Source: an uncultured Planctomycetia bacterium | Lineage (GTDB): Bacteria; Omnitrophota; Gorgyraeia; VGKH01; JBHPFN01 | NCBI GenBank assembly: GCA_964406665.1 | Contig: CAYOSQ010000001.1 | Location: 135,412 to 199,411 of the forward strand | Length of the DNA: 64,000 nt | Direction: 5' to 3' | Part shown: positions 1 to 64,000 of the stretch, one piece after another | Layout of the letters: each line of letters begins with the position of its first letter | Position numbering within the stretch: position 1 is the first letter of the stretch | Program-made: the position numbers and the translations under genes | Notes under the pieces: generated by a model | What the model was told of the DNA's origin: nothing | The model's database searches: none | What the model saw: the letters and a program-made list of their open reading frames with translations, nothing else

Positions 1-1
1 G

Positions 2-952
2 GAGAATATCGATCTTCTCTCAGGTCCGGGGTGTCCGGTATGTGTCTCCTCGCAAGATTATATAGATAAAGCAATAGAATATTCAAAGCTAAAGGATGTA
101 ATTTTAACTACATTTGGAGACATGATAAGAGTGCCAGGAACAAATACTTCTTTAGAGAAACAAAGAGCTGAGGGTTCTGATGTTCGCATAGTATATTCTC
201 CTTTGGATTCTTTGGATATAGCTTCAAAAAATAAAGAGAAGAAAGTAATATTTTTAGCAGTAGGTTTTGAGACAACCATTCCTATAGTAGCATTAACTAT
301 ATTGCAGGCGAAAAAGATGGGCTTGAAGAATTTTTCTGTTTTTTGCTCCCATAAACTTATTCCTCCGGCGATGAAGGTTTTATTAGCTGACGAAAGGTTA
401 AATATACAAGGTTTTATATGTCCGGGACATGTAAGTACAATTATAGGTGCTCAAGCTTATAAATTTGTTGCCAGAAAATTCCACATACCTTGTGTTGTCG
501 CCGGGTTTGAGCCGATAGATATGCTTAAGGGAATTTATATGTTGGTTAAGCTAATATTAAAACAGAAGGCACAGGTCGAAATCCAATATAAAAGGGTGGT
601 AAGGCAGAAAGGAAATCCTAAAGCACTTAAAATAATATCCGATGTTTTTAAAGTCGCAGATGTCCAATGGCGGGGTTTAGGGATTCTCCCTAGAAGTGGA
701 TTAGTTGTTAAAGATAAATTTTCTGCTTTTGATGCTGAGAAAGTTATGCCTTTAAAGAAGATAGTTGTTAAGAAGACTAAATCTCAAGAAAGATGTCTCT
801 GCGGAGAGGTTTTAAAAGGTATCATTAAGCCAACTCAATGCCCCAATTTTGGCAAACAATGTAAGCCCTCTTTTCCTCTTGGGCCTTGCATGGTTTCATT
901 TGAAGGAGCATGCTCAGTATATTACAAATTTGGCAACAGGCGTTCATTTTGA
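2..952 (+). CDS. hypD: Hydrogenase maturation factor HypD (5'-partial; continues upstream of window)
   Basis: Frame-2 translation from nt 2 gives ENIDLLSGPGCPVCVSS, matching the HypD GPGCPVC motif. Downstream CPGH and the C-terminal Cys cluster (CLCGEVL, CPNFGKQC) are present. No start codon within the window. Confidence 0.85.
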   Translation, partial: ENIDLLSGPGCPVCVSSQDYIDKAIEYSKLKDVILTTFGDMIRVPGTNTSLEKQRAEGSDVRIVYSPLDSLDIASKNKEKKVIFLAVGFETTIPIVALTILQAKKMGLKNFSVFCSHKLIPPAMKVLLADERLNIQGFICPGHVSTIIGAQAYKFVARKFHIPCVVAGFEPIDMLKGIYMLVKLILKQKAQVEIQYKRVVRQKGNPKALKIISDVFKVADVQWRGLGILPRSGLVVKDKFSAFDAEKVMPLKKIVVKKTKSQERCLCGEVLKGIIKPTQCPNFGKQCKPSFPLGPCMVSFEGACSVYYKFGNRRSF

Positions 953-1006
953 TTGATTTATCTAAGGCAAAGTGCTAGAATTACTTAATAAACAAGGAGG
1001 ATTATT

Positions 1007-1492
1007 ATGGACGAGATATTAGAGATTTTAGAAAATGATGCTCGCATAACAGCAAAAGAAATAGCTACGATGACTGGCAAGTCCGTTGCTACTATAAAAA
1101 AAGCAATAAAAAAGCATGAGAAAGACGGAGTAATACTTAAATATAAAACCGTGATTAATAAAGAGCTTATACAGGAACAGCAGCAAATGGTTAGGGCGTT
1201 AATTGAGGTTAATGTTGCTCCTCAGAAGGATGTTGGCTTTGATTATCTTGCAGAGAGAATTTATCAGTTTCCTGAGGTCAACAGCTGTTATCTAGTTTCA
1301 GGTAGTTATGATCTCTTATTAATCGTTGAAGGTAAAGACATTAATACTGTAGCGAACTTTGTTTCTGCAAAGCTTGCTCCTATGGAAAATGTACGAGGCA
1401 CTACAACGCATTTTCTTTTGCAGAAATATAAAGAGGATAACCAGATTTTAAAAAAGAAGGATAGGCGTAAACGACTAGCAATATCGTATTAA
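1007..1492 (+). CDS. Lrp/AsnC family transcriptional regulator (HTH plus RAM domain)
   Basis: 161 aa with an N-terminal HTH (ARITAKEIATMTGKSVATI) and a C-terminal RAM-like fold. AGGAGG RBS lies 8 nt upstream. It sits directly upstream of an aminotransferase gene, the usual Lrp arrangement. Confidence 0.8.
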   Translation: MDEILEILENDARITAKEIATMTGKSVATIKKAIKKHEKDGVILKYKTVINKELIQEQQQMVRALIEVNVAPQKDVGFDYLAERIYQFPEVNSCYLVSGSYDLLLIVEGKDINTVANFVSAKLAPMENVRGTTTHFLLQKYKEDNQILKKKDRRKRLAISY

Positions 1493-1496
1493 AAAA

Positions 1497-2645
1497 ATGA
1501 AGATATCAAAACGTGTTGAACAAATGAAGCCCTCAGGTATTAGGGCATTTTTTGACCTTGTTTTAGGGATGAAAGATGTTGTGTCTCTAGGAGTAGGAGA
1601 GCCGGACTTTGTCACTCCCTGGAACATACGAGAAACAGCGATTTATTCTTTGGAGCAAGGGCTTACATCGTACACATCCAATAAGGGCATGATTGAGCTG
1701 AGAAAACAAATAGCTCATTTCTTAAAACAAAGATACGGTTTAAACTATGATCCTGAGGAAGAAATTCTGATAACTGTAGGCGTAAGCGAGGCATACGATT
1801 TGGTAATGCGCTCAATAATAAATTCTAACGATAGCATTTTAGTTCCGGAGCCGTCATATGTATCATATTATCCGCTTGTTTCTTTAACAGGGGGAAAACC
1901 GGTTTATGTAAAAACCAATATAGGAGATGGGTTTAAACTTAAACCGAAGCGCATTCATGATCTTTGCTCCAAAAATACCGTAGGACTTGTTATTAATTAT
2001 CCGGCAAACCCGACGGGAACATCTTATACCAAAGATGAGTTACGTGAAATAGCTAAAATCGCAATAAAAAAAGATTTAGTTGTTATTAGCGATGAAGTTT
2101 ATGACGAGTTGACCTACGACTATAGACACACTCCGCTTGCAACACTTAAGGGAATGAAATCCAGAACAGTTTATTTAAACGGATTTTCTAAATCATACGC
2201 TATGACAGGATTCAGAATTGGCTATGCTTGTGGACCTAAAAAAATAATACAAGCTATGACAAAGATTCATCAATATACCATGCTCTGTGCATCTATTACT
2301 GCTCAGATTGCAGCACGGGAAGCTCTAAGAAATAGCATGAAATCTGTCGAACAAATGAAGAAAGAATACCGCAGAAGAAGAGAGTTTGTTGTTGATGGAC
2401 TTAACAAGCTTGGGCTTTCTTGCAGAAAACCAGAGGGCGCTTTCTATGTTTTTCCTTCGATAAAAAACACAGGCTATAATTCTTTGGATTTTGCAGAAGA
2501 GTTGCTTAAGAAAAAAAAGGTTGCTTTGGTGCCAGGTACAGCATTTGGACCTTCGGGGGAAGGACATGTGCGCATTGCATTTGCTTCAAGCTTCGACAAC
2601 CTCAAAGAAGCTTTGCAGCGCACAGCTGAGTTTTTAAAAAGATAG
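1497..2645 (+). CDS. Class I/II PLP-dependent aminotransferase (aspartate/aromatic family)
   Basis: NPTGT motif and the SKSYAMTGFRIGY PLP-lysine region. 382 aa is a typical length. Confidence 0.85.
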   Translation: MKISKRVEQMKPSGIRAFFDLVLGMKDVVSLGVGEPDFVTPWNIRETAIYSLEQGLTSYTSNKGMIELRKQIAHFLKQRYGLNYDPEEEILITVGVSEAYDLVMRSIINSNDSILVPEPSYVSYYPLVSLTGGKPVYVKTNIGDGFKLKPKRIHDLCSKNTVGLVINYPANPTGTSYTKDELREIAKIAIKKDLVVISDEVYDELTYDYRHTPLATLKGMKSRTVYLNGFSKSYAMTGFRIGYACGPKKIIQAMTKIHQYTMLCASITAQIAAREALRNSMKSVEQMKKEYRRRREFVVDGLNKLGLSCRKPEGAFYVFPSIKNTGYNSLDFAEELLKKKKVALVPGTAFGPSGEGHVRIAFASSFDNLKEALQRTAEFLKR

Positions 2646-2689
2646 CACATGAATCTCTTCTTTGTAATATTGGGGATAAAGTTGATTAG

Positions 2690-3079
2690 ATGAGTAAGTC
2701 TAGTAAGCAGAAAAAAGATCTCGATTTCGAAATTTCATTTTACGAAAATATCTTAAAAAGAACGCCTGAGTTTTCCGAGGCACTTATTGCATTGGGCGAT
2801 GCTTATACAAAAAAAGGTTTTTATGTCAAGGGTCTGGAAGTAGATAAGAAGCTGTCTATTCTTAAGCCTGAAGACCCTATCATTTTTTACAATCTTGCCT
2901 GCAGTTTTTCTTTGTTGCGTGATATAGAAAAGTCACTGGATGCCCTTCAAAAAGCAGTTCTGTTGGGCTATGATGATTTTGTTTATATGCAAAAGGATAC
3001 AGATTTAGATAATGTGCGCTCAGATGTTAGATTTAAAGAAAAGATTTTAAAGTTTAAGCCACCGATTGCCAAGAAGTAA
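2690..3079 (+). CDS. TPR-repeat protein
   Basis: Short helical repeats (ALIALGDAYTKKGFY, YNLACSFSLL). No catalytic motifs. Confidence 0.45.
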   Translation: MSKSSKQKKDLDFEISFYENILKRTPEFSEALIALGDAYTKKGFYVKGLEVDKKLSILKPEDPIIFYNLACSFSLLRDIEKSLDALQKAVLLGYDDFVYMQKDTDLDNVRSDVRFKEKILKFKPPIAKK

Positions 3080-3098
3080 CAAAATCCCTTCATAATAT

Positions 3099-4202
3099 AT
3101 GGATATCAATAAGAACCCAAAGAAATATCACAGGATAAAAAATTTACTTTCGTTCCTGGATATCATCTTACAGGGTTCAATTTTATTGATAATTACGTTA
3201 TCCGGATTCTCTCTTTTCTTGAAAAATCAGGTGTCTGGAGTGTTTGAGAACTTTTATTTAGTTGTTGCCGGATATATCTTTTTGCTTGCGACAATTTTTT
3301 ATTTTATTACATTGCCAATAAGCTTTTTTGAAAACTATTATTTAGAACATCAATATAATCTTTCAAATCAAAAAATAACAAGCTGGTTTAAAGATAGTCT
3401 AAAAGAAACTATCATTGGATTATTGATTTTGCTAATCTGTGGAGAGTTTGTCTATTTTATCTTACGTAATTTTTCGGAGATTTGGTGGATTTTTGCCGGA
3501 TTTTTCTGGATATTTATAAGTGTAGTGTTGGCAAAAATTACCCCAACGTTGTTGATACCGTTATTCTATAAGTATATTCCTTTGGAAAAAGAAGAGCTGA
3601 AGGATAAAATTTTAAAATTGTTCAATACGCGTAAAGTTAAGATTAAAGATGTATATGTAATTAAATTTTCGGAGAAAACTAAAAAAGCTAATGCCATGGT
3701 TTGCGGTTTTAGTAAAAACCGTAGGGTAATTTTAACCGACACGCTTATTAATAGTTTTTCCGACGAGGAGATTGAGCAAGTCGTTGCCCATGAACTAGGC
3801 CATTATTGTGGTAGAGACATAACGAAGTTACTTTTTTTAAATTCAGTATGTTGTTTCCTGGCATTTTTTGTTGCTGATAAGGTTATAAGCACAACAGCTT
3901 TAAGATTCGGTTTTAGCGGTTTAGATGATATTGCCTTTTTTCCGATTTTGCTGTTGAGTCTCGTTGGAGTTGCTTTTTTGCTTTTACCTTTTCGTAACTG
4001 CTTTTCCAGATTTTTAGAGAAACGAGCGGATTTGTTTAGTTTGCAACTTACCAAAAACTCCCCAGCATTTATATCAGCCATGAATAAATTAGGTAGTTTG
4101 AACCTTGCAGATTTTAAGCCTTCTATTTTAGTAGAAATTTTTCTCTACAATCATCCTCCGATTGGAAAGAGGATTAAATATGCAAAAGAATTTAAAATAT
4201 GA
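3099..4202 (+). CDS. M48-family (Ste24/HtpX-like) integral-membrane zinc metalloprotease
   Basis: Multi-TM N-terminus, HELGH zinc motif (VVAHELGHY), downstream glutamate (EKRAD) and the C-terminal NHPPIGKRI motif typical of M48. Confidence 0.7.
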   Translation: MDINKNPKKYHRIKNLLSFLDIILQGSILLIITLSGFSLFLKNQVSGVFENFYLVVAGYIFLLATIFYFITLPISFFENYYLEHQYNLSNQKITSWFKDSLKETIIGLLILLICGEFVYFILRNFSEIWWIFAGFFWIFISVVLAKITPTLLIPLFYKYIPLEKEELKDKILKLFNTRKVKIKDVYVIKFSEKTKKANAMVCGFSKNRRVILTDTLINSFSDEEIEQVVAHELGHYCGRDITKLLFLNSVCCFLAFFVADKVISTTALRFGFSGLDDIAFFPILLLSLVGVAFLLLPFRNCFSRFLEKRADLFSLQLTKNSPAFISAMNKLGSLNLADFKPSILVEIFLYNHPPIGKRIKYAKEFKI

Positions 4203-6151
4203 AAAAGAGAAAAAAACATATTAATTCGGATCGGCGCAAATATCTAAGACTTAAGAGTGTTTTTCCTGTTGAGTTTAGGATTATGTCAGATAAGGATGAA
4301 CCATGGCAACAGGGGTTTACTTCTGATATAAGCAAAGGAGGTATTTGTCTAAAAGTTAACAACGTAGATGATAAATGGTTTTCTCAGCTTCAAGAAAAAG
4401 GTGTGGATATATCTTTACAGATAAATATTCCTATGTCTGCCGCAGCTACGCGTGCGGTTGCAAAAATTGTCTGGGTTAAGAAGGTCAAAGTAGGTGCTCT
4501 AAATCAATGTTTAATGGGCTTAGAATTTTCAAAGATAGATTCAGGAAATATTAACGGTATTGTACGCTATGGTCGCTGGATGGTGTATTCTGGTAAGGTT
4601 GCCGTAATAGCAATCTTGTTTTTGGCAACTTTAGCAGGTAGCATATTTCTAAATAATCAAAAGATGAGAAAAGAAAATGAAACATTAGTCGAAAAGTTAG
4701 TTGATAGCGCTAAAGAGGAATCAAAAATAAACAAACAGTTAGAAATTTTAACTGAAAGCAATAACGAAGCAGCAGTTCAGATTGAATCTTATTTAAGTAA
4801 AGTATCTAATTTGGAGATTAGAATTAATGAAGTAAAAACGCAAAAAGATAAAGACATGCTTAAGCAATTAGATAGTTTGAAAAAAGAGCTAGCTATCGCT
4901 GAAGAAAAAAAAGAAACCTTAGAGTTAAAATTAGCAGGTTCTAAACAAAGAAAAGAGTTAATTGATAAGGTTTTATTTTCTATAAAGGAGGAAAAGAAAG
5001 ATTTGCGGAAGGCTATGATTGATAAAATGTATAATTGGCTTGTTGTTCATCAAAACCCTCGTACTGGATTAATAATCAGCTATGAGGGGGATAGGCGTCT
5101 TCGGGACTGGGCATTCATTTATGATCAAGCCTTGGCCTCTCAGGCGTATATTCTATTCGGTGATTATGATCATGCTGAGAAGGCGTTCAATTTTTTCTTA
5201 AGACAATCGCATAAACAAGGACAGTTTTCTGGTTTTGCCAATGCCTACTATGCTTCTACAAGTAACGTAGCAGAACATGCTGTACATTGTGGTCCAAATA
5301 TTTGGCTGGGGATATCTTTGCTTCATTATCAGAGAGCAACCTTAGATGCCACGTATCTTCCTTTGGCTAAGAAAATTGCTGACTGGCTTATCAGGATACA
5401 AGAGCAAGATCCTTCTGGAGGTTTACGCGGAGGTCCTTCAGTTAACTGGTTTGCAACTGAGCATAACCTGGATGGCTATGCATTCTTTAACATGTTATTT
5501 GAGATAACAAATGAGGCCAAATACAAAATAGCTAGAGATAAAATCCTAAGCTGGTTGATTACCCATGCTTATGACCGCAAAGAAATTCCGATTAACCGTG
5601 GTAAAGGAGATTCTACCGTAGCAACTGATACATATGCCTGGTCAATTGCAGCTATAGGACCTAAGAAGCTCAAGAGAATAAAGATGGACCCAGATGAAAT
5701 TATGGCGTTTGCAGAAGATAATTGTGGTGTTTTTGTAGAATATGAAAGACCTAACGGAGAAAAGGTTGATGTTGAGGGTTTTGATTTTGCCAAATATCGT
5801 AATATGCCCCGGGGTGGAGTCATCTCTTCCGAGTGGACCGCACAGATGGTATTATCTTTTAAGATAATGCAAGAATATCATTTGAACCAGAATAATTTTG
5901 ATAAAAGTGTTTATTATTCTAAAAAGTATACCCATTTCTTAAATGAACTTGAAAAGCTACTTATTTCATCGTCTTCTCCGACGGGTCAAGGGGAAGGATG
6001 TCTTCCTTACGCAACCGAGGATAATGTAGATACCGGTCATGGGTGGAGAACGCCTCAGGGTCGTACCACTGGTTCGGTCGCCGGAACAACGTATACAATA
6101 TTTGCTCAGAAAGGTTTTAATCCGTTAAAGTTTTCTAAAGATGAAAAGTAG
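4199..6151 (+). CDS. PilZ-domain c-di-GMP receptor fused to TM helix, long coiled coil and a C-terminal alpha/alpha-toroid (glycoside-hydrolase-like) domain
   Basis: N-terminus carries both PilZ signatures, RRKYLR (RxxxR) and DISKGG (DxSxGG). A hydrophobic helix (VAVIAILFLATLAGSIFL) follows, then about 150 aa of heptad-rich coiled coil and a roughly 370 aa Trp/Tyr-rich domain. Start overlaps the upstream gene's stop (ATGA). Confidence 0.75.
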   Translation: MKKRKKHINSDRRKYLRLKSVFPVEFRIMSDKDEPWQQGFTSDISKGGICLKVNNVDDKWFSQLQEKGVDISLQINIPMSAAATRAVAKIVWVKKVKVGALNQCLMGLEFSKIDSGNINGIVRYGRWMVYSGKVAVIAILFLATLAGSIFLNNQKMRKENETLVEKLVDSAKEESKINKQLEILTESNNEAAVQIESYLSKVSNLEIRINEVKTQKDKDMLKQLDSLKKELAIAEEKKETLELKLAGSKQRKELIDKVLFSIKEEKKDLRKAMIDKMYNWLVVHQNPRTGLIISYEGDRRLRDWAFIYDQALASQAYILFGDYDHAEKAFNFFLRQSHKQGQFSGFANAYYASTSNVAEHAVHCGPNIWLGISLLHYQRATLDATYLPLAKKIADWLIRIQEQDPSGGLRGGPSVNWFATEHNLDGYAFFNMLFEITNEAKYKIARDKILSWLITHAYDRKEIPINRGKGDSTVATDTYAWSIAAIGPKKLKRIKMDPDEIMAFAEDNCGVFVEYERPNGEKVDVEGFDFAKYRNMPRGGVISSEWTAQMVLSFKIMQEYHLNQNNFDKSVYYSKKYTHFLNELEKLLISSSSPTGQGEGCLPYATEDNVDTGHGWRTPQGRTTGSVAGTTYTIFAQKGFNPLKFSKDEK

Positions 6152-8972
6152 AATCAGAATATATTATCATTTTCAATTGTTTGGTTTGATCATAGCCGCT
6201 GTTATGTTTTTTTATTCATATGCATATGCTTATAAACAGCCGCATTATATTATTGACGCCACCTTAGATGTTTCCAAGCATGTTCTTCAGGCCAAGGAAA
6301 GGGTAACATTTACCAATAATATTGACAGAGAAATCAAAGAAGTATTCTTTCATATTTATCCCAATCGGAAATTTACTGATAAAGAAAAAGATTTTATGTT
6401 GCGTTACGGTGGATACTTCAAGGTGAATCTATATCCTGAAGGTTTTCAGAGTTCTAGCATGACAATTGATTCTATTAAAGAAAATGGAAAACACCTAGAT
6501 TTTGAGATTATTTCTGAAGATGAAACTATTTTGCGAATTGGCTTACCCCAGTCATTATCTAAGGGGAAGTCGGTTGACTTAGACATAGAGTTTTCAGTGG
6601 TTTTGCCTCATGCATATGGTAGGTTGGGTTGGAATGATAATGTAATTAGTCTTATGCGTTGGTATCCCATTCTTTCGGTTTTAGACGAGGAAGGATGGCA
6701 CAATTATCCTTTTTATCCTTATCATCAGCCATTTTTCTCTGATTCCGCCCGGTATCAAGTAAACTTAACAATTGCCAAAAATTATGTGGTTGCACATACA
6801 GGAAGCGTGCAGGAAGAATTTATAAATTCCGACGAAACAAAAACTATTAAAATAGATTCACAGCTGCCTGTGCGGGATTTTGCTCTTGCCGCCAGTCCTG
6901 ATTTCCGCATATTTTCACTAGAGCATAATGATGTAGAAATAAGATCATACTATTTGCCTGGAGATGATTTCCTTGGAAAAAAAGCAGCTGAGTTTTCTTT
7001 GGCTTTGATGGAATATTATGCTGACCGCTTTATTGATTATCCTTACAAGACATTTTCTATAGCTTCTACCTATCTAGGTTATGGAGGAAATCAATCTTCA
7101 GGAATTATTTTTATCGACACTCGAGTTAACAAACTTCCTAAATTCCTTCTACGATATTTTGATTTTCTTATTTCTCACGAGACAGGGCATCAATGGTTTT
7201 ATAATTTGGTAGGCTCTGATGAATATAAAGAGATGTGGATAGATGAGGGCATCAACTCTTATTTTATTTCAGAGTATTTAGAAGATAAATACGGTCCTGA
7301 TGCCCAAGTTATGATTTTACCTAAATGGCTTCAGCCCTTCGTTCCAAATTTTTCTTTTAAAAGTGGTAGAATCGTACGTTATTTTTACCTGGCTAAAAGA
7401 GGATTAGACAGGCCTATCTTAGGAAAGCTTTCTAGTTTTAAAGAACCAAGCAGCATTTTTGCTTTGGCTTACGGAAAAGGTTCTATTGTAATTGAGATGT
7501 TGCATTCTTTAGTTGGTGAAGAAGCTTTTGCAAGAATAATGAAACAATATTTTAATAAATATACTTTCAAAAATATTTCTGTTTCTGATTTTATCAGGAT
7601 TTGTGAAAAAGAAAGCGGTAAAGACTTAGATTGGTTTTTCGATCAGTGGCTTAATACAGATAAGACGTGCGACTATGCTGTTAATAAAGTAAATAAAAAC
7701 AAAGTTGTTTTAGAAAATCGCGGTGAGATAATTATGCCGGTTAAAACGGAAATTTATTTTTCTGATGGTTCAGTTTTGAAAGATTCTTGGAACGGAGAAG
7801 GAGAAAGTAAGGAAATAGAAATTTTAGAAACTAGTCGTATAGAAAAGATTGTGGTCGATCCTGATAAGGCGATGTTGGATTTAGATAGGACTAATAATTT
7901 TTGGCCACGCTTGTTTGAAACCAAAGCAGTTCCGCTTTACTACGCTGTATACGAAATCCCTGTAGTTTTACCTGAAGATTCATATAGCTTTATTTATGGT
8001 CCGGAATTTATGAAAAATAGTGTAGGTATGCGCGTGAGCTTGCAAAAGCCTTACGATAATAATTTAAGTCTATTTACCGGATATGATCTTAATTCCAGCG
8101 TAATAAAATCAGTACTGGGATTTGAACAGAGAAACTTATTTAATAAACAACTTGCCGGTGGAATTGAATTTTTCAGAGACGAAGATTTAAGTGGTAAAAA
8201 AGAGGATTTAGATGGCGGCAAAATTTATTTGCGACGAGAACTTTGGCCAGCAGCCTATGGATTAACAGAGGTCAACGATCACATTACTTTTTATCTTTTG
8301 CGTAACCGAAAATTTGAAGGAAGTTTTATTGCATCAGGCAGAGAGGATCAGGAAGATATTTCGTATTCTAGAAAAGATGAAGCCATTACAGGAATTGATT
8401 TTAGCTTAGATAGATCCGGACCGTATTTTGATCCCGATTCCGGATACAGAGCTAAAGTTACCTTAGAACATGCAGGACATTTTTTAGGTGGAAAAGAATC
8501 GTTTTCCAGAGGGACAGTTGATTTCACAGGATATCATGGATTTTTGCCAGAGCAAAAACTTGCACTGCATCTTAAGAGCGGATGGGGTTTTCCTTCGGAC
8601 AAAAATCTGTTTGAATTAGGCGGCGACGAAAGTTTAAGAGGGTATGGCCGCAAGGCAATGCGCGGATCCCGTTTTTTCTTAGGAAGCCTGGAATACCGCT
8701 TTCCTTTAATTAGACAAACAAATTTGCGTTTATTAGATAATATAATTTCCATTTCTGCTTTTCAAGGCGTTGCTTTTTTTGACGCTGGTAGAATATGGCA
8801 TGGAGATGTAGAAAAAAGTAATATTAAAAAAGATGCTGGTTTAGGTTTAAGGGTTCATGTTGATATTGGTTCTTATTTAGAGAAGCTTATTTTGCGAATT
8901 GATGTTGCCCAGGCGATTAATGAACCCAAAGAAGACCCGCATGTGTGGTTTGGAATAAGTCACGCATTTTAA
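6141..8972 (+). CDS. Fusion protein: M1-family (gluzincin) metallopeptidase domain plus C-terminal Omp85/D15-type outer-membrane beta-barrel
   Basis: Signal-peptide-like N-terminus. HETGH-X18-E (HETGHQWFYNLVGSDEYKEMWIDEG) is the exact M1 HEXXH-X18-E signature. The C-terminal 300 aa has alternating beta-strand character (LRGYGRKAMRGSRFFLGSLEYRFPL) and ends in ...GISHAF with a terminal Phe, typical of Omp85/BamA-family barrels. Confidence 0.7.
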   Translation: MKSRIRIYYHFQLFGLIIAAVMFFYSYAYAYKQPHYIIDATLDVSKHVLQAKERVTFTNNIDREIKEVFFHIYPNRKFTDKEKDFMLRYGGYFKVNLYPEGFQSSSMTIDSIKENGKHLDFEIISEDETILRIGLPQSLSKGKSVDLDIEFSVVLPHAYGRLGWNDNVISLMRWYPILSVLDEEGWHNYPFYPYHQPFFSDSARYQVNLTIAKNYVVAHTGSVQEEFINSDETKTIKIDSQLPVRDFALAASPDFRIFSLEHNDVEIRSYYLPGDDFLGKKAAEFSLALMEYYADRFIDYPYKTFSIASTYLGYGGNQSSGIIFIDTRVNKLPKFLLRYFDFLISHETGHQWFYNLVGSDEYKEMWIDEGINSYFISEYLEDKYGPDAQVMILPKWLQPFVPNFSFKSGRIVRYFYLAKRGLDRPILGKLSSFKEPSSIFALAYGKGSIVIEMLHSLVGEEAFARIMKQYFNKYTFKNISVSDFIRICEKESGKDLDWFFDQWLNTDKTCDYAVNKVNKNKVVLENRGEIIMPVKTEIYFSDGSVLKDSWNGEGESKEIEILETSRIEKIVVDPDKAMLDLDRTNNFWPRLFETKAVPLYYAVYEIPVVLPEDSYSFIYGPEFMKNSVGMRVSLQKPYDNNLSLFTGYDLNSSVIKSVLGFEQRNLFNKQLAGGIEFFRDEDLSGKKEDLDGGKIYLRRELWPAAYGLTEVNDHITFYLLRNRKFEGSFIASGREDQEDISYSRKDEAITGIDFSLDRSGPYFDPDSGYRAKVTLEHAGHFLGGKESFSRGTVDFTGYHGFLPEQKLALHLKSGWGFPSDKNLFELGGDESLRGYGRKAMRGSRFFLGSLEYRFPLIRQTNLRLLDNIISISAFQGVAFFDAGRIWHGDVEKSNIKKDAGLGLRVHVDIGSYLEKLILRIDVAQAINEPKEDPHVWFGISHAF

Positions 8973-8991
8973 ATAAGAGGAGGATTGAGCA

Positions 8992-9524
8992 ATATGGATG
9001 TTATGGAGGCAATAAAGAAAAGGAAGAGTGTAAGAAGTTATTTAGATAAACCAGTTGATCAGAAGAAGCTAGATCTTATTTTAGAAGCTGCTCGTCTTGC
9101 ACCTTCTGCTGGCAACAGGCAGGAATGGCGTTTAGTAGTGGTCAAAGATAAAGCATTACGCAAGAAGCTTATGGGTGCGGCAAAGGATCAGCCTTTTGTG
9201 GGACAGGCCCCTGTGGTGATTGCTTGTTGTGCCCAGACCGACGGGCATATTATGACCTGCGGGCAGGCGTGTTATCCTATAGATGTAGCTATTGCAATAG
9301 ATCACATGACTTTAAAAGCCTCGGAAGAAGGTTTGGGTACTTGCTGGGTAGGGGCTTTTCATGAGGATGCTGTAAAAGAAGTTTTAGGAATTCCCCGGGA
9401 GATTAAGGTTGTGGAACTTCTAACATTAGGTTATGCTGTTGATGAAACTACAGCAGAGAAGAATAGGCTGCCAATGGATGAAGTTGTTGCATATGATTCC
9501 TGGAAGAAGAAAGACAAACAATGA
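8992..9524 (+). CDS. Nitroreductase family protein
   Basis: KRKSVRSY ... APSAGNRQEWR matches the nitroreductase FMN-binding N-terminus. AGGAGGA RBS sits 9 nt upstream of the ATG at 8992. The ORF track's 8985 start is a non-ATG alternative. Confidence 0.8.
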
Positions 9525-9778
9525 TTAAAACTATCGGATTGTTTGCTTCAGTAATTTTACCCTTATGGAATATTCCTTTGATCTTAAGGGTAATCAAAAG
9601 ACGTTCGTCTGCTGATATCAGTCTTTGGTGGGCTAACGGAGTATGGATATGCCTTGTTTTATTATTGCCGTCAGGGATCACTTCTGAAGATATCGTGTGG
9701 AAGACATTTACAATCGCTAATTTTATTTTGTTTAGTGCAGTTATTGCAGTAGTTTGGGCTTATCATAAAAAGACATGA
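9521..9778 (+). CDS. SemiSWEET-like PQ-loop sugar transporter (3-TM, 85 aa)
   Basis: 85 aa with three predicted TM helices. IPLILRVIKRRSSADIS resembles the PQ-loop/TM1-loop of bacterial SemiSWEETs of the same length. Translationally coupled to both neighbours. Confidence 0.5.
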   Translation: MIKTIGLFASVILPLWNIPLILRVIKRRSSADISLWWANGVWICLVLLLPSGITSEDIVWKTFTIANFILFSAVIAVVWAYHKKT

Positions 9779-10710
9779 AAGAAAAAGAATCCAAGAAAAA
9801 TAATGATTTTCGCTGTGGCTTTGTTGCCGTTGTGGGTAGGCCTAATTCTGGAAAGTCTACGCTGATTAATAAGATTTTAGGTAAGAAAATTGCCATTGTT
9901 ACCAGAGTGCCTCAAACAACCCGTAATGCTATACGCGCAATATACAATAGTAAAAATGCTCAAATAATATTTGTAGATACTCCGGGCATGCATGCGCCTA
10001 AAGATAGGCTGGGAAAATTAATGAACAGAACCGGCCAACAGACAGCGAATGACGCAGATGTTATATTACATTTGATGGATACATCCAAAGCTCCGGGAAA
10101 AGAAGAAGAGGTAATCGTCAAAGAGCTGGATAAGAAAAACAAACCAATTATCCTAGGCCTTAATAAAGTAGATTTGGAAGGAAAATATATTCAAGAATAT
10201 ATTGAATTATGGCAACGCATAACAGGCAAAGACATTAATAAATTAGGTAGTGAAATAATGCTAATGCCTTTATCTGGATTGACCGGAATACACATAAAAG
10301 AATTAATTGATGCTATAATTGATTTTCTACCAGAATCAGTTGCTTTGTATCCGCAAGATGCTGTTTCAGATTTTCCTGAGAGGCTTTTTATGGCTGAGAT
10401 TGTTCGAGAAAAGCTGTTTAATCTTTTAAGAGAAGAGATTCCTTTTGGCCTTAGCGTTAGCGTGGAAGAAGTGGAGGAGAGAAAGAAAAATATACTTGCT
10501 GTTTACATGGCGATAGTAGTTAGTAGGGAATCTCAGAAAAAGATTGTAATCGGGAAGAGAGGAAGCATATTAAAGAAGGCAGGGACGCAGGCTCGAAAAG
10601 AGCTTGAAAAGACGCTCAAGAGAAAAATATATTTAGAGCTTTATGTAAAGATTCGCAGGGACTGGAGAGAAAATACTCAAATATTACAAGAGTTAGGAGT
10701 TATTGATTGA
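9775..10710 (+). CDS. era: GTPase Era
   Basis: GFVAVVGRPNSGKSTLIN P-loop, DTPG, NKVD and a C-terminal KH domain. 311 aa. Confidence 0.9.
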   Translation: MKEKESKKNNDFRCGFVAVVGRPNSGKSTLINKILGKKIAIVTRVPQTTRNAIRAIYNSKNAQIIFVDTPGMHAPKDRLGKLMNRTGQQTANDADVILHLMDTSKAPGKEEEVIVKELDKKNKPIILGLNKVDLEGKYIQEYIELWQRITGKDINKLGSEIMLMPLSGLTGIHIKELIDAIIDFLPESVALYPQDAVSDFPERLFMAEIVREKLFNLLREEIPFGLSVSVEEVEERKKNILAVYMAIVVSRESQKKIVIGKRGSILKKAGTQARKELEKTLKRKIYLELYVKIRRDWRENTQILQELGVID

Positions 10711-10752
10711 TGTGTTTTAATATAAGATCTTGAGAAGGTTTCCTAAATAATC

Positions 10753-13149
10753 TTATTCTCCAGCTGTATAAAGCCCAGCGGGATGATGTGAAAAATTATA
10801 GTCGTTATCTACCAAACGAATTGTTATGCTAGCAAAATACCCAGGAAGTTCTCCGGGAGGTAATACATCTGGAGTGTAACGTGTTTCGTATTGGAATATA
10901 TTGTTTGATGAACTCGGACCATGAGAAGTCATGTCCCACGGCCAGCCCGCAAGTCCTTCGCTTCTGCAGGGTGATCCGGGAAAAGCAGAAGTAAATTCTG
11001 GGTTAGTACATTTTCTGGATTTGTTCCAATCAAAGATAGGCCAGCTAGAACCCTCGTCAAATTCTTTCCATTCAAAGTTGTTGTTTTCCAGATTAATAAA
11101 AGAACCAACTACTTTCCTGGTATATCCTGATTCTCCCCATCTTTCTAGCACTGCAGGTGGGTATGCTCTATAGCCGACAATAGAAACATAGTATTCAACA
11201 ATACCATTGTCATCTTCTCCGGCAACAGGAGCCATCTCGTCTTCATATAGCATTTCCCAATGGCCTTCATGCCAATCTTCATCTTCTACATAAGGATAAT
11301 CTGGATTATGAATTGTGTAAGGCAGCCCTCCTTCTGTAATTCCTGCGATACGTTCCATTTCATCAAGAAAACTTTCAGATACCGTAAAAGCCCTTTTTGC
11401 AGCGATTATTGCTGAAGGCTGCCAGTCATGACCTGCTTCTCCAACGTTATAATCACCCATGAGATAGATATTTTCTCTGGAAACTGTTGTTAGCGGCGCT
11501 AGTAGTGAGCGAGCCTTTGCTAGTGCTAGGTCGTAATCAGAATAAACAACACCATTTTGTGGCCAGATTCCATCAGTCTTCATTCTGTAAACATCTAGAG
11601 AGATAATATTTTCTTTTAATTGCCAGCTGTTGGTGTCGTGAAAAGAACGGTTGCGAGCTATCGTTTTGCCGCTGACGGGGCTTACATAGTCTCCATCAGG
11701 CTCAGGGCATATTAATAGTGGTTCAGGTTGTCCTTCTATATGAACTTGTATAGCAATTTCTTTGCTACATTCTTCAAAATTATTTATATACATACCCTCT
11801 GACTGAGCTTGGTTGAAATAAGTTGCTGAGTTAATTCGCGGAGGAGTAATGTGTTCAGCACCGGTATTGTGTTCAAGTATAACACCATCTAAAGAAGTGG
11901 GCATCCAGTCTTGCCAAGCACCAAGCTGCTCATAAGTGTTCGTAAAGTTAGCAGGTATATCTACAGGACTAACTGGATTAGGGTAGTAGTAACGAGTACC
12001 GCCCCACCAAAGGCCACCGCTTGTTCTCCAGAAGAGATCCCAGTCATAACTAGAACTAAGCCTTGTCGGGATTCTTTCTTCTGGCTGCCCGTTGGCGTTA
12101 ATCCTTACAGAGCGGTGGTACCGTTCTCCCGGAGCAGCATCTCCATAAATATAGTAATCACTATACATGTAAAGATCTTCGTTAATTAAATTTGGGTCAT
12201 GTCCTGTGGCAAGCTCACAGTTTCCTTCAGGAAGAATACAGTTAGCAAAGTCGCCTTCACAAGTTGCATATAGCTCGTTGCCAGGGCCAGCAGGGAGCTC
12301 ACCATTAAATGCGGGATTATCCATAAATAGTCCACTTCTTTCGCCGTAGACTTTTCCATCATGATGATGATAGTAGTCGTATTCCTCACCATTTAAATTC
12401 TGTGGGTCCCACCAGGGGTCACGCATCCAGTAGAGTATGTCATTCCAAGAAGGAGCATCGCCAATGACGTTACCATATTGATCATATGCTACATCTTCAG
12501 GAGGCATATAGGCATATGTGTTGTAGCTGATATATTGAGCAGCTTCTAATGTATTGATATTTTGAATAACTACACTATCAGCAAATTTTAGATTTCCGTT
12601 TGTGTGAATACTACCGCCTTCAGCTAAAAAAGTTGTCCAACCCATATACATACTGTAAGGACTAAACCAAAAGTATTCATACAGAGTGCTGATTGATACT
12701 TTAGCAGCCATGAGGTATGAGTTATCGGTTGTATCGCTTACGCCTCTGGCTAGAATAGCGAACTGTCCGTCTCCTTCATCTAGGTAGACTTTGGTAAAGA
12801 ATTTATCGTTTAAGGCTTTGTATTCTCCTGTTCCACCATCATGTTCTGCAATTGTGTCTAAAAAAACATGTAGAGGAGTACCGTAATCATATAAGAAAGT
12901 AGGGTCGGTATCCTCGGGGTCGAAGTAATGCGTTTTCCAGCTTGTGCCGTGATTTATTAGTTCGTAGTAGGCACACTCGAATCCTTTTTCAGCATTATAC
13001 TTTGCGCTAAGATCGCCGTAATTTTCACGAGCAATCAAATCTTCATTAATACTTTTTGCAAAGATAGCAGCAGAGAGAATTGTAAGCACTATAATAGTTG
13101 CAAAAGAACCAACGAGTAAGAAACCACATTTATTTCTTAGTCTTATCAT
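10753..13149 (-). CDS. Large secreted PilX-N-like (non-canonical pseudopilin-type N-terminus) putative pilus tip or adhesin protein, copy 2
   Basis: N-terminal MIRLRNKCGFLLVGSFATIIVLTILSAAIF resembles the PilX_N or GspK-type hydrophobic anchor. The roughly 770-aa body is rich in Trp/Tyr/Asp. It is paralogous (about 35% identity, shared blocks such as HTNGNLKF and GDYNVGE) to the ORF at 14815..17115. Confidence 0.55.
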   Translation of the reverse strand: MIRLRNKCGFLLVGSFATIIVLTILSAAIFAKSINEDLIARENYGDLSAKYNAEKGFECAYYELINHGTSWKTHYFDPEDTDPTFLYDYGTPLHVFLDTIAEHDGGTGEYKALNDKFFTKVYLDEGDGQFAILARGVSDTTDNSYLMAAKVSISTLYEYFWFSPYSMYMGWTTFLAEGGSIHTNGNLKFADSVVIQNINTLEAAQYISYNTYAYMPPEDVAYDQYGNVIGDAPSWNDILYWMRDPWWDPQNLNGEEYDYYHHHDGKVYGERSGLFMDNPAFNGELPAGPGNELYATCEGDFANCILPEGNCELATGHDPNLINEDLYMYSDYYIYGDAAPGERYHRSVRINANGQPEERIPTRLSSSYDWDLFWRTSGGLWWGGTRYYYPNPVSPVDIPANFTNTYEQLGAWQDWMPTSLDGVILEHNTGAEHITPPRINSATYFNQAQSEGMYINNFEECSKEIAIQVHIEGQPEPLLICPEPDGDYVSPVSGKTIARNRSFHDTNSWQLKENIISLDVYRMKTDGIWPQNGVVYSDYDLALAKARSLLAPLTTVSRENIYLMGDYNVGEAGHDWQPSAIIAAKRAFTVSESFLDEMERIAGITEGGLPYTIHNPDYPYVEDEDWHEGHWEMLYEDEMAPVAGEDDNGIVEYYVSIVGYRAYPPAVLERWGESGYTRKVVGSFINLENNNFEWKEFDEGSSWPIFDWNKSRKCTNPEFTSAFPGSPCRSEGLAGWPWDMTSHGPSSSNNIFQYETRYTPDVLPPGELPGYFASITIRLVDNDYNFSHHPAGLYTAGE

Positions 13150-13185
13150 GATAATTACCTCTTTAGCTGTCTAGGAAAACACCAG

Positions 13186-14775
13186 CTAGTTTCTTAAAGT
13201 AACAGAGCTTGTAATAGAAAATTCAAAAGGACCTGACATCATAGAATCTTTTGATGCTTCAATGATTATATTGACAGAGTCCGGATTGCTATCTTTAGGA
13301 TTTCCGCTTTCATCAAAACCTTGGAAATCAACCCGTATTATATTATCTGCGACAACCGAGAATGTATAGTTGTCTATGCTTCCCATATCTTCGGCAAAAA
13401 CTAAATTCGAGAAGAATTTTTTTATAGCACAAAATGGAGGACAGCCTCCTGGGTCTCGACCCTGTGCTGGCAGATCTTTATTATGCACCAGATATCCATT
13501 AGCAAAGTAGTTGTGATATGGGTTTACTTCAATGTTGTAAACTATTATCTTTTCATCAACAGCTTCTATGCTGGTAATTGTTTCTTCTTTTCCTTCCTGG
13601 GTAAGAAGAATATCACCTTGTTTTAGCTTACCTGCTCTAACCCATGCACCATTAGCGAAGAAAGGATGTTCTGTTGTTACTTTGATGCCATCATTGATTA
13701 TCAGATACCCTTGGACCTCATGCATGAATACTTCTTTTACTGTGTCTCCTAGCTTAGTTCGAGAATTTTCACTATAAGAGGTTACTTTATCTCCTGTAAC
13801 TATATTTTCAATAAACTTGTTAGTGCCATCAGCCATAAGAATAGAAGTGCCGGGTAAGAGACAGCCTTTATTATGAGCTAATATGTTATCAGCATAATAT
13901 GTATGATAAGGGTTAACCTCAAGGTTGTATACCAACACAGGTTCTTCGATCCTTTCTATGCTGGTGATTGTTTCTTTAGAGCCGTTTACCTTGGTTAACT
14001 CATCACCTATATTAAGCAAGCCGATATCTACCCATCTACCTTTATGAAATACTGGGTGGTTAGGTGTTGCCTTGATGCGACCATTGATTAAAAGATAGTT
14101 ATCTTCTTCATGAATAAATGTTTCCACTACCTTATCAGACTTATTTTTACCAGATTCCTGATCATAGGCTAATACAGTGTCTCCTACTTTAATTGCTTCA
14201 ATATCTTTAGTTGAACCATCAGCTAAAAGAATAGGGGTACCTGCGAGAAAACAAGGATCGCATTCACCGCAGTCTAATTCACAAGTATTACAGTCTTCTC
14301 CAATCTCTGGTTCGCAGCCTTTGATGCCACAATGGTTAGTTGCTATTAAGCGCATAAGTCTTCCAGCGTTCGCGGAAGAAAAATTACTATGGGGTACTAA
14401 ATATACAACTTCTTCATTAAGAATACCATCAGCGCCCCATTTAATTTCTCCATAGGGATCTTCTTTATAATATGTGCCCGTGATAGGATCGTCAGTAATC
14501 TGCGGTGTCTGTAATTTTATAAGATGTCCGATACAGGTATTAACGTGTTCTCCGGTACACTCTTCAATAAAAACATGACCGGAATCTGATTGTTCTAGCT
14601 CTTTGACCATGCGTTCCATTGAGTAGCGGGCCTTCTGTTGTAGGTCAACCATTGAAGAACTTCTAATCCAGGTATTTCTTCCTATTATAATAGTACCGAT
14701 AACAATACCAAGTATAAATATTGCTATAACAACAGTTGCCATAGTTTCAGAAAGGGTAAATGCTTTTCTGTTCAT
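13186..14775 (-). CDS. Prepilin-type N-terminal domain protein with Cys-rich repeats and two tandem Hint (bacterial intein-like, BIL) domains, copy 2
   Basis: N-terminus MNRKAFTLSETMATVVIAIFILGIV is a type IV pilin-like leader plus hydrophobic helix, with Ala at -1 and a conserved Glu+5. A Cys-rich EGF-like segment (CGIKGCEPEIGEDCNTCELDCGECDPC) follows. Two Hint modules each have an N-terminal Cys (CFLAGTPIL, CLLPGTSIL), a TxxH block (TPNHPVF, TEHPFF) and a terminal HN (LAHN, LVHN), then Lys rather than a nucleophile. Confidence 0.7.
   Translation of the reverse strand: MNRKAFTLSETMATVVIAIFILGIVIGTIIIGRNTWIRSSSMVDLQQKARYSMERMVKELEQSDSGHVFIEECTGEHVNTCIGHLIKLQTPQITDDPITGTYYKEDPYGEIKWGADGILNEEVVYLVPHSNFSSANAGRLMRLIATNHCGIKGCEPEIGEDCNTCELDCGECDPCFLAGTPILLADGSTKDIEAIKVGDTVLAYDQESGKNKSDKVVETFIHEEDNYLLINGRIKATPNHPVFHKGRWVDIGLLNIGDELTKVNGSKETITSIERIEEPVLVYNLEVNPYHTYYADNILAHNKGCLLPGTSILMADGTNKFIENIVTGDKVTSYSENSRTKLGDTVKEVFMHEVQGYLIINDGIKVTTEHPFFANGAWVRAGKLKQGDILLTQEGKEETITSIEAVDEKIIVYNIEVNPYHNYFANGYLVHNKDLPAQGRDPGGCPPFCAIKKFFSNLVFAEDMGSIDNYTFSVVADNIIRVDFQGFDESGNPKDSNPDSVNIIIEASKDSMMSGPFEFSITSSVTLRN
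13468..13868. repeat. About 400 bp direct repeat, roughly 95% identical to 17436..17836 (Hint-domain cassette shared by the two pilin-BIL genes)
   Basis: Direct sequence comparison shows long identical runs, e.g. gcagatctttattatgcaccagatatccattagcaaagtag. Antisense ORFs at 13568..13777 and 17536..17730 translate almost identically. Confidence 0.8.
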
Positions 14776-14814
14776 TCCTTGTCCCCCCTTGTTAGTTTAT
14801 ATGATATCACAGTA

Positions 14815-17115
14815 TTAATAATATTTAACATAATAATAATTGAATTCAGAGAGAGGTATTTCCATGTAGATTTGTTCGGTGAAACCAACATAATCTTCTG
14901 GAGGATACTCGCCTGTTTCATTGTATGATTTATCATATTTGAATTCGTTATTTGCAGCATAAGGACCAATGGCACCCATTGAACTTGGCCAGCCAGGGTT
15001 TGTGCGTTCTGGTCTGGCGACAGTGTTATCATATTGGCCTGGATTTCCAAAATCTTCTTCACTGATTCTTATCTTGGAACCAAGGACAGTTCTTTTACGC
15101 TGCGTCCAATTGCTAGGAGTGTTATTTAAATCTCCCACATCTTGATAAAAGCTCCAGTTTTCTAAAACCTTGGGTTCATAAGCACGGTGACCGATAGCAG
15201 AAATATTATAGGTATAGTCTTTATCTACATTATTGGCAACTGTTCCGTCATATATCGGCAGAGTTAACGGAGGAGGTTTTTCCAGCTCTTGGCATACCTC
15301 TTCTTTTGGATCGCAAGGCGGAGGATAGGCCTCTGGGTTATCTTTTAAATTAGCCATCCAGTTGTATCTATCACCAGGGTCTGCTGTTAAATCCCAGTTA
15401 GGTTCATAGGGATATTCAATATGAAATCTGGTTATTGGTAGAGCACTAGGATAGTTAAACACATCAGATAAAGTATATAAATCCATTGCACAGATTGCTG
15501 CAGAAGGTTGTTTATCAGTTGCGAGATCACCAATGTTATAATCTCCTTTTAAATGCAAGTTTTTCTCAGTTATCCAGGTAACCCCACCTTCTGGTAAAAC
15601 TTCGGCATTATCAACAACTATATTAGCTTCGGAATAGATTAATCCGTTTCCAGGAGAATTTCCGGATGCAAGCAGTTCGGAAAAATTAAATTCTGTTACG
15701 ATGTTTTCTTGCATGCTGTGAGTGTTTATAAAAGTTTTAATTTCTGCCACAAGGTGTCCGCCTATCCATACTTCTCCTGAGGCATCAGATGGATATGAAA
15801 CGCGCGCAATCTGTACGCTGATTTCAGTTCCGTCTTCGTTTGACCCGATATATATACCTGCATCTTGAGCTGCATCTGCATAGTTTGAAGCGGCTACTGA
15901 CAAGGGTTCAATGTATTCTGCTCCAGAAGAGTAATCTTTTATAACTCCGGCTAGATTTGGTTCTGAAGCTGTATAATCAGATAGAGCTTGGGCTTGTGAA
16001 GCAAAAGAAGTGTTTAGCCATTTAACTGTTATTTCTGATTCTGGGAATCCCCAGGCTTCAGTAATGCTCCAGTATTTGTTTATGGTGTATGGTGCCTCTA
16101 ACCTGTTGGGAAGTCTGGTTTCGTTAATCCAGGCAATCCTGTCATCGTCAGCATAGTTTTCTGGGGCTTCATCAGGAAGGGGAGGATCTGGGTCAATATC
16201 AGGATCCCAGATTGCCTGAGCGGCATTGCGAATATTATACTTATCTCCATACACATGTCCATAAGATCTATTTTCGTATGAATACTCTGAAAACATTCCT
16301 CCTGAATATGTTTCTAAAGATTCTCCGGAATCTGGCTCGTAATTTGCTGAAGTCCAAGGTGCATGATTATATTTATAGTAGCTTCTCCAGGTTTCATGTG
16401 GGCAGTCTGTACATCCGGGAGTTTCATCCATGAAGTCATCGATGAATTCATAGGGAAGCCATGACTTGGCATAATATTGAATATAATCTTTTGCAGAAAA
16501 TTCACTAACATTAAAAATTTCAACGGAGTTCTGAAATATGAAGCTTCCATTAGTATGCATCCTTCCACCGTCAGCAAGCCATGTTCTACTACTTAAATAA
16601 TATGTTGAAGGAGAAAACAAAAAATAATCATAAAGAGATTGTGAGATAGTTTTAGACATAAATATTCTTTCAGTGCCTTGATTTTCACTTAGTCCTTTGG
16701 AATATATAAAATAGTCATCACTTGAAGGGCTTTTAAAAACTTTTACAGCAAAGTCTAGCCCTAACCCAGATCCTTTAGAAATATAGCATCCGTAGGTAGG
16801 ACTTTCTGGATCTTCATCTATCGCGGTTAATCCAGATAGCGTTACCGTTGGAACAGTGCCTGTGGGAACAAGCAGGCCATCTGCCTTTACCGTATGAGTA
16901 ACCCAATTGAGACTATGTGAAATTTCATATCTTGCCAAATTCAATCCGGCATCTGCAGCACACTTAGATTCTATATTACTTTGTTGCCTGCGTATGTTTA
17001 AGTTGTCGTTTGCTATTCTAAAAAAGAATGCTGTGGCCAATACAGAAAGTGCTGTAACAACAATGTAAGTGCCAATGAGTACAAAACCCTTTTTGTTAAG
17101 TATTTTTACGTTCAT
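14815..17115 (-). CDS. Large secreted PilX-N-like putative pilus tip or adhesin protein, copy 1
   Basis: N-terminal MNVKILNKKGFVLIGTYIVVTALSVLATAFFF (PilX_N-like). 766 aa and paralogous to 10753..13149. Follows the pilin-BIL gene by 27 nt on the same strand. Confidence 0.55.
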   Translation of the reverse strand: MNVKILNKKGFVLIGTYIVVTALSVLATAFFFRIANDNLNIRRQQSNIESKCAADAGLNLARYEISHSLNWVTHTVKADGLLVPTGTVPTVTLSGLTAIDEDPESPTYGCYISKGSGLGLDFAVKVFKSPSSDDYFIYSKGLSENQGTERIFMSKTISQSLYDYFLFSPSTYYLSSRTWLADGGRMHTNGSFIFQNSVEIFNVSEFSAKDYIQYYAKSWLPYEFIDDFMDETPGCTDCPHETWRSYYKYNHAPWTSANYEPDSGESLETYSGGMFSEYSYENRSYGHVYGDKYNIRNAAQAIWDPDIDPDPPLPDEAPENYADDDRIAWINETRLPNRLEAPYTINKYWSITEAWGFPESEITVKWLNTSFASQAQALSDYTASEPNLAGVIKDYSSGAEYIEPLSVAASNYADAAQDAGIYIGSNEDGTEISVQIARVSYPSDASGEVWIGGHLVAEIKTFINTHSMQENIVTEFNFSELLASGNSPGNGLIYSEANIVVDNAEVLPEGGVTWITEKNLHLKGDYNIGDLATDKQPSAAICAMDLYTLSDVFNYPSALPITRFHIEYPYEPNWDLTADPGDRYNWMANLKDNPEAYPPPCDPKEEVCQELEKPPPLTLPIYDGTVANNVDKDYTYNISAIGHRAYEPKVLENWSFYQDVGDLNNTPSNWTQRKRTVLGSKIRISEEDFGNPGQYDNTVARPERTNPGWPSSMGAIGPYAANNEFKYDKSYNETGEYPPEDYVGFTEQIYMEIPLSEFNYYYVKYY

Positions 17116-17141
17116 TTTACCCCTCGCTTTTAGATGGCAAT

Positions 17142-18419
17142 TTATTCATTTACATTTACTGCTGAATGTAATGTTACCTCTAGCTCTCTACCGAGTAGAA
17201 ATATATTCTTTTTAGCCAAAATAGTTATTTTTATTACTTCCGGATTTGCTGCATCCGGTATTGCTGTAAATGTTATCCTATCTATATTTTGAGTGAGAAC
17301 ACGTTCTCCATAAAGCATGTCCGCATATGCGCATGGTGTTAAAAATATTGATCTAAAGAATTTATTAAGCGATGTCCAATCACCACAGTCTGGTGGGCAA
17401 TCGCCACCCCGGAGTTCCATCTGATAGTGCATCGCGGGCAGATCTTTATTATGCACCAGATATCCATTAGCAAAGTAGTTATGATATGGGTTTACTTCAA
17501 TGTTGTAAACTATTATCTTCTCATCAACAGCTTCTATGCTGGTAATTGTTTCTTCTTTTTCTTCCTGGGTAAGAAGAATATCACCTTGTTTTAGCTTACC
17601 TGCTTTAACCCATGCACCATTAGCGAAGAAAGGATGTTCTGCTGTTGTTTTGATATTATCATTGATTATCAGATATCCTTGGACCTCATGCATGAATACT
17701 TCCTTTACTATATCTTCCAGCTTAACTTGAGAGTCTTCATCATAAGAGGTTACTTTATCTCCTGTAACTATATCTTCAATAAATTTGTTAGTGCCATCAG
17801 CCATAAGAATAGAGGTGCCTGGCAAGAGACAGCCGGGATGGCAGGGACCGCAATCTGTTGAACAGGTACTGCAGGTTTCTCCTAGCTCTGGCTCACATAT
17901 TTCATTGCCGCAATGAGCAGGATTACATTCTCCGCAGTCTGGAATGCATTCATCGCAAATTTCGTAAGGGGTTTCGCATACCTCGTTTCCACAAACTGGA
18001 TCGATTGGTTGTTTTCTTACTAAACTGCCTTGATTTTCTCCTTGAGCCGGAACATAGTAGTAACCAAATTCATCAGGCCATCCATCAATACCCCATTTGA
18101 TTTGACCGGATTCATCATAATATGTTCCTGCTACTGGATCGTTGGTTATAATCGGGGCCTGAAATTCAATTACATCTCCTACACATTCAGTTTCTATGCA
18201 TCCAGTAACTGTGATGTGATCTGCATCTAGAGATTTTAATTCGTTTACAATTCTATCCATTGCAAACCGTGTAGATTGTGTCAGATCAGCATATGCAGAA
18301 TTAGTTAAGAATGTATCGCGACCAACTACAAGGGTTGAGGTAATCATTAAACCAATACCAACACAAATCGCCGTTACAACTAATCCTTCAAAAAGTGTGA
18401 AAGCTTTTCTATTCATCAC
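17142..18419 (-). CDS. Prepilin-type N-terminal domain protein with Cys-rich repeats and one Hint (BIL) domain, copy 1
   Basis: N-terminus MMNRKAFTLFEGLVVTAICVGIGLM (prepilin-like). Long Cys-rich stretch (CGNEVCETPYEICDECIPDCGECNPAHCGNEICEPELGETCSTCSTDCGPCHPGC). Hint domain CLLPGTSILMADG...TAEHPFF...LVHNKD. AGGAGG RBS upstream. First gene downstream of the riboswitch. Confidence 0.7.
   Translation of the reverse strand: MMNRKAFTLFEGLVVTAICVGIGLMITSTLVVGRDTFLTNSAYADLTQSTRFAMDRIVNELKSLDADHITVTGCIETECVGDVIEFQAPIITNDPVAGTYYDESGQIKWGIDGWPDEFGYYYVPAQGENQGSLVRKQPIDPVCGNEVCETPYEICDECIPDCGECNPAHCGNEICEPELGETCSTCSTDCGPCHPGCLLPGTSILMADGTNKFIEDIVTGDKVTSYDEDSQVKLEDIVKEVFMHEVQGYLIINDNIKTTAEHPFFANGAWVKAGKLKQGDILLTQEEKEETITSIEAVDEKIIVYNIEVNPYHNYFANGYLVHNKDLPAMHYQMELRGGDCPPDCGDWTSLNKFFRSIFLTPCAYADMLYGERVLTQNIDRITFTAIPDAANPEVIKITILAKKNIFLLGRELEVTLHSAVNVNE
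17436..17836. repeat. About 400 bp direct repeat, roughly 95% identical to 13468..13868
   Basis: See the paired repeat entry. Covers the Hint domain of copy 1. Confidence 0.8.
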
Positions 18420-18439
18420 AACCTCCTTTTAAATATCAT

Positions 18440-18572
18440 CTTAAGATTAAAAAACCCATCCAACTATAATGGATGGGCTCAATGCCACATTTCTTGTTGG
18501 CAACCCGGCTATCCTTTTACAAGGATCCTTGGTTTTGTGCCCCACCCTTACAGATGGTTTACCCTTTTTCAA
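18440..18572 (-). promoter_or_regulatory. c-di-GMP-I (GEMM) riboswitch aptamer plus intrinsic-terminator expression platform in the 5' leader of the pilin-BIL/PilX-like operon
   Basis: Minus-strand RNA reads GGGUAAACCAUCUGUAAGGGUGGGGCACAAAACCAAGGAUCCUUGUAAAAGGAUAGCCGGGUUGCC. The Vc2 GEMM consensus is GGCAAACCAUUCGAAAGAGUGGGACGCAAAGCC...AGCGGGGUUACC; the GNRA tetraloop, the GGGxCxCAAAxCC core and the AGCCGGGUUxCC 3' element are conserved. Immediately 3' is GAGCCCAUCC-AUUAUAGUU-GGAUGGG-UUUUUU (7-bp GC-rich stem plus U6) about 20 nt before the RBS and start codon. Confidence 0.8.
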
Positions 18573-18601
18573 CAAGCTATTTTACTATATCTTGTAGTCA
18601 A

Positions 18602-18629
18602 AGTATAGCATAAAAGCCAGTTTTTTCAA
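18602..18629 (-). promoter_or_regulatory. Sigma70-like promoter (TTGAAA-N16-TATACT) driving the riboswitch-led operon
   Basis: Minus strand reads CTTGAAAAAACTGGCTTTTATGCTATACTTTGAC. The -35 is TTGAAA, the spacer is 16 nt and the -10 is TATACT. The predicted TSS is about 25 nt upstream of the aptamer. Confidence 0.4.
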
Positions 18630-18703
18630 GGGGTTAAAAAAAATCGAAATATACAACTTTTTTTTAAAAAAAAGACATTTTTATCTTTTTTTAGAATTTT
18701 TTT

Positions 18704-18731
18704 GTTGCAAAGATAAAAAATAATGATATAA
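18704..18731 (+). promoter_or_regulatory. Candidate sigma70 promoter (TTGCAA-N16-TATAAT) for the divergent gene at 18788
   Basis: Sequence match only, in an AT-rich divergent intergenic region. Confidence 0.3.
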
Positions 18732-18787
18732 TAAAAAATACAGCAACAATTAGAATAAACAAAATCTGTAACTTTAATAAATAGAAT

Positions 18788-19756
18788 ATGATAAGAATAT
18801 TAAAGAGTCCTAGATTGAAACATGCAATTTTCATCGCCGCATGGCCTGGAATGGGAAGCGTTGCATTGAAATCAGCTATTTGCTTGAAAGATTCTCTGAA
18901 AGCTCAGGAATTTGCTAAGCTTGAGGCGGGAAAATATTTTTCTCCTCAGGCTGCGGTTATTGAAAATGGCTGCATAAGTGTGCCAAAGCCACCAGAGGGT
19001 AAATTTTATTACTGGAAGAATAAAAATGGAAAAAACGACATCATTATTTTTATTAGCGAAGCTCAGCCCTTGCAGGAAAAAAGCCTTGAATATTCAAAGC
19101 TAATTATTGATTTTGTTAGCAAGTTCAAAATAGACATGGTTATGACTTTTGCAGCTATGCCTTTACCCATTGACCATTATCAAGAACCAGGCGCATGGAT
19201 AACTGCAACTCACAAGAAAATATTTGAACGTACAAAAGGACTAAAAGCAAAGACCTTAACCTCTGGGCAGATAAGTGGATTAAACGGTTTATTTTTAGGT
19301 GTTGCCAAGCAATCAGGTTTAAACGGATTGTGTTTGCTGGGAGAGATTCCTCTTTATGCCGTGCACATAGATAACCCAAAGGCTTCTTTGGCAGTGTTAG
19401 AAGTTGCAGTAAAACTTCTTTCAGTAGAAATTAACTTTCAAGAATTAAAAGCAGCAGCTAAAACTATGGAACAGGAAATAGAAAAGCTTATTGAATATTT
19501 AAAGATTCCTCCGGAAGAGCATGCTAAGCCGATATCGGAAGAAGAAGTTGACGGAATAAAAAATATGTTGTCAGCTCAAAGCAATGTGCCTGATTCTGCT
19601 CGTCGAAGAATCGAGTCTCTGTTTAAGCAAGCCCAGCAGGATATTACCAGAGCTAATACGCTTAAAAAAGAGTTGGATGAGTGGAATGCGTATAAGGAGT
19701 ATGAAGATAGATTTTTAGATTTATTTAAGAAAAAGACTACAAGAAAAGATAACTAA
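18788..19756 (+). CDS. PAC2-family (ATP-grasp-superfamily carboligase-like, COG1938/COG2047) protein
   Basis: N-terminal IFIAAWPGMGSVALKSA resembles the PAC2 GxPGxGxVG motif. 322 aa with no other recognisable motif. Confidence 0.4.
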   Translation: MIRILKSPRLKHAIFIAAWPGMGSVALKSAICLKDSLKAQEFAKLEAGKYFSPQAAVIENGCISVPKPPEGKFYYWKNKNGKNDIIIFISEAQPLQEKSLEYSKLIIDFVSKFKIDMVMTFAAMPLPIDHYQEPGAWITATHKKIFERTKGLKAKTLTSGQISGLNGLFLGVAKQSGLNGLCLLGEIPLYAVHIDNPKASLAVLEVAVKLLSVEINFQELKAAAKTMEQEIEKLIEYLKIPPEEHAKPISEEEVDGIKNMLSAQSNVPDSARRRIESLFKQAQQDITRANTLKKELDEWNAYKEYEDRFLDLFKKKTTRKDN

Positions 19757-19801
19757 CAGCCACCTCAAAATAAACAATCATATCCAAACAATACCCTTTC
19801 A

Positions 19802-20488
19802 GTGAAAGCAGTTACTAGCGGTCAAATCCAGCAATTAGATAAGCAGGCTATTGAAGGCCTAGGCATTGATTCTCTGTTTTTAATGGAGAATGCAGGTAGG
19901 GGTGTTTCGCAATTCGTTGAAGAAATACTTAATAAAAAAAATAATGATAAAGTAGTTGTGATTTGCGGTAAAGGCAATAATGGTGGAGATGGCTTTGTTG
20001 TTGCGCGCCATCTCTTAAATAGAGGAAAAAGCGTCTCAGTCTTTTTGCTAGGTAAAAAAACAGATATCAAAAAAGATGCAGAAGCAAATCTTAAAAAGCT
20101 AAAAGCATTAAATTGTGAAGTTGCCGAAATAGCTGATGAAAAATCACAAAAATATTTTTATGATATTTTGCCGAACTCGGATATTTTAGTTGATGCTATC
20201 TTTGGCGTAGGGCTTAAGGGTCAGATAAAAGGCATAGCTAGTGATATTATTTCTGCAATGAATAAATCAAATAAACCGATTGTGTCTATCGATGTTCCTT
20301 CCGGATTAGATTCTACCACAGGGGAGATTTGCGGATTTTGCGTAAAATCAACTCTAACAGTAAGTTTTACACTTGCGAAACGAGGGTTTTTCTTAAAAAA
20401 CGGTCCTGAGTATATAGGCGAATTAAGCGTTATTGACATTGGGATTCCTAAAGAATTAGTAGCTAAAATAAGCCATGAAAGTAGCTGA
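19802..20488 (+). CDS. NAD(P)H-hydrate epimerase (YjeF N-terminal domain, Nnr family)
   Basis: VVVICGKGNNGGDGFVVARHL is the diagnostic YjeF_N motif. The start appears to be GTG. Confidence 0.75.
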   Translation: MKAVTSGQIQQLDKQAIEGLGIDSLFLMENAGRGVSQFVEEILNKKNNDKVVVICGKGNNGGDGFVVARHLLNRGKSVSVFLLGKKTDIKKDAEANLKKLKALNCEVAEIADEKSQKYFYDILPNSDILVDAIFGVGLKGQIKGIASDIISAMNKSNKPIVSIDVPSGLDSTTGEICGFCVKSTLTVSFTLAKRGFFLKNGPEYIGELSVIDIGIPKELVAKISHESS

Positions 20489-21140
20489 GAAGGAAACAAT
20501 TTCTAGCACCATAAGAATTTTAAAAAGAGAAGTTAAAAAGTTTAAAACGCCTTCTGTGACTGAAATAGCACTTGAGTTTAACAGCCCTTTTCATGTTTTG
20601 ATTTCTTGTATATTAAGTTTAAGAACGAAAGATTATGTAACTATAAAGGCATCGAGGCGGTTATTTGGGCTTGCCTCAACACCAAGTGATGTTTCCGGTC
20701 TTTCTGTTGCAAAGATTGAAAAATCAATTTATCCTGTGGGGTTCTATCATACTAAAGCAAAGAATATAAAAAATATCTGCGCGAATTTAATCAAGCGTTT
20801 TAATAGCAAGGTTCCCGATGATTTAGAATTATTGTTGAGTTTACCGGGGGTTGGTAGAAAAACAGCTAATTTAGTTTTAACCGAAGGTTTTAATAAGCTG
20901 GGTGTGTGTGTTGATACACACGTGCATCGAATTTCTAATCGACTCGGCTATGTTAAAACATCTTCACCTGAGCAAACCGAGATGTCTCTAAGAAAAAAGC
21001 TACCCAAGAGATACTGGAAGGTTTATAATTATCTTTTAGTAGCATGGGGACAGAATATATGTAGGCCAATAGGGCCCCGTTGCAGCATCTGCCAGATTAG
21101 TTTATATTGTAAAAAAAGTAATGTTATAAACAATAGATAG
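20475..21140 (+). CDS. nth: Endonuclease III (HhH-GPD base-excision glycosylase with 4Fe-4S cluster)
   Basis: HhH motif LPGVGRKTANLVL and C-terminal CRPIGPRCSICQISLYC, i.e. the C-X6-C-X2-C-X5-C spacing. Confidence 0.8.
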   Translation: MKVAEKETISSTIRILKREVKKFKTPSVTEIALEFNSPFHVLISCILSLRTKDYVTIKASRRLFGLASTPSDVSGLSVAKIEKSIYPVGFYHTKAKNIKNICANLIKRFNSKVPDDLELLLSLPGVGRKTANLVLTEGFNKLGVCVDTHVHRISNRLGYVKTSSPEQTEMSLRKKLPKRYWKVYNYLLVAWGQNICRPIGPRCSICQISLYCKKSNVINNR

Positions 21141-21146
21141 AAGAAA

Positions 21147-22151
21147 ATGGACAAAATACTTTTAGGCCATGGAAGCGGTGGGAAATTAATGCATTCTTTA
21201 ATTAAGGATGTTTTGATTAAACATTTAAGCAATCCTTATTTAGATAGACTTTCGGATTCTTGCATATTGAATATTGGTAAAAATAAGGTTGCTTTTACCA
21301 CGGACTCTTTTGTTGTAAAGCCGATATTCTTTAAAGGTGCTGATATTGGAAAGCTTTCTGTTTGTGGTACTATCAATGATCTTTGTGTAATGGGTGCAAG
21401 CCCACGATACCTTTCTTGTGGGATAATTGTCGAAGAAGGTTTTGAAATTAAAAAACTAGAGATTATTACAAAATCAATACAAGCTACAGCAAGAAAGTCA
21501 AAAGTCAACATTGTCACCGGTGATTTTAAAGTAGTTGAAAAAGGTTCTTGTGATGGAATATTTATAAATACAGCAGGGATTGGAGAAGTTTATCCTGGCG
21601 TAGATTTGAAAATTGAAAATATAAAACCCAAAGATAAAATTATTATTAACGGCTCAATCGCAGAACACGGTATTGCTGTGATGAAAGAGAGGATGGAGTT
21701 AGATTTTGATTTTTCAGTAAAGAGCGATTGTGCGTCATTGGATACGTTGCTGATACCATTACTTAAGATAAAAGGTGCAATAAAATTTATGCGTGATCCC
21801 ACCAGAGGCGGATTAGCTACGACTTTAAATGAAATATCCGCAGAAGCTAAATTAGGCATTATGCTTGATGAGAAAAGAATCCCTATAAAGAGACCAGTAA
21901 GAGCCGCCTGTGAGATTTTAGGTCTGGACCCTTTGTATATAGCCAATGAAGGTAAAGCAGTAATCATAGTTGATAGCAGAAAAGCAAATTCGATATTAAA
22001 GAGCATGAAAAAACATCCTTTGGGTAAAGAGTCAAGAATAATCGGCGAAGTAGTTGGTAAGCCAAAATCAAAGGTATGTCTTAATACTTTTTCCGGAGGA
22101 GTTAGAGTTGCAGATATGCTTACAAGTGATCCCTTGCCAAGAATCTGTTAA
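21147..22151 (+). CDS. hypE: Hydrogenase maturation factor HypE
   Basis: N-terminal ILLGHGSGGKLMHSLI. AIR-synthase-like fold. C-terminal ...LPRIC with the terminal Cys, matching the HypE PRIC tail. Confidence 0.85.
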   Translation: MDKILLGHGSGGKLMHSLIKDVLIKHLSNPYLDRLSDSCILNIGKNKVAFTTDSFVVKPIFFKGADIGKLSVCGTINDLCVMGASPRYLSCGIIVEEGFEIKKLEIITKSIQATARKSKVNIVTGDFKVVEKGSCDGIFINTAGIGEVYPGVDLKIENIKPKDKIIINGSIAEHGIAVMKERMELDFDFSVKSDCASLDTLLIPLLKIKGAIKFMRDPTRGGLATTLNEISAEAKLGIMLDEKRIPIKRPVRAACEILGLDPLYIANEGKAVIIVDSRKANSILKSMKKHPLGKESRIIGEVVGKPKSKVCLNTFSGGVRVADMLTSDPLPRIC

Positions 22152-22161
22152 ATTTTTTCAA

Positions 22162-22902
22162 ATGAAAACTAATCAATTTCAAGAACGGTTTTATCGAAAA
22201 TGGAGCAGTAGCATTAAGCTTAATAAAATTAATGTAGTTGAGCGCGAGTCTGACCTCTTGGTTTTAAGTGATTTTGTTATTGAAAAAAAAATAATTAGTA
22301 AATCAATTTTAAAATATAGAAAACAAATAGAAAGTTATATTAAAAAAAATAAAAATTTCTTAACAAGTTTAAAACCGATTAAAATAAATAAAATTTCTCC
22401 AGAAATTATAAAAAAAATGGCAAATGCTGCAAAAATTTCTGGCGTTGGTCCTATGGCGTCAGTTGCAGGGGCGATTTCTGAATATGTGGGAAAAGATTTT
22501 CAAAGAAAGTGTAAAGATTTAATAATAGAAAATGGAGGAGACATATTTATAAAGACATCAAAGAAAAGATTGGTGGGAATTTATGCAGGAAATTCTGAAT
22601 TATCAGGAAAAATTTCATTAGAAATAGATCCTGAAGATTCACCCTTAGGTATTTGTACCTCGTCGGGAACAGTGGGCCATTCTTTGAGTTTTGGCAGTGC
22701 AGATGCAGTTATTGTTATTTCTAATTCCGCGATTATAGCGGATTGTTTCGCAACTGCAATAGCCAACAAAATTAAAATCGAATCTGATATAGTTGATGCG
22801 TTGAAATTTGTAAAAATACATAAGGAAATTAAAGGTATTGTAATAATTTTCAAAAATATTTTAAGCGCATTTGGAAAAATAAAAATAGTTAAAAACAAAT
22901 AA
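22162..22902 (+). CDS. UPF0280/ApbE-superfamily-like conserved protein
   Basis: Gly-rich conserved blocks (GVGPMASVAGAI, GICTSSGTVGHSLSFGSADAV). The ATG at 22162 follows the hypE stop; the ORF track's longer 22054 start overlaps hypE in another frame and was not used. Confidence 0.4.
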   Translation: MKTNQFQERFYRKWSSSIKLNKINVVERESDLLVLSDFVIEKKIISKSILKYRKQIESYIKKNKNFLTSLKPIKINKISPEIIKKMANAAKISGVGPMASVAGAISEYVGKDFQRKCKDLIIENGGDIFIKTSKKRLVGIYAGNSELSGKISLEIDPEDSPLGICTSSGTVGHSLSFGSADAVIVISNSAIIADCFATAIANKIKIESDIVDALKFVKIHKEIKGIVIIFKNILSAFGKIKIVKNK

Positions 22903-23109
22903 AGATTTTTGCAAAAAAATAATTTTTTTTCAAAATTTTTTAAAAGTATGCAAAAAATTCTTGACAAAGTGTCGTCAATATGTTAAAAAAAAAATAGAAA
23001 TAATTTTTTGTAAAATTATTTTAGGAGGCAAAAATAAAAAATAAAAACAATATTCGGTAAATTGTTATTGGGCTTATTAGGGCCCTTTTTTCATTTTTGA
23101 GGAATAGAA

Positions 23110-24105
23110 ATGGGTAAAAAAGTAGGACTAACATATGACCTTAAGGAAAATTATAGCCTGAAAAAGGGCGATCCGGAAGATTTGTATGCGGAATTCGATC
23201 CAGAAGTTACGGTTAATAATATTGCTGCTGCCTTAGAAAGAAGAAAACACAAAGTAAAAAAGATTGGCGGGGTAAGTAATTTATTACAAAAGATAAATAA
23301 TCTTGATGTTGATATAATTTTTAATATTTCCGAAGGTCTTGTTGGCCGCAACCGCGAATCTCAGGTGCCTATAATCTTGGAAATGAATAATATTCCTTAC
23401 GTAGGTTCTGACGGCTTAACTTTAGCGCTCACTTTAGATAAAATAATGGCAAAAAAAATATTGGTCGCTGAAGGTATCCCCACGCCTAGATTTGTCGAAG
23501 TTCCCAATGCTGTTTCTTTAAACGGGCAGATGAACCACATGGAATATCCGCTTATTGTTAAGCCTAGGCATGAGGGTTCATCCAAAGGATTAAGTGATAA
23601 ATCCCGGGTTGAAAACGAAAAAGATTTGAAAGAGCAGATAGATTTTATAGCAACGACTTATAATCAATCTGTTTTGGTTGAAGAGTTTATTAGCGGTACT
23701 GAGTTTACAGTGGGTATCGTTGGGAATGAAGATCCCTTAGTTTTTCCTCCTGTCCAGGTAAAGATTGATGGAAAGACTGATCTGGGAGACATGTTTTATA
23801 CATTTGCCAGGATTTATTCTGATAGATTGCAATATCTTTGCCCTGCTGAGATTTCAGAAAGATTAGAAAAGAAGTTGAAGAATTTAGCGTTAAAAACTTA
23901 TCAGGCTATGGAATGTAAAGATTTTGGCCGCATTGATTTTAGAGTAGATGAGAAAGGCCATCCTTTTGTCCTGGAAATAAATCCTTTGCCGTGTTTATCT
24001 GTCGACGATGTATTTAATACCGTTACCAAAGAAATCGGCATGTCTTACGATGAGGTGGTAGATAAAGTGCTTCAAGTAGCTTTAGAGCGTTACGGCATAA
24101 ATTAA
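23110..24105 (+). CDS. ATP-grasp ligase of the D-alanine--D-alanine ligase family
   Basis: N-terminal pre-ATP-grasp region and a central ATP-grasp fold (EEFISGTEFTVGIVGN, RIDFRVDEKGHPFVLEINPLP). 331 aa. Confidence 0.65.
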   Translation: MGKKVGLTYDLKENYSLKKGDPEDLYAEFDPEVTVNNIAAALERRKHKVKKIGGVSNLLQKINNLDVDIIFNISEGLVGRNRESQVPIILEMNNIPYVGSDGLTLALTLDKIMAKKILVAEGIPTPRFVEVPNAVSLNGQMNHMEYPLIVKPRHEGSSKGLSDKSRVENEKDLKEQIDFIATTYNQSVLVEEFISGTEFTVGIVGNEDPLVFPPVQVKIDGKTDLGDMFYTFARIYSDRLQYLCPAEISERLEKKLKNLALKTYQAMECKDFGRIDFRVDEKGHPFVLEINPLPCLSVDDVFNTVTKEIGMSYDEVVDKVLQVALERYGIN

Positions 24106-24122
24106 ACACAAGAGGTGTTTAA

Positions 24123-25295
24123 GTGGCACAGACCACAATTCTAGAAAAAGAACAACTTACCCCAAAAGAAGCAAAGATATTCTTTGAGTATCAGAGAATT
24201 GATGCCTGGAATGATATTGAATTAGAAGATTGGGAAGATTGGCAGTGGCAACTTAAAAACCGTCTGCGTAGCAAAGATGATATATCCAAGATTATTACCT
24301 TAACCCAAGAAGAAGAGGATGGAATAAAAAAATGTAATGGTCGCCTACCCATGGCCATTACTCCTTACTGGTCTTCTTTGATGGATGCTCAAGATCCTAA
24401 TTGTCCTATCAAAAGACAGGCAGTTCCTTTAAAAGATGAATTTGTTACTTCCGATTGCGAAATGGCTGATCCTTGCGGTGAAGATAAAGATTCTCCAGCG
24501 CCGGGCTTAGTACATCGTTATCCTGATAGAGTATTGCTTCTTGTAACCGAGCAATGTGCAATGTATTGTCGCCACTGTACCAGAAGAAGAATGGTAGGCG
24601 AGAAGAAGCATCTTACTGCACCTTCTAAACTGGATGCGGCCTATGAATATATTAAATCTAATCGTAAGATCCGCGACGTGCTTATCTCTGGTGGAGACCC
24701 TCTTATGCTTGAAGATGATAAGTTAGAAGATATAATCAAAAATATTCGCTCAATTAATCATGTAGAATTCCTGCGCATCGGAACCAGAGTTCCAGTAACT
24801 CTTCCGCAAAGAATTACTGAAGAATTAGTTAAAATGCTTAAGAAATATGCTCCTATCTGGATAAGTTTACACTTCAACCATCCTAAAGAAATAACCAAGA
24901 GATGCAAACTTGCCTGCAGCATGCTTGCAGATAGCGGGTTTCCCTTAGGTAGTCAGACAGTATTGTTGAAAGGCGTAAACGACAGATCTCATGCTATGAG
25001 AAAGTTAATGCATGAACTCTTGAAAATTCGCGTTAGGCCTTATTATATCTATCAGTGTGATCCTGCCCAAGGTACAGGGCATTTCCGTACGTCAATTGCT
25101 ACAGGGGTTAACATTATGGAGAAACTACGTGGTCATACTTCGGGATATGCTGTTCCTACATATGTTGTAGATGCCCCGGGTGGGGGCGGCAAAATTCCTG
25201 TTAGTCCGGATTATGTTGTTTCGCATGATAAAGGTGTATATAACCTGCGTAATTTCCGCGGAGAAGAATATAGTTACTTGGAACCTCAAGAATAA
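24123..25295 (+). CDS. Lysine 2,3-aminomutase-family radical SAM protein (KamA/EpmB-like)
   Basis: CAMYCRHCTRRR is the KamA-type CxxxCxxC radical-SAM motif with the characteristic trailing RRR. GTG start follows an AGAGGTG RBS. Confidence 0.8.
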   Translation: MAQTTILEKEQLTPKEAKIFFEYQRIDAWNDIELEDWEDWQWQLKNRLRSKDDISKIITLTQEEEDGIKKCNGRLPMAITPYWSSLMDAQDPNCPIKRQAVPLKDEFVTSDCEMADPCGEDKDSPAPGLVHRYPDRVLLLVTEQCAMYCRHCTRRRMVGEKKHLTAPSKLDAAYEYIKSNRKIRDVLISGGDPLMLEDDKLEDIIKNIRSINHVEFLRIGTRVPVTLPQRITEELVKMLKKYAPIWISLHFNHPKEITKRCKLACSMLADSGFPLGSQTVLLKGVNDRSHAMRKLMHELLKIRVRPYYIYQCDPAQGTGHFRTSIATGVNIMEKLRGHTSGYAVPTYVVDAPGGGGKIPVSPDYVVSHDKGVYNLRNFRGEEYSYLEPQE

Positions 25296-25375
25296 CTTGC
25301 CTGTTATTTCTTTCCTATATATAGTTGCTTTCACAAAAAATTAAATTTTTAATTTTTTTAGAAGAAAAACCCTAA

Positions 25376-25399
25376 TAACTGCTTCTATTTAGCAGTTTT
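25376..25399 (+). terminator. Candidate intrinsic terminator after the kamA-like gene
   Basis: AACTGCT-N7-AGCAGTT (7-bp stem) followed by TTTTG. Weak, AT-rich stem. Confidence 0.3.
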
Positions 25400-25437
25400 T
25401 GTCCTGTTTTGCATAGAAAAGTTCTTTTTTAGATTCT

Positions 25438-25466
25438 CTTGACGTCTTTATGCATTTTATTTATAA
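25438..25466 (+). promoter_or_regulatory. Sigma70 consensus-like promoter TTGACG-N17-TATAAT upstream of the EF-G-like gene
   Basis: -35 TTGACG at 25438-25443, a 17-nt spacer and a perfect TATAAT at 25461-25466, about 65 nt upstream of the ATG at 25532. Confidence 0.4.
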
Positions 25467-25531
25467 TAAACCTTGTCTTTTTATAATATATTCTTCAAAC
25501 CTAAACATAAACCAATCAAAAAAAGGAAAAC

Positions 25532-27484
25532 ATGATGGAAGCAAAGATGAAACGAAATTTTATGATTGCTGGTCATGCTCATTGTGGAAAAACTTCTTTA
25601 GCCGAAGGTTTAATATTTGCCTGTGGATCTAGTCCGCGCAAAGGCAACGTAACCGAAGGCAATACTATAAGTGATTATGATGCAGACGAGATAGAGAGAA
25701 AAATTTCCATAGGAGCTTCTTTGCTTAACTGTGTCTACAAAAATCACCAGATACAGATGATCGATACTCCCGGATATGTTGATTTTGTAGGTGAAGTTAT
25801 CTCATCTGCAAGAGCTGTTGATGCGGCCGTAGTTGTGGTAGATGCTGTTTCAGGAATAGGGGTTGGTACTGAAAAGGCATGGGCTATTGCCGATGAATTA
25901 AACATGCCTAGAATAGTATTTATCAACAAAGTTGATAAGGAAGACGCTGATTTTAAAGAATCGTTAGCCGACATAAAAGAACAATTATCGAATAAGGTTG
26001 TTTCTATAGAATCTTTACAGGATTCAGATTTGATTGAGGCGGTTGCAGAGACAGATGATAAGCTTCTGGAGAAATATCTTGAAGCCGGAACTCTTTCAGA
26101 GGAAGAAGTAAAGACGGCTTTAAGAAATGCAGTTGCGCAAGGAAGTGTGTTTCCTGCAATCGGGGGTTCTGCCTTAAATGATACCGGAGTTAAAGAACTG
26201 CTTGAGTTTATCGTTGAGTATTTGCCCTCTCCTTTAGAGCATGGTGAAATTAAATGTATTGATGCGAAAACTAAAGAGGAAAAGCAGCTGGAAATTTCTG
26301 AAGCAGGTCCGCTAAGCGCATTTGTATTTAAAACTATATCCGATCCTTATGTAGGCCAGCTTACCCTTATTAGGATTTTTTCTGGTTCTATTGCATCGAA
26401 TACAGGTTTTTATAATGCGACAAAAGAGACTAAAGAAAGAATTGGCCAGGTTTGTTTTATGCAGGGAAAAGAACAGAAGCCTGTTGATGTTGCAGGTTGT
26501 GGTGATATTGTGGCAATTGCAAAACTCAAAAATACTTCGACCTCCGATGCTATCGCCGATGAAAAAAATCTGGTTTTATTTGATGCGATTAAGTTTCCCG
26601 AATCCGCAATTTCTATGTCTGTAAAACCAAAATCCCGTCAGGATGAAGAAAAAATTTCAGCTAGCCTTTTGAAATTAAGTTTAAGCGATCCGACTTTTAG
26701 GGTAAATCGAGATAAACAAACCAAGGAGTTGATTATTTCTGGTTTGGGAAATCTTCATTTAGATATTATGATTAAGAGACTTAACCAAAGATTTAAGGTT
26801 GAAGTTGAATTGGGAACCCCTAAAGTTCCTTATAAAGAAACAATTACCAAGACAGCCGAAGTTCAGCATAAGTATAAAAAACAATCCGGAGGACGAGGTC
26901 AATACGGCGATGTTACTATTCGGGTTGAGCCATTACCTCCAGGACAGGATTTTGAATTTGTGGATGATATTTTTGGCGGGGCAATCCCGAGAAACTTTAT
27001 TCCATCCGTGGAAAAGGGTGTAAAGCAGGCAATGGCAGAAGGTGCAGTTGCCGGTTGTTCCATAGAAGGAATTAAGGTTACTTTGTTTGATGGGTCTTAC
27101 CATGCAGTAGATTCTTCTGATATGGCATTTCAGATTGCCGGAGCCATGGCTTTGCGTAGAGCTGTCAAGGAAGCTGGGCCAGTGCTTCTGGAGCCGGTTA
27201 TGAACGTAGAGGTGGTTGTGCCGGGTGATTTTACCGGTCAGATATCAGGAGATTTTAGTTCTCGCAGAGGAAGAATAGTAGGGATGGACTCTAAGGGAAA
27301 GAATGAAGTGGTTAAAGCAACTGTGCCATTATCAGAGATGTTCAAGTATTCCTCAGATCTGCGCTCTATGACCGGAGGCAGGGGTTCGTATTCTATGAGC
27401 TTTGCTGGGTTTGAGCAGGTTCCTCAAAAAATTGCACAGGGTATTATAAGTAAATATCAGGCCGATAAGAAAGAAGAAGAGTAG
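25532..27484 (+). CDS. Elongation factor G-like translational GTPase (short EF-G paralog)
   Basis: G1 AGHAHCGKTSL, DTPG and NKVD, followed by EF-G domains II-V. 650 aa is shorter than canonical EF-G (about 700). Confidence 0.8.
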   Translation: MMEAKMKRNFMIAGHAHCGKTSLAEGLIFACGSSPRKGNVTEGNTISDYDADEIERKISIGASLLNCVYKNHQIQMIDTPGYVDFVGEVISSARAVDAAVVVVDAVSGIGVGTEKAWAIADELNMPRIVFINKVDKEDADFKESLADIKEQLSNKVVSIESLQDSDLIEAVAETDDKLLEKYLEAGTLSEEEVKTALRNAVAQGSVFPAIGGSALNDTGVKELLEFIVEYLPSPLEHGEIKCIDAKTKEEKQLEISEAGPLSAFVFKTISDPYVGQLTLIRIFSGSIASNTGFYNATKETKERIGQVCFMQGKEQKPVDVAGCGDIVAIAKLKNTSTSDAIADEKNLVLFDAIKFPESAISMSVKPKSRQDEEKISASLLKLSLSDPTFRVNRDKQTKELIISGLGNLHLDIMIKRLNQRFKVEVELGTPKVPYKETITKTAEVQHKYKKQSGGRGQYGDVTIRVEPLPPGQDFEFVDDIFGGAIPRNFIPSVEKGVKQAMAEGAVAGCSIEGIKVTLFDGSYHAVDSSDMAFQIAGAMALRRAVKEAGPVLLEPVMNVEVVVPGDFTGQISGDFSSRRGRIVGMDSKGKNEVVKATVPLSEMFKYSSDLRSMTGGRGSYSMSFAGFEQVPQKIAQGIISKYQADKKEEE

Positions 27485-28182
27485 TGAAGATAGCAGTTTT
27501 TGGTTTAGAAGATTTTCCGCTGGGCAAAAATAAATTACCGGATTTTCGCATAGACGCGCTAAAAGTTTCAACTAATCCTGCCAAGACAACATATATTCAA
27601 ATAGAATTTATTGATGAGCAGAATTTAAAGGATGCAGACGGTATTGTTGCTTTAGATACAAAGAAAGCTGATGTTGCTCTCTTGGATTTAGAGTTAATCG
27701 AAACCAGGTTATCGCGTAGCGAAAGCGAAACAGAAAAGAATTTTCTTCTGCGCCTACAAAAGGAGCTTGAGCAGGAACATTTTTTAAGAAACCTATCTTT
27801 TAATGAAGAAGAGAAGAGTATGGTTTCCACGCTCAATTTTATAACAATAAAACCAATATTATTTATTTCTCAAGAAGACAGTAGTGATTTAGATTCACTG
27901 ATGCTTAAAATGTTTAAAGCCGCAGGAATGATTTCTTTTATTACTGTTGGTCAAAAAGAGCTCAGGGTCTGGGATTTAAAACATGGTTTAAATGCACATG
28001 ATGCCGCAGGATGTATTCATTCAGATATTCAAAGAGGTTTTATTAAGGCAGAAGTTTTTAATTATAAAGATGTCGAATCATTAGGCGATATAAGGGATGC
28101 ACGCTTAAAGGCAATGCATTTGGAAGAAAAAGAATATATCGTTGAAGATGGAGATATCTTAAATTTTAGATTTAATGTTTAA
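27484..28182 (+). CDS. YchF-homologous protein with degenerate P-loop (DUF933/TGS-like C-terminal domain retained)
   Basis: C-terminus EYIVEDGDILNFRFNV and KPILFISQ align with E. coli YchF (DYIVKDGDVMNFLFNV, KPTMYIANV). The N-terminus MKIAVFGLEDFPLGKNKL stands in place of the GLPNVGKST Walker A. GTG start overlaps the upstream stop (TAGTG). Confidence 0.6.
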   Translation: MKIAVFGLEDFPLGKNKLPDFRIDALKVSTNPAKTTYIQIEFIDEQNLKDADGIVALDTKKADVALLDLELIETRLSRSESETEKNFLLRLQKELEQEHFLRNLSFNEEEKSMVSTLNFITIKPILFISQEDSSDLDSLMLKMFKAAGMISFITVGQKELRVWDLKHGLNAHDAAGCIHSDIQRGFIKAEVFNYKDVESLGDIRDARLKAMHLEEKEYIVEDGDILNFRFNV

Positions 28183-28205
28183 CTTTCTTAAAAAGGGGAT
28201 AAGCA

Positions 28206-29765
28206 ATGATTAAGGTTAAGCGTGCTCTGATAAGTGTCTCAGATAAATCCGGAATAATTGAATTGGCTAAAGGATTAAGTAAATTAGGTGTTGAGATACT
28301 CTCAACCGGTGGAACTGCTAAGCTTATAAGGAATGCGGATATTCCTGTTAAAGACGTAAGTGAGTATACAGGATTTCCTGAAATGCTTGACGGTAGAGTA
28401 AAAACATTACATCCTAAGATTCATGGTGGCTTGCTTGCTCTAAGAGATAACCCGGAGCATGTATCACAGATAAAGCAGCACAACATTGAGCCAATTGATA
28501 TGGTGGTAATTAATCTCTATCCTTTCGAGAAGGTAATACGTAAATCAAAAGTACAGATTGAAGAAGCGATTGAGAATATTGATATCGGAGGTCCATCGAT
28601 GTTACGCTCTGCTGCAAAAAACTACAGGAGTGTTGCAGTTATAAGCGATCCTAGCCGTTATAGAGAAATTTTAAACGAGTTAGATAACAATAATGGAATG
28701 CTTTCCGATGCTTTGCTTAGGGATCTTGCCATAGATACATTTACGCTTACTTCACACTATGATGGCATAATCTACGATTTTCTTAAATCTAGACTAAAGA
28801 AAGCACAGCTGGCAAAAGAAGATAATTCTGAAAGTGCAAATTTGACTTTTAATAAGGTGCAAGATTTGCGCTATGGTGAGAATCCTCATCAAGAGGCAGC
28901 TTTTTATGCAAACGCAAAAAAACTTTCGGGCTTACCTTTAGCAAAGCAGCTTCACGGGAAAGAACTTTCTTTTAATAATATTCTGGATTTAGATGCAGCA
29001 GTTAATATTGTAAGAGATTTTAAAAATCCTACCGCTGTCGTTATAAAACATACTAACCCTTGTGGATTAGCAGAAGCAAAGACGCTTCATCAGGCATTTA
29101 AAGATGCTTGGGATTGTGATAGTTTGTCAGCTTTTGGTAGCATTGTAGGATTGAATCGAAAAGTTGATGTTAAAACCGCAACCGCAATCTCTAAGGCAGG
29201 CTTTGTAGAATGTGTAGTGGCTCCAGCATATGACACGAAGGCGCTTACCGTGCTTAAGAAAAAGAAGAATGTTAGAATTCTAAAGCTGGATTTGAATAAA
29301 TTTAATGTTGAGCCGGATATTAAAAAGGTTGCTGGTGGAATTCTTATTCAGGACAGCGATAAGAAAGAAGTGACTTTAAAAGATTTAAAGATTGCTACTA
29401 AGAAGAAGCCTTCAAAGGCACAATTGAAATCATTGATGTTTGCCTGGAAAGTAGTTAAGCATGTTAAGTCCAATGCTATTGTGCTTGTACAAGGTACAAA
29501 AACAGTAGGTATAGGTCCGGGTCAAACTAGTAGAGTAGATGCAACCATTATTTCGATAAGAAAAGCCGGCAAGAGAACTAAGGGTGCTGTTTTAGCCTCT
29601 GATGCATTTTTTCCTAAGGAAGATGCTGTGCAGCAGATGGCTAAAGCTAAGATAAAAGCGGTTATTCAGCCCGGTGGTTCAATTGGAGATGAGCAGATAA
29701 TTAAGCGAGCGAACAAAGCAAGCATATCCATGGTGTTTACAGGAACGAGGCATTTTAAGCACTAA
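28206..29765 (+). CDS. purH: Bifunctional AICAR transformylase / IMP cyclohydrolase PurH
   Basis: MGS-like N-terminus (ALISVSDKSGIIELAKGL...ILSTGGTAKLI) plus the AICARFT domain. 519 aa. Confidence 0.9.
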   Translation: MIKVKRALISVSDKSGIIELAKGLSKLGVEILSTGGTAKLIRNADIPVKDVSEYTGFPEMLDGRVKTLHPKIHGGLLALRDNPEHVSQIKQHNIEPIDMVVINLYPFEKVIRKSKVQIEEAIENIDIGGPSMLRSAAKNYRSVAVISDPSRYREILNELDNNNGMLSDALLRDLAIDTFTLTSHYDGIIYDFLKSRLKKAQLAKEDNSESANLTFNKVQDLRYGENPHQEAAFYANAKKLSGLPLAKQLHGKELSFNNILDLDAAVNIVRDFKNPTAVVIKHTNPCGLAEAKTLHQAFKDAWDCDSLSAFGSIVGLNRKVDVKTATAISKAGFVECVVAPAYDTKALTVLKKKKNVRILKLDLNKFNVEPDIKKVAGGILIQDSDKKEVTLKDLKIATKKKPSKAQLKSLMFAWKVVKHVKSNAIVLVQGTKTVGIGPGQTSRVDATIISIRKAGKRTKGAVLASDAFFPKEDAVQQMAKAKIKAVIQPGGSIGDEQIIKRANKASISMVFTGTRHFKH

Positions 29766-29788
29766 TTAGTAGGAAATTAGATATGATT

Positions 29789-29821
29789 GGGCGATTCTTA
29801 CAAGAATCGCCCTTTTTTTTC
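29789..29821 (+). terminator. Rho-independent terminator downstream of purH
   Basis: GGGCGATTCTT-ACA-AGAATCGCCC is a perfect 10-11 bp stem, followed by T9. Confidence 0.7.
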
Positions 29822-30006
29822 TAAATTAGTTAGAATTATTGAGAAATCCTCGCTTATGAGCAATCCTATGCTCATTTTTAAATATTTCCTATTTAAATAT
29901 TTATTTCAGGTTAAAAACCATTGCTATACAATATGTTATAAGTTAATGCTTTCAATCATCTGCAGTGTGTATTAAAAAAACTATTCGAGTTTTTTCGAAT
30001 AATCCC

Positions 30007-30035
30007 TTGAAATTCATCCCGAAATAGGCTATACT
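30007..30035 (+). promoter_or_regulatory. Sigma70-like promoter TTGAAA-N17-TATACT upstream of the PAS-GGDEF-HD-GYP gene
   Basis: CCCTTGAAATTCATCCCGAAATAGGCTATACTATT. Same -35 and -10 hexamers as the two riboswitch-led loci. Confidence 0.4.
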
Positions 30036-30099
30036 ATTAAAAAAGCGCTTTCTTGCCTAGCCACGGACATATACATCTAAACTTTCAGAAAGGAAGTAT

Positions 30100-33000
30100 A
30101 TGTCTGAAAAAGACAAAAAAATTAGTCCTTCAAAAAACCGAACTGTGAATCGGTCTGCCCAGAACGATTCAAGCTTACCTAAGAAACTCTCCAATTGTAA
30201 AAAGATAGAACAGGCATACCTAGAAACAGAATTACATTGCTCCAATGCACTTAATTCTTTATTTGATTCAATTCTTATTGTTGATAGAGAGTTAAAAATC
30301 ACTTTAATTAATGACGCCTTTAAAGAATGGAATAAAAAACTTGGTTTGTCAGATAACATGGTGGGTAAATACCTTTTTGAAGTATTCCCGTTTTTGCCGA
30401 ATAAGGTTAAACAGGAATATGATCAAGTCATTCAAAAAAGGGAATCTCTAATAACCGAGGAACACGTAAATGTTTTAGGAAGAAACTTGATAACAGAGGC
30501 TAGAAAGATTCCAGTTTTAAGAAACGGTGAGACAGTTCAAATAATTACCATGATTAGGGATATTACTGAGCGTAAAAAAATAGAAGAGAGAATAACTAAG
30601 ATAAACAAATGCTTTCTTGATTTTAGCTCGAACGCTGATGAGAATATAAATAAATTAGTTGCTCTTTGCGGAAAAATAATGGGAGGAAAATGTTCTGTTT
30701 ATAATAGGCTAGAAGGAGGATTGCTTTGCTCAGTGGGGAAATGGAACACCCCTAAGGATTATAATTCTATTAGTAATCCTGAGGGACATATTTGTTATGA
30801 TGTTATCAAGCGCGGCAGTGGAAAGTTCTGGATAGTACGCAATTTACCTCAGTCACGTTATGGGCAATCAGACCCAAATGTAAAAAGTTTCGGACTGCAG
30901 ACTTATATAGGTATTTCTGTTTCTTTCAACGGAAAGTGCGTAAGCGCACTATGTGTTGTATATCAAGAGGATGTTGTTATAGATAATGACGATAAGAAAT
31001 TTATGCAGCTGATTGCTTCTGCCATTGCTTCAGAAGAGAAGCGTAAAGAATCAGAAAAGGCTTTGTTGACCAGCAAGGAAAAATACAAGACCTTAACTCA
31101 TAATGTTAACATAGGCATATACAGGAATACAGCTGGTTCTCATGGTAAGTTTATTGAGGCGAATCCTGCGGTCATAAAAATGTTTGGATATAAAAACAGG
31201 CGTGATTTTTTGATTCGAAATGTCTGCGATTTGTACCAAAATAAGGCAGATCGAGAAAAGTTTAGCAGGAAGTTATTGGAAAAGGGATTTGTCAAGAATG
31301 AAGAATTACGCCTTAAGAAAAAAGACGGAAAGGCTTTTCTTGCATCTGTATCTGCCGTTGCTATAAAAGATGATAATGGCGAGATCAAATATTATGATGG
31401 AATAGTTGAAGATATAACCGAGAGAAAACAATCTGAAGTTAAATTGCGTAAATCAGAAGAAAAATACAGATTTCTTTTTGAAAAAAGTGCGATTCTTGCC
31501 ATAGTTGTCGGTGAGGATAAAAAGATCAAAGATGTAAATAAGTGGACTTGGGAAACTTTAGGATATGCAAGAAATGAAATAATTGGAAAAACAGCTTTAG
31601 ATTTCGTTGTTCCTGAAGAAAGAGAAAGAGCGCGAGAGGAATTAAAAAAATCATTTAACGATGAAATATCCTCCGGTGTTGGAATTAACGTACTTGCCAA
31701 AGATGGCAGTACGCATACGATTCTTTTTTCTCCCGGACAGGTTTTACTGCAGGAAAAAGGTAAGATTTCCAGCATACTTCTAACAGGTTTAGACATTACT
31801 GATCGTAAAATATCTGAAAAAAATCAGCTTGATATGACATCACATTTGCGCGCCGTGGTAGCTGCAACCGATGAACTTATTAATTGTTCGAATCTTGAAG
31901 TTGTTTACCGCTGGGCAGTAGAATTTGCCAGAAATAAGCTAGGACTAGAGAGATGCGCGATATTTTTGGAAGAAGGAGGTTATGTTCAAGGTATTTATGG
32001 AACTGATAAAAATGGTAATACAACAGACGAACATACGAATCGTTTTTTAAAGAATGAATCCTGGAAACAGCGTTTTAGGATGCTTCATCCTCAAGACCCA
32101 AGTTGGGTGGTAGTTAAGGAGCCGCAGCTAGAATGGGATGGAGATAAAACTGTTCAAATAGGAGAAGGTTGGATTGTAATAACGCCTATTCAATCTACCC
32201 AACGTCCTATAGGCGTGTTGGTTAATGATACAGCCATAAGCGGTTGTGTATTAGATCCTATGAAGCAAGATACCTTGGCTGTGTTTTGTTCTCTCTTGGG
32301 AAACATTATTGAGCGTAAACGTGCAGAAAATAAATTAGAGATAGTTAACAAAAAACTACTTCAGTCAAACAGAAGGTTGAAACAGCTTGCTTTAAGGGAT
32401 TCTCATACTGGATTATATAATCATAGATATTTGGAAGAAGCAATCAATTCTGAATTCGACCGCGCAAAACGCTATGCCTATTCTCTTTCTGTAATTATGC
32501 TCGACATTGATTATTTTAAATCCATAAATGATGTTTATGGCCATCAGTTTGGTGACCTTATATTAAAACAGTTTTCCCGTCAACTTAAGCGTCTGGTACG
32601 TAAATATGATACTGTTATTCGTTTTGGTGGAGAAGAGTTTATTATTCTTTCCCCGGGTATTGATAGATTTACAGCCATGATTTTAGCCCGTCGACTCTTA
32701 AATGTTGTTAATTTATGCAATTTCGGCAATCAGGAAAATAGTATAAAGTTAAAATTAAGTTTGTCTATTTCTTCCTATCCTGAAGATAATGCTTCTAAAG
32801 GAATGGATTTGATTAATCTGGTTGATCAGATTTTAAACAGGGCAAAAGAAGATGGAGGAGATCGGGTTTATTCTTCCCAGGAGATGGGTAAAGAAAAAGA
32901 TCCGGTATTAAACAAGGTGGAAAGAAGTACCGATATTAATTTCCTTCAGGAAAAAATAGATAAGCTTACCAGAAGGGCGAACCAGAGTTTGATAGAAGCA

Positions 33001-33531
33001 ATCTTTGCTTTTGCAAAGACGATAAAATTAAAAGACGATTATACTGGAGAACATGTTGAGGAGACTGTGTTTTTTGCAACTGAAATAGCCAGAAGGTTAA
33101 AGTTGACTAAATTTCAAATTGAGCAGATTCGTCAGGCTTCGAAGTTGCATGATCTAGGTAAAATCGGCGTAAGCGAGAGAATTTTACGTAAAAAATCTAA
33201 ATTAACCAAGAAAGAATTTGATGAGATAAAAAAACATACTTTAATTGGAGCTGATATATTAAGGCCGATTCATTTTCTGCATGATATTATTCCGCTAATA
33301 CTTTATCATCACGAACGCTGGGATGGTACAGGGTATCCTTATGGGTTAAAGAAAGAAGAAATACCTGTTGGGGCCCGTATAGTAGCCGTTGCCGATACTT
33401 TTCAAGCACTCACCTCTGATCGCCCATATCGCAAGGCATTTTCTAAGGCTAAGGCAAAAACAATTGTTAGAGAAAATGCTGGTACGCAGTTTGATCCTAA
33501 AATAGTAAATGCATTTTTAGCTTTAACATAG
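30100..33531 (+). CDS. Multidomain c-di-GMP turnover protein: PAS/PAC sensor domains, GGDEF diguanylate cyclase and HD-GYP phosphodiesterase
   Basis: Several PAS-like blocks. GGDEF domain with DIDYFKSINDVYGHQFGD and an intact RFGGEEFIIL (GGEEF) active site. C-terminal HD-GYP with HDLGKIGV and HHERWDGTGYPYGL. Confidence 0.85.
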   Translation: MSEKDKKISPSKNRTVNRSAQNDSSLPKKLSNCKKIEQAYLETELHCSNALNSLFDSILIVDRELKITLINDAFKEWNKKLGLSDNMVGKYLFEVFPFLPNKVKQEYDQVIQKRESLITEEHVNVLGRNLITEARKIPVLRNGETVQIITMIRDITERKKIEERITKINKCFLDFSSNADENINKLVALCGKIMGGKCSVYNRLEGGLLCSVGKWNTPKDYNSISNPEGHICYDVIKRGSGKFWIVRNLPQSRYGQSDPNVKSFGLQTYIGISVSFNGKCVSALCVVYQEDVVIDNDDKKFMQLIASAIASEEKRKESEKALLTSKEKYKTLTHNVNIGIYRNTAGSHGKFIEANPAVIKMFGYKNRRDFLIRNVCDLYQNKADREKFSRKLLEKGFVKNEELRLKKKDGKAFLASVSAVAIKDDNGEIKYYDGIVEDITERKQSEVKLRKSEEKYRFLFEKSAILAIVVGEDKKIKDVNKWTWETLGYARNEIIGKTALDFVVPEERERAREELKKSFNDEISSGVGINVLAKDGSTHTILFSPGQVLLQEKGKISSILLTGLDITDRKISEKNQLDMTSHLRAVVAATDELINCSNLEVVYRWAVEFARNKLGLERCAIFLEEGGYVQGIYGTDKNGNTTDEHTNRFLKNESWKQRFRMLHPQDPSWVVVKEPQLEWDGDKTVQIGEGWIVITPIQSTQRPIGVLVNDTAISGCVLDPMKQDTLAVFCSLLGNIIERKRAENKLEIVNKKLLQSNRRLKQLALRDSHTGLYNHRYLEEAINSEFDRAKRYAYSLSVIMLDIDYFKSINDVYGHQFGDLILKQFSRQLKRLVRKYDTVIRFGGEEFIILSPGIDRFTAMILARRLLNVVNLCNFGNQENSIKLKLSLSISSYPEDNASKGMDLINLVDQILNRAKEDGGDRVYSSQEMGKEKDPVLNKVERSTDINFLQEKIDKLTRRANQSLIEAIFAFAKTIKLKDDYTGEHVEETVFFATEIARRLKLTKFQIEQIRQASKLHDLGKIGVSERILRKKSKLTKKEFDEIKKHTLIGADILRPIHFLHDIIPLILYHHERWDGTGYPYGLKKEEIPVGARIVAVADTFQALTSDRPYRKAFSKAKAKTIVRENAGTQFDPKIVNAFLALT

Positions 33532-33579
33532 TGCATTTTATTATTTTTTTATTCTCGCCGTAATTCTTTTCTTTTCAAC

Positions 33580-33608
33580 TTGCCAAAAGTAGCAAATAGA
33601 GTTAATAT
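33580..33608 (+). promoter_or_regulatory. Candidate promoter TTGCCA-N17-TAATAT
   Basis: Sequence match only, 28 nt upstream of the start at 33636. Confidence 0.25.
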
Positions 33609-33635
33609 AAAACCATCATAATATAAGGAGAAATA

Positions 33636-34535
33636 ATGGCTTGTAAGAATCATGGCGATAAAGAAGCAGTATATCAGTGTAATAGTTGTAATGGTTGTTT
33701 CTGTAAATCATGTATTGAAGAACGTAAGATCGGAGATTTTTCCGCTCTTATCTGTCGTGATTGTGGAGGCAAGTGTGATGAGCTTTTGGAAGATGGAAGA
33801 GTAAAGAACAAAGTAGAGCGTAAAGCACAGGTAACAGAGGTTGCGTCATTTTGGGTAGAGTTGTTTAGATCATTTCTGTATCCTTTGAAAAGCGGTGCCC
33901 GATCATTTCTCTTTACGGGAGCTATTTTCTTCGGTCTTTTTTTTAGATTCAGCAGGATGGCAGGAATTTTCGGACTGCCTTTAATAATAATTTTATGTAG
34001 CTATCTTCTTATCTATATATTTCAGATTATAGTTACCTCTGCATATGGTGATGATGAACCACCCGGATGGCCCGGAATGTCTCAATGGATTGATATGGTT
34101 TTTGGTCCGCTTTTATTTATTTTAATTGCCACTGTCTTGTGTTATGCTCCTTCTGTGGCATATGTCTATTATACTCACAATTTTGATTTTGTTTTCTGGT
34201 TATTAGTGTTAGGCGGGATGTTTGTTCATCCAATGTTTTTATTGCTTATAGCCATGACCGAAAAAATTGCTGCCTTAAATCCCTTGTTGGTTGTTGTTTC
34301 GATATTTAAGGTCCCGGTTGAGTATTTTGTGGCAGCAGTTATGTTTATACTTTTAGTAGGTATCCGCTATATATCTAGAGGGGCTTTTTCCGGAATTCCT
34401 TTCGTGGGATTTATAGTTCAGGAACTTTTGATGTTTTACTGTTTGATGGTGGAAATGCGCATTCTGGGAGTTTTTTATAGGTCTAACGAAGCACACTTTA
34501 GCGATGAAGATCCAGAAGCAGTAGAATCTGTATAA
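33636..34535 (+). CDS. Membrane protein with N-terminal double Cys4 zinc-ribbon/B-box-like module and about six TM helices
   Basis: N-terminal CKNHGDKEAVYQCNSCNGCFCKSCIEERKIGDFSALICRDCGGKCDEL has 9 Cys in 45 aa, then multiple long hydrophobic segments. Good RBS AAGGAGA. Confidence 0.5.
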   Translation: MACKNHGDKEAVYQCNSCNGCFCKSCIEERKIGDFSALICRDCGGKCDELLEDGRVKNKVERKAQVTEVASFWVELFRSFLYPLKSGARSFLFTGAIFFGLFFRFSRMAGIFGLPLIIILCSYLLIYIFQIIVTSAYGDDEPPGWPGMSQWIDMVFGPLLFILIATVLCYAPSVAYVYYTHNFDFVFWLLVLGGMFVHPMFLLLIAMTEKIAALNPLLVVVSIFKVPVEYFVAAVMFILLVGIRYISRGAFSGIPFVGFIVQELLMFYCLMVEMRILGVFYRSNEAHFSDEDPEAVESV

Positions 34536-34581
34536 ACAACAACTTCTTAAAACAGTTCTTCAATCCGCAATATAATTTTTA

Positions 34582-35922
34582 ATGGTTACATTTGTTGAAG
34601 CCCAAGAATATCTCGATTCTTTCGTTAATTACGAAGAAAAAATAAAATATTCCTATGAACATGGATTTCGTTTAGCTAGAGTAGAAAGCTTCTTAAAATC
34701 GTTAGGGGATCCACAAAAACATCTTCGTGCAATTAATGTTGCCGGTACAAAAGGCAAGGGTTCGACATGCGCATTTTTGGCAAATATTTTAAGTCAGGCC
34801 GGTTTTAAAGTTGGACTATATACCTCTCCTCATCTTGCTACAATTAGAGAAAGGATAAGGATCTTCAAAGGAGAAGAAGGCGGTTGTTTTTCTGGGCTGA
34901 TCTCTGAAGAAGACCTGTGCAAATATGTTGAACGCTTAAAATCTTTTATCGATGATTTTAATTTAATCTCATCTCAGGGAGAATTAACATTTTTTGAAAT
35001 ATGCACCGCATTGGCTTTTTTGTATTTTAAAGAAAATAGTGTAGACTTTACCATTTTAGAAACAGGGATGGGTGGTCGACTGGATGCAACTAATACTACG
35101 GATCCGCTTGTTTCAGTGGTTACCCCGATCAGTTTAGAGCACGCACAGCTTCTTGGTAGTAGCATTGCAGAGATATCTAGAGAAAAAGCCGGAATTATTA
35201 AAAACATAGATCAGATGGTTGTTGTCGCTCCTCAAGTAAAAGAAGCCCTTAATGTTATTCGCTCAAGATGTAAAGAGATTAAGGCCAAGAGTATTTTAGT
35301 TGGCGAAGATATTTTATTTGAGAAGATTAGTGGTAATGTTGAAGAGCAGGTATTCAATTGTTCCTGTGGACAAAAACAGTATTCTAAGCTACAATTACGC
35401 CTTATAGGAAAGCACCAGCTTGTTAATGCTGCTTGTAGTATAGGCGCTATTGAGGCACTTAAATCTTTCGATATTAATATTGCTGAAGAAGCAGTAAGAA
35501 GCGGTTTGCAAAATACCTGTTGGCCGGGTAGGTTCGAGATCGTTAGCAAAAAACCTATAATAGTTTTAGATGGAGCCCAGAATGCAGCATCTGCAGTTGC
35601 TTTAAGTAATACATTAGAAGAGCTGTTCGTTGGGAGAAATTTTATTTTTGTATTAGGTGTGAGTAGCGATAAGGATATAAAAGGAATATCTGAAATAATT
35701 TCTCCAATAGCAAAGAAGGTAATTTTAACTCAGGCACAAAGCTGCCGGGCAATGTCAGTTGATATAATGGAGGAATATTTTAAGCCAGATATTGTGCAGA
35801 AAACAAAAAACATATCGGATGCTTTAGATATAGCAAATACGATGATGGATGATAATAGCGTTATAGTAATTACTGGTTCGTTGTTTGTAGTTGCTCAAGC
35901 AAGAGAAAAATGTTTAAGTTAA
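34582..35922 (+). CDS. folC: Folylpolyglutamate synthase / dihydrofolate synthase (Mur ligase family)
   Basis: VAGTKGKGST P-loop of the Mur ligase family, and FolC-length architecture (446 aa). Confidence 0.8.
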   Translation: MVTFVEAQEYLDSFVNYEEKIKYSYEHGFRLARVESFLKSLGDPQKHLRAINVAGTKGKGSTCAFLANILSQAGFKVGLYTSPHLATIRERIRIFKGEEGGCFSGLISEEDLCKYVERLKSFIDDFNLISSQGELTFFEICTALAFLYFKENSVDFTILETGMGGRLDATNTTDPLVSVVTPISLEHAQLLGSSIAEISREKAGIIKNIDQMVVVAPQVKEALNVIRSRCKEIKAKSILVGEDILFEKISGNVEEQVFNCSCGQKQYSKLQLRLIGKHQLVNAACSIGAIEALKSFDINIAEEAVRSGLQNTCWPGRFEIVSKKPIIVLDGAQNAASAVALSNTLEELFVGRNFIFVLGVSSDKDIKGISEIISPIAKKVILTQAQSCRAMSVDIMEEYFKPDIVQKTKNISDALDIANTMMDDNSVIVITGSLFVVAQAREKCLS

Positions 35923-37331
35923 ATTTTGATGATACTATAACAGCCATATCTACTCCTTTGGGACAAGGCGGGATAGGCATTGTGCGTTTAAGCGGCAAGG
36001 ATGCTTTACCAATTGCCAATAAGATCTTTGTTTCAAAAGACAAAAAGAAGCCATCTAAATTTAAGTCATATACCGTTCATTACGGTTGGATTAAAGATGA
36101 TTACATGAAATCATCTTCCAAGAAAAAACAGAGCAGTGTTATTGATGAGGTTATTTTAACCGTGATGCGTTCTCCTAAGACATATACCAGGGAAGATGTT
36201 GTTGAGATTAACTGTCATTCAGGCATGGTGCCTTTAAGAAGAATTCTAGAAGCAGTGGTTAAGAATGGAGCGCGCTTAGCCGAACCGGGAGAATTTACGC
36301 GCCGGGCGTTTATTAACGGCAGGATTGATTTAATTCAGGCTGAGGCGGTTTTGGATATTATTCAGTCAAAAACAGAGGCGTCTTTTAAGCTCGGGATAAA
36401 TCAACTTAAAGGTGATCTTTCTGACAGAATAGAACATATGCGCAATGAAACCTTGGAGATGTTGACGCATGTAGAAGCTGATATTAATTTTCCTGATGAG
36501 GAAGATGTGAGTAGTTTACCTAAAGCGCGCCTGATAGGGCAACTTAAAAAAGTAAAATCACAGTTAAATGACATACTTTGTTTTTCTCAAGAAGGAAAAA
36601 TATTGCGAGAAGGTATATCTGTTGTTATATGTGGTAAGCCGAACGTAGGAAAATCATCTTTGCTTAATGCTATAATAAGGAAAGAAAAGGCCATTGTTAC
36701 AGCTGTTGCTGGAACAACTAGAGATTCTGTTGAGGACGAGGTAAGCTTATCCGGAATTCCTGTTAGGCTCATTGATACTGCTGGAATAGAAGTACCGGAA
36801 AATATCGTTGAAGAGGCCGCACTTCTTAAAAGCCGGCAGAATATCAATGAGGCAGACGTTGTAATTATGCTGTTTGATGCAAGTATGCCAATAAGTAAAA
36901 AAGACAAAAATTTAATCAGTGAGATTAAGGATAAGAATATTATTTACGCTGTAAACAAAATAGATTTACCTGAGAAAATAAATATTGATAAATTAAAGAA
37001 AATCTGCGGCGTTAAGAAAATTATAAGAATTTCGGCACTTAAAAAACAAGGACTTAATCTTCTTGAGAAGGCAGTAGTTAAAAGTATTATGTCTTCGACA
37101 GCTATTAACAGCGAGCAGATTATAATAAGCAACGTAAGACACATAACATTATTGAAAAGCATTAAAGAACACATTGATTGCGCAATCTCTTCTTTAGATA
37201 AGGCGTTGCCTATAGAATTTGTTGCTGAGGAACTAAAGGTTTCTTTAGATTTTTTTGACAGATTAATAGGTAATAGCGCAAGAGAAGATTTGTTAGATAA
37301 AATATTCTCAGAGTTTTGCATTGGTAAATAA
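35910..37331 (+). CDS. mnmE: tRNA modification GTPase MnmE (TrmE)
   Basis: N-terminal TrmE domain, central G domain (ICGKPNVGKSSLLNA, DTAG, NKID) and the C-terminal ...FCIGK tail. Confidence 0.85.
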   Translation: MFKLNFDDTITAISTPLGQGGIGIVRLSGKDALPIANKIFVSKDKKKPSKFKSYTVHYGWIKDDYMKSSSKKKQSSVIDEVILTVMRSPKTYTREDVVEINCHSGMVPLRRILEAVVKNGARLAEPGEFTRRAFINGRIDLIQAEAVLDIIQSKTEASFKLGINQLKGDLSDRIEHMRNETLEMLTHVEADINFPDEEDVSSLPKARLIGQLKKVKSQLNDILCFSQEGKILREGISVVICGKPNVGKSSLLNAIIRKEKAIVTAVAGTTRDSVEDEVSLSGIPVRLIDTAGIEVPENIVEEAALLKSRQNINEADVVIMLFDASMPISKKDKNLISEIKDKNIIYAVNKIDLPEKINIDKLKKICGVKKIIRISALKKQGLNLLEKAVVKSIMSSTAINSEQIIISNVRHITLLKSIKEHIDCAISSLDKALPIEFVAEELKVSLDFFDRLIGNSAREDLLDKIFSEFCIGK

Positions 37332-37350
37332 TCAAATGAAAGGAAAATAG

Positions 37351-37908
37351 ATGGATAAGAAAAAAATTGAGCAAGCAATAAAGATGATTCTAGAAGGGAT
37401 TGGAGAAGATCCCAAAAAGAAAGATTTGCAGGATACGCCAAAGCGTGTGGCCGAAATGTATGAAGAGATTTTTGCAGGGATATCGGCTAAGCCAGAAGAA
37501 GAGCTAGAAGTTATCTTAGATCAGAAACATGATGAGATTGTTTTATTAAAAGGTATTCCGCTTTATTCTGTATGCGAACATCATCTGCTTCCGTTTATCG
37601 GCAAGGCACATGTGGCTTATATTCCGAAAAATGGTAGAGTAACAGGATTAAGTAAGTTATCACGTGTTGTAGATACTTTGGCTAAGCGTCTTCAGGTTCA
37701 GGAAAGACTGACTACCGAGATCGCAGAAATAATTATGTCTAAGTTGAAACCTCGCGGAGTAATGGTTATAATAGAAGCAGAGCATCTTTGTATGTCAATG
37801 CGCGGAGTTAAAAAATCTGGTACACTAACAGTTACTTCGGCAGTTAGAGGAGTTTTTAAAGAGAACGAAAAGACGCGCGCAGAAACACTAGCTTTAATTA
37901 AATCTTAA
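37351..37908 (+). CDS. folE: GTP cyclohydrolase I
   Basis: [10 protein letters not shown] and downstream conserved blocks. 185 aa. Confidence 0.9.
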
Positions 37909-37909
37909 A

Positions 37910-38290
37910 ATGCAAGAAGAACAATATAGAAAAAGAAATTTCTCCAGAAGTTTTTCCCACGCGCTGCGCGGATTGATAACAATATGGAAAACTCAGCATA
38001 ATGCCCGACTTATTCTTATTATTGCTGTTGGTGTAATTGCTGCGGGAATAATAATGCAGATAAGCAATATCGAAATGATGATAGTACTTTTATCTATTGG
38101 TCTTGTGTTTGTTGCTGAAATATTTAATTCTATGGTTGAAGAAACAATTGATTTAATTCTTCTTTTACACTTAGAGAGAATAAAAGTTATCAAGGATATG
38201 GCAGCTGGTGCTGTCTGGATAGCATGCATAATATCAGTGGTAGTTGGTTATTTTGTTTTTATAAAACGCATAATTACTCTTTTGATGTAA
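37910..38290 (+). CDS. dgkA: Diacylglycerol kinase (DgkA)-family small membrane kinase
   Basis: 126 aa with 3 TM helices. IFNSMVEETIDL corresponds to the DgkA ALNSAIEAVVD motif. Confidence 0.6.
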   Translation: MQEEQYRKRNFSRSFSHALRGLITIWKTQHNARLILIIAVGVIAAGIIMQISNIEMMIVLLSIGLVFVAEIFNSMVEETIDLILLLHLERIKVIKDMAAGAVWIACIISVVVGYFVFIKRIITLLM

Positions 38291-38360
38291 CCCTTGCCTT
38301 AAAAAAACCTTCCGTTTATTTCTTTAAAGAAAGCGCTTTTATTTTTTGCCTTCTAACCTA

Positions 38361-38388
38361 TTGAAATCCAGAAAAAATATAGTATACT
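38361..38388 (+). promoter_or_regulatory. Sigma70-like promoter TTGAAA-N16-TATACT driving the second riboswitch and giant gene
   Basis: CTATTGAAATCCAGAAAAAATATAGTATACTTTCATTGG. The -10 ends about 35 nt upstream of the aptamer. Confidence 0.4.
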
Positions 38389-38424
38389 TTCATTGGAAAA
38401 ATGTCGATAAATCCTTAACGGAAC

Positions 38425-38535
38425 TCCGCAGTTTGCGGAGAGGCAAACCATTTGTAAGAGTGGGACGCAAAGCCACGGGTCTCACAATTAATAATTAATT
38501 GTGTTTATTTGAGGCGGCCGGGTTGCCGAAAGGTA
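38425..38535 (+). promoter_or_regulatory. c-di-GMP-I (GEMM) riboswitch in the 5' leader of the 2900-aa giant protein gene
   Basis: RNA reads ...CUCCGCAGUUUGCGGAGAGGCAAACCAUUUGUAAGAGUGGGACGCAAAGCCACGGGUCUCAC...GAGGCGGCCGGGUUGCCGAAAGG. Its 5' half matches the V. cholerae Vc2 aptamer GGCAAACCAUUCGAAAGAGUGGGACGCAAAGCC at 30 of 33 positions, and the 3' half conserves GGCCGGGUUGCCGA. The putative translation start is about 110 nt downstream. Confidence 0.8.
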
Positions 38536-38646
38536 AAAAATGGATACCTTTATGTAGCCCAGTCGTTTTTTTATTGAAAATTTCAAAAGGAGAGCTAAAT
38601 AAGCTATAAAAATACATAAAACTCTGAAAGGGTCAGGGGGCAAGTA

Positions 38647-41600
38647 GTGGTTTCTATAAAAAAGTGGGGAAAATTGCGGAACAGATGTATGAGTGTGTTT
38701 ATTGCACTCATTTTTTTATTCAATTCACTTACCCCTGCATATGCCTGGAGGCCAGGTAATCGTGGTGAACAAAGTGCGCTTGAATCTTTCGCGGCCGGAA
38801 GTCTTTCCGGAGGAATATCAGCCCTTACCATAGCTATGAATCCTATTGCTGGTGCACTAAGCAGCATAGCTTCAAATGTAGCCAGTACGGTTGTATATTA
38901 CAATGATTATGACAGCCAGAGCAAGCCTTGGTTTGATCTAAAGCTTTTTATTTTCTGGGGTCCTAAGATAAAAACATTTACCAAGGCGGAAGCAATAGGT
39001 ATGATTGCCGGTATTGTAGTTGGTGCTGCAGCAGGGTTTGTTGATGGAGCCATAACTGGAAATTCTGAAGAAATAGCAGCAGATGCTGCAGCTGATACTG
39101 GTTCTACGGCAGTTGTAGGCACAACCATTGGTTCTGTGGCAACAGCTGCCAGTCAAAGCTTTTTTAATAGCATGCTCAACGTTTTAACCAATATCGGTAA
39201 CTGGGTATGGAAGAATATGATTGTTGCTTCTTATAAGAACGCCAAAGAGATTTTATTAAGCCCAATAAAGACTATCATCAAAATTGTAAAGAACTTCAGT
39301 AAGATCATGCGAAGGTCCTGGGATTTATCTTTGTCTCTAGTGAAATCATTGGCTAAAACTCCAGTTGTTATCGCTAAAAATATTAGTAAAATCGCTAGGT
39401 CTATCTATAAAACTGCTTACAAGACAGCAGAGGTATCTTTGCGTTTAGCAAAGGCGTTTGTCTGGAATATACCTACAGGAATGCTCAAAAATGCATATTC
39501 TATGCTTAAGGCAACTTTTAACACTCTTACATCGGGATCATTCTGGAGCAGGACGTTTAATACTGTAGGCAGTAAGGCAGGAGCTTTGTTTAGAACACTC
39601 AGAGGCGCAGCTTCTTCTGTAGCAAAAAACATCGAACAGCTCTTTACTCAACCACTCAGTATTACCTTAAAGAATATAGGAAGGTGGCTTAAAGAGTTAC
39701 CTGTTAATTCAATTAATAGGATAAAAACGCTGGCTAAAAAAATTGGACAGAGAATAAAAAATGTTTCTCAAGCCACCAGATTTACAAATCCTTATTATCA
39801 ATATGGTGCCTTAGGGATAAAAGGGCTTCCGGCGTTTTTTGTCCAGCTTGCAGCAGACATAACTTCTGCAATGTACAGAGCTGCTTTTCAAGATGCAACT
39901 AAGGAAATTCTTGAGAAAAAACTTGGTCTGGATGAAAGCATTGCAGAGATCGCCGCAACAGAACTGATTAATAAATTTGCCGCTAAAACAATCAATCATA
40001 ATATTCTTAAAGCATTCGGCTCTGCTTTTGGCTGGGGCATAACCGCATACGGTGGTTTCATAACCGGCGAGATGCAAGAGCGTCTAAAATCAATCGAAGA
40101 GCATGGAAACAACGGAATAGAAGTGCAGGGTATAGTCGTCTCAGAAGATTCTTCTAGTCCAGATACATCAACCCAAGCCTATAACATAAAACTCAAACAG
40201 CTTGTTGGCGCAGGTGCTTTATTAAAAGATGGCACCTGGGTAAGACTTAGTGATGTTGAAGATGCCTCAGAGATAGTAGGCATAGCTGTAGCAACCGATC
40301 GAGGTGTTATCTTAATTGAACCTAATGTAAATATCATCAGCGCAGTTCAGGGATACAAGCAGGCTTTTATACAGGTAGCCAGATTATATATGAGTACCAT
40401 ATCTATGCCTGCTTCACTGAATCAACCAAGTCAAGATGGTGCTTTATCTATGTTGGTTAAGATAGGTGTACTAAAGCTCTTAAGTTACGGTAGTGGCCAT
40501 AGGGGATCATTGGGTAAGATCTGGAAGAAAAAGATAGCAGAGTTAATAGGTAAGCTTGCATCAGAATCTGCAGACAGTCCTGTGCCATCAGAGGAGCAAC
40601 TTGCAGCTTCAGATGAAAGTGAAAAAACCGAAGAGTCTCGGGAAGAAGCTGTAGAGGTTGCTAGCGCTGAATCCGGGGCATCAGTCCAAGATCAAGAAAG
40701 CTCCTCTGAAGAATCATCATCAGAAGAATCTGCGTCAACTGGCAGGAGAGAGCTTGTGTTAGAAAGCATTTCTGATTCATTTGATTCAAGTGGTAGATAT
40801 AATCCTCAAGCACATCTTTTGCCTTTTGGTGACCATCCTTATGGCGGCGATGGAGGAGGTTCCGATGAGTCTGACGAATCCGGAGAAGAAGATGATTCTG
40901 TGGTTTCAAGCTTTAGCTTCGAAGGAGAAACATTTACATTTGATGATCTAAAAAAAGTAGGAAAAATTTATAGAAGTGGTAGAAAAACAGGGATTTTTAT
41001 TTCTAATGCTATTAGAAATGGTGGAGGCTTACTTTCAGGCGGTGAAGATGAAGAAAGCATTGAGAGCGACGGCGTTATTTATACCAAGGTTGAAAATAGA
41101 GAAGTTATGATTATAGATTTAGAAACAGGAGAGATTAAGCACTTGACTGGTTCTGTAGGAGTCGTTCTTGTTACCCTTAGCGATGGATCTTCCTATTTTG
41201 CATTAGTGGATTTCGTGCAGTTGAAAAAAGATATTCAGGAGAGAAATAATTTTACTGACAGGGGAACTGAAATTTTAGCTTTTCTTCCACAGCCACTAGA
41301 AGAAATAAAGCCCCTACCCCCAAAGGAAGAAGAACAAGAAGAGCAGCCACAACTTCCCGAGCCAGTACATAAGAGAGAAGTTACTGTGGGAGGATCAGCT
41401 GTAACGGCTGCTTCAGAAGAGAGTTTTGATGAATCTGATGAATGGGGAGAGGTTACGCTGAGGCCTGAACCACAAACTCCTGAAGAAGAGCAGGAAGCAG
41501 AAGATAGAAAGGGCGGAGAGCGATTTAGTGTTGATTTAGCAGATGTCCCCGGAGCAGCGCTAGATGTTGGAGAGGCAGTTGTAAAAGTGCCTTTTGGGGT

Positions 41601-44600
41601 AGTAAAAGGAGTTGGCGGTCTTGCTGGATCTTTGCTTGGTCTTAAGAAAAAAACTCCAGCAGAATTAGCACGTGAGGCTGCAGAAGATGAAATTAAAATA
41701 GGGGAGCAGATTTTAGAGGAATTTAATGATTCAGATTCTGAAATTACTATTTCAGTAGATAATGAAGGAACTTCAGGAAGGTGTGGTGGTGCTTGTAGGC
41801 TTGAGGTTGATGATCCTTATGAAAGACCTTATCCGGAATATGAACATACTGGAAGATGTTTAAAAAGAGCCCTAGGAAGAGACCCTCAAAGAGCTAACCA
41901 GCTTAAAGCAATGATTAAACAGGTTGTTGCTTTAGGCAATGAGCTTATCGGTGATCCTAAGTTTCGTATTAAACATGTTAAGTTTACTGATAAATTTCCT
42001 TCCCATGCCAATTATTATACTAATACAATTTACCTTAATGTTGATGATTTTCTTTTGGGTTCACACAAAATAAAATACGATGAAGAAGGTTGTGCATCTG
42101 GGTTATGTTCTGAAGAAAGTGCTGGGGAACTTACACATCATGAAGCTTCCCATTTTATTGTTGATAGCAATGTTGATTTACAGCTTGATGAAGTTTATGG
42201 AAAACTTCTTGTTATGATGCAGGGTATTCCGGGATTTGCCCTTATGCCAGGTTCTCGACACACAGCACATCATTATTCAAAGACTAATCAAGAAGAATTT
42301 GCTGCAACGGGATTGGAACCGATTGTTAATTCTGGCAAAGGCAGTGCTTTTGCTGATTCAGTCCTAGCTTGGAAGCGTCGCGGTGATCCTAAGGCAGATG
42401 TTGCAGGTAATTTATATGTAAAATTTTCCCAGGATATTGCCGGACTTGAAGCTGATGAACGAGTGACTGCTCTTTATCCTCCGGGCAGTTTTGAATATAA
42501 AACTCCTGATAATTTAGATCATTATGTGCGCGAGGTGCTTTTAGATAAAGGTTTAGCTGAGCTTGTTAGAGAAAATATTTATTATGGATTTCATGCGGCG
42601 ATGCTTCATGCCCCGGATGCATTAATGGCTTCTTTGGAAAAAGTTATAAACGATCCGTCTTTAACAGCAAGTGATGTTCATACAATATTGGTTGGTTTAA
42701 ATGCTATAGATAAAAACTATAATAGTGAAAACTCTGTTGGTTTAAATTTATCGCGCATGTATCCTCATATGTTGCGCTTGATTGCTGATATGCAAAATGC
42801 AGTTAATCAGGGATATCCTAAGGAATCAGTTGGCAAAGTTGCTCCTTTAAGAAATGCTTCAGGAGAAGAGTTAGGCAGGATCGAATTTTCTGATATGGAT
42901 ATGATTAAGGGAAGCCATTTCTTCCAGTGGATGATACAGAATATTCCTAATATGGAAAACGGAATAAATCTGGATATCGCATTAAGCTTGTTGAACTCTC
43001 TCGATCCCGAGGGCGGCAATTCACGCGAGCAGTTGCGCAGCGCTTTAGCAGGGATCGAAATACCTGCTTTTGCTACAAGATTCAATTTGTCTCAATTGAG
43101 CTCTAGCGATCTTCAGCAGATGGACCCTGTTGAATTTATTGCAGGTTTAATCCGCGCCCAGCAATCTATGGATGCATTATCAGCTAATGAAGATTTTGCA
43201 GCAGAATTAGGTGGTAAAAGAATAGTTCTTAAAACTGGAGAGGCAAGAGATCTATTGCATTCTTCTAACGATGCATCTGAGCCGATTTCTATCGGAATTG
43301 ATCTGGCCAAAGATCAAAACCAGCTAGTAGCTGAGGCAATAGCAGGTGCAGGTTTAATCCTTGCGCCGAATCTACTTTTTTCCGATGAATTTAAACAGGT
43401 TCTCTCAGAGAATTCATTTACAGATATTTCTATATTGTTTAATCAAGATGGTAGTTTGGTTCAGCGCGGTGATTCTCAGGAGCTATTTCGAGTTTTAATA
43501 CCTGCATATGTATTGCATGGTGAAGATTTTGTTAATTACATTGAAAGTTATAAGGGTAAAAACCCAGATGCTTATAATACATTGTTGAGAGCCTTCGTTT
43601 TAATTCGTGAGCAAGTTTTTAAAGGGCACACATTTTTGGAAAATGGGGTAGACCCTTTTGCAGGAACCAAGTTAGGAGATATACCTGCAGTAACAGAGTT
43701 TAATTTGCAGAATTGGTTAAATGGTATTTTAAGACAAGAAGGCTCGGGATCATCTTCTTCAGATTCAACAAATATTAAAACTGGCTCACTTAATTTAGAG
43801 AGTAGTCATCAGAGTCGAGAACTTGTATTAGCAAGTGCTATGGATTCATTCAGCATGCAGGATAGATACAATCCTCAGGCACATCTGTTGCCCATGGAGC
43901 CACATCCAGTATCAGCCTCGGGAGAAGAATCTCAAGATCCTGTTGGGTCTATTACTGCAGGAGAATTTGCTCAATTTGGTCATATCTTGCGAAATAAGAT
44001 TTTACCAGACCTACAGTTAAGAGAAGAGTTCTTGCAAGAAGTAGTTAGTGCTCTTGAAACCGGAAATATGCGAATGCTTTCACTAGTGTTTAATACGACT
44101 GCTAACTTCTCTGATGTCTCAGAAATAGTTCATAGGCCAATGATTGAACATATTGCTTCGATGTCATCTTCTCAAGTAGAGAGGCTAGAATTTACTGATC
44201 AGATTATTCAAGGCTTACAGCAGAATAATAGGTTCAGCGCAAAACTAAAACAAGTTATCAGGGATCCGCGATTCGCTAAATCTGCAGATAAGCTTTTAGG
44301 TGTATTGTTTAAGTTTGATCCTGAAACATCCGGTATGATCGCCGCGGAGTTAGGAAATCATTATATCTGGAATTTACTGGATACTAAAGAGCGGCAACAG
44401 CAGCGCGATAGTGTTGATCGTTTTCTTAAAGATTATGGCTGGGAGATAGGCATGTGGGGATATGATCAAGATTTTTTATGGGAACCGAGTTTGACAACTG
44501 GTTCTCTTGACGGCCATAGTAGAAGATGGCTTAGAGTACCAATCAAAAGATCTTTTAATTTCAAAGAAGGAGGTTGGAGTGAAGAAAGTAGTCATGGCGT

Positions 44601-47349
44601 TACAGGAACAACTTGGTCAATTGGTTATCGTAAAGAAGGTTTAAGATTACCAAAAGATAGCCATGGCGAGATCCCTGAAGGATACCACTACTACGAGGTA
44701 GATCCAGATCCAGTTATTAACCACGAATTTTTCACACTTAACTATGCAAAAGGGGTAGCAAGCTTTGGTGTTGGACTTGGAAAACTTAGTCATATTTTCC
44801 GCGGCGGTAGGTACGATCCAGAAATAGGAGAAATTCGAGTTAACAAAACAGTAGGTTTGTTAAGTCTTGGTATTGGCTTCGGAGGTCCAGTTACTTATAA
44901 AGGTACCTATTTGGGACATTTTGGGTTTGAAGCTTATGTTGATAAAAAATTTGGATCTACGCATTCTAGTGCAGGAACAGATGTGGGGGTTGCCCTTGAA
45001 TACGGTTTACCATTAAGTCGGATGATCCCGAGCATCCGTTCTTCAAAACCCAAAACACCTCTTTGGGGACCAGGAACAATGCCAACACAGCCATCCAGTT
45101 CTAGCTCTACTGCTGAAGAGAAAAAGCCAAAAGAAACATCTTTGAATATTTCACCAGAGTTACAAAAACCTGCTGAACAACATGCTTCAACAGGAGGTTC
45201 TGGAATACAAATGGCTTCAGCTTCTCGAGAGCTTGTTTTAGAAGGTATCCCTGATTCTTTCGATTTAAGCGGCAGCTACAATCCTCAAACACATCTTTTG
45301 CCTTTAGAGCCGCATGGAAGAGCATCCGGGGGTGGATTAGATAGCAGGGCTAGAGCTGTAATGGAAAAAAGACAGAGAAGCGTGCAAACAAGAAGGGCAT
45401 ATGAAAAAAAGAGGGCTCAAATAGTGGGCGTAGAAGATACGCCGGATCTTTCTTTTGTAGATCGCAGTAATATATTTTTAGCGAAGATTTATGATAAGAC
45501 AGGTTTGGGCAATGGGAAAGCTAGAGAGATTAGAAATGATGCATATAATAAAGCAGTAGAAATTGGAGATGCTGAATCAGCTGCAGGAATCGCAGAAGAG
45601 CTTGGCGACCAGCTTTCTGGAGAAGATCTTTTTTCTAGAGCCGATATAAGATATGCGCAGGCAGATTCAGTTTTAACCAACCAGGCATCAGTGGACAGCA
45701 TATCCCTTGAAAGAGTTCATGTTAAAGCAGTGCAGATGCATGAGGGTGCTGGTGATGAAGCTCTGAAAGTAGGAGAAGCTGCGCTCGAAGCATTTGATTC
45801 AGCAATAGAAAATAAAGAAGGCCTCCCTGGTGGAAATGCATCATATCATATTAAGGCAGAAGAACATTATGTAAACGCACAAGAATGGATAGAATCAAGT
45901 AGCTTTTTTGATCCAACGGTAATTGCGAGGTTTAGAGAAAAGCAGTCTCAATCAGGGGAAGGTGCAGCCCGCATCCATATGGCAAAGACGTTATTCGAGC
46001 ATAATGAACCGATTGAAGCCCTTAACCATCTTTCTAGGATAACAATAAACGAAGAAAATAGAGACTGGGTGCAACAGGAATTGGATGAGGTTGATGTTCA
46101 TTTAGAAAGTGGAGATATGTTAAGAAAAAATTATCTTTGGAGATCTCGCAAGCTATTTGATTTTGTAATCGGAGGATTAAAAAGCAACAGCCCGTATGTT
46201 GATGTATTATCTAGTTCTTCAGCACCTACAATAGATGAAGATAATAGGCTACGTTTTAACTATTCAGAAAATGACAGCAAGGATCAATGGATCGGTAAAA
46301 CAGCTGTGATTTGGGGAGATGATATAATTGATGGTGGGAATAATTTAATTTCGGCATTTAGAAGAGATGGATTTAATAATTTATTTTATTTTTATGAAAC
46401 ACCTAATCGAAATGAATATTTTTATTCACCTAAAAATCGGTTCCAACAATTGAGACGTCAAAAAGGCATCTTGGCAGATGCTGCCTTAATTCCGTCAACA
46501 ATGCAAGATATTGTTGCTAGAATTTATGCAGATAGAAGTCTTGCTGATAGAGTGGCTTTTGGTCAACATGGAGACAGGAAAGTAGATACCTATTTTCCTT
46601 TTCTTAAATATGGATTCTCTCAGCTTAATCCAGGTAATTACGCTAGATATTATGCTCCTATTAGGGCATTGGTTAGAGGAGAAGCGGAAATTTATAATTG
46701 CTTTTTGGCTTCTGACGGCGTTCCAGTCGCTGATACGCATTATTACAATCGTAGAAATAGTAGGCCTTATACTTCTATGGTGTTAGAGGGTAGATTTGAA
46801 AATAAGAGAAATACATGGAGTAGGCAGTTGAGAAATTGGTTTGCAAAACGTACTCTGCCAGGGCATGTTTTGCGTCTTCCCCCTATGCTTACGAGTCTTG
46901 AAGATAGCACATTAAGAGTTATGGATTACAGAAATTTTTTAAATAGTGAGATTGAACAGATTGAAAGAATTCGAGGAAGCACTCCTCATTATAGAGATTT
47001 GACCTGGGTTACTGGAAATCAATATCCAAAGCTGCGAGCAAGAGACACAGAAGCTAATTTTAGGAATTTTTTACGTAAGCAACCACAGAATTTAGAGCTT
47101 TTCTATAGAATCCTTGAGATATCTGATAGCAGATATTTGACTAAAGAGGTTCAAAGAATTCAAACCCAAGTAGATAGAATAGGAGATGAAGATGATTTAA
47201 TGCAGATGATGAATTATCCAACTGGTCAGAAATTTACTGAGCTTATAAAAGGTGTTCAAAAAGCGCTTGGTGTAGAAGCTGATGGAGTTTTTGTCCCTGG
47301 TGGAGAAACTGATGCTGCCCTTAAGAAGGTTGAAGCGCAGATAAGATAG
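38647..47349 (+). CDS. Giant secreted or envelope protein (2900 aa) with signal peptide, Gly/Ala-rich and Lys-rich amphipathic N-terminal region, acidic Ser/Glu linkers, three internal conserved repeats, an HExxH motif and a C-terminal peptidoglycan-binding (PG_binding_1-like) domain
   Basis: One uninterrupted 8.7 kb ORF with a GTG start 8 nt after an AGGGGG RBS. N-terminus MVSIKKWGKLRNRCMSVFIALIFLFNSLTPAYA is a signal peptide. Repeats RELVLxxxxDSFxxxxxYNPQxHLLPxxxHP occur at about aa 700, 1725 and 2195. LTHHEASHF at about aa 1165 fits HExxH. The C-terminal FTELIKGVQKALGVEADGVFVPGGETDAALKKVEAQ matches the PGBD-1 consensus. Confidence 0.8.
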   Translation: MVSIKKWGKLRNRCMSVFIALIFLFNSLTPAYAWRPGNRGEQSALESFAAGSLSGGISALTIAMNPIAGALSSIASNVASTVVYYNDYDSQSKPWFDLKLFIFWGPKIKTFTKAEAIGMIAGIVVGAAAGFVDGAITGNSEEIAADAAADTGSTAVVGTTIGSVATAASQSFFNSMLNVLTNIGNWVWKNMIVASYKNAKEILLSPIKTIIKIVKNFSKIMRRSWDLSLSLVKSLAKTPVVIAKNISKIARSIYKTAYKTAEVSLRLAKAFVWNIPTGMLKNAYSMLKATFNTLTSGSFWSRTFNTVGSKAGALFRTLRGAASSVAKNIEQLFTQPLSITLKNIGRWLKELPVNSINRIKTLAKKIGQRIKNVSQATRFTNPYYQYGALGIKGLPAFFVQLAADITSAMYRAAFQDATKEILEKKLGLDESIAEIAATELINKFAAKTINHNILKAFGSAFGWGITAYGGFITGEMQERLKSIEEHGNNGIEVQGIVVSEDSSSPDTSTQAYNIKLKQLVGAGALLKDGTWVRLSDVEDASEIVGIAVATDRGVILIEPNVNIISAVQGYKQAFIQVARLYMSTISMPASLNQPSQDGALSMLVKIGVLKLLSYGSGHRGSLGKIWKKKIAELIGKLASESADSPVPSEEQLAASDESEKTEESREEAVEVASAESGASVQDQESSSEESSSEESASTGRRELVLESISDSFDSSGRYNPQAHLLPFGDHPYGGDGGGSDESDESGEEDDSVVSSFSFEGETFTFDDLKKVGKIYRSGRKTGIFISNAIRNGGGLLSGGEDEESIESDGVIYTKVENREVMIIDLETGEIKHLTGSVGVVLVTLSDGSSYFALVDFVQLKKDIQERNNFTDRGTEILAFLPQPLEEIKPLPPKEEEQEEQPQLPEPVHKREVTVGGSAVTAASEESFDESDEWGEVTLRPEPQTPEEEQEAEDRKGGERFSVDLADVPGAALDVGEAVVKVPFGVVKGVGGLAGSLLGLKKKTPAELAREAAEDEIKIGEQILEEFNDSDSEITISVDNEGTSGRCGGACRLEVDDPYERPYPEYEHTGRCLKRALGRDPQRANQLKAMIKQVVALGNELIGDPKFRIKHVKFTDKFPSHANYYTNTIYLNVDDFLLGSHKIKYDEEGCASGLCSEESAGELTHHEASHFIVDSNVDLQLDEVYGKLLVMMQGIPGFALMPGSRHTAHHYSKTNQEEFAATGLEPIVNSGKGSAFADSVLAWKRRGDPKADVAGNLYVKFSQDIAGLEADERVTALYPPGSFEYKTPDNLDHYVREVLLDKGLAELVRENIYYGFHAAMLHAPDALMASLEKVINDPSLTASDVHTILVGLNAIDKNYNSENSVGLNLSRMYPHMLRLIADMQNAVNQGYPKESVGKVAPLRNASGEELGRIEFSDMDMIKGSHFFQWMIQNIPNMENGINLDIALSLLNSLDPEGGNSREQLRSALAGIEIPAFATRFNLSQLSSSDLQQMDPVEFIAGLIRAQQSMDALSANEDFAAELGGKRIVLKTGEARDLLHSSNDASEPISIGIDLAKDQNQLVAEAIAGAGLILAPNLLFSDEFKQVLSENSFTDISILFNQDGSLVQRGDSQELFRVLIPAYVLHGEDFVNYIESYKGKNPDAYNTLLRAFVLIREQVFKGHTFLENGVDPFAGTKLGDIPAVTEFNLQNWLNGILRQEGSGSSSSDSTNIKTGSLNLESSHQSRELVLASAMDSFSMQDRYNPQAHLLPMEPHPVSASGEESQDPVGSITAGEFAQFGHILRNKILPDLQLREEFLQEVVSALETGNMRMLSLVFNTTANFSDVSEIVHRPMIEHIASMSSSQVERLEFTDQIIQGLQQNNRFSAKLKQVIRDPRFAKSADKLLGVLFKFDPETSGMIAAELGNHYIWNLLDTKERQQQRDSVDRFLKDYGWEIGMWGYDQDFLWEPSLTTGSLDGHSRRWLRVPIKRSFNFKEGGWSEESSHGVTGTTWSIGYRKEGLRLPKDSHGEIPEGYHYYEVDPDPVINHEFFTLNYAKGVASFGVGLGKLSHIFRGGRYDPEIGEIRVNKTVGLLSLGIGFGGPVTYKGTYLGHFGFEAYVDKKFGSTHSSAGTDVGVALEYGLPLSRMIPSIRSSKPKTPLWGPGTMPTQPSSSSSTAEEKKPKETSLNISPELQKPAEQHASTGGSGIQMASASRELVLEGIPDSFDLSGSYNPQTHLLPLEPHGRASGGGLDSRARAVMEKRQRSVQTRRAYEKKRAQIVGVEDTPDLSFVDRSNIFLAKIYDKTGLGNGKAREIRNDAYNKAVEIGDAESAAGIAEELGDQLSGEDLFSRADIRYAQADSVLTNQASVDSISLERVHVKAVQMHEGAGDEALKVGEAALEAFDSAIENKEGLPGGNASYHIKAEEHYVNAQEWIESSSFFDPTVIARFREKQSQSGEGAARIHMAKTLFEHNEPIEALNHLSRITINEENRDWVQQELDEVDVHLESGDMLRKNYLWRSRKLFDFVIGGLKSNSPYVDVLSSSSAPTIDEDNRLRFNYSENDSKDQWIGKTAVIWGDDIIDGGNNLISAFRRDGFNNLFYFYETPNRNEYFYSPKNRFQQLRRQKGILADAALIPSTMQDIVARIYADRSLADRVAFGQHGDRKVDTYFPFLKYGFSQLNPGNYARYYAPIRALVRGEAEIYNCFLASDGVPVADTHYYNRRNSRPYTSMVLEGRFENKRNTWSRQLRNWFAKRTLPGHVLRLPPMLTSLEDSTLRVMDYRNFLNSEIEQIERIRGSTPHYRDLTWVTGNQYPKLRARDTEANFRNFLRKQPQNLELFYRILEISDSRYLTKEVQRIQTQVDRIGDEDDLMQMMNYPTGQKFTELIKGVQKALGVEADGVFVPGGETDAALKKVEAQIR
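40741..40860 (+). repeat. Intragenic protein repeat 1 (GRRELVLESISDSFDSSGRYNPQAHLLPFGDHPYGG)
   Basis: One of three about 35-aa conserved motifs inside the giant ORF, each flanked by acidic/Ser-rich low-complexity linkers. Confidence 0.6.
43807..43920 (+). repeat. Intragenic protein repeat 2 (SRELVLASAMDSFSMQDRYNPQAHLLPMEPHP)
   Basis: Same motif as repeat 1. Confidence 0.6.
45221..45320 (+). repeat. Intragenic protein repeat 3 (SRELVLEGIPDSFDLSGSYNPQTHLLPLEPHG)
   Basis: Same motif as repeat 1. Confidence 0.6.
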
Positions 47350-47580
47350 AGAAGACCGGAGCTGTTAGTTCAAAATTAAAAAACCAAAGATCAATATCAA
47401 AAAAGCGATCGCTTTTGAGAATTTAATTCTAGCTTTTTGTAAAAAAGCTTTAATGTAGCAACCTTCCCAAAACTCATTTTACCTTGCCAAAACCTACCCA
47501 AATAGAGTAGAATAAGTGGATATAACAAGCTCTAATTTAAGAAGATAAGTACCTTTCTTTCAAGTAACAATATAGCAGAT

Positions 47581-48540
47581 ATGTTCAAAGACAAAAAAGT
47601 ATTAGTTGCTGGTGGCGCTGGTTTCGTAGGAGTGAATCTGATTAAAAGACTTCTAGATTTAGGTGCAGATATAACCGCCACGCTGCATAAAAAACCCGCA
47701 GTTTTGCAAGATGACCGCATTTCATATATTTACTGTGATTTAATAAAACCAGAAGATTGTGTTAGGGTAGTTAAAGATATTCAGTTTGTATTTATGTGCG
47801 CTGCTAATACGTCTGGTGCAGCAGTTATGGCTAAGACACCCTTGGTACATGTTACCCCCAATGTTATTATGAATACACTTTTTTTAGATGCTGCTTATCA
47901 GGCAGGGGTAGAGAAGTTTCTGTTTATTAGCAGCAATACTGTTTATCCTTCAACAGATCATCCTGTAAAAGAAGAAGAGATGTTAAGCGGAGATTTATTT
48001 GAGAAATATTTCTGCGTTGGTTGGATGAAGCGTTTTACTGAAATCCTCTGTCAGATGTATACCCAAAAGATTAAAAACCCAATGAAAACAGTAGTTGTGC
48101 GCCCGGCAAATATATTTGGCCTAGGAGATGATTTTCAATGGGAAACATCTCACGTGATTCCGGCATTAATCCGTAAAGCTATCGAGCGACATGACCCTGT
48201 TGAAGTTTGGGGAGATGGGAGCGATATCAAAGATCTAATCTTTATCGAGGATTTTATTGAGGGAATGTTGCTTGCTATGGAGAAGATTGATACGTTCGAC
48301 CCTGTTAACATAGGCACAGGAAAATCTATCAGTATAAAAGAAGCGCTTCAGATAATATTAAAAGTTGCTGGCTATAAAGATGCAAAAATTAAATTTGATA
48401 CTTCTAAGCCAACAATGATACCGAAAAGATTAATTGATGTTTCTAAAGCAAAAAAACAATTGGGGTTTGAGGCAAAAACCTCGTTTGAAGAAGGAATAAA
48501 GAAAACTATTCAGTGGTATAAGGAAAATCCAGCAAAATAG
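47581..48540 (+). CDS. NAD-dependent epimerase/dehydratase (GDP-L-fucose synthase-like)
   Basis: N-terminal Rossmann VLVAGGAGFVGVNL and the SDR-extended fold. 319 aa. Confidence 0.75.
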   Translation: MFKDKKVLVAGGAGFVGVNLIKRLLDLGADITATLHKKPAVLQDDRISYIYCDLIKPEDCVRVVKDIQFVFMCAANTSGAAVMAKTPLVHVTPNVIMNTLFLDAAYQAGVEKFLFISSNTVYPSTDHPVKEEEMLSGDLFEKYFCVGWMKRFTEILCQMYTQKIKNPMKTVVVRPANIFGLGDDFQWETSHVIPALIRKAIERHDPVEVWGDGSDIKDLIFIEDFIEGMLLAMEKIDTFDPVNIGTGKSISIKEALQIILKVAGYKDAKIKFDTSKPTMIPKRLIDVSKAKKQLGFEAKTSFEEGIKKTIQWYKENPAK

Positions 48541-48567
48541 ATTTAACTTATCAGTAGGAGTAAAAAT

Positions 48568-49578
48568 ATGATTATTAGCAGAACACCATTTCGCATTTCG
48601 TTTTTTGGCGGAGGAACAGATTATCCCGGTTGGTATAAAGATCATCCCGGAGCAGTGCTTGCAGCAAGTATTGATAAATACTGTTATATAAGCTGTCGAA
48701 TGCTGCCGCCATTTTTCAAATACAAATATCGTATTGTTTACACCAACAGAGAAGAAGTTAATAAGATATCTGAAATCGATCATCCTTCTGTTCGAGAAAC
48801 ACTTAAGTTCCTCAATGAAAAGAGAGGATTACATATTCATCATGATGCAGATTTACCTGCACGTACAGGGCTTGGTTCAAGTTCAACCTTTACTGTCGGT
48901 CTTCTGCATACGCTGTATGCTTTGCGAGGTAAAATTGTTTCCAAAAAACAACTGGCTTTAGAAGCAATTAATATAGAACAGAATTTGATTAAAGAACACG
49001 TTGGTTCGCAAGATCAGACAATCGCTGCTTTTGGCGGGTTTAACAAGATTGAGTTTCGACCGGAAAATATTGAAGTTCATCCTATAACAATAAATCCTGA
49101 TAAGATAGATAATTTTTCCCGTCACATTATGATGTATTTTACAGGTTTTTCCAGGATTGCCTCAGAAGTTGCGCGTCATCAGATTGAAGCTATCCCGCGC
49201 AGAAAAAAAGAGTTGCATGAAATGTATCAATTCGTGGGAGAGGCAGTTAAAATACTTAACAACAAAAGACCTTCGTTTATAGATTTTGGTAAGCTTCTAC
49301 ATGAAAATTGGAAGATTAAAAAAAGTTTAACCGGAAGAATATCTACATCATATATTGACAACATATATGAAACTGCGCGCAGAGCCGGTGCCACAGGAGG
49401 AAAGTTATTAGGTGCAGGTGGAGGTGGGTTTATGATTTTCTTTGTAAAGCCTTCTAGGCAGCCGAAAGTAAGAGAGGCATTGAAAAAATTACTCTATGTG
49501 CCGGTTAAGTTTGAATCTTTGGGAAGCCAGATAGTTTACTTCCGCCCCTACTACAATTTTGACCAGAATGGAAAATGA
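48568..49578 (+). CDS. GHMP-family sugar kinase (D-glycero-D-manno-heptose 7-phosphate kinase HddA-like)
   Basis: N-terminus RTPFRISFFGGGTDYPGW matches the HddA-type RxPxRISFxGGGTD. GHMP motif LPARTGLGSSSTF. Confidence 0.7.
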   Translation: MIISRTPFRISFFGGGTDYPGWYKDHPGAVLAASIDKYCYISCRMLPPFFKYKYRIVYTNREEVNKISEIDHPSVRETLKFLNEKRGLHIHHDADLPARTGLGSSSTFTVGLLHTLYALRGKIVSKKQLALEAINIEQNLIKEHVGSQDQTIAAFGGFNKIEFRPENIEVHPITINPDKIDNFSRHIMMYFTGFSRIASEVARHQIEAIPRRKKELHEMYQFVGEAVKILNNKRPSFIDFGKLLHENWKIKKSLTGRISTSYIDNIYETARRAGATGGKLLGAGGGGFMIFFVKPSRQPKVREALKKLLYVPVKFESLGSQIVYFRPYYNFDQNGK

Positions 49579-50288
49579 GTAATAAGCTTGCAGAAATAGA
49601 CAGCATAATTTTATGTGGTGGTTTAGGTAAACGATTAGAAAGTATTGCTGGTAGTAAGCCAAAAGCAATGCTTGAGATAAATCAAAAACCCTTCCTGGAT
49701 ATTCTTATTGAGTTTTTGATTAAATCCGGATGCAAAAGAACAATTTTGTGTATCGGACATCTAGGTGAAACAATTAAATCATATTATGGTCAGAGACAAT
49801 TGTCGATTGAAATTATTTTTTCAGAAGAAAAAGAACCATTGGGTACTGGTGGAGCAATAAAAAATGCAAAAGAGCTTATTAAAAGCGATACATTTCTTGC
49901 AATGAACGGAGATAGTTTTTGTAATGTAGGGCTGGATAAGTTTTTTGATTTTCACATTGAGAAAAATGCTTTATTGTCTTTGGTTTTGGCAAAATCAGAT
50001 AGTGTGAGCGATTATGCTAAAGTTGAGTTAGAAGATAGCGGAAGAATTACAAGTTTTCAGGAGAAGCCAGATATTTCCGGTGTAGCTTTAATTAATGCTG
50101 GAATTTATCTTATGAAAAGAGAAATTTTTTCTCATATGCCTGAAAACAATTCTTTTTCACTTGAGAAAGATGTATTTCCACAAGTACTTAATTTAGAATG
50201 CCATGGTTTCTTAAGTAGTTCACCTTGTATAGATATTGGCACACCCCAGAGATATGAAAATGCAAAGAAGGTTTTAACAAAAAGATAA
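49575..50288 (+). CDS. Sugar-1-phosphate nucleotidyltransferase (heptose-1-phosphate guanylyltransferase HddC-like)
   Basis: ILCGGLGKRL is the nucleotidyltransferase signature. 237 aa. Overlaps the kinase stop (ATGA). Confidence 0.75.
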   Translation: MSNKLAEIDSIILCGGLGKRLESIAGSKPKAMLEINQKPFLDILIEFLIKSGCKRTILCIGHLGETIKSYYGQRQLSIEIIFSEEKEPLGTGGAIKNAKELIKSDTFLAMNGDSFCNVGLDKFFDFHIEKNALLSLVLAKSDSVSDYAKVELEDSGRITSFQEKPDISGVALINAGIYLMKREIFSHMPENNSFSLEKDVFPQVLNLECHGFLSSSPCIDIGTPQRYENAKKVLTKR

Positions 50289-50290
50289 TT

Positions 50291-50992
50291 ATGACAGTTA
50301 CACTTATAATGCTTTGTTTAAATGAGTTGGAGTGCCTAAAGGTAATACTGCCACGCATAAACAAAGAATGGGTAGATGAAATTATTATTGTTGACGGACA
50401 TTCTACCGACGGAAGTATCGAATATGCTAAAGAACTAGGCTTTGATATTTTATTGCAGAAGGATAAAGGGGTTATTGCAGGTTATCAGGAAGGATTAGAG
50501 GCTGCCAAAGGAGATGTGATTATTACATTTACACCTGATGGAAATATGATACCGGAAAAAATTCCTGAACTGGCAGATAAGATGAAGCAAGGTTATGACA
50601 TGGTCACAGTTTCACGCTATGCTCAAGGAGCAAAGAGTTACGATGATACTTTAATATCTGGTTTTGGAAACTGGATGTTTACAAAATTAGTGAATATATT
50701 GTTTCGTGCTAAATATACTGATGTTTTAGGTTTTTACCGTGCGTTTAAAAAGGATATTTTTAAAAGACTGGATCTTGAAGGTGCTATAAGGATTAGCGTT
50801 GACACACAGCTATGTATTAGATGTGCTAAGAGAGGATTAAAGGTTGCAGATATACCAGGAGATGAACCCATAAGAATTAGTGGCGGAAGTTATAGGAGTA
50901 TTATTAAAAATGGCATTTTAGAATTGTTTACAATAATTGAGGAATTTTTTCTTATATTTGTTAGGCCTTTTAAGAAAGAAAAATTGTCATGA
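50291..50992 (+). CDS. Family 2 glycosyltransferase (polyprenyl-phosphate sugar synthase-like)
   Basis: IIVDGHSTDGS and the FTPDGNM DxD region. 233 aa. Confidence 0.7.
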   Translation: MTVTLIMLCLNELECLKVILPRINKEWVDEIIIVDGHSTDGSIEYAKELGFDILLQKDKGVIAGYQEGLEAAKGDVIITFTPDGNMIPEKIPELADKMKQGYDMVTVSRYAQGAKSYDDTLISGFGNWMFTKLVNILFRAKYTDVLGFYRAFKKDIFKRLDLEGAIRISVDTQLCIRCAKRGLKVADIPGDEPIRISGGSYRSIIKNGILELFTIIEEFFLIFVRPFKKEKLS

Positions 50993-51981
50993 AGATATTG
51001 ATTACCGGAATAACTGGTTTTGTAGGAAGTCATTTAGCGGAACATATACTTTCTCTAAAGCAGCGCCATAAGATTTTTGGTTTATGTCGCTGGAGAAGCC
51101 CGCGGAATAATTTATCAGAGGTTTTCGATAAGATCTCTTTGCTTGAAGCGGATCTCGGTGATGTTAGCTCTTTATCCAGACTGCTTAAAGAAAACAAGCC
51201 TGATGTTATTTTTCATCTGGCAGCTCAGAGCTACGTGCTTACAAGTTTTAATTCCCCCATTCAGACTTTGTGGACAAATGTTATTGGAACCGCTAATCTT
51301 CTTGAGGCAATAAGATTGACGGCAATTGATCCGGTTGTACATGTTTGTTCTTCCTCGGAAGTCTACGGACAAGCTCAGAAAGAAGATGTACCCATTAAAG
51401 AAACATGTTCGCTTCGTCCTGCCTCGCCGTATGCAGTAAGCAAGGTTGGCGAAGATATGGTAGCCTATCAATATTGGATTTCTCATAAAATCAAAACTAT
51501 ACGTACAAGAATGTTTACTCATACAGGTCCTAGAAGAGGGGATGTATTTGCTTTATCATTTTTTGCCAAGCAAGTTGCAGCTGCAGAATTAAATTTATGT
51601 AAACCAATTATCCGTGTAGGAAACTTAAAATCAGTACGCACTGTCTGTGATGTTCGCGATGCTGTCAGGGCATACTGGATTATGGTTAATAAATGTAAGC
51701 CCGGAGAAGTTTATAATATTGGCGGAAACCGTACGTTGACCGTGGGAGAGGCGCTAGATATTCTATTGTCTTTTTCACAAAAAAAGTGTGAAGTTAAGGT
51801 GGATCCAGAGTTATTGCGTCCTTCAGATATAACGTTGCAGATTCCCTGCATTGATAAATTCAAAGATGAAACTGGCTGGGAACCAGAAATCCCGTTAGAG
51901 AAAACTTTAGAAGATATGCTTAATTACTGGCGCGAGGAACTTAAGAAAAATCCCTGGCAAAGCAAAACCGTAGTTCGATAA
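50989..51981 (+). CDS. NAD-dependent nucleotide-sugar 4,6-dehydratase/epimerase (GDP-mannose- or GDP-heptose-dehydratase-like)
   Basis: MKILITGITGFVGSHL Rossmann motif and YAVSK (YxxxK) catalytic motif. 330 aa. Confidence 0.75.
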   Translation: MKILITGITGFVGSHLAEHILSLKQRHKIFGLCRWRSPRNNLSEVFDKISLLEADLGDVSSLSRLLKENKPDVIFHLAAQSYVLTSFNSPIQTLWTNVIGTANLLEAIRLTAIDPVVHVCSSSEVYGQAQKEDVPIKETCSLRPASPYAVSKVGEDMVAYQYWISHKIKTIRTRMFTHTGPRRGDVFALSFFAKQVAAAELNLCKPIIRVGNLKSVRTVCDVRDAVRAYWIMVNKCKPGEVYNIGGNRTLTVGEALDILLSFSQKKCEVKVDPELLRPSDITLQIPCIDKFKDETGWEPEIPLEKTLEDMLNYWREELKKNPWQSKTVVR

Positions 51982-51992
51982 ATTATAAATAT

Positions 51993-52946
51993 ATGAACAA
52001 GCTAATTTTAGATCTTTACAAAAAACTATACCTAATAAGAAAAAGTGAAGAAAAGATCATTAAACATTATTGTGAAGATGAGATGAAAACTCCTATGCAT
52101 ATGTCTATGGGAGGTGAGGCTATTGCAACAGGCGTTTGTCATGCGTTAAGAGAAAAAGATCAGGTTTATGGAACTTATAGGTCGCACGGAATATATTTAT
52201 CTAAGACAGAAGATGTAGATAGTTTTTTTGCTGAGATGTACGGGAAAGAGACGTCTTTATTAAAGGGAAGGGGCGGATCGATGCATTTGTTTGCTCCTGA
52301 TTGTGGATTTATGGGAACCTCTGCGATAGTAGGTAGTGCGATTCCTGTTGCTGTGGGAGCTGCTTTTGCAAATAAGGTAGCAGGTAATGATAAGGTTGTT
52401 GTTGTGTTCTTCGGTGATGGCGCTGTTGATGAAGGTGGTTTTTGGGAAAGTTTAAATATCGCCTGTCTTATGAAGTTGCCAATTATATTTATTTGTGAGG
52501 ATAATGGATTGGCAGTTCATACTACTACTTCAACAAGGCAAGGTTTTAAATCCATTACCGAAGTTGTTTCAAAATTTAATTGCAATGTGTTTAAAGATAA
52601 AACTACTGATGCGCAGATTATTCATAAATTAACCCGCGATGCAATTAAGGCACTTAAGTCAACGCAGATGCCTTGTTTTATTCATTTGAAATACTACAGG
52701 TATTTAGAACATGTGGGGGTTAACGAAGATTTTGATGCTGGTTATCGTTCGAAAACTGAATTTAGAAAATGGCAGAAAGATGATCCGGTTAAGTTGCAGA
52801 GGAATAAGTTGATGGAATCTGGTTGCAGTGAAGCTAAAATCAAAAAAGTAGAATTTGATATAAGCGATCGAATCAATAATAGTGTGGTCAAAGCCAAAAA
52901 AGCCAGCTTTGTCCAAAAGTCTGAACTTTACAGGGAAGTTTGTTAA
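51993..52946 (+). CDS. Thiamine-diphosphate-dependent dehydrogenase E1 component, alpha subunit
   Basis: ThDP-binding GDGAVDEGGFWESLN (GDG...N) motif. 317 aa. Confidence 0.75.
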   Translation: MNKLILDLYKKLYLIRKSEEKIIKHYCEDEMKTPMHMSMGGEAIATGVCHALREKDQVYGTYRSHGIYLSKTEDVDSFFAEMYGKETSLLKGRGGSMHLFAPDCGFMGTSAIVGSAIPVAVGAAFANKVAGNDKVVVVFFGDGAVDEGGFWESLNIACLMKLPIIFICEDNGLAVHTTTSTRQGFKSITEVVSKFNCNVFKDKTTDAQIIHKLTRDAIKALKSTQMPCFIHLKYYRYLEHVGVNEDFDAGYRSKTEFRKWQKDDPVKLQRNKLMESGCSEAKIKKVEFDISDRINNSVVKAKKASFVQKSELYREVC

Positions 52947-53986
52947 TGAGAAAAATCAGTTATTGTGAAGCCCTAAGAGAAGCTACTTTTTTAGAGATGG
53001 AAAGGGACCCCAAAATTTTTGTATATGGGATAGGCGTGCCGGATCATAAAGGAGTGTTCGGATCTACTTTTGGTTTACGGGAGAAATTTGGAAAGAGTAG
53101 ATGTTTTGATACTCCGCTTTCTGAAGATTCTATGACAGGTTTTGGTTTGGGTGCTGCAATAAATGGGATGCGGCCGATCCATATTCATATCCGCGTAGAT
53201 TTTTTGCTTTTGGCAATGAATCAAATCGCTAACATGGTGTCATGTTATAGGTATAGTTCAGGTGGCACTTTAAAAGTTCCTATGGTTATAAGAGCTGTAG
53301 TCGGCAGGGGTTGGGGTCAAGGTTGTCAACACAGTAAAAGTATGCACTCAGTCTTCGCTCACATACCAGGATTAAAAGTTATAATGCCCACTACTCCTTA
53401 TGACGCTAAGGGGATGCTTATCTCAGCTATAAGAGACAACAATCCGGTAATCTGCATAGAACATAGATGGCTTTACTGGCAGGAAGATGAAGTTCCTAAG
53501 AAATATTTTACTATACCCATAGGAGAATCAAATGTTTTGCGTAAAGGTAAAGACATAACGGTTGTAGGTACTTCTTGGATGAACGTTGAAGCGCTTCATG
53601 CAGCAAAGATTTTAAAGAAAAGAGGAGTAAGTGTTGAGATAGTTGATGCGAGAACTATTGCACCGCTTAATGACGAAATTATTGTTAGATCAGTGAAAAA
53701 GACCGGCCGTTGCATAGTGGCAGATAATGATTGGCTCAATTGTGGTTTTAGCGCAGAAGTAGCAGCTAGGGTATCGGATAAATGTTTTGGAAAATTGAAA
53801 CATCCTGTTGTAAGAATTGGTTTTGCACAAACACCCTGTCCTACAGCAAGGCATTTAGAGAATGAGTTTTATCCTAATGCAATTAATATTATAAAAGCGA
53901 TTGAAAAGATATTAAAATTAACACCTACTGATTTATCTAAAGAAGAATTCTATAGTCACGAGAAAAAGTTTAAGGGCCCGTTTTAA
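52946..53986 (+). CDS. ThDP-dependent dehydrogenase E1 component, beta subunit (transketolase-like Pyr and C-terminal domains)
   Basis: Transketolase pyrimidine-binding domain blocks (FDTPLSEDSMTGFGLGAAINGMRP). The ATG at 52946 overlaps the alpha-subunit stop (TAATG). Confidence 0.75.
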   Translation: MRKISYCEALREATFLEMERDPKIFVYGIGVPDHKGVFGSTFGLREKFGKSRCFDTPLSEDSMTGFGLGAAINGMRPIHIHIRVDFLLLAMNQIANMVSCYRYSSGGTLKVPMVIRAVVGRGWGQGCQHSKSMHSVFAHIPGLKVIMPTTPYDAKGMLISAIRDNNPVICIEHRWLYWQEDEVPKKYFTIPIGESNVLRKGKDITVVGTSWMNVEALHAAKILKKRGVSVEIVDARTIAPLNDEIIVRSVKKTGRCIVADNDWLNCGFSAEVAARVSDKCFGKLKHPVVRIGFAQTPCPTARHLENEFYPNAINIIKAIEKILKLTPTDLSKEEFYSHEKKFKGPF

Positions 53987-53988
53987 TA

Positions 53989-54708
53989 ATGTGTTGGTTG
54001 GATAAAACATCAATTGAAACAATTTTGCAATTAAGGGATAAATTTCAGATTTCAACTTTTGTTGAAACAGGGGCTTTTAAAGGAGTAAATGCTAAATTTC
54101 ATGCTCAGAATTTTAAAGAAGTGTTAACCTGTGATATTTCAGATGAATATATTGAGGCAGCTGAAAAAAGAACAGAAGATTGCAAAAATGTAAAAATATC
54201 TAAACAATCTAGCCCTGATTTTCTACGTTCATTCATTGAAAGATATAACAAGGAGAATAGAAAAGATATTGTATTTATTTATCTCGACGCTCATTTTTAT
54301 GACCCCGTACTTCCACCTGAAGAGAAATGGGTTGTTGTAAATGAATTAAAAGCTCTTATTGATTTTAAGAATTGTATAATCTGTGTTCATGATTTTGATT
54401 GTGAAGGATTAGGTCATTGTTGTTATAATGGTCAGCCATTAGGATGGCCGTTAATTAAAGAGCATATAATAAAAGTAAATCCCAGCTTTTACTTTTATAC
54501 AAATACAAGAGAGTTTTGTAACATTTATAATGAAAAAACAATCTCAGATGTTCTCGGAATTACGCTAGATGAGGAAACTCTAAGTAATATCCGATATGCA
54601 CATAGTAATGATGAGAAAACTTATCGCGGAATTTTATATTGTACACCGCAGGAGTTAGATTTAGAGAAATTTAAACTAAAAAAACTCGAGGTTAAAAATG
54701 GAACTTAA
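53989..54708 (+). CDS. Hypothetical protein, possibly class I SAM-dependent methyltransferase (TylF/FkbM-like)
   Basis: Weak motif-I-like VETGAFKGVNA only. It lies inside a sugar-modification cluster. Confidence 0.3.
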   Translation: MCWLDKTSIETILQLRDKFQISTFVETGAFKGVNAKFHAQNFKEVLTCDISDEYIEAAEKRTEDCKNVKISKQSSPDFLRSFIERYNKENRKDIVFIYLDAHFYDPVLPPEEKWVVVNELKALIDFKNCIICVHDFDCEGLGHCCYNGQPLGWPLIKEHIIKVNPSFYFYTNTREFCNIYNEKTISDVLGITLDEETLSNIRYAHSNDEKTYRGILYCTPQELDLEKFKLKKLEVKNGT

Positions 54709-55477
54709 TTTAAAGGGAAAGCATGTTTTAGTAACAGGTGCAAGCCATGGGATTGGAAGAAGTATAGCGATTGCCTTAGCTAGAGAAGGTTGCAATTTAG
54801 CAATCTGTGCACGGAAAAAAGAAGGACTAGATGATACAGCTAAAGAGATAAAATCAGAAGGCGTAGATTGTTTAAATCTTTCTGCGGATGTGTTGATAAA
54901 AAAAGATATTGATAAGGTTATTAAGACAGTAATGAGTTCCTGGGGGCAAGTTAATATTTTAGTAAATAATGTTGGTGGCGGAGGCCGCTGGGGAAAAGAA
55001 ATTTCAGAGGATACAGAAGATAAAGTTTGGGAAGATGTCTACAATAAGAATGCCATGGCAGCGGTTCGTTTTACAAAGGCAGTTTTGCCTTGTATGTTGA
55101 AAGAAAAATGGGGCAGGATAATAACCGTAAGTTCCATTTATGGAAAAGAAGCAGGTGGCAGGCCGTGGTTTAATATGGCTAAGGCAGCAGAGATAAGCTT
55201 GATGAAAACTCTTTCTTTGGATAGAAGATATGCGAGCAAGAACATTACTTTTAATAGTGTGGCTCCCGGTGCGGTTATGATTCCTGATACTGGCTGGGAT
55301 AAAATGCTGAAAGAAAAACCTGAAGAATTTAATGATTTTGTTAAGCAACTTCCTTTGGGGCGCATAGGCACACCTGAGGAAATAGCGAACTTGGTAGTAT
55401 TTTTGTGTTCAGAAAAATCAAGCCTAATAAACGGTGCTTGTATTGCGATCGACGGTGGAGAAAGCAAGAGTTTCTAG
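54698..55477 (+). CDS. Short-chain dehydrogenase/reductase (SDR)
   Basis: TGASHGIGRSIA cofactor motif, NNVG, and S...YxxxK (SSIYGKEAGGRPWFNMAKAA). Confidence 0.8.
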   Translation: MELNLKGKHVLVTGASHGIGRSIAIALAREGCNLAICARKKEGLDDTAKEIKSEGVDCLNLSADVLIKKDIDKVIKTVMSSWGQVNILVNNVGGGGRWGKEISEDTEDKVWEDVYNKNAMAAVRFTKAVLPCMLKEKWGRIITVSSIYGKEAGGRPWFNMAKAAEISLMKTLSLDRRYASKNITFNSVAPGAVMIPDTGWDKMLKEKPEEFNDFVKQLPLGRIGTPEEIANLVVFLCSEKSSLINGACIAIDGGESKSF

Positions 55478-55482
55478 AAGAT

Positions 55483-56481
55483 ATGATAAAACAAGAGATT
55501 TTAAAGAAGTTTAAGAAAAAAAATGTATTGGTTACGGGTGGCACTGGTTTAATAGGAAGACAGGTAGTGGATATTTTGTATAATGCCGGTGCTTTTGCAA
55601 AAATAGTTTCTCTAGATGAAATAAAAGTTAATGATAAAGTTGAGCATGTGGTAGGTGATCTATCCAGCTTTGAGTTTTGCAAAGAAATTACAAAAGGCAT
55701 GGATTATGTTTTTCATGTTGCAGGAGTAAAAGGCTCAATCGTAGTTACCAAAGAAAAACCTGCAAGCTTCTTTGTGCCGCTTTTAATGATGAATACAAAT
55801 ATACTCGAGGCCTGTAGGCTTAATAATATTTCTAAAATGGTGTATACCAGTTCTATAGGCGCTTATGCTAGTGCTGAAGTTTTTAAGGAAGATGAAAATC
55901 TAGATGGCCCACCTATGGATATGTTTCCTGGTTGGGCAAAGAGAATGGCAGAGCTACAGATTAAGTCTTATAAAATTCAGCATAGTCTTGATAATTTTGC
56001 TGTGGTAAGGCCCTGTAATGTCTATGGACCGGGAGATAATTTTGACCCTAATAATGCGATGGTTATTCCTTCCCTTATGTATCGAATATATAAAAAAGAA
56101 AATCCTGTGGTTGTCTGGGGAGACGGGTCTGCTATTCGAGACTTTGCTTATAGCAGAGATGTCGCAGAAGGGGTAATATTAGCTTTGTATCATGGGACGC
56201 GTTCTGATTTTGTTAATTTAGGAAGTGGTAGGGGTTATTCTATAAAAGAATTAGTTGAAACATTAAATAGCTTTCTTGATTTTCATTATAAGTTTGATAC
56301 AACAAAATCTTCAGGGTTTCCTAAAAGGGTGATGGATATTTCACTGGCTAAAGAAATTATTGATTACAACCCAAGTATTTCGCTTCTAGATGGGCTTAAG
56401 CAAACCTGGGAGTGGTTTATTAATAACGAAAAAGAATATTTAAAGCGGAAGAATTATTTCAAAGAAAATGATACCTCTTAA
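55483..56481 (+). CDS. NAD-dependent epimerase/dehydratase
   Basis: VLVTGGTGLIGRQVV Rossmann motif. The ATG at 55483 follows the SDR stop; the track's longer 55405 start overlaps the SDR gene. Confidence 0.7.
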   Translation: MIKQEILKKFKKKNVLVTGGTGLIGRQVVDILYNAGAFAKIVSLDEIKVNDKVEHVVGDLSSFEFCKEITKGMDYVFHVAGVKGSIVVTKEKPASFFVPLLMMNTNILEACRLNNISKMVYTSSIGAYASAEVFKEDENLDGPPMDMFPGWAKRMAELQIKSYKIQHSLDNFAVVRPCNVYGPGDNFDPNNAMVIPSLMYRIYKKENPVVVWGDGSAIRDFAYSRDVAEGVILALYHGTRSDFVNLGSGRGYSIKELVETLNSFLDFHYKFDTTKSSGFPKRVMDISLAKEIIDYNPSISLLDGLKQTWEWFINNEKEYLKRKNYFKENDTS

Positions 56482-56499
56482 AATCTCATTTATAAATTC

Positions 56500-57888
56500 A
56501 TGCCTAAACGTTTCATTTTTACATTAATTTTAATTTTTATTATTTGTGTAGTGCTCGAGGGTGCTTCTAGGTTTGTCGCACGAACGCGCCTTGTGCAACG
56601 TGTGCCTTCGTATCATTCAACTATGATGAACGATCCTATCTTGCATCATAAGTGGGTGCCTTCTTTAAAAAGAACAGATAGTAGCCGTTCAACTCCGTAC
56701 ACTTTAATTACCAATAAACAATCTTGGGTAGAAAAACATGATGTTTCAAAAATTAAACCGAGTAATACATTTCGCATTTTTTATGTTGGAGATTCAACAA
56801 CTCAAGGTGTTGTAGATGCTAAATACAAAATGGTTGAGATTGTTGAGCGGGAACTAAATAGAATTTACGAAGATCAAGATATTAATTTCGAAGTAATTAA
56901 TACTGGATCATCAAGTTATTCTTTTCTGCTTTATTATTTGTTGATAAAAACGCAACTACTGAATTATGATCCAGATTTAATTATGGTAAATATTGATATG
57001 ACAGATGTGGCTAATGATGCTGCTTATAGAAGGCTTATGGTCATGGATAGTTCCGGAGAGGTTGTTGCAATTCCTGCAGAGACTTCACAGAGATATATAT
57101 TGACACCGCAAGGGTATTCTAAGGTTGATTTGCATTTTACTCTGCCGCGAGCACTAGTTAGACATTCAGACTTTTTTTATCTTATTGATCTTTGTATCAG
57201 AAAAATATCTCTTAAGAGAACTAAGCTAGTAGAGCACAAGGAAGCGAATTGGCTTGAGACAACATGGTCGTCGACAATTACCGAGAATGTTACTGAGTCC
57301 ATAAAGGTTTTAGCCTCGACGGTTAAGTTGTTACATTCTTACGATGTGACTATGGCTTTTACCGGAGTTCCGCATTTCCCTCAATATATAGGAATGTGGT
57401 CTGTTAAGCCTCATAATGTTTTAGCAGAATTTTCTCAAAATACAAAAGTTGCTTATCTTAATTCTTATCAGGTGTTAAGGGATGAGATATTCGGTTCAAA
57501 ACTCTCTGATTACTACTGGGATTCTGATGGTACGCACTTTAATCGGGATGGCAACAGGATTTGGGCCAAGGCTCAATTAGATTTTTTACTTAATACAAAT
57601 AATCATTTGATTCCTTTTACTGTTTACAAAAAATCTGAAGTCATAGAAAATTTAAAGAGTTCTAGTAAGTTTTGGAAGCAGATTTCAAATCGACAGACAA
57701 AAAAACACGCGATTGTTTATTTTATTAACAAATACAAACAACAGGGCGTAATTATAAAAAAGTCTGCCAGCCGGTATGTTTTTTTGCTTGATAGTTTATC
57801 TTTGCAAAAACCAGAGCTACTATTAACCCCTTTTGATAAGTTATTGAGTGCACTTGCGCGTGCAGAGGACGATTTTAATAAGAACTGA
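56500..57888 (+). CDS. SGNH/GDSL-family hydrolase with N-terminal membrane anchor (putative glycan O-acyl esterase or transferase)
   Basis: N-terminal TM helix, then FYVGDSTTQG (GDS block I) and a distal DGTHFN (DxxH block V). Confidence 0.5.
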   Translation: MPKRFIFTLILIFIICVVLEGASRFVARTRLVQRVPSYHSTMMNDPILHHKWVPSLKRTDSSRSTPYTLITNKQSWVEKHDVSKIKPSNTFRIFYVGDSTTQGVVDAKYKMVEIVERELNRIYEDQDINFEVINTGSSSYSFLLYYLLIKTQLLNYDPDLIMVNIDMTDVANDAAYRRLMVMDSSGEVVAIPAETSQRYILTPQGYSKVDLHFTLPRALVRHSDFFYLIDLCIRKISLKRTKLVEHKEANWLETTWSSTITENVTESIKVLASTVKLLHSYDVTMAFTGVPHFPQYIGMWSVKPHNVLAEFSQNTKVAYLNSYQVLRDEIFGSKLSDYYWDSDGTHFNRDGNRIWAKAQLDFLLNTNNHLIPFTVYKKSEVIENLKSSSKFWKQISNRQTKKHAIVYFINKYKQQGVIIKKSASRYVFLLDSLSLQKPELLLTPFDKLLSALARAEDDFNKN

Positions 57889-57910
57889 AATAACTTATAT
57901 TTTTTTGTTA

Positions 57911-57947
57911 AATAGCTCCTAAGATATTTAGGGGCTATTTCTTTTTG
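57911..57947. terminator. Candidate bidirectional terminator between convergent genes
   Basis: AAATAGCTCC-N10-GGGGCTATTT imperfect hairpin followed by CTTTTTG, with a T-run on the opposite strand too. It overlaps the 3' end of the minus-strand ORF. Confidence 0.3.
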
Positions 57948-59824
57948 AATATTCCTATTATGGGAGGAAGGTTTTCTAGCGGACCAATTGTTTTTATAGG
58001 GTAATAATTTTGTAAGATCCAGGCAAAGACTTTTCTTTTTACAATAGAAGGCTTTTTAATAATAACAACAAAGTAATCTATTTTAGAATCAGCTAAGTGA
58101 GAAATTATGGTATCTTCGCTATAAGCAGCATCGTCGAGAATATAATATCTGGTAGGATTTTTTCTTGATGAGAAAAAGTTTATACTAAGAGCATCAGGAT
58201 ACGTAACAACCGTATCATTTTCTGAGGTATTTTTCTTTAAGTAATCTATGGTAGATAAAAATTTTAACCTGTCGGGGATATCGTTATAAAAAAATGTTCC
58301 ATAATCTGTTTTTATCGGTGCGGTTCTCATTGAGTATGCTTCTTTAGAGAATTGCCAAAGGTAGCCAACCGGCAGGAGAAAAAGGCAGATTAAAATTGAC
58401 GAAAAAAGCAGTTTTGAAATATTTCTTAAATATTTTTTAAAAAACGCAGATACGAATTTAAAAAAGAAAACATAATAAGATATGATAGCCAATACGTAAA
58501 GATAAAAACCTGCTCCGTGAGGATGTGCATGCAGTGGTGTTCTTAGGGTAGGCAAAAATGCTACTAAAAAAAGCGTTAGTAAAACTATGTTATTTTTATC
58601 CTTGGAAATTATTGATTTTACAAAAAGTATTGGAATTGTAACAAGAAATATTAGATTCAGACACATAAATTGAGGATATGTCCTTATTTTCTGGAATGTC
58701 TCTGAAGCAGTTAAGGGAAATCGCGTTTTCAAAAAATAATATAAAGAAACAAACAATGCTGCGATTAAAATACTACCTGCGAAAAGCATAAATATAGAAA
58801 TAAGTCTTTTCTTTTTTCCCGCAAAAAAGCAAGAAATGCCCTGGCAACCAATTGCTGCCAGAGAAATAATAGTTATGTGAGCAAAAAAGGAAAAAAATAT
58901 TATTGAACCTTTTTCTTTAAGAATAGTTACGAGATTTTCAAAAAATAATTTTGTACTTGAACCACTGTTTTGTACCAGTCCGCTATCGGCTGATAGGGCT
59001 GAGCTTCCGCCTAAGATGTAAATGGTGCTCATCAGAAGAGATTCTTTGATTCCAGCAAAAGCATCAAAAAATATCGCAAATAAAGCGTACGTACCTATTC
59101 CTAAGATAAGTGGAGCGGAGAAATAGTACCAACAATTTTTATAGGACTTATTTTTTAATAAGTGTATTATTCCGGCTATCAGGAAACCTAGCCAGACTAA
59201 AAGTGCAAGTGTAGGTCTAGATAGAAAGGCAAACGAGAGAAATAAACTCCAGAGGATTAGGTTTTTCTTTTTATCAGAGAAAATAAATTTCAGAAAAAAG
59301 TAAAGGGCACAAGAAGTAAATAGAACAAAAAAAGTGGAAGAGAAGCTGTAGGGGAGAATAAAATTAAAAATACCGCTAGAGGGCATATAGAAACCAAATG
59401 CAAACAAATAGAGAAATGTTATTGCTACTAGGGCGGCCGAAGGTCGGCCTAAAAACAGTCGAGAAATTTTATAAAGAACAAAAGATAGTGTTGTGGTTAT
59501 GGCGATACCTAGCCACACAAGGGTAAGTATTTTAACGCCGAAAAATTTGTACAACAGTGCAATAAAGTAAGGAGAAAGCAATCCATGAGGATGAAAAAGA
59601 TCTTTGTAGAGAATCCTGCCGTCAAGAATCTGTTGGGGGAATGATAGTTCATGAGGCGTGTCGTTAAAAAGATGCCCCCATTTTAACCAGCTTACAGAGA
59701 GAAGATAGATAAAAGAGCTTAATAAGATAATAATTATGATAATGGAAGATAGGTAGGGTTTTAATTTTTTAAGAAAGCTATGCAAGTTTTTTGTTTGGTT
59801 AAACATTTTTGAATTTATGCCCAC
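57935..59824 (-). CDS. Polytopic membrane protein, putative GT-C-fold glycosyltransferase (ArnT/PMT-like)
   Basis: 629 aa with at least 12 hydrophobic helices in the N-terminal two thirds and a soluble C-terminal domain. Assignment rests on topology and cluster context. Confidence 0.4.
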   Translation of the reverse strand: MGINSKMFNQTKNLHSFLKKLKPYLSSIIIIIILLSSFIYLLSVSWLKWGHLFNDTPHELSFPQQILDGRILYKDLFHPHGLLSPYFIALLYKFFGVKILTLVWLGIAITTTLSFVLYKISRLFLGRPSAALVAITFLYLFAFGFYMPSSGIFNFILPYSFSSTFFVLFTSCALYFFLKFIFSDKKKNLILWSLFLSFAFLSRPTLALLVWLGFLIAGIIHLLKNKSYKNCWYYFSAPLILGIGTYALFAIFFDAFAGIKESLLMSTIYILGGSSALSADSGLVQNSGSSTKLFFENLVTILKEKGSIIFFSFFAHITIISLAAIGCQGISCFFAGKKKRLISIFMLFAGSILIAALFVSLYYFLKTRFPLTASETFQKIRTYPQFMCLNLIFLVTIPILFVKSIISKDKNNIVLLTLFLVAFLPTLRTPLHAHPHGAGFYLYVLAIISYYVFFFKFVSAFFKKYLRNISKLLFSSILICLFLLPVGYLWQFSKEAYSMRTAPIKTDYGTFFYNDIPDRLKFLSTIDYLKKNTSENDTVVTYPDALSINFFSSRKNPTRYYILDDAAYSEDTIISHLADSKIDYFVVIIKKPSIVKRKVFAWILQNYYPIKTIGPLENLPPIIGIFKKK

Positions 59825-61347
59825 AAATTTCTATCTAGGTTTCTGTATTGTATGGCTTCAGAGATATGTTCGGGCAGGATATTTTTTTCACCGGATAAAT
59901 CAGCAATAGTGCGTGAGACTTTTAGAATTTTATCATGTGCTCGAGCGGAAAATCCAAGTTCATCCATTGCCATTTTAAGAAGTTTTTTGGATTCGTCATC
60001 GAGCGAACAATCTTGTTGTATTTGCTTATGGTTCATATGTGCGTTACAAAATATCTTCTTCGTCTTAAACCGTTTTAGTTGAATATCGCGGGCATTTTGG
60101 ATTCTTTGTTTAATATTCTGTGATGATTCAGCAATAGAACCGGAAGTTATATCGCTGTATTCTAAGGAAGGAACTTCGAGGTGGATGTCAATTCTATCTA
60201 AAAGCGGTCCAGAAATCTTAGATAAGTATTTCTGGATTTTTGTAGGTGTACAGCGACAGTTTTTCTTTGGATCTGTATAATATCCGCACGGGCAGGGGTT
60301 CATTGTGCAGACTAACATAAACTTGCTGGGGAATTTAAGCGCCTTGGTTGCTCGAGAAATAGCAACGATACCATCTTCTAAAGGTTGACGCAATGATTCA
60401 AGCACATCGCGATTAAATTCAGGTAGTTCATCCAAGAAAAGAATCCCATTATGTGCTAAGCTTATTTCACCCGGCTTTGGTATTGAGCCGCCACCGACCA
60501 AGGCTATATCAGAACAGGTGTGGTGAGGGTTGCGGAATGGTCGCTGCGTTACTATCCCGCCTTTATTAGGAATATTCCCTATAATAGAATGTATTTTAGT
60601 TGTTTCCAGGGCTTCTTGTAGAGTTAGGTCTGGGAAAATAGTAGGAATGCGCTTTGCTAGCATGGTTTTTCCGCTTCCTGGGGGGCCGATTAAAATTATG
60701 TTATGACCACCTGCAACCGCAACTTCAATGCCGCGTTTGACATGGCTTTGTCCTTTTACATCGGAGAAATCTATATTGTAGTGATTTAGCTGTTTAAGTA
60801 TATCTTTAGATTCTTTCTTATATACAGGTATGGCTTTTGAATCTGACAAAAAATTTACTGCTTGTGCAAGCGTTTTTATTGGATACACATTAATTGAATC
60901 AACAATTGCTGCTTCTTTAGCGTTATCTTGTGGAACAATAATGTTTGAGAATCCTTTTTCTTTTAGGCCGATGGCAATGGGTAGCACTCCTTTAACTGGA
61001 CGAACAGTTCCATCTAAGGCCAATTCTCCCAAAATAATAAAATTCTTCAGTTTTTCTTTATTAGTTTGGTTAGCGGCAGCTAATATGCTCAACGCGATCG
61101 GTAAATCAAATAGAGAACCTTCTTTTTTCAAGTCAGCTGGAGCAAGATTTATGATTATTTTGTCTATGGGGTATTTGAATCCGCTGTTTTTAATCGCAGA
61201 GCGGGTTCTCTCGCGACTTTCTTTGACAGCGTTATCCGGAAGGCCGACAATAGAAACACTAGGTAGGCCCCGGTTTATATCAGTTTCGATTTCTACAAGA
61301 TAGCTATCTAATCCTAGAAGCCCGAAGCTGTACGTTTTTGATAGCAT
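59815..61347 (-). CDS. YifB/ComM-family Mg-chelatase-like AAA+ ATPase
   Basis: N-terminal Lon-like domain, Walker A ILIGPPGSGKTMLAKR, and the Cys motif CPCGYYTDPKKNCRCT typical of ComM/YifB. Confidence 0.85.
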   Translation of the reverse strand: MLSKTYSFGLLGLDSYLVEIETDINRGLPSVSIVGLPDNAVKESRERTRSAIKNSGFKYPIDKIIINLAPADLKKEGSLFDLPIALSILAAANQTNKEKLKNFIILGELALDGTVRPVKGVLPIAIGLKEKGFSNIIVPQDNAKEAAIVDSINVYPIKTLAQAVNFLSDSKAIPVYKKESKDILKQLNHYNIDFSDVKGQSHVKRGIEVAVAGGHNIILIGPPGSGKTMLAKRIPTIFPDLTLQEALETTKIHSIIGNIPNKGGIVTQRPFRNPHHTCSDIALVGGGSIPKPGEISLAHNGILFLDELPEFNRDVLESLRQPLEDGIVAISRATKALKFPSKFMLVCTMNPCPCGYYTDPKKNCRCTPTKIQKYLSKISGPLLDRIDIHLEVPSLEYSDITSGSIAESSQNIKQRIQNARDIQLKRFKTKKIFCNAHMNHKQIQQDCSLDDESKKLLKMAMDELGFSARAHDKILKVSRTIADLSGEKNILPEHISEAIQYRNLDRNLWA

Positions 61348-61521
61348 AATGGCGTATGTTTTTGTTAAATTTAAAGTTTTGCGCCTGAGAAAATAGTTTT
61401 TTCTTTAATCGGAACAATTTTTTATCAATAAAAAAGCACTTGCTTTTTTATTGCGGTATATTATAATGAAACTAACATATTTTGCCGCTGGGGTCAAGTC
61501 TTAACAAACCTATAAAGTAAT

Positions 61522-62151
61522 ATGAAAAAGAAGGTAAAAAGGCTTTTAATAACATTATTTGTGCTTACGATTGTCGTATTGGCAAGCATATCGTTTGTCA
61601 GATACTTCTATCTTTTGAGTCAAAATTATAACTTGAACACTAAATTGCTTGATGTTGAGAAGAGAATCAAAGATTTAAATAAAGTAAAGCAAGAATTGCA
61701 GCTATCTCTTGAAAAAGAGAATAAGGAATATAAAGAAGTTTTAAATGACAAGGAGTCTCTTAAGGGACAGCTTGAAGAGTTGCAAGGAAAGCTTTTAGAA
61801 AGAGAGCTGGATTTAGAAGATACTCGCATTAAACTTTCTAAGGTACGGGGAGAAATAGAAGGTTTGAATAAAGACCAAGTTGTTTTGAGGGATCAAATCG
61901 GAGATTTGGAGATACAAATAGAACAGCTAACTAATGAGAGAGATGTTTTTGAAGCAAAGTTTAACTCACTTCCCGAATTAAAGAAGGCGATTAAGCTTTT
62001 GAGGAGTAAATTTTATGTAAAGCGTATTGAGATGCAGGAAGCTTTAGATGCTAAAGAATTAAAAGATGGCAATCAAGGTTTTCTCATTTGGCAAGGTAAG
62101 TCTACAATTAAAGAGAAAGTAAAAATAGAAGTACTCCCTTTTGAGCCATGA
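61522..62151 (+). CDS. Membrane-anchored coiled-coil protein
   Basis: N-terminal TM helix (LLITLFVLTIVVLASISFV), then about 130 aa of Leu/Glu/Lys heptad repeats. Confidence 0.4.
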   Translation: MKKKVKRLLITLFVLTIVVLASISFVRYFYLLSQNYNLNTKLLDVEKRIKDLNKVKQELQLSLEKENKEYKEVLNDKESLKGQLEELQGKLLERELDLEDTRIKLSKVRGEIEGLNKDQVVLRDQIGDLEIQIEQLTNERDVFEAKFNSLPELKKAIKLLRSKFYVKRIEMQEALDAKELKDGNQGFLIWQGKSTIKEKVKIEVLPFEP

Positions 62152-62603
62152 TACCGTTTTTTTCCCTCCTTCTGGAAAACAGAATTCTCTGGATAACCCT
62201 ATTAGCTTGGACAGTTGCTCAGCTTATAAAGGTTATTATTGGTGTTATTATAGAGAAGAGATTCAATTTCCGCTGGTTTGTTGGTACTGGTGGCATGCCT
62301 TCTAGCCATGCCTCAGGAGCTACTGCCCTGGCGGTAAACTGCGGCTTGTATATTGGGTTTGACTCTCCTATATTTGCGTTCGCTGCAGTGTTTGCCATGG
62401 TTACTATGTTTGATGCTCAGGGAGTGCGGCAGTCTACTGGAATACAGGCAAGGATCTTAAATAGAATTCTTGAGGACATATACTGGAAAGGAAAGATCGA
62501 AGAAAATAGACTTAAAGAATTGGTTGGTCATACTCCTTTTCAGGTAATCGTCGGGTCGATTCTGGGATTTTTCATTGCAGTAACCTTTTATATTTTCTAT
62601 TAA
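62148..62603 (+). CDS. Divergent PAP2-family membrane protein (DUF212 / COG1963, acid phosphatase / vanadium haloperoxidase-related)
   Basis: GGMPSSHASGATALA matches the DUF212 MPSSHSA motif. 4 TM helices, 151 aa. Confidence 0.6.
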   Translation: MIPFFSLLLENRILWITLLAWTVAQLIKVIIGVIIEKRFNFRWFVGTGGMPSSHASGATALAVNCGLYIGFDSPIFAFAAVFAMVTMFDAQGVRQSTGIQARILNRILEDIYWKGKIEENRLKELVGHTPFQVIVGSILGFFIAVTFYIFY

Positions 62604-62613
62604 GGAGTAATTA

Positions 62614-63435
62614 ATGCGTTCTAGAATAATACTTTTAGTCGGGGTTGCAGTAGTTATATTAGGAATTTTTTCTTTGGTTAATTCTTGCAGTAGAAGAAAA
62701 CTTTCAGAATCTTCAGGTGTAGATGTGGCAAAGAGTGCGCAAGAATTGCATGTTTTAGCCAAAGCTTTGTTGGAAGATGGAGATATTGTTGAAGCTAAAA
62801 ATTTATATAAACAGATAGTTTTCGATTTTCCAAATTTCAAACATATAGATGAAGTTAGGCAGAAGTTGGAAATATTAAATATGAAAATAATATTTTCAAT
62901 TGTTTCTGCTGGGGAATTGACGGTTATGCACGAGGTTCAATCAGGCGACACTCTTTCTAAGATTGCAAAGAAATATTCAACTACAGTTGAACTAATTAAA
63001 AGATCCAATGGGCTTAAAACTGATGTGATACAGGCCGGAAGAAAATTAAGAATTTGGACAGGGGTTTTTTCTATGGCGGTAGATAAATCACAAAATAAGC
63101 TTACTTTGAAATCTAACGATGAAATAATTAAAGTATATGATGTGGCAACCGGTGCGGAAAATTGTACGCCGGTGGGAACATTTACAATTAAAAGCAGGAT
63201 ACCCAATCCTGTGTGGTATAAAGACGGTGAAGCTATCCCTCCAGAAAGTCCGGAGAATATTCTGGGCACTCGATGGTTAGGTTTTGATTTGGCAAGTTAT
63301 GGTATTCACGGTACCACGCAGCCCGAGAGCATAGGACAACAAACAACTCAAGGTTGTGTAAGAATGCTCAACAAAGACGTCGAGGAATTGTACTCAATAG
63401 TTCCTTTAGAAACCGAAGTTGTTATTGTTGATTGA
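62614..63435 (+). CDS. LysM-domain L,D-transpeptidase (YkuD family)
   Basis: LysM (HEVQSGDTLSKIAKKYSTTVELIKRSNGL). C-terminal YkuD catalytic motif GIHGT...GCVRM. Signal/TM N-terminus. Confidence 0.8.
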   Translation: MRSRIILLVGVAVVILGIFSLVNSCSRRKLSESSGVDVAKSAQELHVLAKALLEDGDIVEAKNLYKQIVFDFPNFKHIDEVRQKLEILNMKIIFSIVSAGELTVMHEVQSGDTLSKIAKKYSTTVELIKRSNGLKTDVIQAGRKLRIWTGVFSMAVDKSQNKLTLKSNDEIIKVYDVATGAENCTPVGTFTIKSRIPNPVWYKDGEAIPPESPENILGTRWLGFDLASYGIHGTTQPESIGQQTTQGCVRMLNKDVEELYSIVPLETEVVIVD

Positions 63436-63492
63436 GGTTAAACAGGGCTGATAAAACCTGATCATAATTTTCAGAAAAATATAGGAAAATCC

Positions 63493-64000
63493 TTAGAGAA
63501 AAATGAATGGCTTAGAGTTTGAACAACCAATTATCGAGCTTGAGAAGAAAATTGACGAACTTAAATCTTTTGATAGCGATAAAGCTATCGATTTAACTTC
63601 AGAAATAAAAAAACTTGAGGAAAAACTTATCAAGCTTAAAAAAGAAACATATGAAAACTTAACTGCTTGGCAGAGAATTCAAATTGCCCGTCATCCGCAG
63701 AGGCCGTATACGCTTGATTATATAAATATGATTACCGCTGATTTTATAGAGCTTCATGGAGATAGGTTGTTCGGCGACGATTTGGCACTTGTTGCGGGAG
63801 TGGCCAAAATTGAAGATCAGAATATTCTAATTATGGGTCATCAGAAAGGGCGCGATACTAAAGAAAACCTGCAACGCAACTTTGGCTGCGCTCATCCCGA
63901 AGGGTACAGGAAAGCATTACGGTTTATGAAGTTAGCAGAGAAGTTTAATTTACCTATTGTAATCTTTGTGGATACGCCGGGTGCTTATCCAGGAATTGGC
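63493..64000 (+). CDS. accA: Acetyl-CoA carboxylase carboxyltransferase alpha subunit (3'-partial)
   Basis: [20 protein letters not shown]...[20 protein letters not shown]...[17 protein letters not shown] is the canonical AccA N-terminal half. Runs off the window end. Confidence 0.9.

Follow-up and report, generated by a model that had tools for sequence, protein, structure and literature searches.

An M1-type zinc peptidase joined to an Omp85 outer-membrane barrel without a POTRA domain in Candidatus Omnitrophota

Described Omp85 fusions and M1 enzymes

Omp85 proteins are defined by a beta-barrel and at least one POTRA domain, and they have roles in protein insertion or secretion. Among the described members, the patatin-like Omp85 proteins PlpD and FplA, formerly called type Vd autotransporters, resemble the protein reported here in having a hydrolase placed N-terminal to a 16-stranded Omp85 barrel. 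The PlpD barrel serves as a scaffold and not as an insertase, a role also proposed for the present fusion, and the PlpD patatin domain was shown experimentally to be periplasmic (PMC11116518). The same work considered the translocation of folded domains through a closed Omp85 barrel energetically implausible. The two systems differ in the enzyme, which is a Ser-Asp patatin phospholipase in PlpD and a zinc peptidase in the fusion, and in the connecting region, where PlpD retains one POTRA between enzyme and barrel whereas the fusion has a beta-sandwich and a linker but no POTRA. PlpD also dimerises.

Omp85 barrels with non-POTRA N-terminal domains, a feature shared with the fusion, were reported as the 'WD40-Omp85' and 'Metallo-Omp85' groups (Heinz & Lithgow 2014, PMC4104836). 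In that survey, the N-terminal domains were left without an assigned function, the 'Metallo' group carried the phosphoesterase family PF00149, and M1 or 'peptidase' fusions had zero occurrences. A full-text literature search for an M1-Omp85 fusion found no paper describing such a protein.

Classical M1 enzymes (PepN, ERAP1/2, IRAP, tricorn factor F3 and LTA4H) have the N-terminal beta and catalytic domains, the HEXXH-X18-E motif and the catalytic Tyr in common with the fusion. They also possess the ARM/ERAP1_C domain IV and the Glu of the GXMEN motif, whereas the fusion lacks domain IV and carries Gln in place of this Glu. The GXMEN motif lies 22–38 aa upstream of HEXXH, and its Glu binds the amino terminus of the substrate (PMC2241622). 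Unlike the classical enzymes, the fusion is secreted and covalently attached to a membrane barrel. With BamA and TamA it shares the barrel fold, the loop-6 RGY, the FxDxG motif and the C-terminal aromatic strand, but it has no POTRA, much shorter extracellular loops and equivalog scores far under the cut-offs.

Gene model and domain architecture

The fusion gene was found in the window, the 64,000-nucleotide stretch of DNA analysed here. It consisted of one uninterrupted ORF of 943 aa and a stop codon (Table 1). A signal peptide was followed by an M1 module and, after a conserved linker of 42 aa, by a 16-stranded Omp85 barrel whose last residues are HAF; the full-length AF2 model received a pLDDT of 89.4 and a pTM of 0.89. 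An earlier note on this DNA had proposed an M1-type gluzincin domain fused to an Omp85 barrel in the position of the POTRA domains, to be checked with the Pfam HMMs of both parts. Pfam, AF2 and Foldseek agreed on this architecture, and both domains passed the curated Pfam thresholds. The gene is real and conserved in Omnitrophota, and it joins an M1-type zinc peptidase to an Omp85 barrel without a POTRA.

Table 1. Features of the fusion gene and its upstream neighbours (nucleotide positions in the window)
Feature	Residues (aa)	Position (nt)	Strand	Basis
Complete M1-Omp85 fusion gene		6141..8972	+	Single ORF; both Pfam domains above cut-off; colinear orthologues; AF2
Sec signal peptide, ...SYAYA/YK, without lipobox	1-30	6141..6230	+	Sequence reading; AF2 helix
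M1 N-terminal beta domain	35-271	6243..6953	+	AF2 all-beta; Foldseek; weak Pfam
M1 thermolysin-like catalytic domain	276-505	6966..7655	+	PF01433; PDB profile search
GGNQS at the GXMEN exopeptidase motif position, Glu to Gln318		7083..7097	+	Alignment with relatives
Zinc site HETGH-X18-E	H346, E347, H350, E369	7176..7247	+	Regex; conservation; PSA/APA alignment
Catalytic Tyr in AYGKGS motif	444	7470..7472	+	Invariance; PSA/APA alignment
Small six-stranded beta-sandwich	512-572	7674..7856	+	DSSP on AF2 model
Conserved linker, DPD..LD.DRTNNxWP...VPLY..YEIPVFLP.DS	573-614	7857..7982	+	Conservation; hhalign
16-stranded Omp85-type transmembrane beta-barrel	615-943	7983..8969	+	Pfam; AF2; Foldseek
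Loop-6 LRGY, Omp85 (V/I)RG(Y/F) hallmark	832-835	8634..8645	+	Invariance; alignment
FFDAG, strand-13 FxDxG motif pairing with loop 6	879-883	8775..8789	+	Conservation; alignment
Last strand and C-terminal beta-signal HVWFGISHAF		8940..8969	+	Conservation
650-aa PilZ protein gene, upstream partner		4199..6151	+	Pfam PilZ E 4.3e-9; hydropathy
Ste24-like M48 membrane zinc protease		3099..4202	+	Pfam Peptidase_M48 6.2e-28, M48_N 4.1e-19
Small TPR protein, 129 aa		2690..3079	+	Pfam TPR; NCBIfam TPR_END_plus 1.5e-16

At the N-terminus, MKSRIRIYYHFQLFGLIIAAVMFFYSYAYA followed by YK can be read as a Sec signal peptide: it has an A-x-A site and lacks a lipobox Cys. The AF2 model placed a helix at aa 2–25 inside it, in agreement with the signal peptide named in the earlier note. 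Segment conservation was expressed as mean top-residue frequency and residue invariance was judged on 65 orthologue sequences; across the family, no segment was less conserved than the signal peptide (0.27).

Pfam detected Peptidase_M1 (PF01433) at aa 289–503 with an E-value of 9.9e-25 and 87.9 bits against a cut-off of 27.7, together with a weak match to Peptidase_M1_N (E 0.08). Foldseek aligned about 600 columns to IRAP, ERAP1/2, F3 and PepN with E-values of about 1e-25 (3e-25), and a PDB profile search reached aminopeptidase A at E 1.5e-24. The catalytic domain was the most conserved large segment (0.70). The zinc site HETGHQWFYNLVGSDEYKEMWIDE (aa 346–369) was the sole HExxH-X18-E in the protein and lined up with the HELAH/HELVH...E of PSA and APA; its four residues were invariant in all 65 sequences, and the exact gluzincin signature claimed before is thus present, unique and invariant in the family. 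Y444, K446 and G447 were likewise invariant and aligned with SYSKGA of PSA and APA. In family M1, the Tyr of this motif serves to stabilise the transition state.

At the GXMEN position, GGNQS was observed (aa 315–319), with a spacing to HExxH that fits the 22–38 aa rule and with G315, G316 and Q318 invariant or nearly so. Omnitrophota members had GGNQS or GGTQS there, and the FCB fusions and short forms described below had GGMEY(P); GGNQS in place of GGMEY was seen in this clade alone. The HEXXH-X18-E motif, the profile, the fold of the N-terminal beta domain and the YxKG Tyr of peptidase family M1 were all found, but not GXMEN. With Gln in place of the GXMEN Glu and without the capping domain IV, the Omnitrophota clade would probably not have classical aminopeptidase specificity, and its enzymes may act on peptide bonds that are internal or blocked. 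Of the earlier description as 'M1 aminopeptidase-type', the M1 part held by Pfam, motifs and fold, whereas the aminopeptidase part became doubtful: judged from its sequence, this M1-fold peptidase may not be an aminopeptidase.

Only the beta-sandwich and the linker separated the catalytic domain from the barrel in the full-length AF2 model. DSSP assigned six strands and no helices to aa 512–572. According to the model, this predicted sandwich, which is not a POTRA, occupies the position where classical M1 enzymes have their large ERAP1_C/ARM domain; the short soluble homologues terminate just past it. No POTRA family was matched by Pfam with E-values allowed up to 0.1, and the full-length model contained no beta-alpha-alpha-beta-beta unit. 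A POTRA hidden between the domains could thus be rejected, the secondary structure being wrong for it. The linker was conserved (0.67) to nearly the same degree as the catalytic domain, with W588 and P589 nearly invariant, and in hhalign it matched the beginning of the tails of the FCB forms. In the AF2 prediction it had coil, one short strand and two helices of four residues each.

The barrel was matched by Omp85 (PF01103) at aa 628–941 with an E-value of 5.8e-19 and 69.2 bits, the cut-off being 24. Both AF2 models, full-length and barrel-only, showed 16 long barrel strands, most of them with alternating hydrophobic and polar residues, and the top 50 Foldseek matches of the barrel-only model in the PDB were all TamA, BamA or Sam50 (best E 3.3e-11). 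The 16-strand barrel with a terminal aromatic (GISHAF) was therefore as previously proposed, while its length was approximately 330 aa and not about 300 aa. Loop 6 was 26 aa long in the AF2 model, and its invariant L832, R833 and G834 aligned to SLRGY of Fusobacterium nucleatum BamA and SVRGY of TamA. The FFDAG stretch matched fDAGr of F. nucleatum BamA in the alignment, with F879 invariant and D881 and G883 nearly invariant (90% or more). W936, G938 and F943 were nearly invariant as well, and the family C-termini read W(F/L)G(I/V)xxxF.

The NCBIfam Omp85_fam, BamA, TamA and TamL models matched the C-terminus below their cut-offs, and orthology to BamA, TamA or TamL was rejected (TIGR03303, 36.9 against 297 bits; NF047950, 17 against 625; TamL, 18 against 400). 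The PF01103 profile, the 16-strand fold and the loop-6 and strand-13 motifs place the barrel in the Omp85 superfamily, apart from the POTRA. Classical type Va autotransporters have 12 strands, PF03797 and a lumen-spanning alpha-helical linker, whereas this barrel is 16-stranded and Omp85-type; no autotransporter or patatin family of Pfam matched the protein. Only the barrel type is common to it and the type Vd/PL-Omp85 proteins, which combine a patatin domain, a single POTRA and 16 strands. As a sandwich and a coil linker are present in place of a POTRA, the protein groups with the non-POTRA Omp85 subgroups (noNterm, WD40, Metallo) and not with canonical BamA, TamA or TpsB.

Relatives and gene neighbourhood

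The homology search found 410 homologues, the best 120 of which were approximately 940 aa long with both Pfam domains. More than 100 were full-length orthologues of the same architecture in Candidatus Omnitrophota, at 48–64% identity, which answered the earlier call to look for orthologous fusions. All homologues found, including those from Flavobacteriales, came from metagenome-assembled genomes.

In other phyla, long-form M1 metallopeptidases of 970–1110 aa were present in Marinimicrobia, Kryptonia, Calditrichia, Gemmatimonadaceae (Gemmatimonadota) and Flavobacteriales/Chitinophagales (Bacteroidota). Behind the M1 module, these FCB long forms carry a tail of 320–430 aa that is homologous to the Omnitrophota barrel (hhalign probability 96.9%, E 2e-10, 312 columns) and contains GG.LRGY and F.D.G motifs. 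An HMM of the tails also matched assorted Omp85 proteins. Apart from one weak match in L040, Pfam did not call Omp85 in the FCB long forms, and an HMM search of the tails with the Omnitrophota barrel gave weak partial matches only, so that profile-profile comparison was required. The FCB long forms keep GGMEYP, unlike the GGNQS of the Omnitrophota fusion.

Short secreted M1-like peptidases of about 580–700 aa, found in Fraserbacteria, Gemmatimonadota, Acidobacteriota, Thermoplasmata and others, belong to the same M1 subfamily (24–30% identity) and share with the fusion the beta-sandwich and a terminal DPxxxxLDxxRxNN motif. They end 3–26 aa past this motif without a barrel, unlike the fusion, and their GGMEY(P) or GGxEx variant keeps the Glu intact in contrast to GGNQS. 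The barrel-profile search placed proteins of about 930–970 aa with Peptidase_MA_2, a PD40 propeller and Omp85 among the closest barrel relatives. Their MA-clan zinc-peptidase domain is a likeness to the fusion, whereas the latter has a complete M1 gluzincin unit and no propeller. Sequence comparison thus depicts the M1 fusion as a phylum-wide Omnitrophota family with cryptic-barrel relatives in several other phyla. The protein had been called an unusual protease fusion; the replacement of the POTRA stands, but it is not a one-off.

Upstream of the fusion lies the gene of a 650-aa PilZ protein. Its PilZ domain is N-terminal and precedes a single TM helix (about aa 130–152; hydropathy peak aa 133–152), after which come a long region resembling a coiled coil and, at the C-terminus, an alpha/alpha domain. 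This protein family is Omnitrophota-wide and some members have a PF03663/GH76 match, while sequence searches of the C-terminal domain against the PDB and Pfam gave nothing significant. In 8 of the 11 Omnitrophota loci, a homologue either adjoined the fusion or was separated from it by a single gene, with differing other neighbours, and it was missing within 6 kb in the remaining three. The two reading frames had been said to overlap by 4 nt; the PilZ ORF ends with TAG at 6149–6151 and the ATG of the fusion is at 6141, which gives an overlap of 11 nt. The 4-nt ATGA overlap occurs one gene further upstream, between the end of the M48 gene (4202) and the start of the PilZ gene (4199). The promoter/terminator scan for operon boundaries gave counts not above shuffles, and it is thus from the overlapping reading frames that we infer a putative co-transcription of the fusion and the PilZ gene.

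The M48 gene recurs upstream of the fusion in four loci (L002, L081, L087 and L090), and homologues of the TPR protein are found nearby in six (L001, L002, L081, L087, L089 and L090). Era and an aminotransferase are likewise conserved near the fusion, and the synteny may partly mirror conserved gene order in a compact genome. Neither a PilZ partner nor a neighbour conserved across phyla was found for the FCB fusions, whose neighbours show synteny at the lineage level only; the CheB, M14 carboxypeptidase and AspRS beside them look incidental.

Topology, alternative readings and meaning

We consider it rather probable that the protein is a PlpD-like enzyme on a barrel, namely a periplasm-facing M1 peptidase tethered to the outer membrane. 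Following established OMP biogenesis, the Sec signal peptide would export the fusion, and the BAM machinery would insert the barrel with its aromatic beta-signal. With the M1 module joined to a barrel that has no POTRA, this barrel would most likely hold the enzyme against the inner side of the outer membrane, serving as anchor or scaffold in the membrane and not as an insertase. The approximately 65-kDa M1 module, comprising the beta N-domain, the catalytic domain and the small beta-sandwich, would be connected by the linker to the periplasmic end of strand 1. It is for this reason probably situated beneath the barrel in the periplasm, comparable to the PlpD patatin domain, where it may cleave peptides or unfolded stretches of protein next to the outer membrane's inner surface.

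The extracellular loops were minimal (L1 2 aa, L2 4, L3 7, L5 9, L7 9 and L8 7). Excluding L6, their conservation was 0.54 against 0.66 for the periplasmic turns, a modest contrast that presupposes the Omp85 topology; turns T3 (LWPAAYGLTEVND, 0.80) and T1 (KPYD, 0.83) stood out. Since the periplasmic turns and the linker are better conserved than most loops, the functional face looks periplasmic. The nearest other barrels, with Peptidase_MA_2 and TolB-like PD40 propellers, were also counted for a periplasmic placement, TolB being periplasmic as noted by Heinz & Lithgow (PMC4104836). Of the two placements that had been left side by side, surface-exposed or periplasm-tethered, the latter appears better supported by turn conservation and the PlpD precedent. 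The conserved PilZ and M48 neighbours suggest that the fusion works in a module of envelope proteolysis or regulation, which would include M48 and the inner-membrane PilZ protein with its long predicted periplasmic extension (about aa 155–650), and may be responsive to c-di-GMP.

An artefact, either two genes fused by a frameshift or a C-terminus that is a soluble beta-sandwich instead of a membrane barrel, has a negligible probability. More than 100 colinear full-length orthologues rule out a frameshift- or assembly-joined gene pair: the best 120 homologues, which all have both domains and come from independent assemblies (NCBI, JGI, ENA, Logan), were colinear over 95–100% of the query except for two truncated partial sequences, and L001–L003 and L081–L090 each contained a single ORF of 934–950 aa. 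A soluble sandwich was excluded by the 16 long amphipathic strands of the AF2 models and by matches to TamA, BamA and Sam50 only. A peptidase displayed on the surface is a more serious alternative, though an unlikely one. The M1 module would then be exported through or alongside a type V/Vd-like translocator to digest peptides of the environment or of prey. Classical autotransporters do place a passenger at the N-terminus and a barrel at the C-terminus, a peptide-scavenging lifestyle is plausible for Omnitrophota, and in Marinimicrobia a dockerin-bearing M14 carboxypeptidase of secreted type is encoded about 2.4 kb away from the fusion. Surface aminopeptidase autotransporters also exist, such as AaaA, as cited in PMC6555100. 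However, the passenger would be a multi-domain alpha/beta zinc enzyme of about 580 aa and not a beta-helix, the linker is predicted to have no lumen-spanning helix, the intact loop 6 (LRGY) and FxDxG would fill the lumen, and conservation is concentrated on the periplasmic turns. The PlpD work further argues against the export of folded attached domains by Omp85, the type Vd passenger being periplasmic (PMC11116518).

A working conduit or insertase in which the M1 module replaces the POTRA as the substrate-docking unit appears improbable, more so than surface display, even with its variants included. In these, polypeptides entering or leaving the barrel would be cleaved, or stalled OMPs would undergo a BamA/BepA-like quality control. 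The barrel keeps all the motifs found in functional BamA and TamA barrels (LRGY, FxDxG and the terminal beta-signal), and its periplasmic face could close the active-site chamber, as the M1 module has no capping domain IV. E. coli BepA is composed of an M48 protease and a TPR part, and both kinds of protein occur in the neighbourhood. Periplasmic quality control was also proposed for enzyme-Omp85 fusions by Heinz & Lithgow (PMC4104836). Against this, a POTRA is absent and nothing points to a lateral gate. The M48 protein encoded nearby, with M48_N and five helices, is a polytopic enzyme of the inner membrane resembling Ste24 and not a soluble BepA, and PlpD-type scaffolds retain the same motifs in a structural role.

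A more far-reaching proposal extends the tethered-peptidase reading in two directions, and that both should hold at once is unlikely. The fusion would be the outer-membrane end of an envelope-spanning proteolytic device controlled by c-di-GMP, in which the cytoplasmic PilZ domain of the 650-aa protein would sense c-di-GMP and a coiled coil of about 125 residues would cross the periplasm. [quoted passage not shown] Barrel-anchored M1 peptidases would at the same time form a large unrecognised outer-membrane class in Omnitrophota and the FCB phyla, including thousands of Flavobacteriales 'M1 family metallopeptidase' proteins annotated as soluble.

PlpD recently showed that an Omp85 scaffold can hold an enzyme in the periplasm, and the POTRA-less M1 fusion provides a second, unrelated enzyme class for the idea of an enzyme on an Omp85 scaffold. 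If a cultivable, genetically tractable host carries the Flavobacteriales long form, it would open topology and function to experiment. Taken with the Peptidase_MA_2-PD40-Omp85 relatives, the fusion suggests that anchoring zinc peptidases in the outer membrane through an Omp85 barrel is a recurring strategy, and thousands of database proteins listed as 'M1 family aminopeptidase/metallopeptidase' are probably integral to the outer membrane.

Domain organization of the M1–Omp85 fusion gene

The gene joining an M1-type zinc peptidase to an Omp85 barrel consisted of a single unbroken ORF in the window, coding for 943 aa. [quoted passage not shown] Pfam analysis also bore out its assignment of both domains, Peptidase_M1 being placed on aa 289–503 (E 9.9e-25) and Omp85 (PF01103) on aa 628–941 (E 5.8e-19), both well above the curated cut-offs. 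The C-terminus, which ends in ...HVWFGISHAF, was matched by the NCBIfam Omp85_fam, BamA, TamA, and TamL models far below their equivalog cut-offs.

Coordinates of the fusion gene, its neighbours, related genes in other loci, and the segments of the predicted structure
Feature	Position	Strand	Remark
TPR protein, 129 aa	2690-3079	+	upstream of fusion gene
Ste24-like M48 membrane zinc protease (M48_N + M48)	3099-4202	+	4-nt overlap with PilZ gene
PilZ protein, 650 aa	4199-6151	+	directly upstream of fusion gene
M1–Omp85 fusion gene	6141-8972	+	
M14 carboxypeptidase, 752 aa	L026 11262-13520	+	InhA-like MAM domain and dockerin
M1-like and barrel fusion	L040 1373-4381	+	AYELTS in place of HExxH zinc motif
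Signal helix	aa 2-25		AlphaFold2 model
All-beta M1 N-domain	aa 35-271		AlphaFold2 model
Helical catalytic domain	aa 276-505		AlphaFold2 model
Six-stranded beta-sandwich	aa 512-572		AlphaFold2 model
Linker, mostly coil	aa 573-614		AlphaFold2 model
Barrel, 16 long strands	aa 615-943		AlphaFold2 model

AlphaFold2, run with a 65-sequence alignment, produced a confident full-length model (pLDDT 89.4, pTM 0.89) in which barrel loops L4 and L6 are each 26 residues long. With the complete model as query, Foldseek mostly retrieved from the PDB the M1 enzymes IRAP, ERAP1/2, tricorn factor F3, and PepN (E ~1e-25, ~600 columns). When the barrel (aa 587–943) was modelled alone, 16 strands were again obtained (pLDDT 74), and the best 50 PDB matches were all TamA, BamA (four species), or Sam50 (best E 3.3e-11). 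Hydrophobic and polar residues alternated in most strands. The 16 strands of both models and the terminal ...HAF agreed with the 16-strand Omp85-family barrel with a terminal aromatic proposed earlier, and a soluble beta-sandwich at the C-terminus could be excluded by the strand number, the restriction of matches to TamA, BamA, and Sam50, and the strand alternation. No POTRA domain was matched by profile in the protein at E up to 0.1, and in the model, the secondary structure of the segment between the catalytic domain and the barrel was not that of a POTRA unit.

Among 5.8 billion proteins searched, 410 homologues were found. The best 120 of the 410 shared 48–64% identity with the fusion protein, except for one partial sequence 99% identical to it; all 120 carried both PF01433 and PF01103, and they were ~900–1000 aa long with 95–100% query coverage, apart from two truncated partials (550 and 833 aa). 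Where their source was named, these 120 belonged to Candidatus Omnitrophota and were described as 'M1 family aminopeptidase' or, once, 'BamA/TamA family outer membrane protein'. The orthologous fusions sought were therefore present in this phylum, colinear, full-length, and with both domains, and a single ORF of 934–950 aa was found in 13 of 13 independent Omnitrophota loci. These single ORFs, together with the near-complete colinear homologues bearing both domains, excluded a frameshift-joined gene pair; that the fusion is an artefact of any kind is judged exceedingly improbable. The Omnitrophota origin of the homologues makes it very probable that the window, too, derives from a genome of this phylum.

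Catalytic residues and related proteins

In the 65-sequence alignment, H346, E347, H350, E369, and Y444-x-K446-G447 were invariant, and Y444 aligned to the catalytic SYSKG of PSA and APA. Since the zinc ligands and Tyr444 are invariant, the M1 module is expected to be active. Loop 6 L832-R833-G834(-Y) and F879 of strand 13 were likewise invariant, and D881 and G883 nearly so; LRGY and F879-x-D881-x-G883 aligned to their counterparts in F. nucleatum BamA and in TamA. At the GXMEN position, 26 residues ahead of HEXXH, the Omnitrophota clade had GGNQS or GGTQS, while all relatives outside it had GGMEY(P). In GXMEN, Glu and Asn have been linked to binding of the substrate amino-terminus and to exopeptidase specificity (PMC2241622). 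Moreover, the fusion protein has no counterpart of domain IV, the large helical cap over the active site in classical M1 enzymes. Of the earlier designation 'M1 aminopeptidase-type', the M1 fold and zinc site could be upheld; however, because of the altered GXMEN motif and the missing domain IV, the database label 'aminopeptidase' is doubtful for the Omnitrophota fusion family, and its specificity is probably relaxed or altered.

When one genome per species was scanned, three Omnitrophota orthologues and many M1 homologues at 21–30% identity were found, the latter split into short and long forms. The short forms (~555–715 aa; Fraserbacteria, Thermoplasmata, Thermotogae, Gemmatimonadota, and Acidobacteriota) stop a few residues past the DPxxxxLDxxRxNN motif that closes the beta-sandwich. 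The long forms (~970–1110 aa), with a 320–430-aa tail, were found in Kryptonia, Calditrichia, Marinimicrobia (some labelled Lentisphaeria), Gemmatimonadaceae, Chitinophagales, Flavobacteriales, and MAGs. In these, Pfam called only M1, apart from one weak Omp85 match (E 0.0015); the tails bear GG.LRGY and F.D.G, and when the profile of the Omnitrophota barrel was compared with that of 29 tails, the probability was 96.9% (E 2e-10, 312 columns). An HMM of the tails also matched assorted Omp85 proteins. The Flavobacteriales version has thousands of homologues, labelled only M1 family metallopeptidase or aminopeptidase N; their sole precomputed domain is PF01433.

A barrel-profile search of 1.84 billion cluster representatives gave 3490 matches at E up to 1e-3, the 34 below 1e-30 being the core family and its fragments. 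Three groups stood lower among these matches. Distant M1 and barrel fusions of 980–1075 aa (P0155, P0156, P0158, P0168, P0171, P0173, P0175, P0179, and P0196) were matched by a local M1 profile in 9/9 cases and by Pfam M1 in the 8/8 scanned (P0175 left out). HExxH was lost in the M1-like N-termini of P0174, P0182, P0185 (whose cluster includes Nitrospirota members), P0193, P0212, P0247, and P0251, which look like pseudo-peptidases kept on an Omp85 barrel. Among the closest barrel relatives were proteins of ~930–970 aa combining Peptidase_MA_2, a PD40 (TolB-like) propeller, and Omp85 (P0169, P0181, P0194, P0199, P0201, P0207, P0214, and P0222). These proteins correspond to the 'WD40-Omp85' cluster described by Heinz & Lithgow in 2014 (PMC4104836), who neither noted the peptidase domain nor listed an M1 fusion; the published class thus seems to contain an unreported zinc-peptidase domain.

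Genomic neighbourhood

The fusion gene is followed by genes for a nitroreductase, an 85-aa membrane protein, and Era. Its start at 6141 and the end of the PilZ ORF at 6151 give an overlap of 11 nt, which corrects the 4 nt reported previously; a 4-nt ATGA overlap lies between the M48 and PilZ genes (4199–4202). A strong Shine-Dalgarno sequence, GAGGAGG, lies at 8973–8990 ahead of the nitroreductase gene's TTG start, 12 nt past the fusion gene stop. The fusion gene ATG, inside the PilZ ORF, has no comparable motif, which is compatible with translational coupling, and the overlapping frames suggest co-transcription with the PilZ gene. Consensus promoter and terminator scans performed no better than shuffles.

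A PilZ homologue was directly upstream of the fusion gene in the window, L001, L081, L087, and L088, and one gene off, behind an HhH-GPD gene, in L003, L083, and L085; this proximity was kept though the remaining neighbours differ between the two groups. None was present within 6 kb in L002, L089, and L090. The PilZ protein comprises a cytoplasmic PilZ domain, one TM helix (~aa 130–152), a charged segment of ~125 residues rich in heptads, and a C-terminal alpha/alpha domain without a sequence match in Pfam or PDB, a layout that suggests a c-di-GMP sensor reaching across the periplasm. Its family is Omnitrophota-wide (1086 matches), a few members having a precomputed GH76 (PF03663) in the alpha/alpha domain. 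In other Omnitrophota loci, a TPR-DUF3857-transglutaminase-core protein (~800 aa) joins the TPR/M48/PilZ block; several envelope proteases thus lie close together in this neighbourhood. For the long forms of Marinimicrobia, Kryptonia, Calditrichia, Gemmatimonadota, and Bacteroidota, no partner gene conserved across phyla was found. In nine Marinimicrobia-type loci, the M1-barrel gene was followed ~2.4 kb downstream by an M14 carboxypeptidase gene, a lineage-specific synteny.

Elsewhere in the window, two Pfam-less proteins (798 and 766 aa) alternate with two PT-HINT/Hint proteins on the minus strand (10753–13149, 13186–14775, 14815–17115, and 17142–18419). The syntenic homologue in L087 gave a weak N_methyl pilin-like signal, and the 798-aa protein adjoins Era in several Omnitrophota loci at only 24–40% identity. 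The forward strand also carries a 2900-aa ORF with a GTG start (38647–47349) and a 276-aa ORF (122–952) whose HypD match starts no earlier than profile position 84 of 351, with a 369-aa counterpart in L001; near the window edge, its start may be mis-set or the gene truncated or frameshifted.

Orientation and significance of the fusion protein

The fusion protein, predicted from its signal peptide to be exported, has an intact M1 centre covalently joined to an Omp85 barrel without POTRA. According to established OMP biogenesis, it would be exported by Sec, recognized through its C-terminal beta-signal, and inserted by BAM, with the M1 module probably on the periplasmic side. Strand 1 of Omp85 barrels begins at the periplasmic face, which argues for this orientation, as does the nature of the module, a zinc enzyme of several domains (~65 kDa) that does not resemble the passengers of autotransporters. 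The extracellular loops of the family are also tiny (2–9 aa, except L4 and L6) and, L6 aside, less conserved than the periplasmic turns (0.54 vs 0.66), the conspicuous elements being T1 (KPYD, 0.83), T3 (LWPAAYGLTEVND, 0.80), and the linker (0.67). Further support comes from PlpD: secretion of its patatin domain had long been presumed until the domain was demonstrated to lie in the periplasm, and passage of a folded domain across a closed Omp85 barrel was deemed implausible (PMC11116518). Display of the M1 module on the cell surface is therefore unlikely, and a coupled channel or quality-control device formed by barrel and module is considered still less probable. A periplasm-facing, outer-membrane-anchored M1 peptidase of altered specificity is the reading we favour, with reasonable though limited confidence. 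Such an enzyme would hydrolyse peptides or unfolded segments beside the outer membrane and may act in concert with the M48 protease and the PilZ protein.

The protein can be classified both among the POTRA-less barrels of the Omp85 superfamily and as an M1-fold peptidase that departs from the GXMEN criterion; it is not a member of BamA, TamA, TpsB, type Va, or type Vd. Its closest likeness is PlpD, in which an Omp85 scaffold likewise bears an enzyme. Both Pfam domains of the Omnitrophota proteins have already been recorded by automatic pipelines, and a full-text literature search found no paper describing an M1–Omp85 fusion. The fusion broadens the concept of Omp85 as an enzyme scaffold and brings to light a large number of probable outer-membrane peptidases that are mis-described.

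Follow-up and report, generated by a model that had tools for sequence, protein, structure and literature searches.

ComZ of Thermus is a tip pilin that binds a neighboring minor pilin, PilA2 (PMC6561018). The GspI-GspJ-GspK and PilV-PilW-PilX proteins form tip complexes (PDB accession numbers 3ci0 and 5vtm), and in modular type IV pilins the pilin serves as a carrier for a grafted non-pilin domain that is presented by the filament, probably at its tip (Raynaud et al. 2021, PMC8179133). As reviewed in PMC4031507 from Amitai 2003 and Dassa 2004, type-A bacterial intein-like (BIL) and PT-HINT domains (PDB accession numbers 2lwy and 6tmm) occur in secreted, variable bacterial proteins, are approximately 130 aa long, and have Cys1, a block B TxxH motif, and intein-like blocks F and G ending in His-Asn, with no nucleophile at +1. 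In C. difficile, a second-messenger aptamer and an intrinsic terminator are combined in a pilin-gene 5' leader; the switch at pilA1 is of class II and ON, and Cd1 at flgB is a class I, terminator-type OFF switch (PMC6366702).

The locus described here is part of the window, i.e., the whole 64-kb stretch of DNA that was analyzed, and it shares the carrier arrangement of the modular pilins, the characters of the type-A BIL domains, and the aptamer-terminator leader. We interpret it as an operon under c-di-GMP control whose interchangeable modules would form the tip of a type IV filament, either a type IV pilus or a T2SS-like pseudopilus, and would include optional, self-processing Hint domains; we give this reading a probability of roughly 0.6.

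Organization and conservation of the locus

The block at 18416..10753 on the minus strand, on which all features given below are located, consists of four genes that form two paralogous modules of two genes each, with intergenic spacings of 26, 39, and 36 nt and a purine-rich, RBS-like stretch upstream of every gene. Gene 1 (17142..18416; type A small protein, 424 aa, counted from the ATG one codon downstream of the GTG start given by the ORF lister) has a GspJ/PilW-type minor pilin core, a class III-like leader (MNRKA/FTLFE), two 6-Cys modules, and one Hint. Gene 2 (14815..17115; type A large protein, 766 aa) resembles the ComZ/GspK tip pilins and has a leader (NKKG/FVLIG) with Gly at -1 in which Glu +5 is absent. 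Gene 3 (13186..14775; type B small protein, 529 aa) has the same pilin core as gene 1 (MNRKA/FTLSE), one 6-Cys module, and two tandem Hints, and gene 4 (10753..13149; type B large protein, 798 aa; leader NKCG/FLLVG) is a paralogue of gene 2. The gene block, promoter, aptamer, and terminator of the preliminary description were all recovered in place. In independent assemblies, the gene 2 protein is encoded unchanged on ENA and JGI contigs, as are a 423-aa protein almost identical to that of gene 1 and a fragment of 474 aa that matches gene 3, so the locus is not an assembly artefact.

The small proteins of genes 1 and 3 are 41% identical in their N-terminal part (BLASTP E = 4e-73), and the large proteins of genes 2 and 4 are 26 to 28% identical over their full length (E = 2e-56); the unit comprises a single two-gene module in duplicate. 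Orthologues in other genomes show 39 to 49% identity within module type A or B and 26 to 31% between the types; gene 4, for example, is 39 to 46% identical to the type B orthologues in the relatives L001 and L002. These sequence comparisons indicate that the module duplication is ancient and that each of the two types has orthologues elsewhere; the tandem duplication proposed earlier therefore stands as to the two copies and not as a recent event, the Hint segment alone being a recent copy.

Eight other Omnitrophota-like contigs share the locus, flanked by a PAC2-family gene and era, with between one and four modules and from none to three Hints apiece. The gene pair recurs in relatives, for the most part behind a riboswitch. 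In one relative (L004), the pair is followed by a gene that passes N_methyl (25.4 bits). In a distant relative (L013), the J-like and K-like genes are preceded by MshEN, by a gene for a T2SSF (PilC/GspF) platform protein, and by a further pilin gene, and a GGDEF gene is adjacent; the T2SSF neighbors do not discriminate between a T2SS and a type IV pilus.

The leader and its predicted switch

A sigma-70-type promoter-like site (18602..18629) with TTGAAA, a 16-nt spacer, and a TG-extended TATACT gave 10 of 12 matches in a consensus scan. Promoter-like matches in this AT-rich region are at chance level (28 found and 26.6 expected), and the site is counted because the relative L001 has the same hexamers, equally far from its aptamer. 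The c-di-GMP-I (GEMM-I) aptamer (18493..18576) is closed by helix P1 (CUUGUUG, 18576-18570, with CAACAAG, 18499-18493), and its first hairpin has a GUAA tetraloop; Rfam RF01051 matches 18573..18496 with 61.5 bits (gathering score of 35; E = 1.3e-9). The intrinsic terminator (18446..18480) consists of a GAGCCCAUCCA / UGGAUGGGUUU stem, a 7-nt loop, and a U-run; the terminator scan found an 11-bp stem (18480..18452) followed by the T-run, and the MFE fold has a z value of -3.5.

Seven of the eight related contigs include the sequence that precedes the first module. The aptamer scores above the Rfam threshold in four of these seven (L001, L004, L008, and L006, in the last of them twice), divergent copies with insertions were found in two more (L007, 37 bits; L011, by eye), and in L005 no aptamer was found upstream of the first module. 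A CCCAUYC/GGRAUGGG hairpin with a T-run lies 3' of the aptamer in all seven related leaders and includes two compensatory pairs. Across these leaders, P1, the first hairpin, and the terminator are 94% paired, compensatory changes included, while partner-shifted control pairings reach 29 to 55%. The retention of aptamer and terminator in relatives, together with the compensatory changes in the terminator helix, supports the earlier proposal that the four-gene unit is riboswitch-gated.

The 3' strand of the first aptamer hairpin (18537..18547; GGGUGGGGC) is a candidate anti-terminator strand, with the terminator 5' arm (18480-18471) as its alternative partner. In transcripts that stop short of the terminator 3' arm, the pairing of the two gives the MFE structure (-38.2 kcal/mol versus -31.5 kcal/mol when the aptamer is forced). 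It is predicted in six of seven related leaders and is 92% paired across them, with zero compensatory changes. At full length, the fold with aptamer and terminator is favored over the anti-terminator fold by just 3.3 kcal/mol; because of this margin and the absence of anti-terminator covariation, the polarity of the switch is a prediction. The modeled folding favors an OFF switch: the transcript would run from the promoter through the aptamer to the terminator, the anti-terminator would form at low c-di-GMP and allow the polymerase to read through, and bound c-di-GMP would lock the aptamer so that the terminator forms and the operon is turned off.

The opposite polarity, in which read-through rises with c-di-GMP, as it does at C. 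difficile pilA1, and the modules are made in a high-c-di-GMP, surface-attached state, appears the less probable of the two. Adhesive pili are commonly up-regulated by c-di-GMP and class I aptamers can switch genes on as well as off (PMC6366702), and an anti-terminator without covariation leaves room for such a switch; however, the aptamer and terminator do not overlap and are both present in the MFE fold, and the sole predicted competitor of the terminator also disrupts the aptamer, which is the geometry of an OFF switch. A second aptamer in the window has the contrasting ON geometry, in which a terminator arm overlaps the aptamer 3' strand.

The small proteins

Phe at +1 and Glu at +5 are invariant in the small-protein family, and relatives with a canonical KGFTL(V/M)E pass the N_methyl cutoff (32.6, 26.9, and 24.1 bits); in the L008 protein, which is among them, the same chain also matches PT-HINT (51.9 bits). 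The window proteins themselves are below the Pfam threshold for N_methyl (12 bits versus 21.2) and have Ala, not Gly, at -1, and for these two reasons their cleavage by a prepilin peptidase is an assumption. In Pseudomonas pilin, Ala is the one substitution known to be tolerated by PilD. Hint-less paralogues are named "PilW family protein" at NCBI. The AF2 model has an overall pLDDT of 53 (nine-sequence alignment), and the closest folds to its pilin domain are the T2SS pseudopilins GspJ, XcpW, and EpsJ; since only the core is moderately confident, the GspJ match covers approximately 115 residues. The passing relatives, the invariant residues, and the modeled fold together support a pilin-like first gene in each pair. 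The prepilin-like N terminus of the preliminary description holds at the level of the family, although not by the Pfam threshold for the window proteins, and the N termini did not turn out to be ordinary signal peptides.

The two 6-Cys modules of gene 1 (residues 142 to 195; 17832..17993) are directly upstream of the Hint and have the spacing C-x4-C-x6/7-C-x2-C-x3-C-x2-C. The motif is found at the same site in relatives, whether a Hint is present or absent. A profile search matched no Pfam family to these repeats, EGF included, and the term "EGF-like" used for them earlier is dropped.

The Hint domains

PT-HINT was matched once in gene 1 (E = 2.8e-19) and twice in gene 3 (E = 2.2e-41), so the doubt whether these blocks have the conserved fold did not materialize, and tblastn found three Hint copies in total in the window. 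The Hint of gene 1 (residues 196 to 323, 128 aa; 17448..17831) has Cys1, a TAEH block B, a C-terminal VHN, and Lys at +1. In gene 3, Hint 1 (residues 175 to 302; 13870..14253) has C-D-P before Cys1 and ends in AHN, followed by K-G and then Cys1 of Hint 2 (residues 305 to 432; 13480..13863). Cys1, TxxH, a (V/A)HN end, and K/G/R/A/S at +1 were present in all 13 Hints examined, 10 of which are exactly 128 aa long, and they match the published definition and proposed mechanism of type-A BIL domains (PMC4031507). By these motifs, the domains, first called Hint or bacterial-intein-like, are type-A BIL-like and not inteins.

Alignment of gene 3 with Hint-less paralogues places the single insertion site after "GRLxR," and paralogues and orthologues have zero to three Hints at this site; judged from these sequences, the Hints are optional. 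Tandem arrays of two to three Hints would be odd for a purely selfish element. The Hint of gene 1 and Hint 2 of gene 3 are 93% identical over 401 nt and 91% identical in amino acids; the similar DNA is bounded by the domain edges, and the flanks are approximately 41% identical in amino acids, a pattern that indicates recent Hint copying between the two genes. Hint 1 of gene 3, despite its type B host, shares 72% identity with Hint 1 of the L001 type A pilin, and Hint trees and identity matrices are incongruent with those of the host pilins and their cores. We propose that the Hints are copy-number-variable units that pass among paralogous pilin genes through recombination.

It seems unlikely that the Hints have become domesticated, functional components of the tip, in which the Cys1 thioester is resolved by an outside nucleophile to tie the pilin covalently to a partner protein or to a host or prey surface, or in which regulated cleavage, perhaps redox-controlled via Cys -3/-4, releases or activates the tip. 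The intact catalytic residues in 13 of 13 copies would fit such a role, but a selfish element that must be excised to be tolerated predicts them equally. The Hints are more conserved than their hosts (72% versus 31% for W3 and L001a), the pN/pS between the gene 1 Hint and Hint 2 of gene 3 is 0.36, approximately half of the sampled family members keep a Hint, and arrays of two to three Hints and C-terminally appended Hints in P0008 suggest dosage or valency. Several copies have a Cys 3 to 5 residues upstream of Cys1 (CDPC, CNLC, and CHPGC), whereas the flanking Cys modules are absent at several Hints (L006, L007, L008, and P0015). Since Hint-less paralogues and orthologues retain the conserved core, a Hint is not needed for the pilin to function, and the acceptor would be hypothetical.

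The best Pfam match being PT-HINT, and P0005 and P0011 being named "polymorphic toxin-type HINT domain-containing protein" at NCBI, the Hints might release a C-terminal toxin. This is very improbable and is contradicted by the nature of the post-Hint region: its approximately 100 residues align with the C-terminal β-strands of Hint-less PilW-like paralogues and fold back onto the pilin core in the AF2 model. No toxin family was matched, and no small immunity-like gene was found downstream, where the large pilin is always next.

The large proteins and the filament

Gly at -1 is nearly invariant among the 52 members of the large-protein family. The AF2 model (pLDDT of 90) and the architecture of gene 2 comprise a 59-residue N-terminal helix, a pilin sheet, and a β-solenoid-type domain; the closest folds to the pilin domain are GspK and XcpX, and the best overall match is ComZ, to which no sequence similarity was detected, the likeness being in the fold alone. 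These modeled folds support the view that the second gene of each pair encodes a large pilus-tip-type protein, as first suggested. A PilX_N-type N terminus, also suggested, was not borne out by Pfam: neither window protein and only one of the 52 family members matches.

The pilin-domain folds of both proteins are closest to T2SS pseudopilins, and the modules might accordingly belong to a type II secretion pseudopilus with a GspJ-GspK tip that pushes out substrates, rather than to an extended adhesive or DNA-binding pilus. We consider this improbable: ComZ is a competence-pilus tip pilin, the minor pilins of the Thermus pilus are themselves T2SS-like (PMC6561018), and a 500-residue solenoid in up to four alternative versions would be more in keeping with a tip that binds a ligand than with a piston. 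Moreover, T4aP genes are reported to be common across Omnitrophota classes (PMC10066038). As the preliminary description noted, no pilus motor, secretin, or prepilin peptidase is encoded nearby; neither these nor a platform protein were found among the 26 window proteins scanned (ORFs 1007-1492, 47581-55477, and 61522-63435 were outside the scan), and the assembly machine would be encoded elsewhere in the genome.

In the operon of tip modules that we favor, each module would supply a GspJ/PilW-type minor pilin with Glu +5 and a 770- to 800-aa ComZ/GspK-type pilin without it, and the two, by analogy with GspI-J-K and ComZ-PilA2, may prime the filament as a heterodimer of the J-K type. At the filament end, the β-solenoid domain would act as a cap and as the binding site for a putative ligand, which may be DNA, a polysaccharide, or the surface of a host or of prey. 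The 6-Cys modules and 128-aa Hints are predicted to sit in one surface loop between the two β-sheets of the J-type pilin. Self-processing would most likely follow export, with a Cys1 thioester and cyclization of the C-terminal Asn leading to religation or cleavage, and the intact catalytic motifs suggest a product equivalent to the Hint-less pilins.

Comparison with known systems

The architecture had been presented as not previously described. The large-protein part has a precedent, because its structural analogue ComZ is already described with PilA2 (PMC6561018). The literature searched yielded no description of a Hint in a pilin, and no prior description was found of self-processing Hint domains on riboswitch-controlled pilus-tip small proteins; three supplementary files of PMC8179133, searched as text, contain no Hint or intein terms. 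In the modular type IV pilins of that study, the added part is a C-terminal binding module, whereas the small protein here has an autoprocessing Hint inside the pilin fold. Unlike the BIL and PT-HINT domains described in PMC4031507, those found here have a type IV minor pilin as host, are inserted inside its fold, occur in tandem arrays of up to three flanked by 6-Cys modules, and have no downstream toxin domain.

The GspI-J-K and PilV-W-X complexes differ in that the window has no GspI/PilV-like third gene, the Pfam families of those proteins do not match, and the domain inserted in the large protein is a β-solenoid, while GspK has an α-domain. The competence-pilus tip pair ComZ-PilA2 of Thermus thermophilus (PDB accession numbers 6qvi and 6qvf) has no detectable sequence similarity to the pair described here; the ComZ crystal chain has 518 residues, compared with 770 to 840 aa for the large proteins. 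The pair here occurs in one to four diverged copies per locus, its small partner is GspJ-like with Hint and Cys inserts, and its operon is riboswitch-controlled. Compared with C. difficile pilA1, the aptamer is of class I and predicted to be OFF, and the genes under its control are, in the phylum Omnitrophota, minor-pilin tip modules rather than a major pilin.

Organization and conservation of the locus

The locus comprises four co-directional genes on the minus strand, i.e., gene 1 (18416..17142, 424 aa counted from the ATG), gene 2 (17115..14815, 766 aa), gene 3 (14775..13186, 529 aa), and gene 4 (13149..10753, 798 aa), which are separated by gaps of 26, 39, and 36 nt and are each preceded by a purine-rich stretch that resembles a ribosome-binding site. 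Genes 1 and 3 encode the small, pilin-like proteins of type A and type B, respectively, which carry intein-like self-processing (Hint) domains, and genes 2 and 4 encode the corresponding large proteins; one small and one large protein form a module. The preliminary description of a riboswitch-preceded, four-gene, two-module arrangement was confirmed by the ORFs, the aptamer, the terminator, and the paralogy in the window. The gene 2 protein recurs unchanged in contigs of independent assemblies, which also encode a near-identical copy of the gene 1 protein (423 aa) and a 474-aa fragment matching the gene 3 protein; an assembly artefact is thereby excluded.

All close homologues are from Candidatus Omnitrophota genomes or metagenome contigs. 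Word-index homology searches returned only 2 to 7 matches per query, and the family became visible only by exhaustive profile search. The co-occurrence counts given here rest on eight related contigs, which were found through contigs encoding family proteins; searches for the locus itself yielded only an already-known SAG contig among the genome contigs and nothing in two metagenome-contig scans. The locus is flanked on one side by a PAC2-family gene, YjeF_N, and HhH-GPD and on the other side by era, an 85-aa ORF, and a nitroreductase gene, and these flanking genes also bracket similar genes in the related contigs L001, L002, L005, L006, L007, L008/L009, and L011. The slot contains one module in L005, L007, L008, and L011, two in the window, and at least four in L001; the first unit of L006 is a large protein alone, without a small pilin gene. 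A 943-aa protein with Peptidase_M1 and Omp85 β-barrel domains, an unusual architecture, is encoded at 6141-8972 (+) in the window, and such a protein also adjoins the locus in L002, L008, and L011.

The large proteins of type A (gene 2 and its orthologues) share 42 to 49% identity and those of type B (gene 4 and its orthologues) 35 to 52%, whereas identity between the two types is only 26 to 31%. Because identity within a type exceeds that between the types and the module order A, B (B, B) is kept across loci, the tandem duplication is real but ancient, and a recent duplication of whole modules is rejected on these identities. The earlier view of the locus as two copies of one module thus stands, with an old rather than a recent origin.

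The riboswitch leader

A promoter-like site (TTGAAA, a 16-nt spacer, and a TG-extended TATACT) is located at 18629..18602 on the minus strand. Matches of this kind occur near the leader at chance frequency (28 found versus 26.6 expected), and the site counts only because its position and sequence are conserved in one relative. It is followed on the same strand by a c-di-GMP-I aptamer (RF01051; 18573..18496), which at 61.5 bits exceeds the gathering score (35), covers the full length of the model (positions 1 to 87), and has RF01051 as its best family within clan CL00126, and by an intrinsic terminator (18480..18446) composed of an 11-bp hairpin and a T-run. The P1 helix of the aptamer is CUUGUUG/CAACAAG, and the tetraloop of the first hairpin is GUAA, which is of the GNRA type.

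The region upstream of the first module is present in seven of the eight related contigs. The aptamer scores above the Rfam threshold in L001, L004, L008, and L006, the last of which has two copies, one per unit (7902-7992 and 10307-10390). Divergent copies with insertions are found in L007 and L011; in the latter, the insertions of the GEMM-I-like aptamer, which lies in the leader of the small protein P0008, are large, and its score is under the Rfam threshold. No aptamer was found in the leader region of L005. A CCCAUYC/GGRAUGGG hairpin with a T-run lies 3' of the aptamer in all seven aligned leaders. Across these leaders, 94% of the cells in P1, the first hairpin, and the terminator are paired, versus 29 to 55% in shifted controls, and four compensatory pairs are observed in these helices, two of them in the terminator; P1 and the first hairpin also show compensatory changes.

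The aptamer and the terminator do not overlap. In transcripts truncated before the 3' arm of the terminator, GGGUGGG of the aptamer pairs with CCCAUCC of the terminator, and this alternative fold has a predicted energy of -38.2 kcal/mol, as against -31.5 kcal/mol for the aptamer-forced fold. The pairing is predicted in six of the seven leaders, and the helix is 92% paired across them. No compensatory change was found in this anti-terminator helix across the leaders, and therefore the polarity remains a prediction, namely, that of an OFF switch as judged from the modeled geometry. In Clostridioides difficile, both terminator-type OFF switches of class I and riboswitch control of pilin genes have precedents (PMC6366702).

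A second c-di-GMP-I aptamer (66.1 bits) is located at 38432-38530 (+) of the window and precedes an ORF at 38647-47349 (+) that encodes a 2900-aa protein with no Pfam domain. The 5' arm of the predicted terminator overlaps the 3' strand of this aptamer, which is an ON-type geometry and opposite to that of the pilin leader, so that the pilin operon and the 2900-aa ORF may be under reciprocal control.

Small proteins as GspJ-like pilins

The small proteins of the window begin with MNRKA|FTL(F/S)E, a class III-like leader with Ala at position -1; Phe at +1 and Glu at +5 are invariant across the family, and relatives have G|FTL(V/M/F)E, including the canonical KGFTL(V/M)E. In the Pfam N_methyl model (PF07963; cut-off, 21.2 bits), gene 1 reaches 12.0 bits and gene 3 has no match, and relatives pass the cut-off (P0008/L011, 32.6 bits; L007, 26.9 bits; L008, 24.1 bits). 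The L008 protein combines this N_methyl match with a PT-HINT match of 51.9 bits in a single chain.

The overall quality of the AF2 model for gene 1 is poor (pLDDT = 53); moderate confidence (pLDDT of approximately 80) is reached in the core, which consists of a helix (residues 8 to 62), N-terminal strands, and the four C-terminal strands. The long N-terminal helix is packed on an antiparallel sheet as in the pilin fold; the fold is of the GspJ type, the family-level annotation is that of a GspJ/PilW minor pilin, and the Hint-less paralogues are independently named "PilW family protein" by NCBI. Leader, modeled core, and annotation point the same way, to GspJ-like pilins, for which processing by a prepilin peptidase and assembly by a type IV filament machine are predicted.

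The alignment of seven small proteins shows a conserved core of approximately 215 aa with a single hypervariable site after the "GRLxR" strand. This site is empty in the 218-aa small protein of L001, contains Cys-rich modules only in the L001 253-aa and L002 334-aa proteins, contains Cys modules with one, two, or three Hints in the window and in the L001 397- and 662-aa proteins, and contains Hints without Cys modules in L006, L007, L008, and P0015. The Cys-rich repeats, which have the spacing C-x4-C-x6/7-C-x2-C-x3-C-x2-C, had been regarded as EGF-like; this assignment is rejected, since the isolated segment matches no Pfam family and gives no EGF match even at E ≤ 10. A six-Cys motif, CGxxxCEPxxGExCxxCxxDCGxC (approximately 24 to 27 aa), occurs at 17832-17993 and 14254-14331 of the window and at 2507-3511 of L002. 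It is found repeatedly at the pilin insertion site, both where Hints are present and where they are absent, and likewise has no Pfam family match.

Identity of the Hint domains

The window contains exactly three Hint copies, and Pfam PT-HINT matches gene 1 with an E-value of 2.8e-19 and gene 3 with an E-value of 2.2e-41. The 13 Hints examined in the family (three in the window and 10 in relatives) are approximately 128 aa long, exactly so in 10 of them, and all begin with Cys and contain TxxH, in most cases at positions 63 to 66. The C-terminal end is formed by intein-like blocks F and G with (V/A)HN in 13 of 13; the window Hints end in ...GYLVHN or ...NILAHN, and TIGR01443 (intein_Cterm) is matched with 17.4 and 21.8 bits (cut-off, 15.6). 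Each of the three window Hints has Lys at +1, a position occupied in relatives by Lys, Gly, Arg, or Ala and twice by Ser. The window Hints do not qualify as canonical inteins, since they lack both the +1 nucleophile and the endonuclease: position +1 is Lys, a length of 128 aa leaves no room for an endonuclease, and the host is an exported, variable pilin. Nor are the proteins polymorphic toxins: what follows the Hint is the conserved C-terminal part of the pilin core, and the gene of the large pilin invariably comes next; neither a toxin domain after the Hint nor a neighboring immunity gene was found.

In several Hints, a further Cys is located 3 to 5 residues before the catalytic Cys1 (C-D-P-C, C-N-L-C, and C-H-P-G-C), at 14254-14262 and 17832-17846 of the window and in the small proteins of L001; it is absent from the Hints of L006, L007, L008, and P0015. 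This arrangement resembles the disulfide "redox trap" of some inteins.

Type-A bacterial intein-like (BIL) domains are defined by the lack of a +1 nucleophile; an N-terminal thioester forms and the terminal Asn cyclizes, and the outcome is religation via the freed amino group or, more often, plain cleavage (PMC4031507). In sequence, the 13 Hints match this published definition. From the intact motifs and a pN/pS of 0.36 between the two recent Hint copies, we infer that the Hints would be capable of autocatalytic cleavage or splicing. The literature searched held no account of a pilin that carries a Hint or BIL domain, and no Hint or intein term appears in the modular-pilin dataset of Raynaud et al., as far as its short and perhaps incomplete text files extend.

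Mobility of the Hint domains

A stretch of 401 nt is 93% identical between the Hint of gene 1 and the second Hint of gene 3; it starts one residue ahead of Cys1 and ends five residues beyond His-Asn, and the pilin sequences flanking them are approximately 41% identical at the protein level. Identity reaches 72% between the first Hint of gene 3 and Hint 1 of the L001 type A pilin, as against only 31% between the cores of their host pilins. The histories of Hint and host therefore disagree, and by these comparisons the Hints behave as mobile modules.

Two further arrangements were observed. In the related metagenome scaffold L010 (122-1702; P0007), another small-pilin N-terminus (…NSGISLVEIL…, approximately 140 aa) continues from Hint 1 onward as the Hints and C-terminus of gene 3, and the gene 4 orthologue downstream is frameshifted; P0007 arose either by Hint-mediated recombination or as an assembly chimera across the repeated Hint. 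In P0008 (L011, 5101-7020), the pilin core is complete and is followed, instead of being interrupted, by two Hints with Cys-rich modules before each of them; the usual insertion site contains a Cys module only.

Large proteins as ComZ-like pilins

The large proteins match no Pfam or NCBIfam family. Their N-terminus had been described as PilX_N-type; neither window protein matches PilX_N (PF14341) even at E ≤ 1, and only one of 52 family members does so (E = 2.5e-4). Of the 375 cluster representatives that an exhaustive profile search retrieved at E ≤ 1e-3, 91 have E ≤ 1e-30. A search of PDB sequences with the family profiles gave only marginal matches, to the N-termini of geopilins. At the N-terminus, a basic leader precedes G|F(V/L)L(I/V) and a hydrophobic stretch; nearly all family members have Gly at -1, and Glu at +5 is missing, as in GspK and PilX.

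The AF2 model of gene 2, which is based on a 52-sequence alignment, is confident (pLDDT = 90.2, pTM = 0.84) and shows a helix (residues 9 to 67), a pilin-type sheet, and then a long run of short strands. The large protein thus combines the lack of Glu at +5 with a pilin domain that is GspK-like and holds an additional inserted domain. ComZ, from the competence-pilus tip pair ComZ-PilA2 of Thermus thermophilus, is a GspK-like pilin domain with an inserted solenoid resembling ice-binding proteins; it is argued that only the pilus tip can accommodate it, and it binds the neighboring minor pilin PilA2 (PMC6561018). The modeled large protein and ComZ are alike in fold only, with no sequence match. 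Other fold matches of the model are β-solenoids of ice-binding proteins (approximately 10.8), tapirins (approximately 8), GspK (7.7), and XcpX (6.5). Gene 4 is assigned the same fold as a full-length paralogue of gene 2. The preliminary interpretation was largely right; besides the points corrected here on the Cys repeats, the large-protein N-terminus, and the age of the duplication, it had overlooked the ComZ-PilA2 precedent.

Filament machinery and c-di-GMP context

No pilus or type II secretion components were found among the window proteins scanned. In the distant relative L013 (3793-9391), a 178-aa small-protein homologue and a 796-aa large-protein homologue, with neither Hint nor riboswitch, come directly after a stand-alone MshEN protein, a T2SSF (PilC/GspF) platform gene, and another pilin, and the pair adjoins a 1331-aa GGDEF protein. 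In L004, a pilin gene that passes the N_methyl cut-off follows the pair. T4aP genes are reported to be common in all Omnitrophota classes (PMC10066038). These genes and the two relatives supply the link to a filament machine. Two c-di-GMP signaling proteins are also encoded in the window, one of 650 aa with a PilZ domain at its N-terminus (4199-6151, +) and a PAS/GAF-GGDEF-HD-GYP protein of 1143 aa (30100-33531, +).

Proposed function

On the preferred reading, the locus would be a c-di-GMP-repressed operon of two alternative tip modules of a type IV filament, each with a GspJ-like and a ComZ-like subunit. The J-like pilins would host optional, mobile type-A BIL domains, whose excision or self-cleavage after export is probable. 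If the Hints are active, they would be the first autoprocessing (BIL/intein-like) domains reported inside a type IV pilin in the literature searched, and protein-splicing chemistry would be extended to an exported filament subunit; they would also offer a natural system for intein and BIL work, in which paralogues with the matching site empty occur beside tandem arrays and a recent transfer from one gene to another is clear. The large proteins add a sizable, unannotated family of ComZ-like tip pilins that share swappable cassettes with GspJ-like proteins.

The uncultured and mostly ultra-small Omnitrophota presumably depend on hosts, which makes the cassettes candidates for attachment determinants, with c-di-GMP as the putative regulatory input. 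The opposite apparent polarity of the two window aptamers suggests a switch between pilus tips and the 2900-aa surface protein.

A quite improbable extension of the tip-module reading is that the Hints make the pilus tip chemically reactive. In the exported J-type pilin, an outside nucleophile, instead of water or the C-fragment, would resolve the Cys1 thioester, so that the tip complex is welded covalently to a surface molecule of the host or prey or to the large partner; a Cys(-3)-Cys1 disulfide could gate the reaction, arrays of two to three Hints would provide several shots per tip, and c-di-GMP would set the timing. Such a reactive tip would work like thioester-domain adhesins or Hedgehog cholesterylation.

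Follow-up and report, generated by a model that had tools for sequence, protein, structure and literature searches.

The 64,000-nucleotide stretch of Omnitrophota DNA analysed here (the window) contains an unbroken open reading frame of 529 aa on its minus strand (13186..14775). Its product resembles a minor pilin of the GspJ/PilW type, and the insert it carries is built from a Cys-rich module, a pair of Hint domains, and a linker. The gene stands first in a two-gene cassette, followed by a large partner of 798 aa (10753..13149, minus strand), which has a pilin-like hydrophobic N-terminus that lacks Glu5. A second cassette on the same strand comprises a paralogous small pilin of 425 aa (17142..18419), in which two 6-Cys modules accompany a single Hint (aa 197-324; nt 17448-17831), and its own large partner of 766 aa (14815..17115). 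The same two-gene synteny is seen in contigs L001-L005. Searches with the large partner returned no known domain in Pfam or NCBIfam and no PDB sequence match; judged from gene order and the GspJ-like fold only, the 529-aa pilin and the ∼800-aa protein are probably an alternative pilus-tip pair. The Pfam search of the window, which covered 34 of the 52 ORFs of at least 120 aa, among them all of the longest, found no gene for pilus machinery or a prepilin peptidase. Type IV pili are reported to be common in Omnitrophota (PMC10066038). An identical 529-aa protein is present on four public contigs in NCBI and JGI, the longest of 283,827 bp, and Hint1 and Hint2 share just 51% identity; for both of these reasons we reject the idea that the tandem arrangement arose in assembly.

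The N-terminus consists of a putative class III-type signal (MNRKA|FTLSE) and the long pilin α-helix (aa 1-62; 14590..14775, minus strand), which the AF2 model places at residues 8-62. Glu5 of the signal (Glu10 of the ORF) is invariant across the family alignments, and position -1 is Ala, not Gly. The Pfam N_methyl profile is not reported for the 529-aa ORF at E <= 1; its scores of 12-20.6 bits against the paralogue and relatives fall under the gathering score of 21.2. Residues 63-147 (14335..14589, minus strand) form the N-terminal half of the pilin β-domain, as delineated by alignment A3, by AF2 strands at 67-145, and by the model of the Hint-less paralogue P0047; this segment contains a conserved Cys73-Cys81 pair and ends in the strand GRLMRL. 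The remaining β-strands of the domain resume beyond the insert at aa 467-529 (13189..13377, minus strand; pLDDT about 81-93), end in SSVTLRN, and align with the C-termini of P0047 and of a second Hint-less paralogue, P0048. P0047, named 'PilW family protein' by NCBI, is modeled with a pLDDT of 91.9, and the long α1 helix packed on a β-domain that typifies GspJ is present. According to these models, the host is a GspJ/PilW-fold minor pilin. The AF2 model of the 529-aa protein itself has a pTM of 0.44, and its inter-domain geometry is unreliable. Because the last ∼65 residues correspond to the conserved final β-strands of the fold, the Hints lie inside a loop; these residues belong to the pilin and are not free cargo, which alters the cleavage products to be expected.

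An exhaustive HMMER search with P0047 retrieved only 57 family representatives among 1.84 billion, 16 of which carry Hints in this loop; the others have nothing there or have Pro-rich or Cys-rich inserts. In alignment A3 every insert interrupts the fold at one point, after the 'GRLxR' strand and before the strand that succeeds it, and the alignments indicate that this surface loop is hypervariable across the family. Paralogues and orthologues hold 0, 1, 2, or 3 Hints at this one site, and the cassettes of the syntenic SAG contig L001 alone contain 3, 1, 0, and 0. The flanks are shared with P0047 and P0048, which thus represent the empty site; the insertion does not lie in a conserved site of an enzyme.

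The insert begins with the 6-Cys module HCGIKGCEPEIGEDCNTCELDCGECDP (aa 148-174; 14254..14334, minus strand), delimited from the sequence. Its last Cys, at position -3 (Cys172), makes a CxxC with Cys175, the first residue of Hint1. The initial annotation of this region had described an EGF-like, cysteine-rich array before each Hint. One such module does precede Hint1, but Hint2 is preceded by Hint1 itself, and the EGF assignment is not supported: neither this module nor the relatives with long arrays have a match to EGF or any other Pfam profile, even at E <= 1. The module is an uncharacterised 6-Cys repeat that is present from one to many times in relatives.

Hint1 (aa 175-302; 13870..14253, minus strand) extends from Cys175 to Asn302 (CFLAGTPILLADG ... 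TPNHPVF ... ILAHN), and Hint2 (aa 305-432; 13480..13863, minus strand) extends from Cys305 to Asn432 (CLLPGTSILMADG ... TTEHPFF ... YLVHN). Each module thus has an initial Cys, a block B TxxH (TPNH and TTEH, respectively), and a terminal His-Asn (AHN302 and VHN432), as had been recognized in the initial annotation. Only the two-residue linker Lys303-Gly304 (13864..13869, minus strand) separates them, supplying the +1 Lys of Hint1 and the -1 Gly of Hint2, so that the description of abutting modules on a pilin-like protein is accurate. Lys303 and Lys433 are the residues that follow His-Asn, again as annotated. Each module is 128 aa long, the size of a mini-intein, which leaves no space for a homing endonuclease. 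The post-Hint linker (aa 433-466; 13378..13479, minus strand) contains the +1 Lys of Hint2, a CPPxC pair, and the hydrophobic motif AIKKFFSNLVFAED. Model confidence is low at residues 437-466, and the motif is kept in every family member with a loop insert, the Hint-less members included.

The identity of the two modules was assessed at the level of profiles and of structure. Pfam PT-HINT (PF07591) matches in two stretches with 141.8 bits (E 2.2e-41; gathering score 27.7), well ahead of Intein_splicing (64.4 bits), Vint (52.2 bits), and Hom_end_hint (49.9 bits). The Hedgehog Hint profile PF01079 reaches 33.5 bits over the first ∼50 residues only, and Hint_2 reaches 29.1 bits (cut-off 28.4) over the first 33. 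[quoted passage not shown] A Hint fold, the absence of which would have argued against this reading, is present: AF2 pLDDT is mostly >90 over both Hints (aa 175-432), and Foldseek ranks Tetrahymena BIL2 (6y75/6tmm) and 2LWY first, followed by mini-inteins and then Hedgehog (probability 1.0). Sequence and modeling together support placement of both modules in the BIL/PT-HINT class and not among canonical inteins, as proposed in the initial annotation, since the best matches are PT-HINT, 2LWY, and Tetrahymena BIL2. From our reading of the literature, we provisionally take 2LWY and PF07591 to represent 'type A' BILs. The sequence features that define the type are all present (Cys1, TxxH, His-Asn, no +1 Cys/Ser/Thr, no endonuclease), and the host is variable and non-conserved with a pilin-like N-terminus. 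Type B BILs, canonical inteins, Hedgehog proteins, and polymorphic toxins were each rejected on defining features. A type B BIL would be without the block G His-Asn, which is present here. Assignment to Hedgehog/Hog conflicts with the His-Asn, with the profile scores (33.5 vs 141.8 bits), and with the absence of a sterol-recognition region.

If the modules were genuine class 1 mini-inteins, they would be removed by canonical splicing. Their size and blocks A, B, and G agree with such a reading, TIGR01445 (intein_Nterm) and TIGR01443 (intein_Cterm) both exceed their cut-offs, and the surroundings are extein-like, one of the two signs of a genuine intein named in the initial annotation, in that paralogues have the empty site and the host fold resumes after the insert. 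The +1 nucleophile is nonetheless missing from both modules and replaced by Lys or Arg in 17 of 19 family modules, the closest profiles and structures are those of BIL/PT-HINT domains, and the host is a hypervariable secreted protein instead of a conserved site in an essential enzyme. We regard canonical splicing as the least probable of all the readings weighed here, close to negligible.

The catalytic residues were compared across 19 Hint modules, which come from 16 proteins of the family and are 38-91% identical in pairs. Cys1 and the TxxH of block B are present in 19/19 and the terminal His-Asn in 18/19, the one exception being P0072, which has lost it. Among 36 wider relatives, Cys175, Thr237, His240, His431, and Lys433 are at least 90% conserved and Asn432 is invariant. 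The +1 residue of the 19 family modules is Lys in 15, Arg in 2 (P0054 and P0082), Gly in 1, and Ser in 1; the Ser, in the third Hint of orthologue P0002 (HN|S), is the only +1 nucleophile. In this Hint subtype the +1 Lys is at least 90% conserved even where the Hint forms the end of the protein (HNK or HNKK, then the stop codon), and five classical polymorphic-toxin PT-HINTs have Asp, Ser, Ala, Thr, or Cys at this position. On these sequences, a +1 Lys/Arg is a hallmark of the present Hint subtype and not of PT-HINT as a whole. The same subtype was also found inside Rhs/YD-repeat proteins of Omnitrophota. In a locus search with a single peptide pattern from the Hint-only alignment A8, the matches listed were all from Omnitrophota, a lower bound.

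These comparisons bear on whether the Hints are retained as a bulky, non-processing 'effector' or spacer at the pilus tip, with catalytic residues that survive because the structure needs them or because descent is recent. Pilins that bear grafted domains are widespread and varied, and the architecture IPR012902-PF07591 has been catalogued once (PMC8179133). The loop also accepts non-catalytic Pro-rich or Cys-rich inserts, and P0072 persists without His-Asn. Against retention, Cys1, TxxH, and His-Asn are kept almost without exception although lineages are only 38-72% identical, which points to selection on catalysis and, as far as sequence comparison can tell, is hard to explain otherwise. The occurrence of 0-3 copies at one site is easier to reconcile with an element that can be removed than with a specific adhesin, and we know of no ligand-binding function for Hint domains. 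A retained, inert module is thus an unlikely explanation, if the strongest of the rivals.

Release of a C-terminal toxin by the Hint, following delivery by the pilus, would be expected of a polymorphic toxin. The orthologues are named 'polymorphic toxin-type HINT domain-containing protein' by NCBI, and the presence of the subtype in Rhs/YD-repeat proteins is in keeping with that name. However, what follows the Hints is the conserved terminal part of the pilin fold, found also in Hint-less paralogues, Pfam and NCBIfam detect no toxin domain, and the downstream gene encodes the ∼800-aa pilin-like protein and not a small immunity protein. We therefore judge a toxin function very improbable.

The sequence relationships among the Hints provide evidence for mobility of the module. 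Hint2 and the Hint of the 425-aa paralogue are 92.7% identical over 384 nt (91% in aa), within a tract at 13465..13866 (minus strand) that is common with 17433-17834 and reaches from Gly-1/Cys1 of Hint2 to position +5 (KDLPA); outside the tract, the flanks are at random similarity. Given this identity and a tract that starts at Cys1, the alignment indicates that Hint2 and the Hint of 17142-18419 are related by module-precise gene conversion. Hint1 is 72% identical to Hint1 of P0002, and it is 72% identical to a Hint in the non-orthologous cassette of L001 but only 50% identical to the one in the orthologous cassette. On a further contig, L006, the downstream part matches the window at 98.4% identity, and homology stops exactly at the Cys1 codon of Hint1. 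Although L006 is a 3.6-kb metagenomic contig, a chimeric assembly at an identical repeat is unlikely because the first ∼60 nt past the junction carry several differences from the window, most of them synonymous. The Hint would accordingly behave as a portable DNA module: gene conversion, breaking off at the module's own borders, would transfer copies from one paralogous cassette to another, a process that would yield the 0-3 copies at one site.

Taken as a whole, the explanation we consider most probable, with a confidence somewhat above even, is that the loop Hints process themselves in an exported minor pilin and that the module is mobile. Self-excision or cleavage after export appears the likeliest mechanism. 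After the protein has been exported by Sec and has folded in the periplasm, each Hint would act once, on itself. An N-S acyl shift by Cys1 would generate a thioester at the N-terminal junction, and cyclization of the terminal Asn would cut the C-terminal junction. Since no Cys, Ser, or Thr follows His-Asn, the branched intermediate of canonical splicing could not form. Cleavage would produce a two-chain pilin, the halves of which are joined through their common β-sheet; alternatively, the flanks may be ligated by aminolysis, less efficiently, as in type A BILs. In either event, the Hints would leave the tip loop. What the sequences and models show is the identity and fold of the domains, their catalytic residues, the site of insertion, the range of copy numbers, and the conversion tract; that the Hints cleave or ligate, when they do so, the placement of the pilin at the tip, and any gain for the cell are inferred.

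This model draws on type A BILs, which have His-Asn without a +1 nucleophile, occur in hypervariable regions of secreted proteins, and undergo predominantly cleavage, with ligation possible (PMC4031507; PMC7765530; PMC7664689; PMC4287609). The initial annotation had stated that the modules cannot splice by the standard route, though cleavage or thioester chemistry would be available to them; both parts of this statement agree with what is published on type A BILs (PMC4031507; PMC7664689). The bar on splicing applies to the canonical route only, because in type A BILs aminolysis can join the flanks even when no +1 nucleophile is present (PMC4031507), and such ligation may be open to the present modules. 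Several points count against the model. The inter-domain geometry, the lack of pilus machinery and prepilin peptidase genes among the window ORFs scanned, and the Ala at -1 with an N_methyl score under threshold have been described above. In addition, Cys1 would have to remain reduced in an oxidising compartment, beside a disulfide-rich module, and simple cleavage does not account for the near-invariant +1 Lys/Arg.

Instead of water, a specific nucleophile may resolve the Cys1 thioester and couple the N-terminal pilin fragment, in the manner of Hedgehog or BUBL proteins. Candidates are the ε-amine of the +1 Lys, in a BIL2-like isopeptide 'splicing', or an amine or hydroxyl of a target cell, lipid, or pilus subunit. 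The best structural match, BIL2, forms a Lys-ε isopeptide with the C-terminus of its N-flank, and the high conservation of the +1 Lys, set against the variable residue of the classical PT-HINTs, is in line with such a route. Two further pilin-like proteins, P0022 and P0024, have a Hedgehog-like cargo-Hint architecture in which the Hint is C-terminal, and the P0022 gene lies within a full type IV pilus operon. The +1 Arg of P0054 and P0082, however, suggests a requirement for charge rather than for an amine nucleophile. Similarly, the conserved hydrophobic motif after the Hints could be cited in favor of transfer but also occurs in Hint-less members, and no sterol-recognition-like region is present. 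On balance, thioester transfer is doubtful, somewhat more so than retention of the module. The corresponding picture of a tip armed with thioester chemistry, in which Cys1 would, after export, turn the peptide bond at the end of the Cys-rich module into a thioester, capture by the +1 Lys would give a branched isopeptide pilin and capture of host, prey, lipid, or subunit would give covalent anchoring, is equally tentative. A Cys(-3)-x-x-Cys1 disulfide could serve as a 'redox trap' that pauses the reaction until the tip reaches reducing conditions.

Returning to self-processing by a mobile module as the preferred reading, the locus is of interest for BIL chemistry nested in a minor-pilin fold, for a 0/1/2/3-copy series at one site, and for traces of module-precise conversion. 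To our knowledge, work on BIL/PT-HINT domains has treated them almost exclusively as linkers within the toxins and adhesins of bacteria in culture, and their biological purpose is debated. The family offers a system in which to ask if BILs are passengers that can be removed, switches for maturation, or devices for coupling, what role the conserved +1 Lys has, and how the pilus tips of Omnitrophota diversify. Compact 128-aa modules that, to judge from their sequences, tolerate tandem placement and extracytoplasmic disulfide-rich neighbours could also serve protein engineering. If the Hints only cleave, the result is a modest extension of known BIL biology. If the thioester were captured by a partner outside the protein, the pilus would be anchored covalently, in a phylum believed to live attached to other cells.

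Among the closest known systems are the type A BILs (Amitai et al. 2003; Dassa et al. 2004). Like the C. thermocellum BIL (2LWY), the present modules are Hints of ∼130-140 aa or thereabouts with Cys1, TxxH, and His-Asn, lack both a +1 Cys/Ser/Thr and an endonuclease, and reside in variable, secreted, non-conserved hosts. They differ in occupying a loop within one folded pilin domain, where type A BILs stand between domains, in their tandem arrangement (two here, up to three in an orthologue), and in the near-invariant +1 Lys/Arg; their activity is predicted. The PT-HINTs of polymorphic toxins (Neisseria MafB class 1, Rhs, Streptomyces) share the best Pfam match, and classical plasmid-borne members are 37-40% identical. 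In mafB, the Hint is a recombination boundary, as it is here (PMC4287609). In contrast to those systems, there is no downstream toxin domain or immunity gene, and the +1 residue, variable in the toxins, is Lys. The BUBL BIL2 of Tetrahymena (6TMM/6Y75) is the top Foldseek match and likewise derives from a polypeptide with repeated BIL domains. Its chemistry ends in a Lys-ε isopeptide (PMC8616854), but it is eukaryotic and cytoplasmic with ubiquitin-like flanks, and no ubiquitin-like domain is found here. With Hedgehog/Hog, the modules share the Hint fold and the Cys1 thioester chemistry, and P0022 and P0024 share the order of cargo and Hint; the terminal His-Asn and the lack of a sterol-recognition region distinguish them.

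On the side of the host, minor pilins of modular build have been described, as has a GspK whose β-sheet contains an inserted domain (PMC8179133). Compared with PilB and PilC of S. sanguinis and with GspK and its inserted α-domain, the protein described here has a GspJ/PilW-type fold, the number of modules varies from 0 to 3 among paralogues, and the modules are predicted to be autocatalytic and are presumably removable. Relative to GspJ/EpsJ/XcpW and PilW-type (pseudo)pilins, it is encoded in stand-alone repeated cassettes with no machinery genes nearby, has an ∼800-aa partner without a recognisable domain, and bears a hypervariable loop. The kind of domain is thus known, and its combination with this host and this position has been catalogued once and never studied.

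The 529-residue protein is encoded on the minus strand by a single intact open reading frame that exactly fills positions 13186..14775, and because an identical protein occurs on four public contigs, the longest of 283,827 bp, this frame is not an assembly accident. A pilin-like N-terminus (MNRKA/FTLSE, with the cleavage mark between Ala and Phe) and a hydrophobic helix are followed by a beta-rich segment, a 27-residue module with six cysteines (aa 148-174), Hint1 (Cys175 to Asn302), a Lys-Gly dipeptide, Hint2 (Cys305 to Asn432), Lys433 with a 34-residue linker, and a C-terminal beta-rich segment ending in SSVTLRN. The tandem Hint domains that the initial annotation placed on a pilin-like protein are thus present, two residues apart; its description of the Cys-rich module as EGF-like was not sustained by any profile. 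A 425-residue paralogue (17142..18419, minus strand), 2.4 kb away, has the same layout with two six-cysteine modules and one Hint.

The Hint domains belong to the bacterial intein-like (BIL)/PT-HINT class. PT-HINT is the top Pfam match of the 529-residue protein (141.8 bits, E 2.2e-41, two stretches), far above Intein_splicing (64.4), Vint (52.2), Hom_end_hint (49.9), Hedgehog Hint (33.5) and Hint_2 (29.1), and the best sequence match among all solved structures is the Clostridium thermocellum bacterial intein-like domain 2LWY (8e-16). AlphaFold2 predicts a Hint fold with pLDDT mostly >90 in both modules, for which the first Foldseek matches are the Tetrahymena BIL2 domain and 2LWY, with mini-inteins next and Hedgehog after. 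Each module is only 128 residues long, and therefore lacks an endonuclease, and contains Cys1, TxxH and a terminal His-Asn followed by Lys. Type A BILs likewise have His-Asn but no nucleophile at +1, mainly cleave, with a share of ligation through aminolysis, and reside in hypervariable regions of secreted, non-conserved host proteins (PMC4031507; PMC7765530; PMC7664689). The shared defining features support the earlier proposal that these domains are BILs, and that they constitute a canonical intein is hardly credible. Lys at +1 closes the standard splicing route, as had been argued, but type A BILs can still ligate, and an inability to splice would hold for the canonical route only.

The nearest relatives are from Candidatus Omnitrophota. 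A single-cell genome contig (L001) that is syntenic with the window, with PAC2, YjeF_N, HhH-GPD and AIRS genes at one side, carries at least five tandem cassettes, each a small pilin-like gene and a gene of ~800 codons. Its small genes form a copy-number series, with three tandem Hints in P0002 (662 aa), one in P0005 (397 aa), none in P0048 (253 aa, Cys-rich motif only), and neither Hint nor insert in P0047 (218 aa), which NCBI names 'PilW family protein'. In a joint alignment all inserts occupy a single place, between a strand ending in GRLxR and a strand starting Y-x-I-x-V-I-A-D, and the ~65 residues C-terminal of the Hints (pLDDT about 81-93) therefore complete the pilin fold as its final strands and are not released cargo. 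It is accordingly very improbable that the Hints release a toxin. The Hints are nested within the fold of their host, a minor pilin of the GspJ/PilW fold; this extein-like context, with its empty-site paralogues, had been overlooked in the initial annotation, and the +1 nucleophile that would accompany it in an intein is absent from the window modules.

After each small pilin gene in the window, on the same strand, lies a large partner gene, encoding 798 (10753-13149) and 766 (14815-17115) residues. Among six copies in the window and on L001 (6622-19247), the partners (766-840 aa) share 29-46% identity; their N-terminus is hydrophobic and pilin-like and lacks Glu5, and they show no recognisable domain and no match in Pfam, NCBIfam or PDB. 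The small-large gene order resembles that of gspJ-gspK and pilW-pilX.

Searched exhaustively with HMMER, 1.84 billion representatives contained only 57 relatives of P0047. Sixteen of these, including the two window genes, bear Hints in the loop (13 of the 28 at E <= 1e-10, and three weaker matches); other loops are empty or hold a Pro-rich stretch or one to many copies of the six-cysteine repeat. A hydrophobic motif (approximately F-L-K-K-F-F-x-G-x-A-F-A-x-E; window 13378-13479, aa 433-466; relatives P0048-P0074) closes every insert, be it Hint, Cys-rich or Pro-rich, and is absent from family members without one. In Omnitrophota Rhs proteins a similar stretch, LRYVFEFLSSLL, comes after the Hint.

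Although pairwise identity among the 19 family Hint modules is as low as 38% (range 38-91%), every one retains Cys1 and TxxH, and 18 retain His-Asn. This retention argues for selection on catalysis; that the Hints are instead retained as display modules without processing seems unlikely. The +1 residue is Lys in 15 modules, Arg in two, Gly in one and Ser in one (the third Hint of P0002), and Lys is at least 90% conserved in a wider set of 36 relatives, even where the protein terminates just beyond it (...HNK*, ...HNKK*, ...HNKQQQ*). At this position D, S, A, T or C occurs in five classical polymorphic-toxin PT-HINTs encoded on Leptospira, Streptomyces, Oscillatoria and Paenibacillus plasmids, and 'HNK' is therefore the mark of a subtype rather than a trait of the whole family. 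The conserved Lys could itself receive a thioester transfer, as could an external nucleophile, by analogy with Hedgehog and with the Lys-epsilon isopeptide of BIL2 (PMC8616854); the two members with Arg at +1 weaken this possibility, which we regard as rather doubtful.

We favor, with some reservation, a model in which the Hints self-process after export. A thioester would form at Cys1 of each Hint and the terminal Asn would cyclize, while Lys at +1 would prevent formation of the canonical branched intermediate. The result may be cleavage to a two-chain pilin held together via a common sheet, or ligation by aminolysis at low efficiency, as in type A BILs; either outcome would remove the Hints from the presumed tip loop. 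A minor lead concerns the Hint1 N-junction, where Cys172-Asp-Pro-Cys175 (window 14245-14262) joins the last cysteine of the six-cysteine module to the catalytic Cys1 in a CxxC; CxxC or CxxxC also spans this junction in P0002, P0004, P0006, P0051, P0058 and the 425-residue paralogue. The first step can be blocked by a disulfide that links Cys1 to a Cys of the N-extein (PMC10663303), and the junction could act as a redox trap, although the even cysteine count of the module means that Cys1 need not be a disulfide partner.

When GTDB species representatives were scanned with a single Hint motif, the result was, as a lower bound, six loci, every one from Omnitrophota. Pilin loci make up three of them (two on L001, and L015, encoding P0064); the other three (L014, L018 and L019) carry the 'HNK' subtype inside long Rhs/YD-repeat proteins, where its place is between YD repeats and RHS-associated core instead of the usual pre-toxin junction. 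The more distant P0022 (L007 8001-9440) is pilin-like and combines Cys-rich repeats with a Hint at the very end of the protein (...HNKQQQ*); its gene belongs to an operon with a complete type IV pilus set: a PilO-like protein, two T2SSE ATPases, a T2SSF platform protein, three 150-aa pilins and a prepilin peptidase. Tandem Hints of the same subtype also occur in unrelated metagenomic proteins (P0008, P0015, P0021 and P0025); in P0008 a Hint ending in ...IAHN abuts the Cys of the next (HN/CFPAGT), which could serve as its +1 nucleophile.

No pilus machinery gene was found among the 34 window ORFs scanned. A 650-aa PilZ-domain protein (4199-6151, plus strand) and a 1143-aa PAS/GAF-GGDEF-HD-GYP-type protein (30100-33531, plus strand) suggest c-di-GMP signalling close to the pilin cassettes. 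A 943-aa protein (6141-8972, plus strand) unites Peptidase_M1 (aa 289-503) and, at the C-terminus, an Omp85 beta-barrel domain (aa 628-941), an unusual fusion. The 2900-aa ORF at 38647-47349 (plus strand) matches no Pfam family at E <= 0.001; very long ORFs have been reported as a typical feature of Omnitrophota. GC skew tracks the coding strand, being slightly negative only in bins 12001-18000, inside the four minus-strand cassette genes, and positive in the remainder, where ORFs are mostly on the plus strand.

Three observations point to the Hint as a portable DNA module that recombines at its own borders. The two window pilins are 57% identical overall, with identities mostly within the Hint and few residues common elsewhere, and Hint2 matches the paralogue's Hint at 92.7% of 384 nt, in a tract that starts at Gly-1/Cys1 and ends five residues past His-Asn, beyond which codons differ at 2-3 positions. 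Hint1 shares 72% identity with the first Hint of P0002, from the non-orthologous cassette, and only 50% with that of P0005, from the orthologous one. Finally, window 11330-14253 has a 98.4% identical counterpart on the metagenomic contig L006, and the similarity stops entirely and exactly at the Cys1 codon of Hint1 (14253); upstream of this point (L006 1-634) the contig encodes a different pilin-like N-terminal module of ~135 residues, which in P0004 precedes the same pair of Hints and the same tail. The junction may reflect recombination at the border of the Hint; a chimeric assembly is the less likely alternative.

Modular pilins are well documented, and among those that Raynaud et al. catalogued an 'N-methyl motif - PF07591' architecture is listed a single time, uncommented (PMC8179133); type IV pili are reported to be common in Omnitrophota and tied to attachment (PMC10066038). 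New here is a GspJ/PilW-type minor pilin in which one loop carries one to three type A BIL/PT-HINT domains, together with their conserved +1 Lys and module-precise gene conversion. Such recombination at Hint borders parallels what has been proposed for type A BILs in the variation of mafB in Neisseria (PMC4287609).
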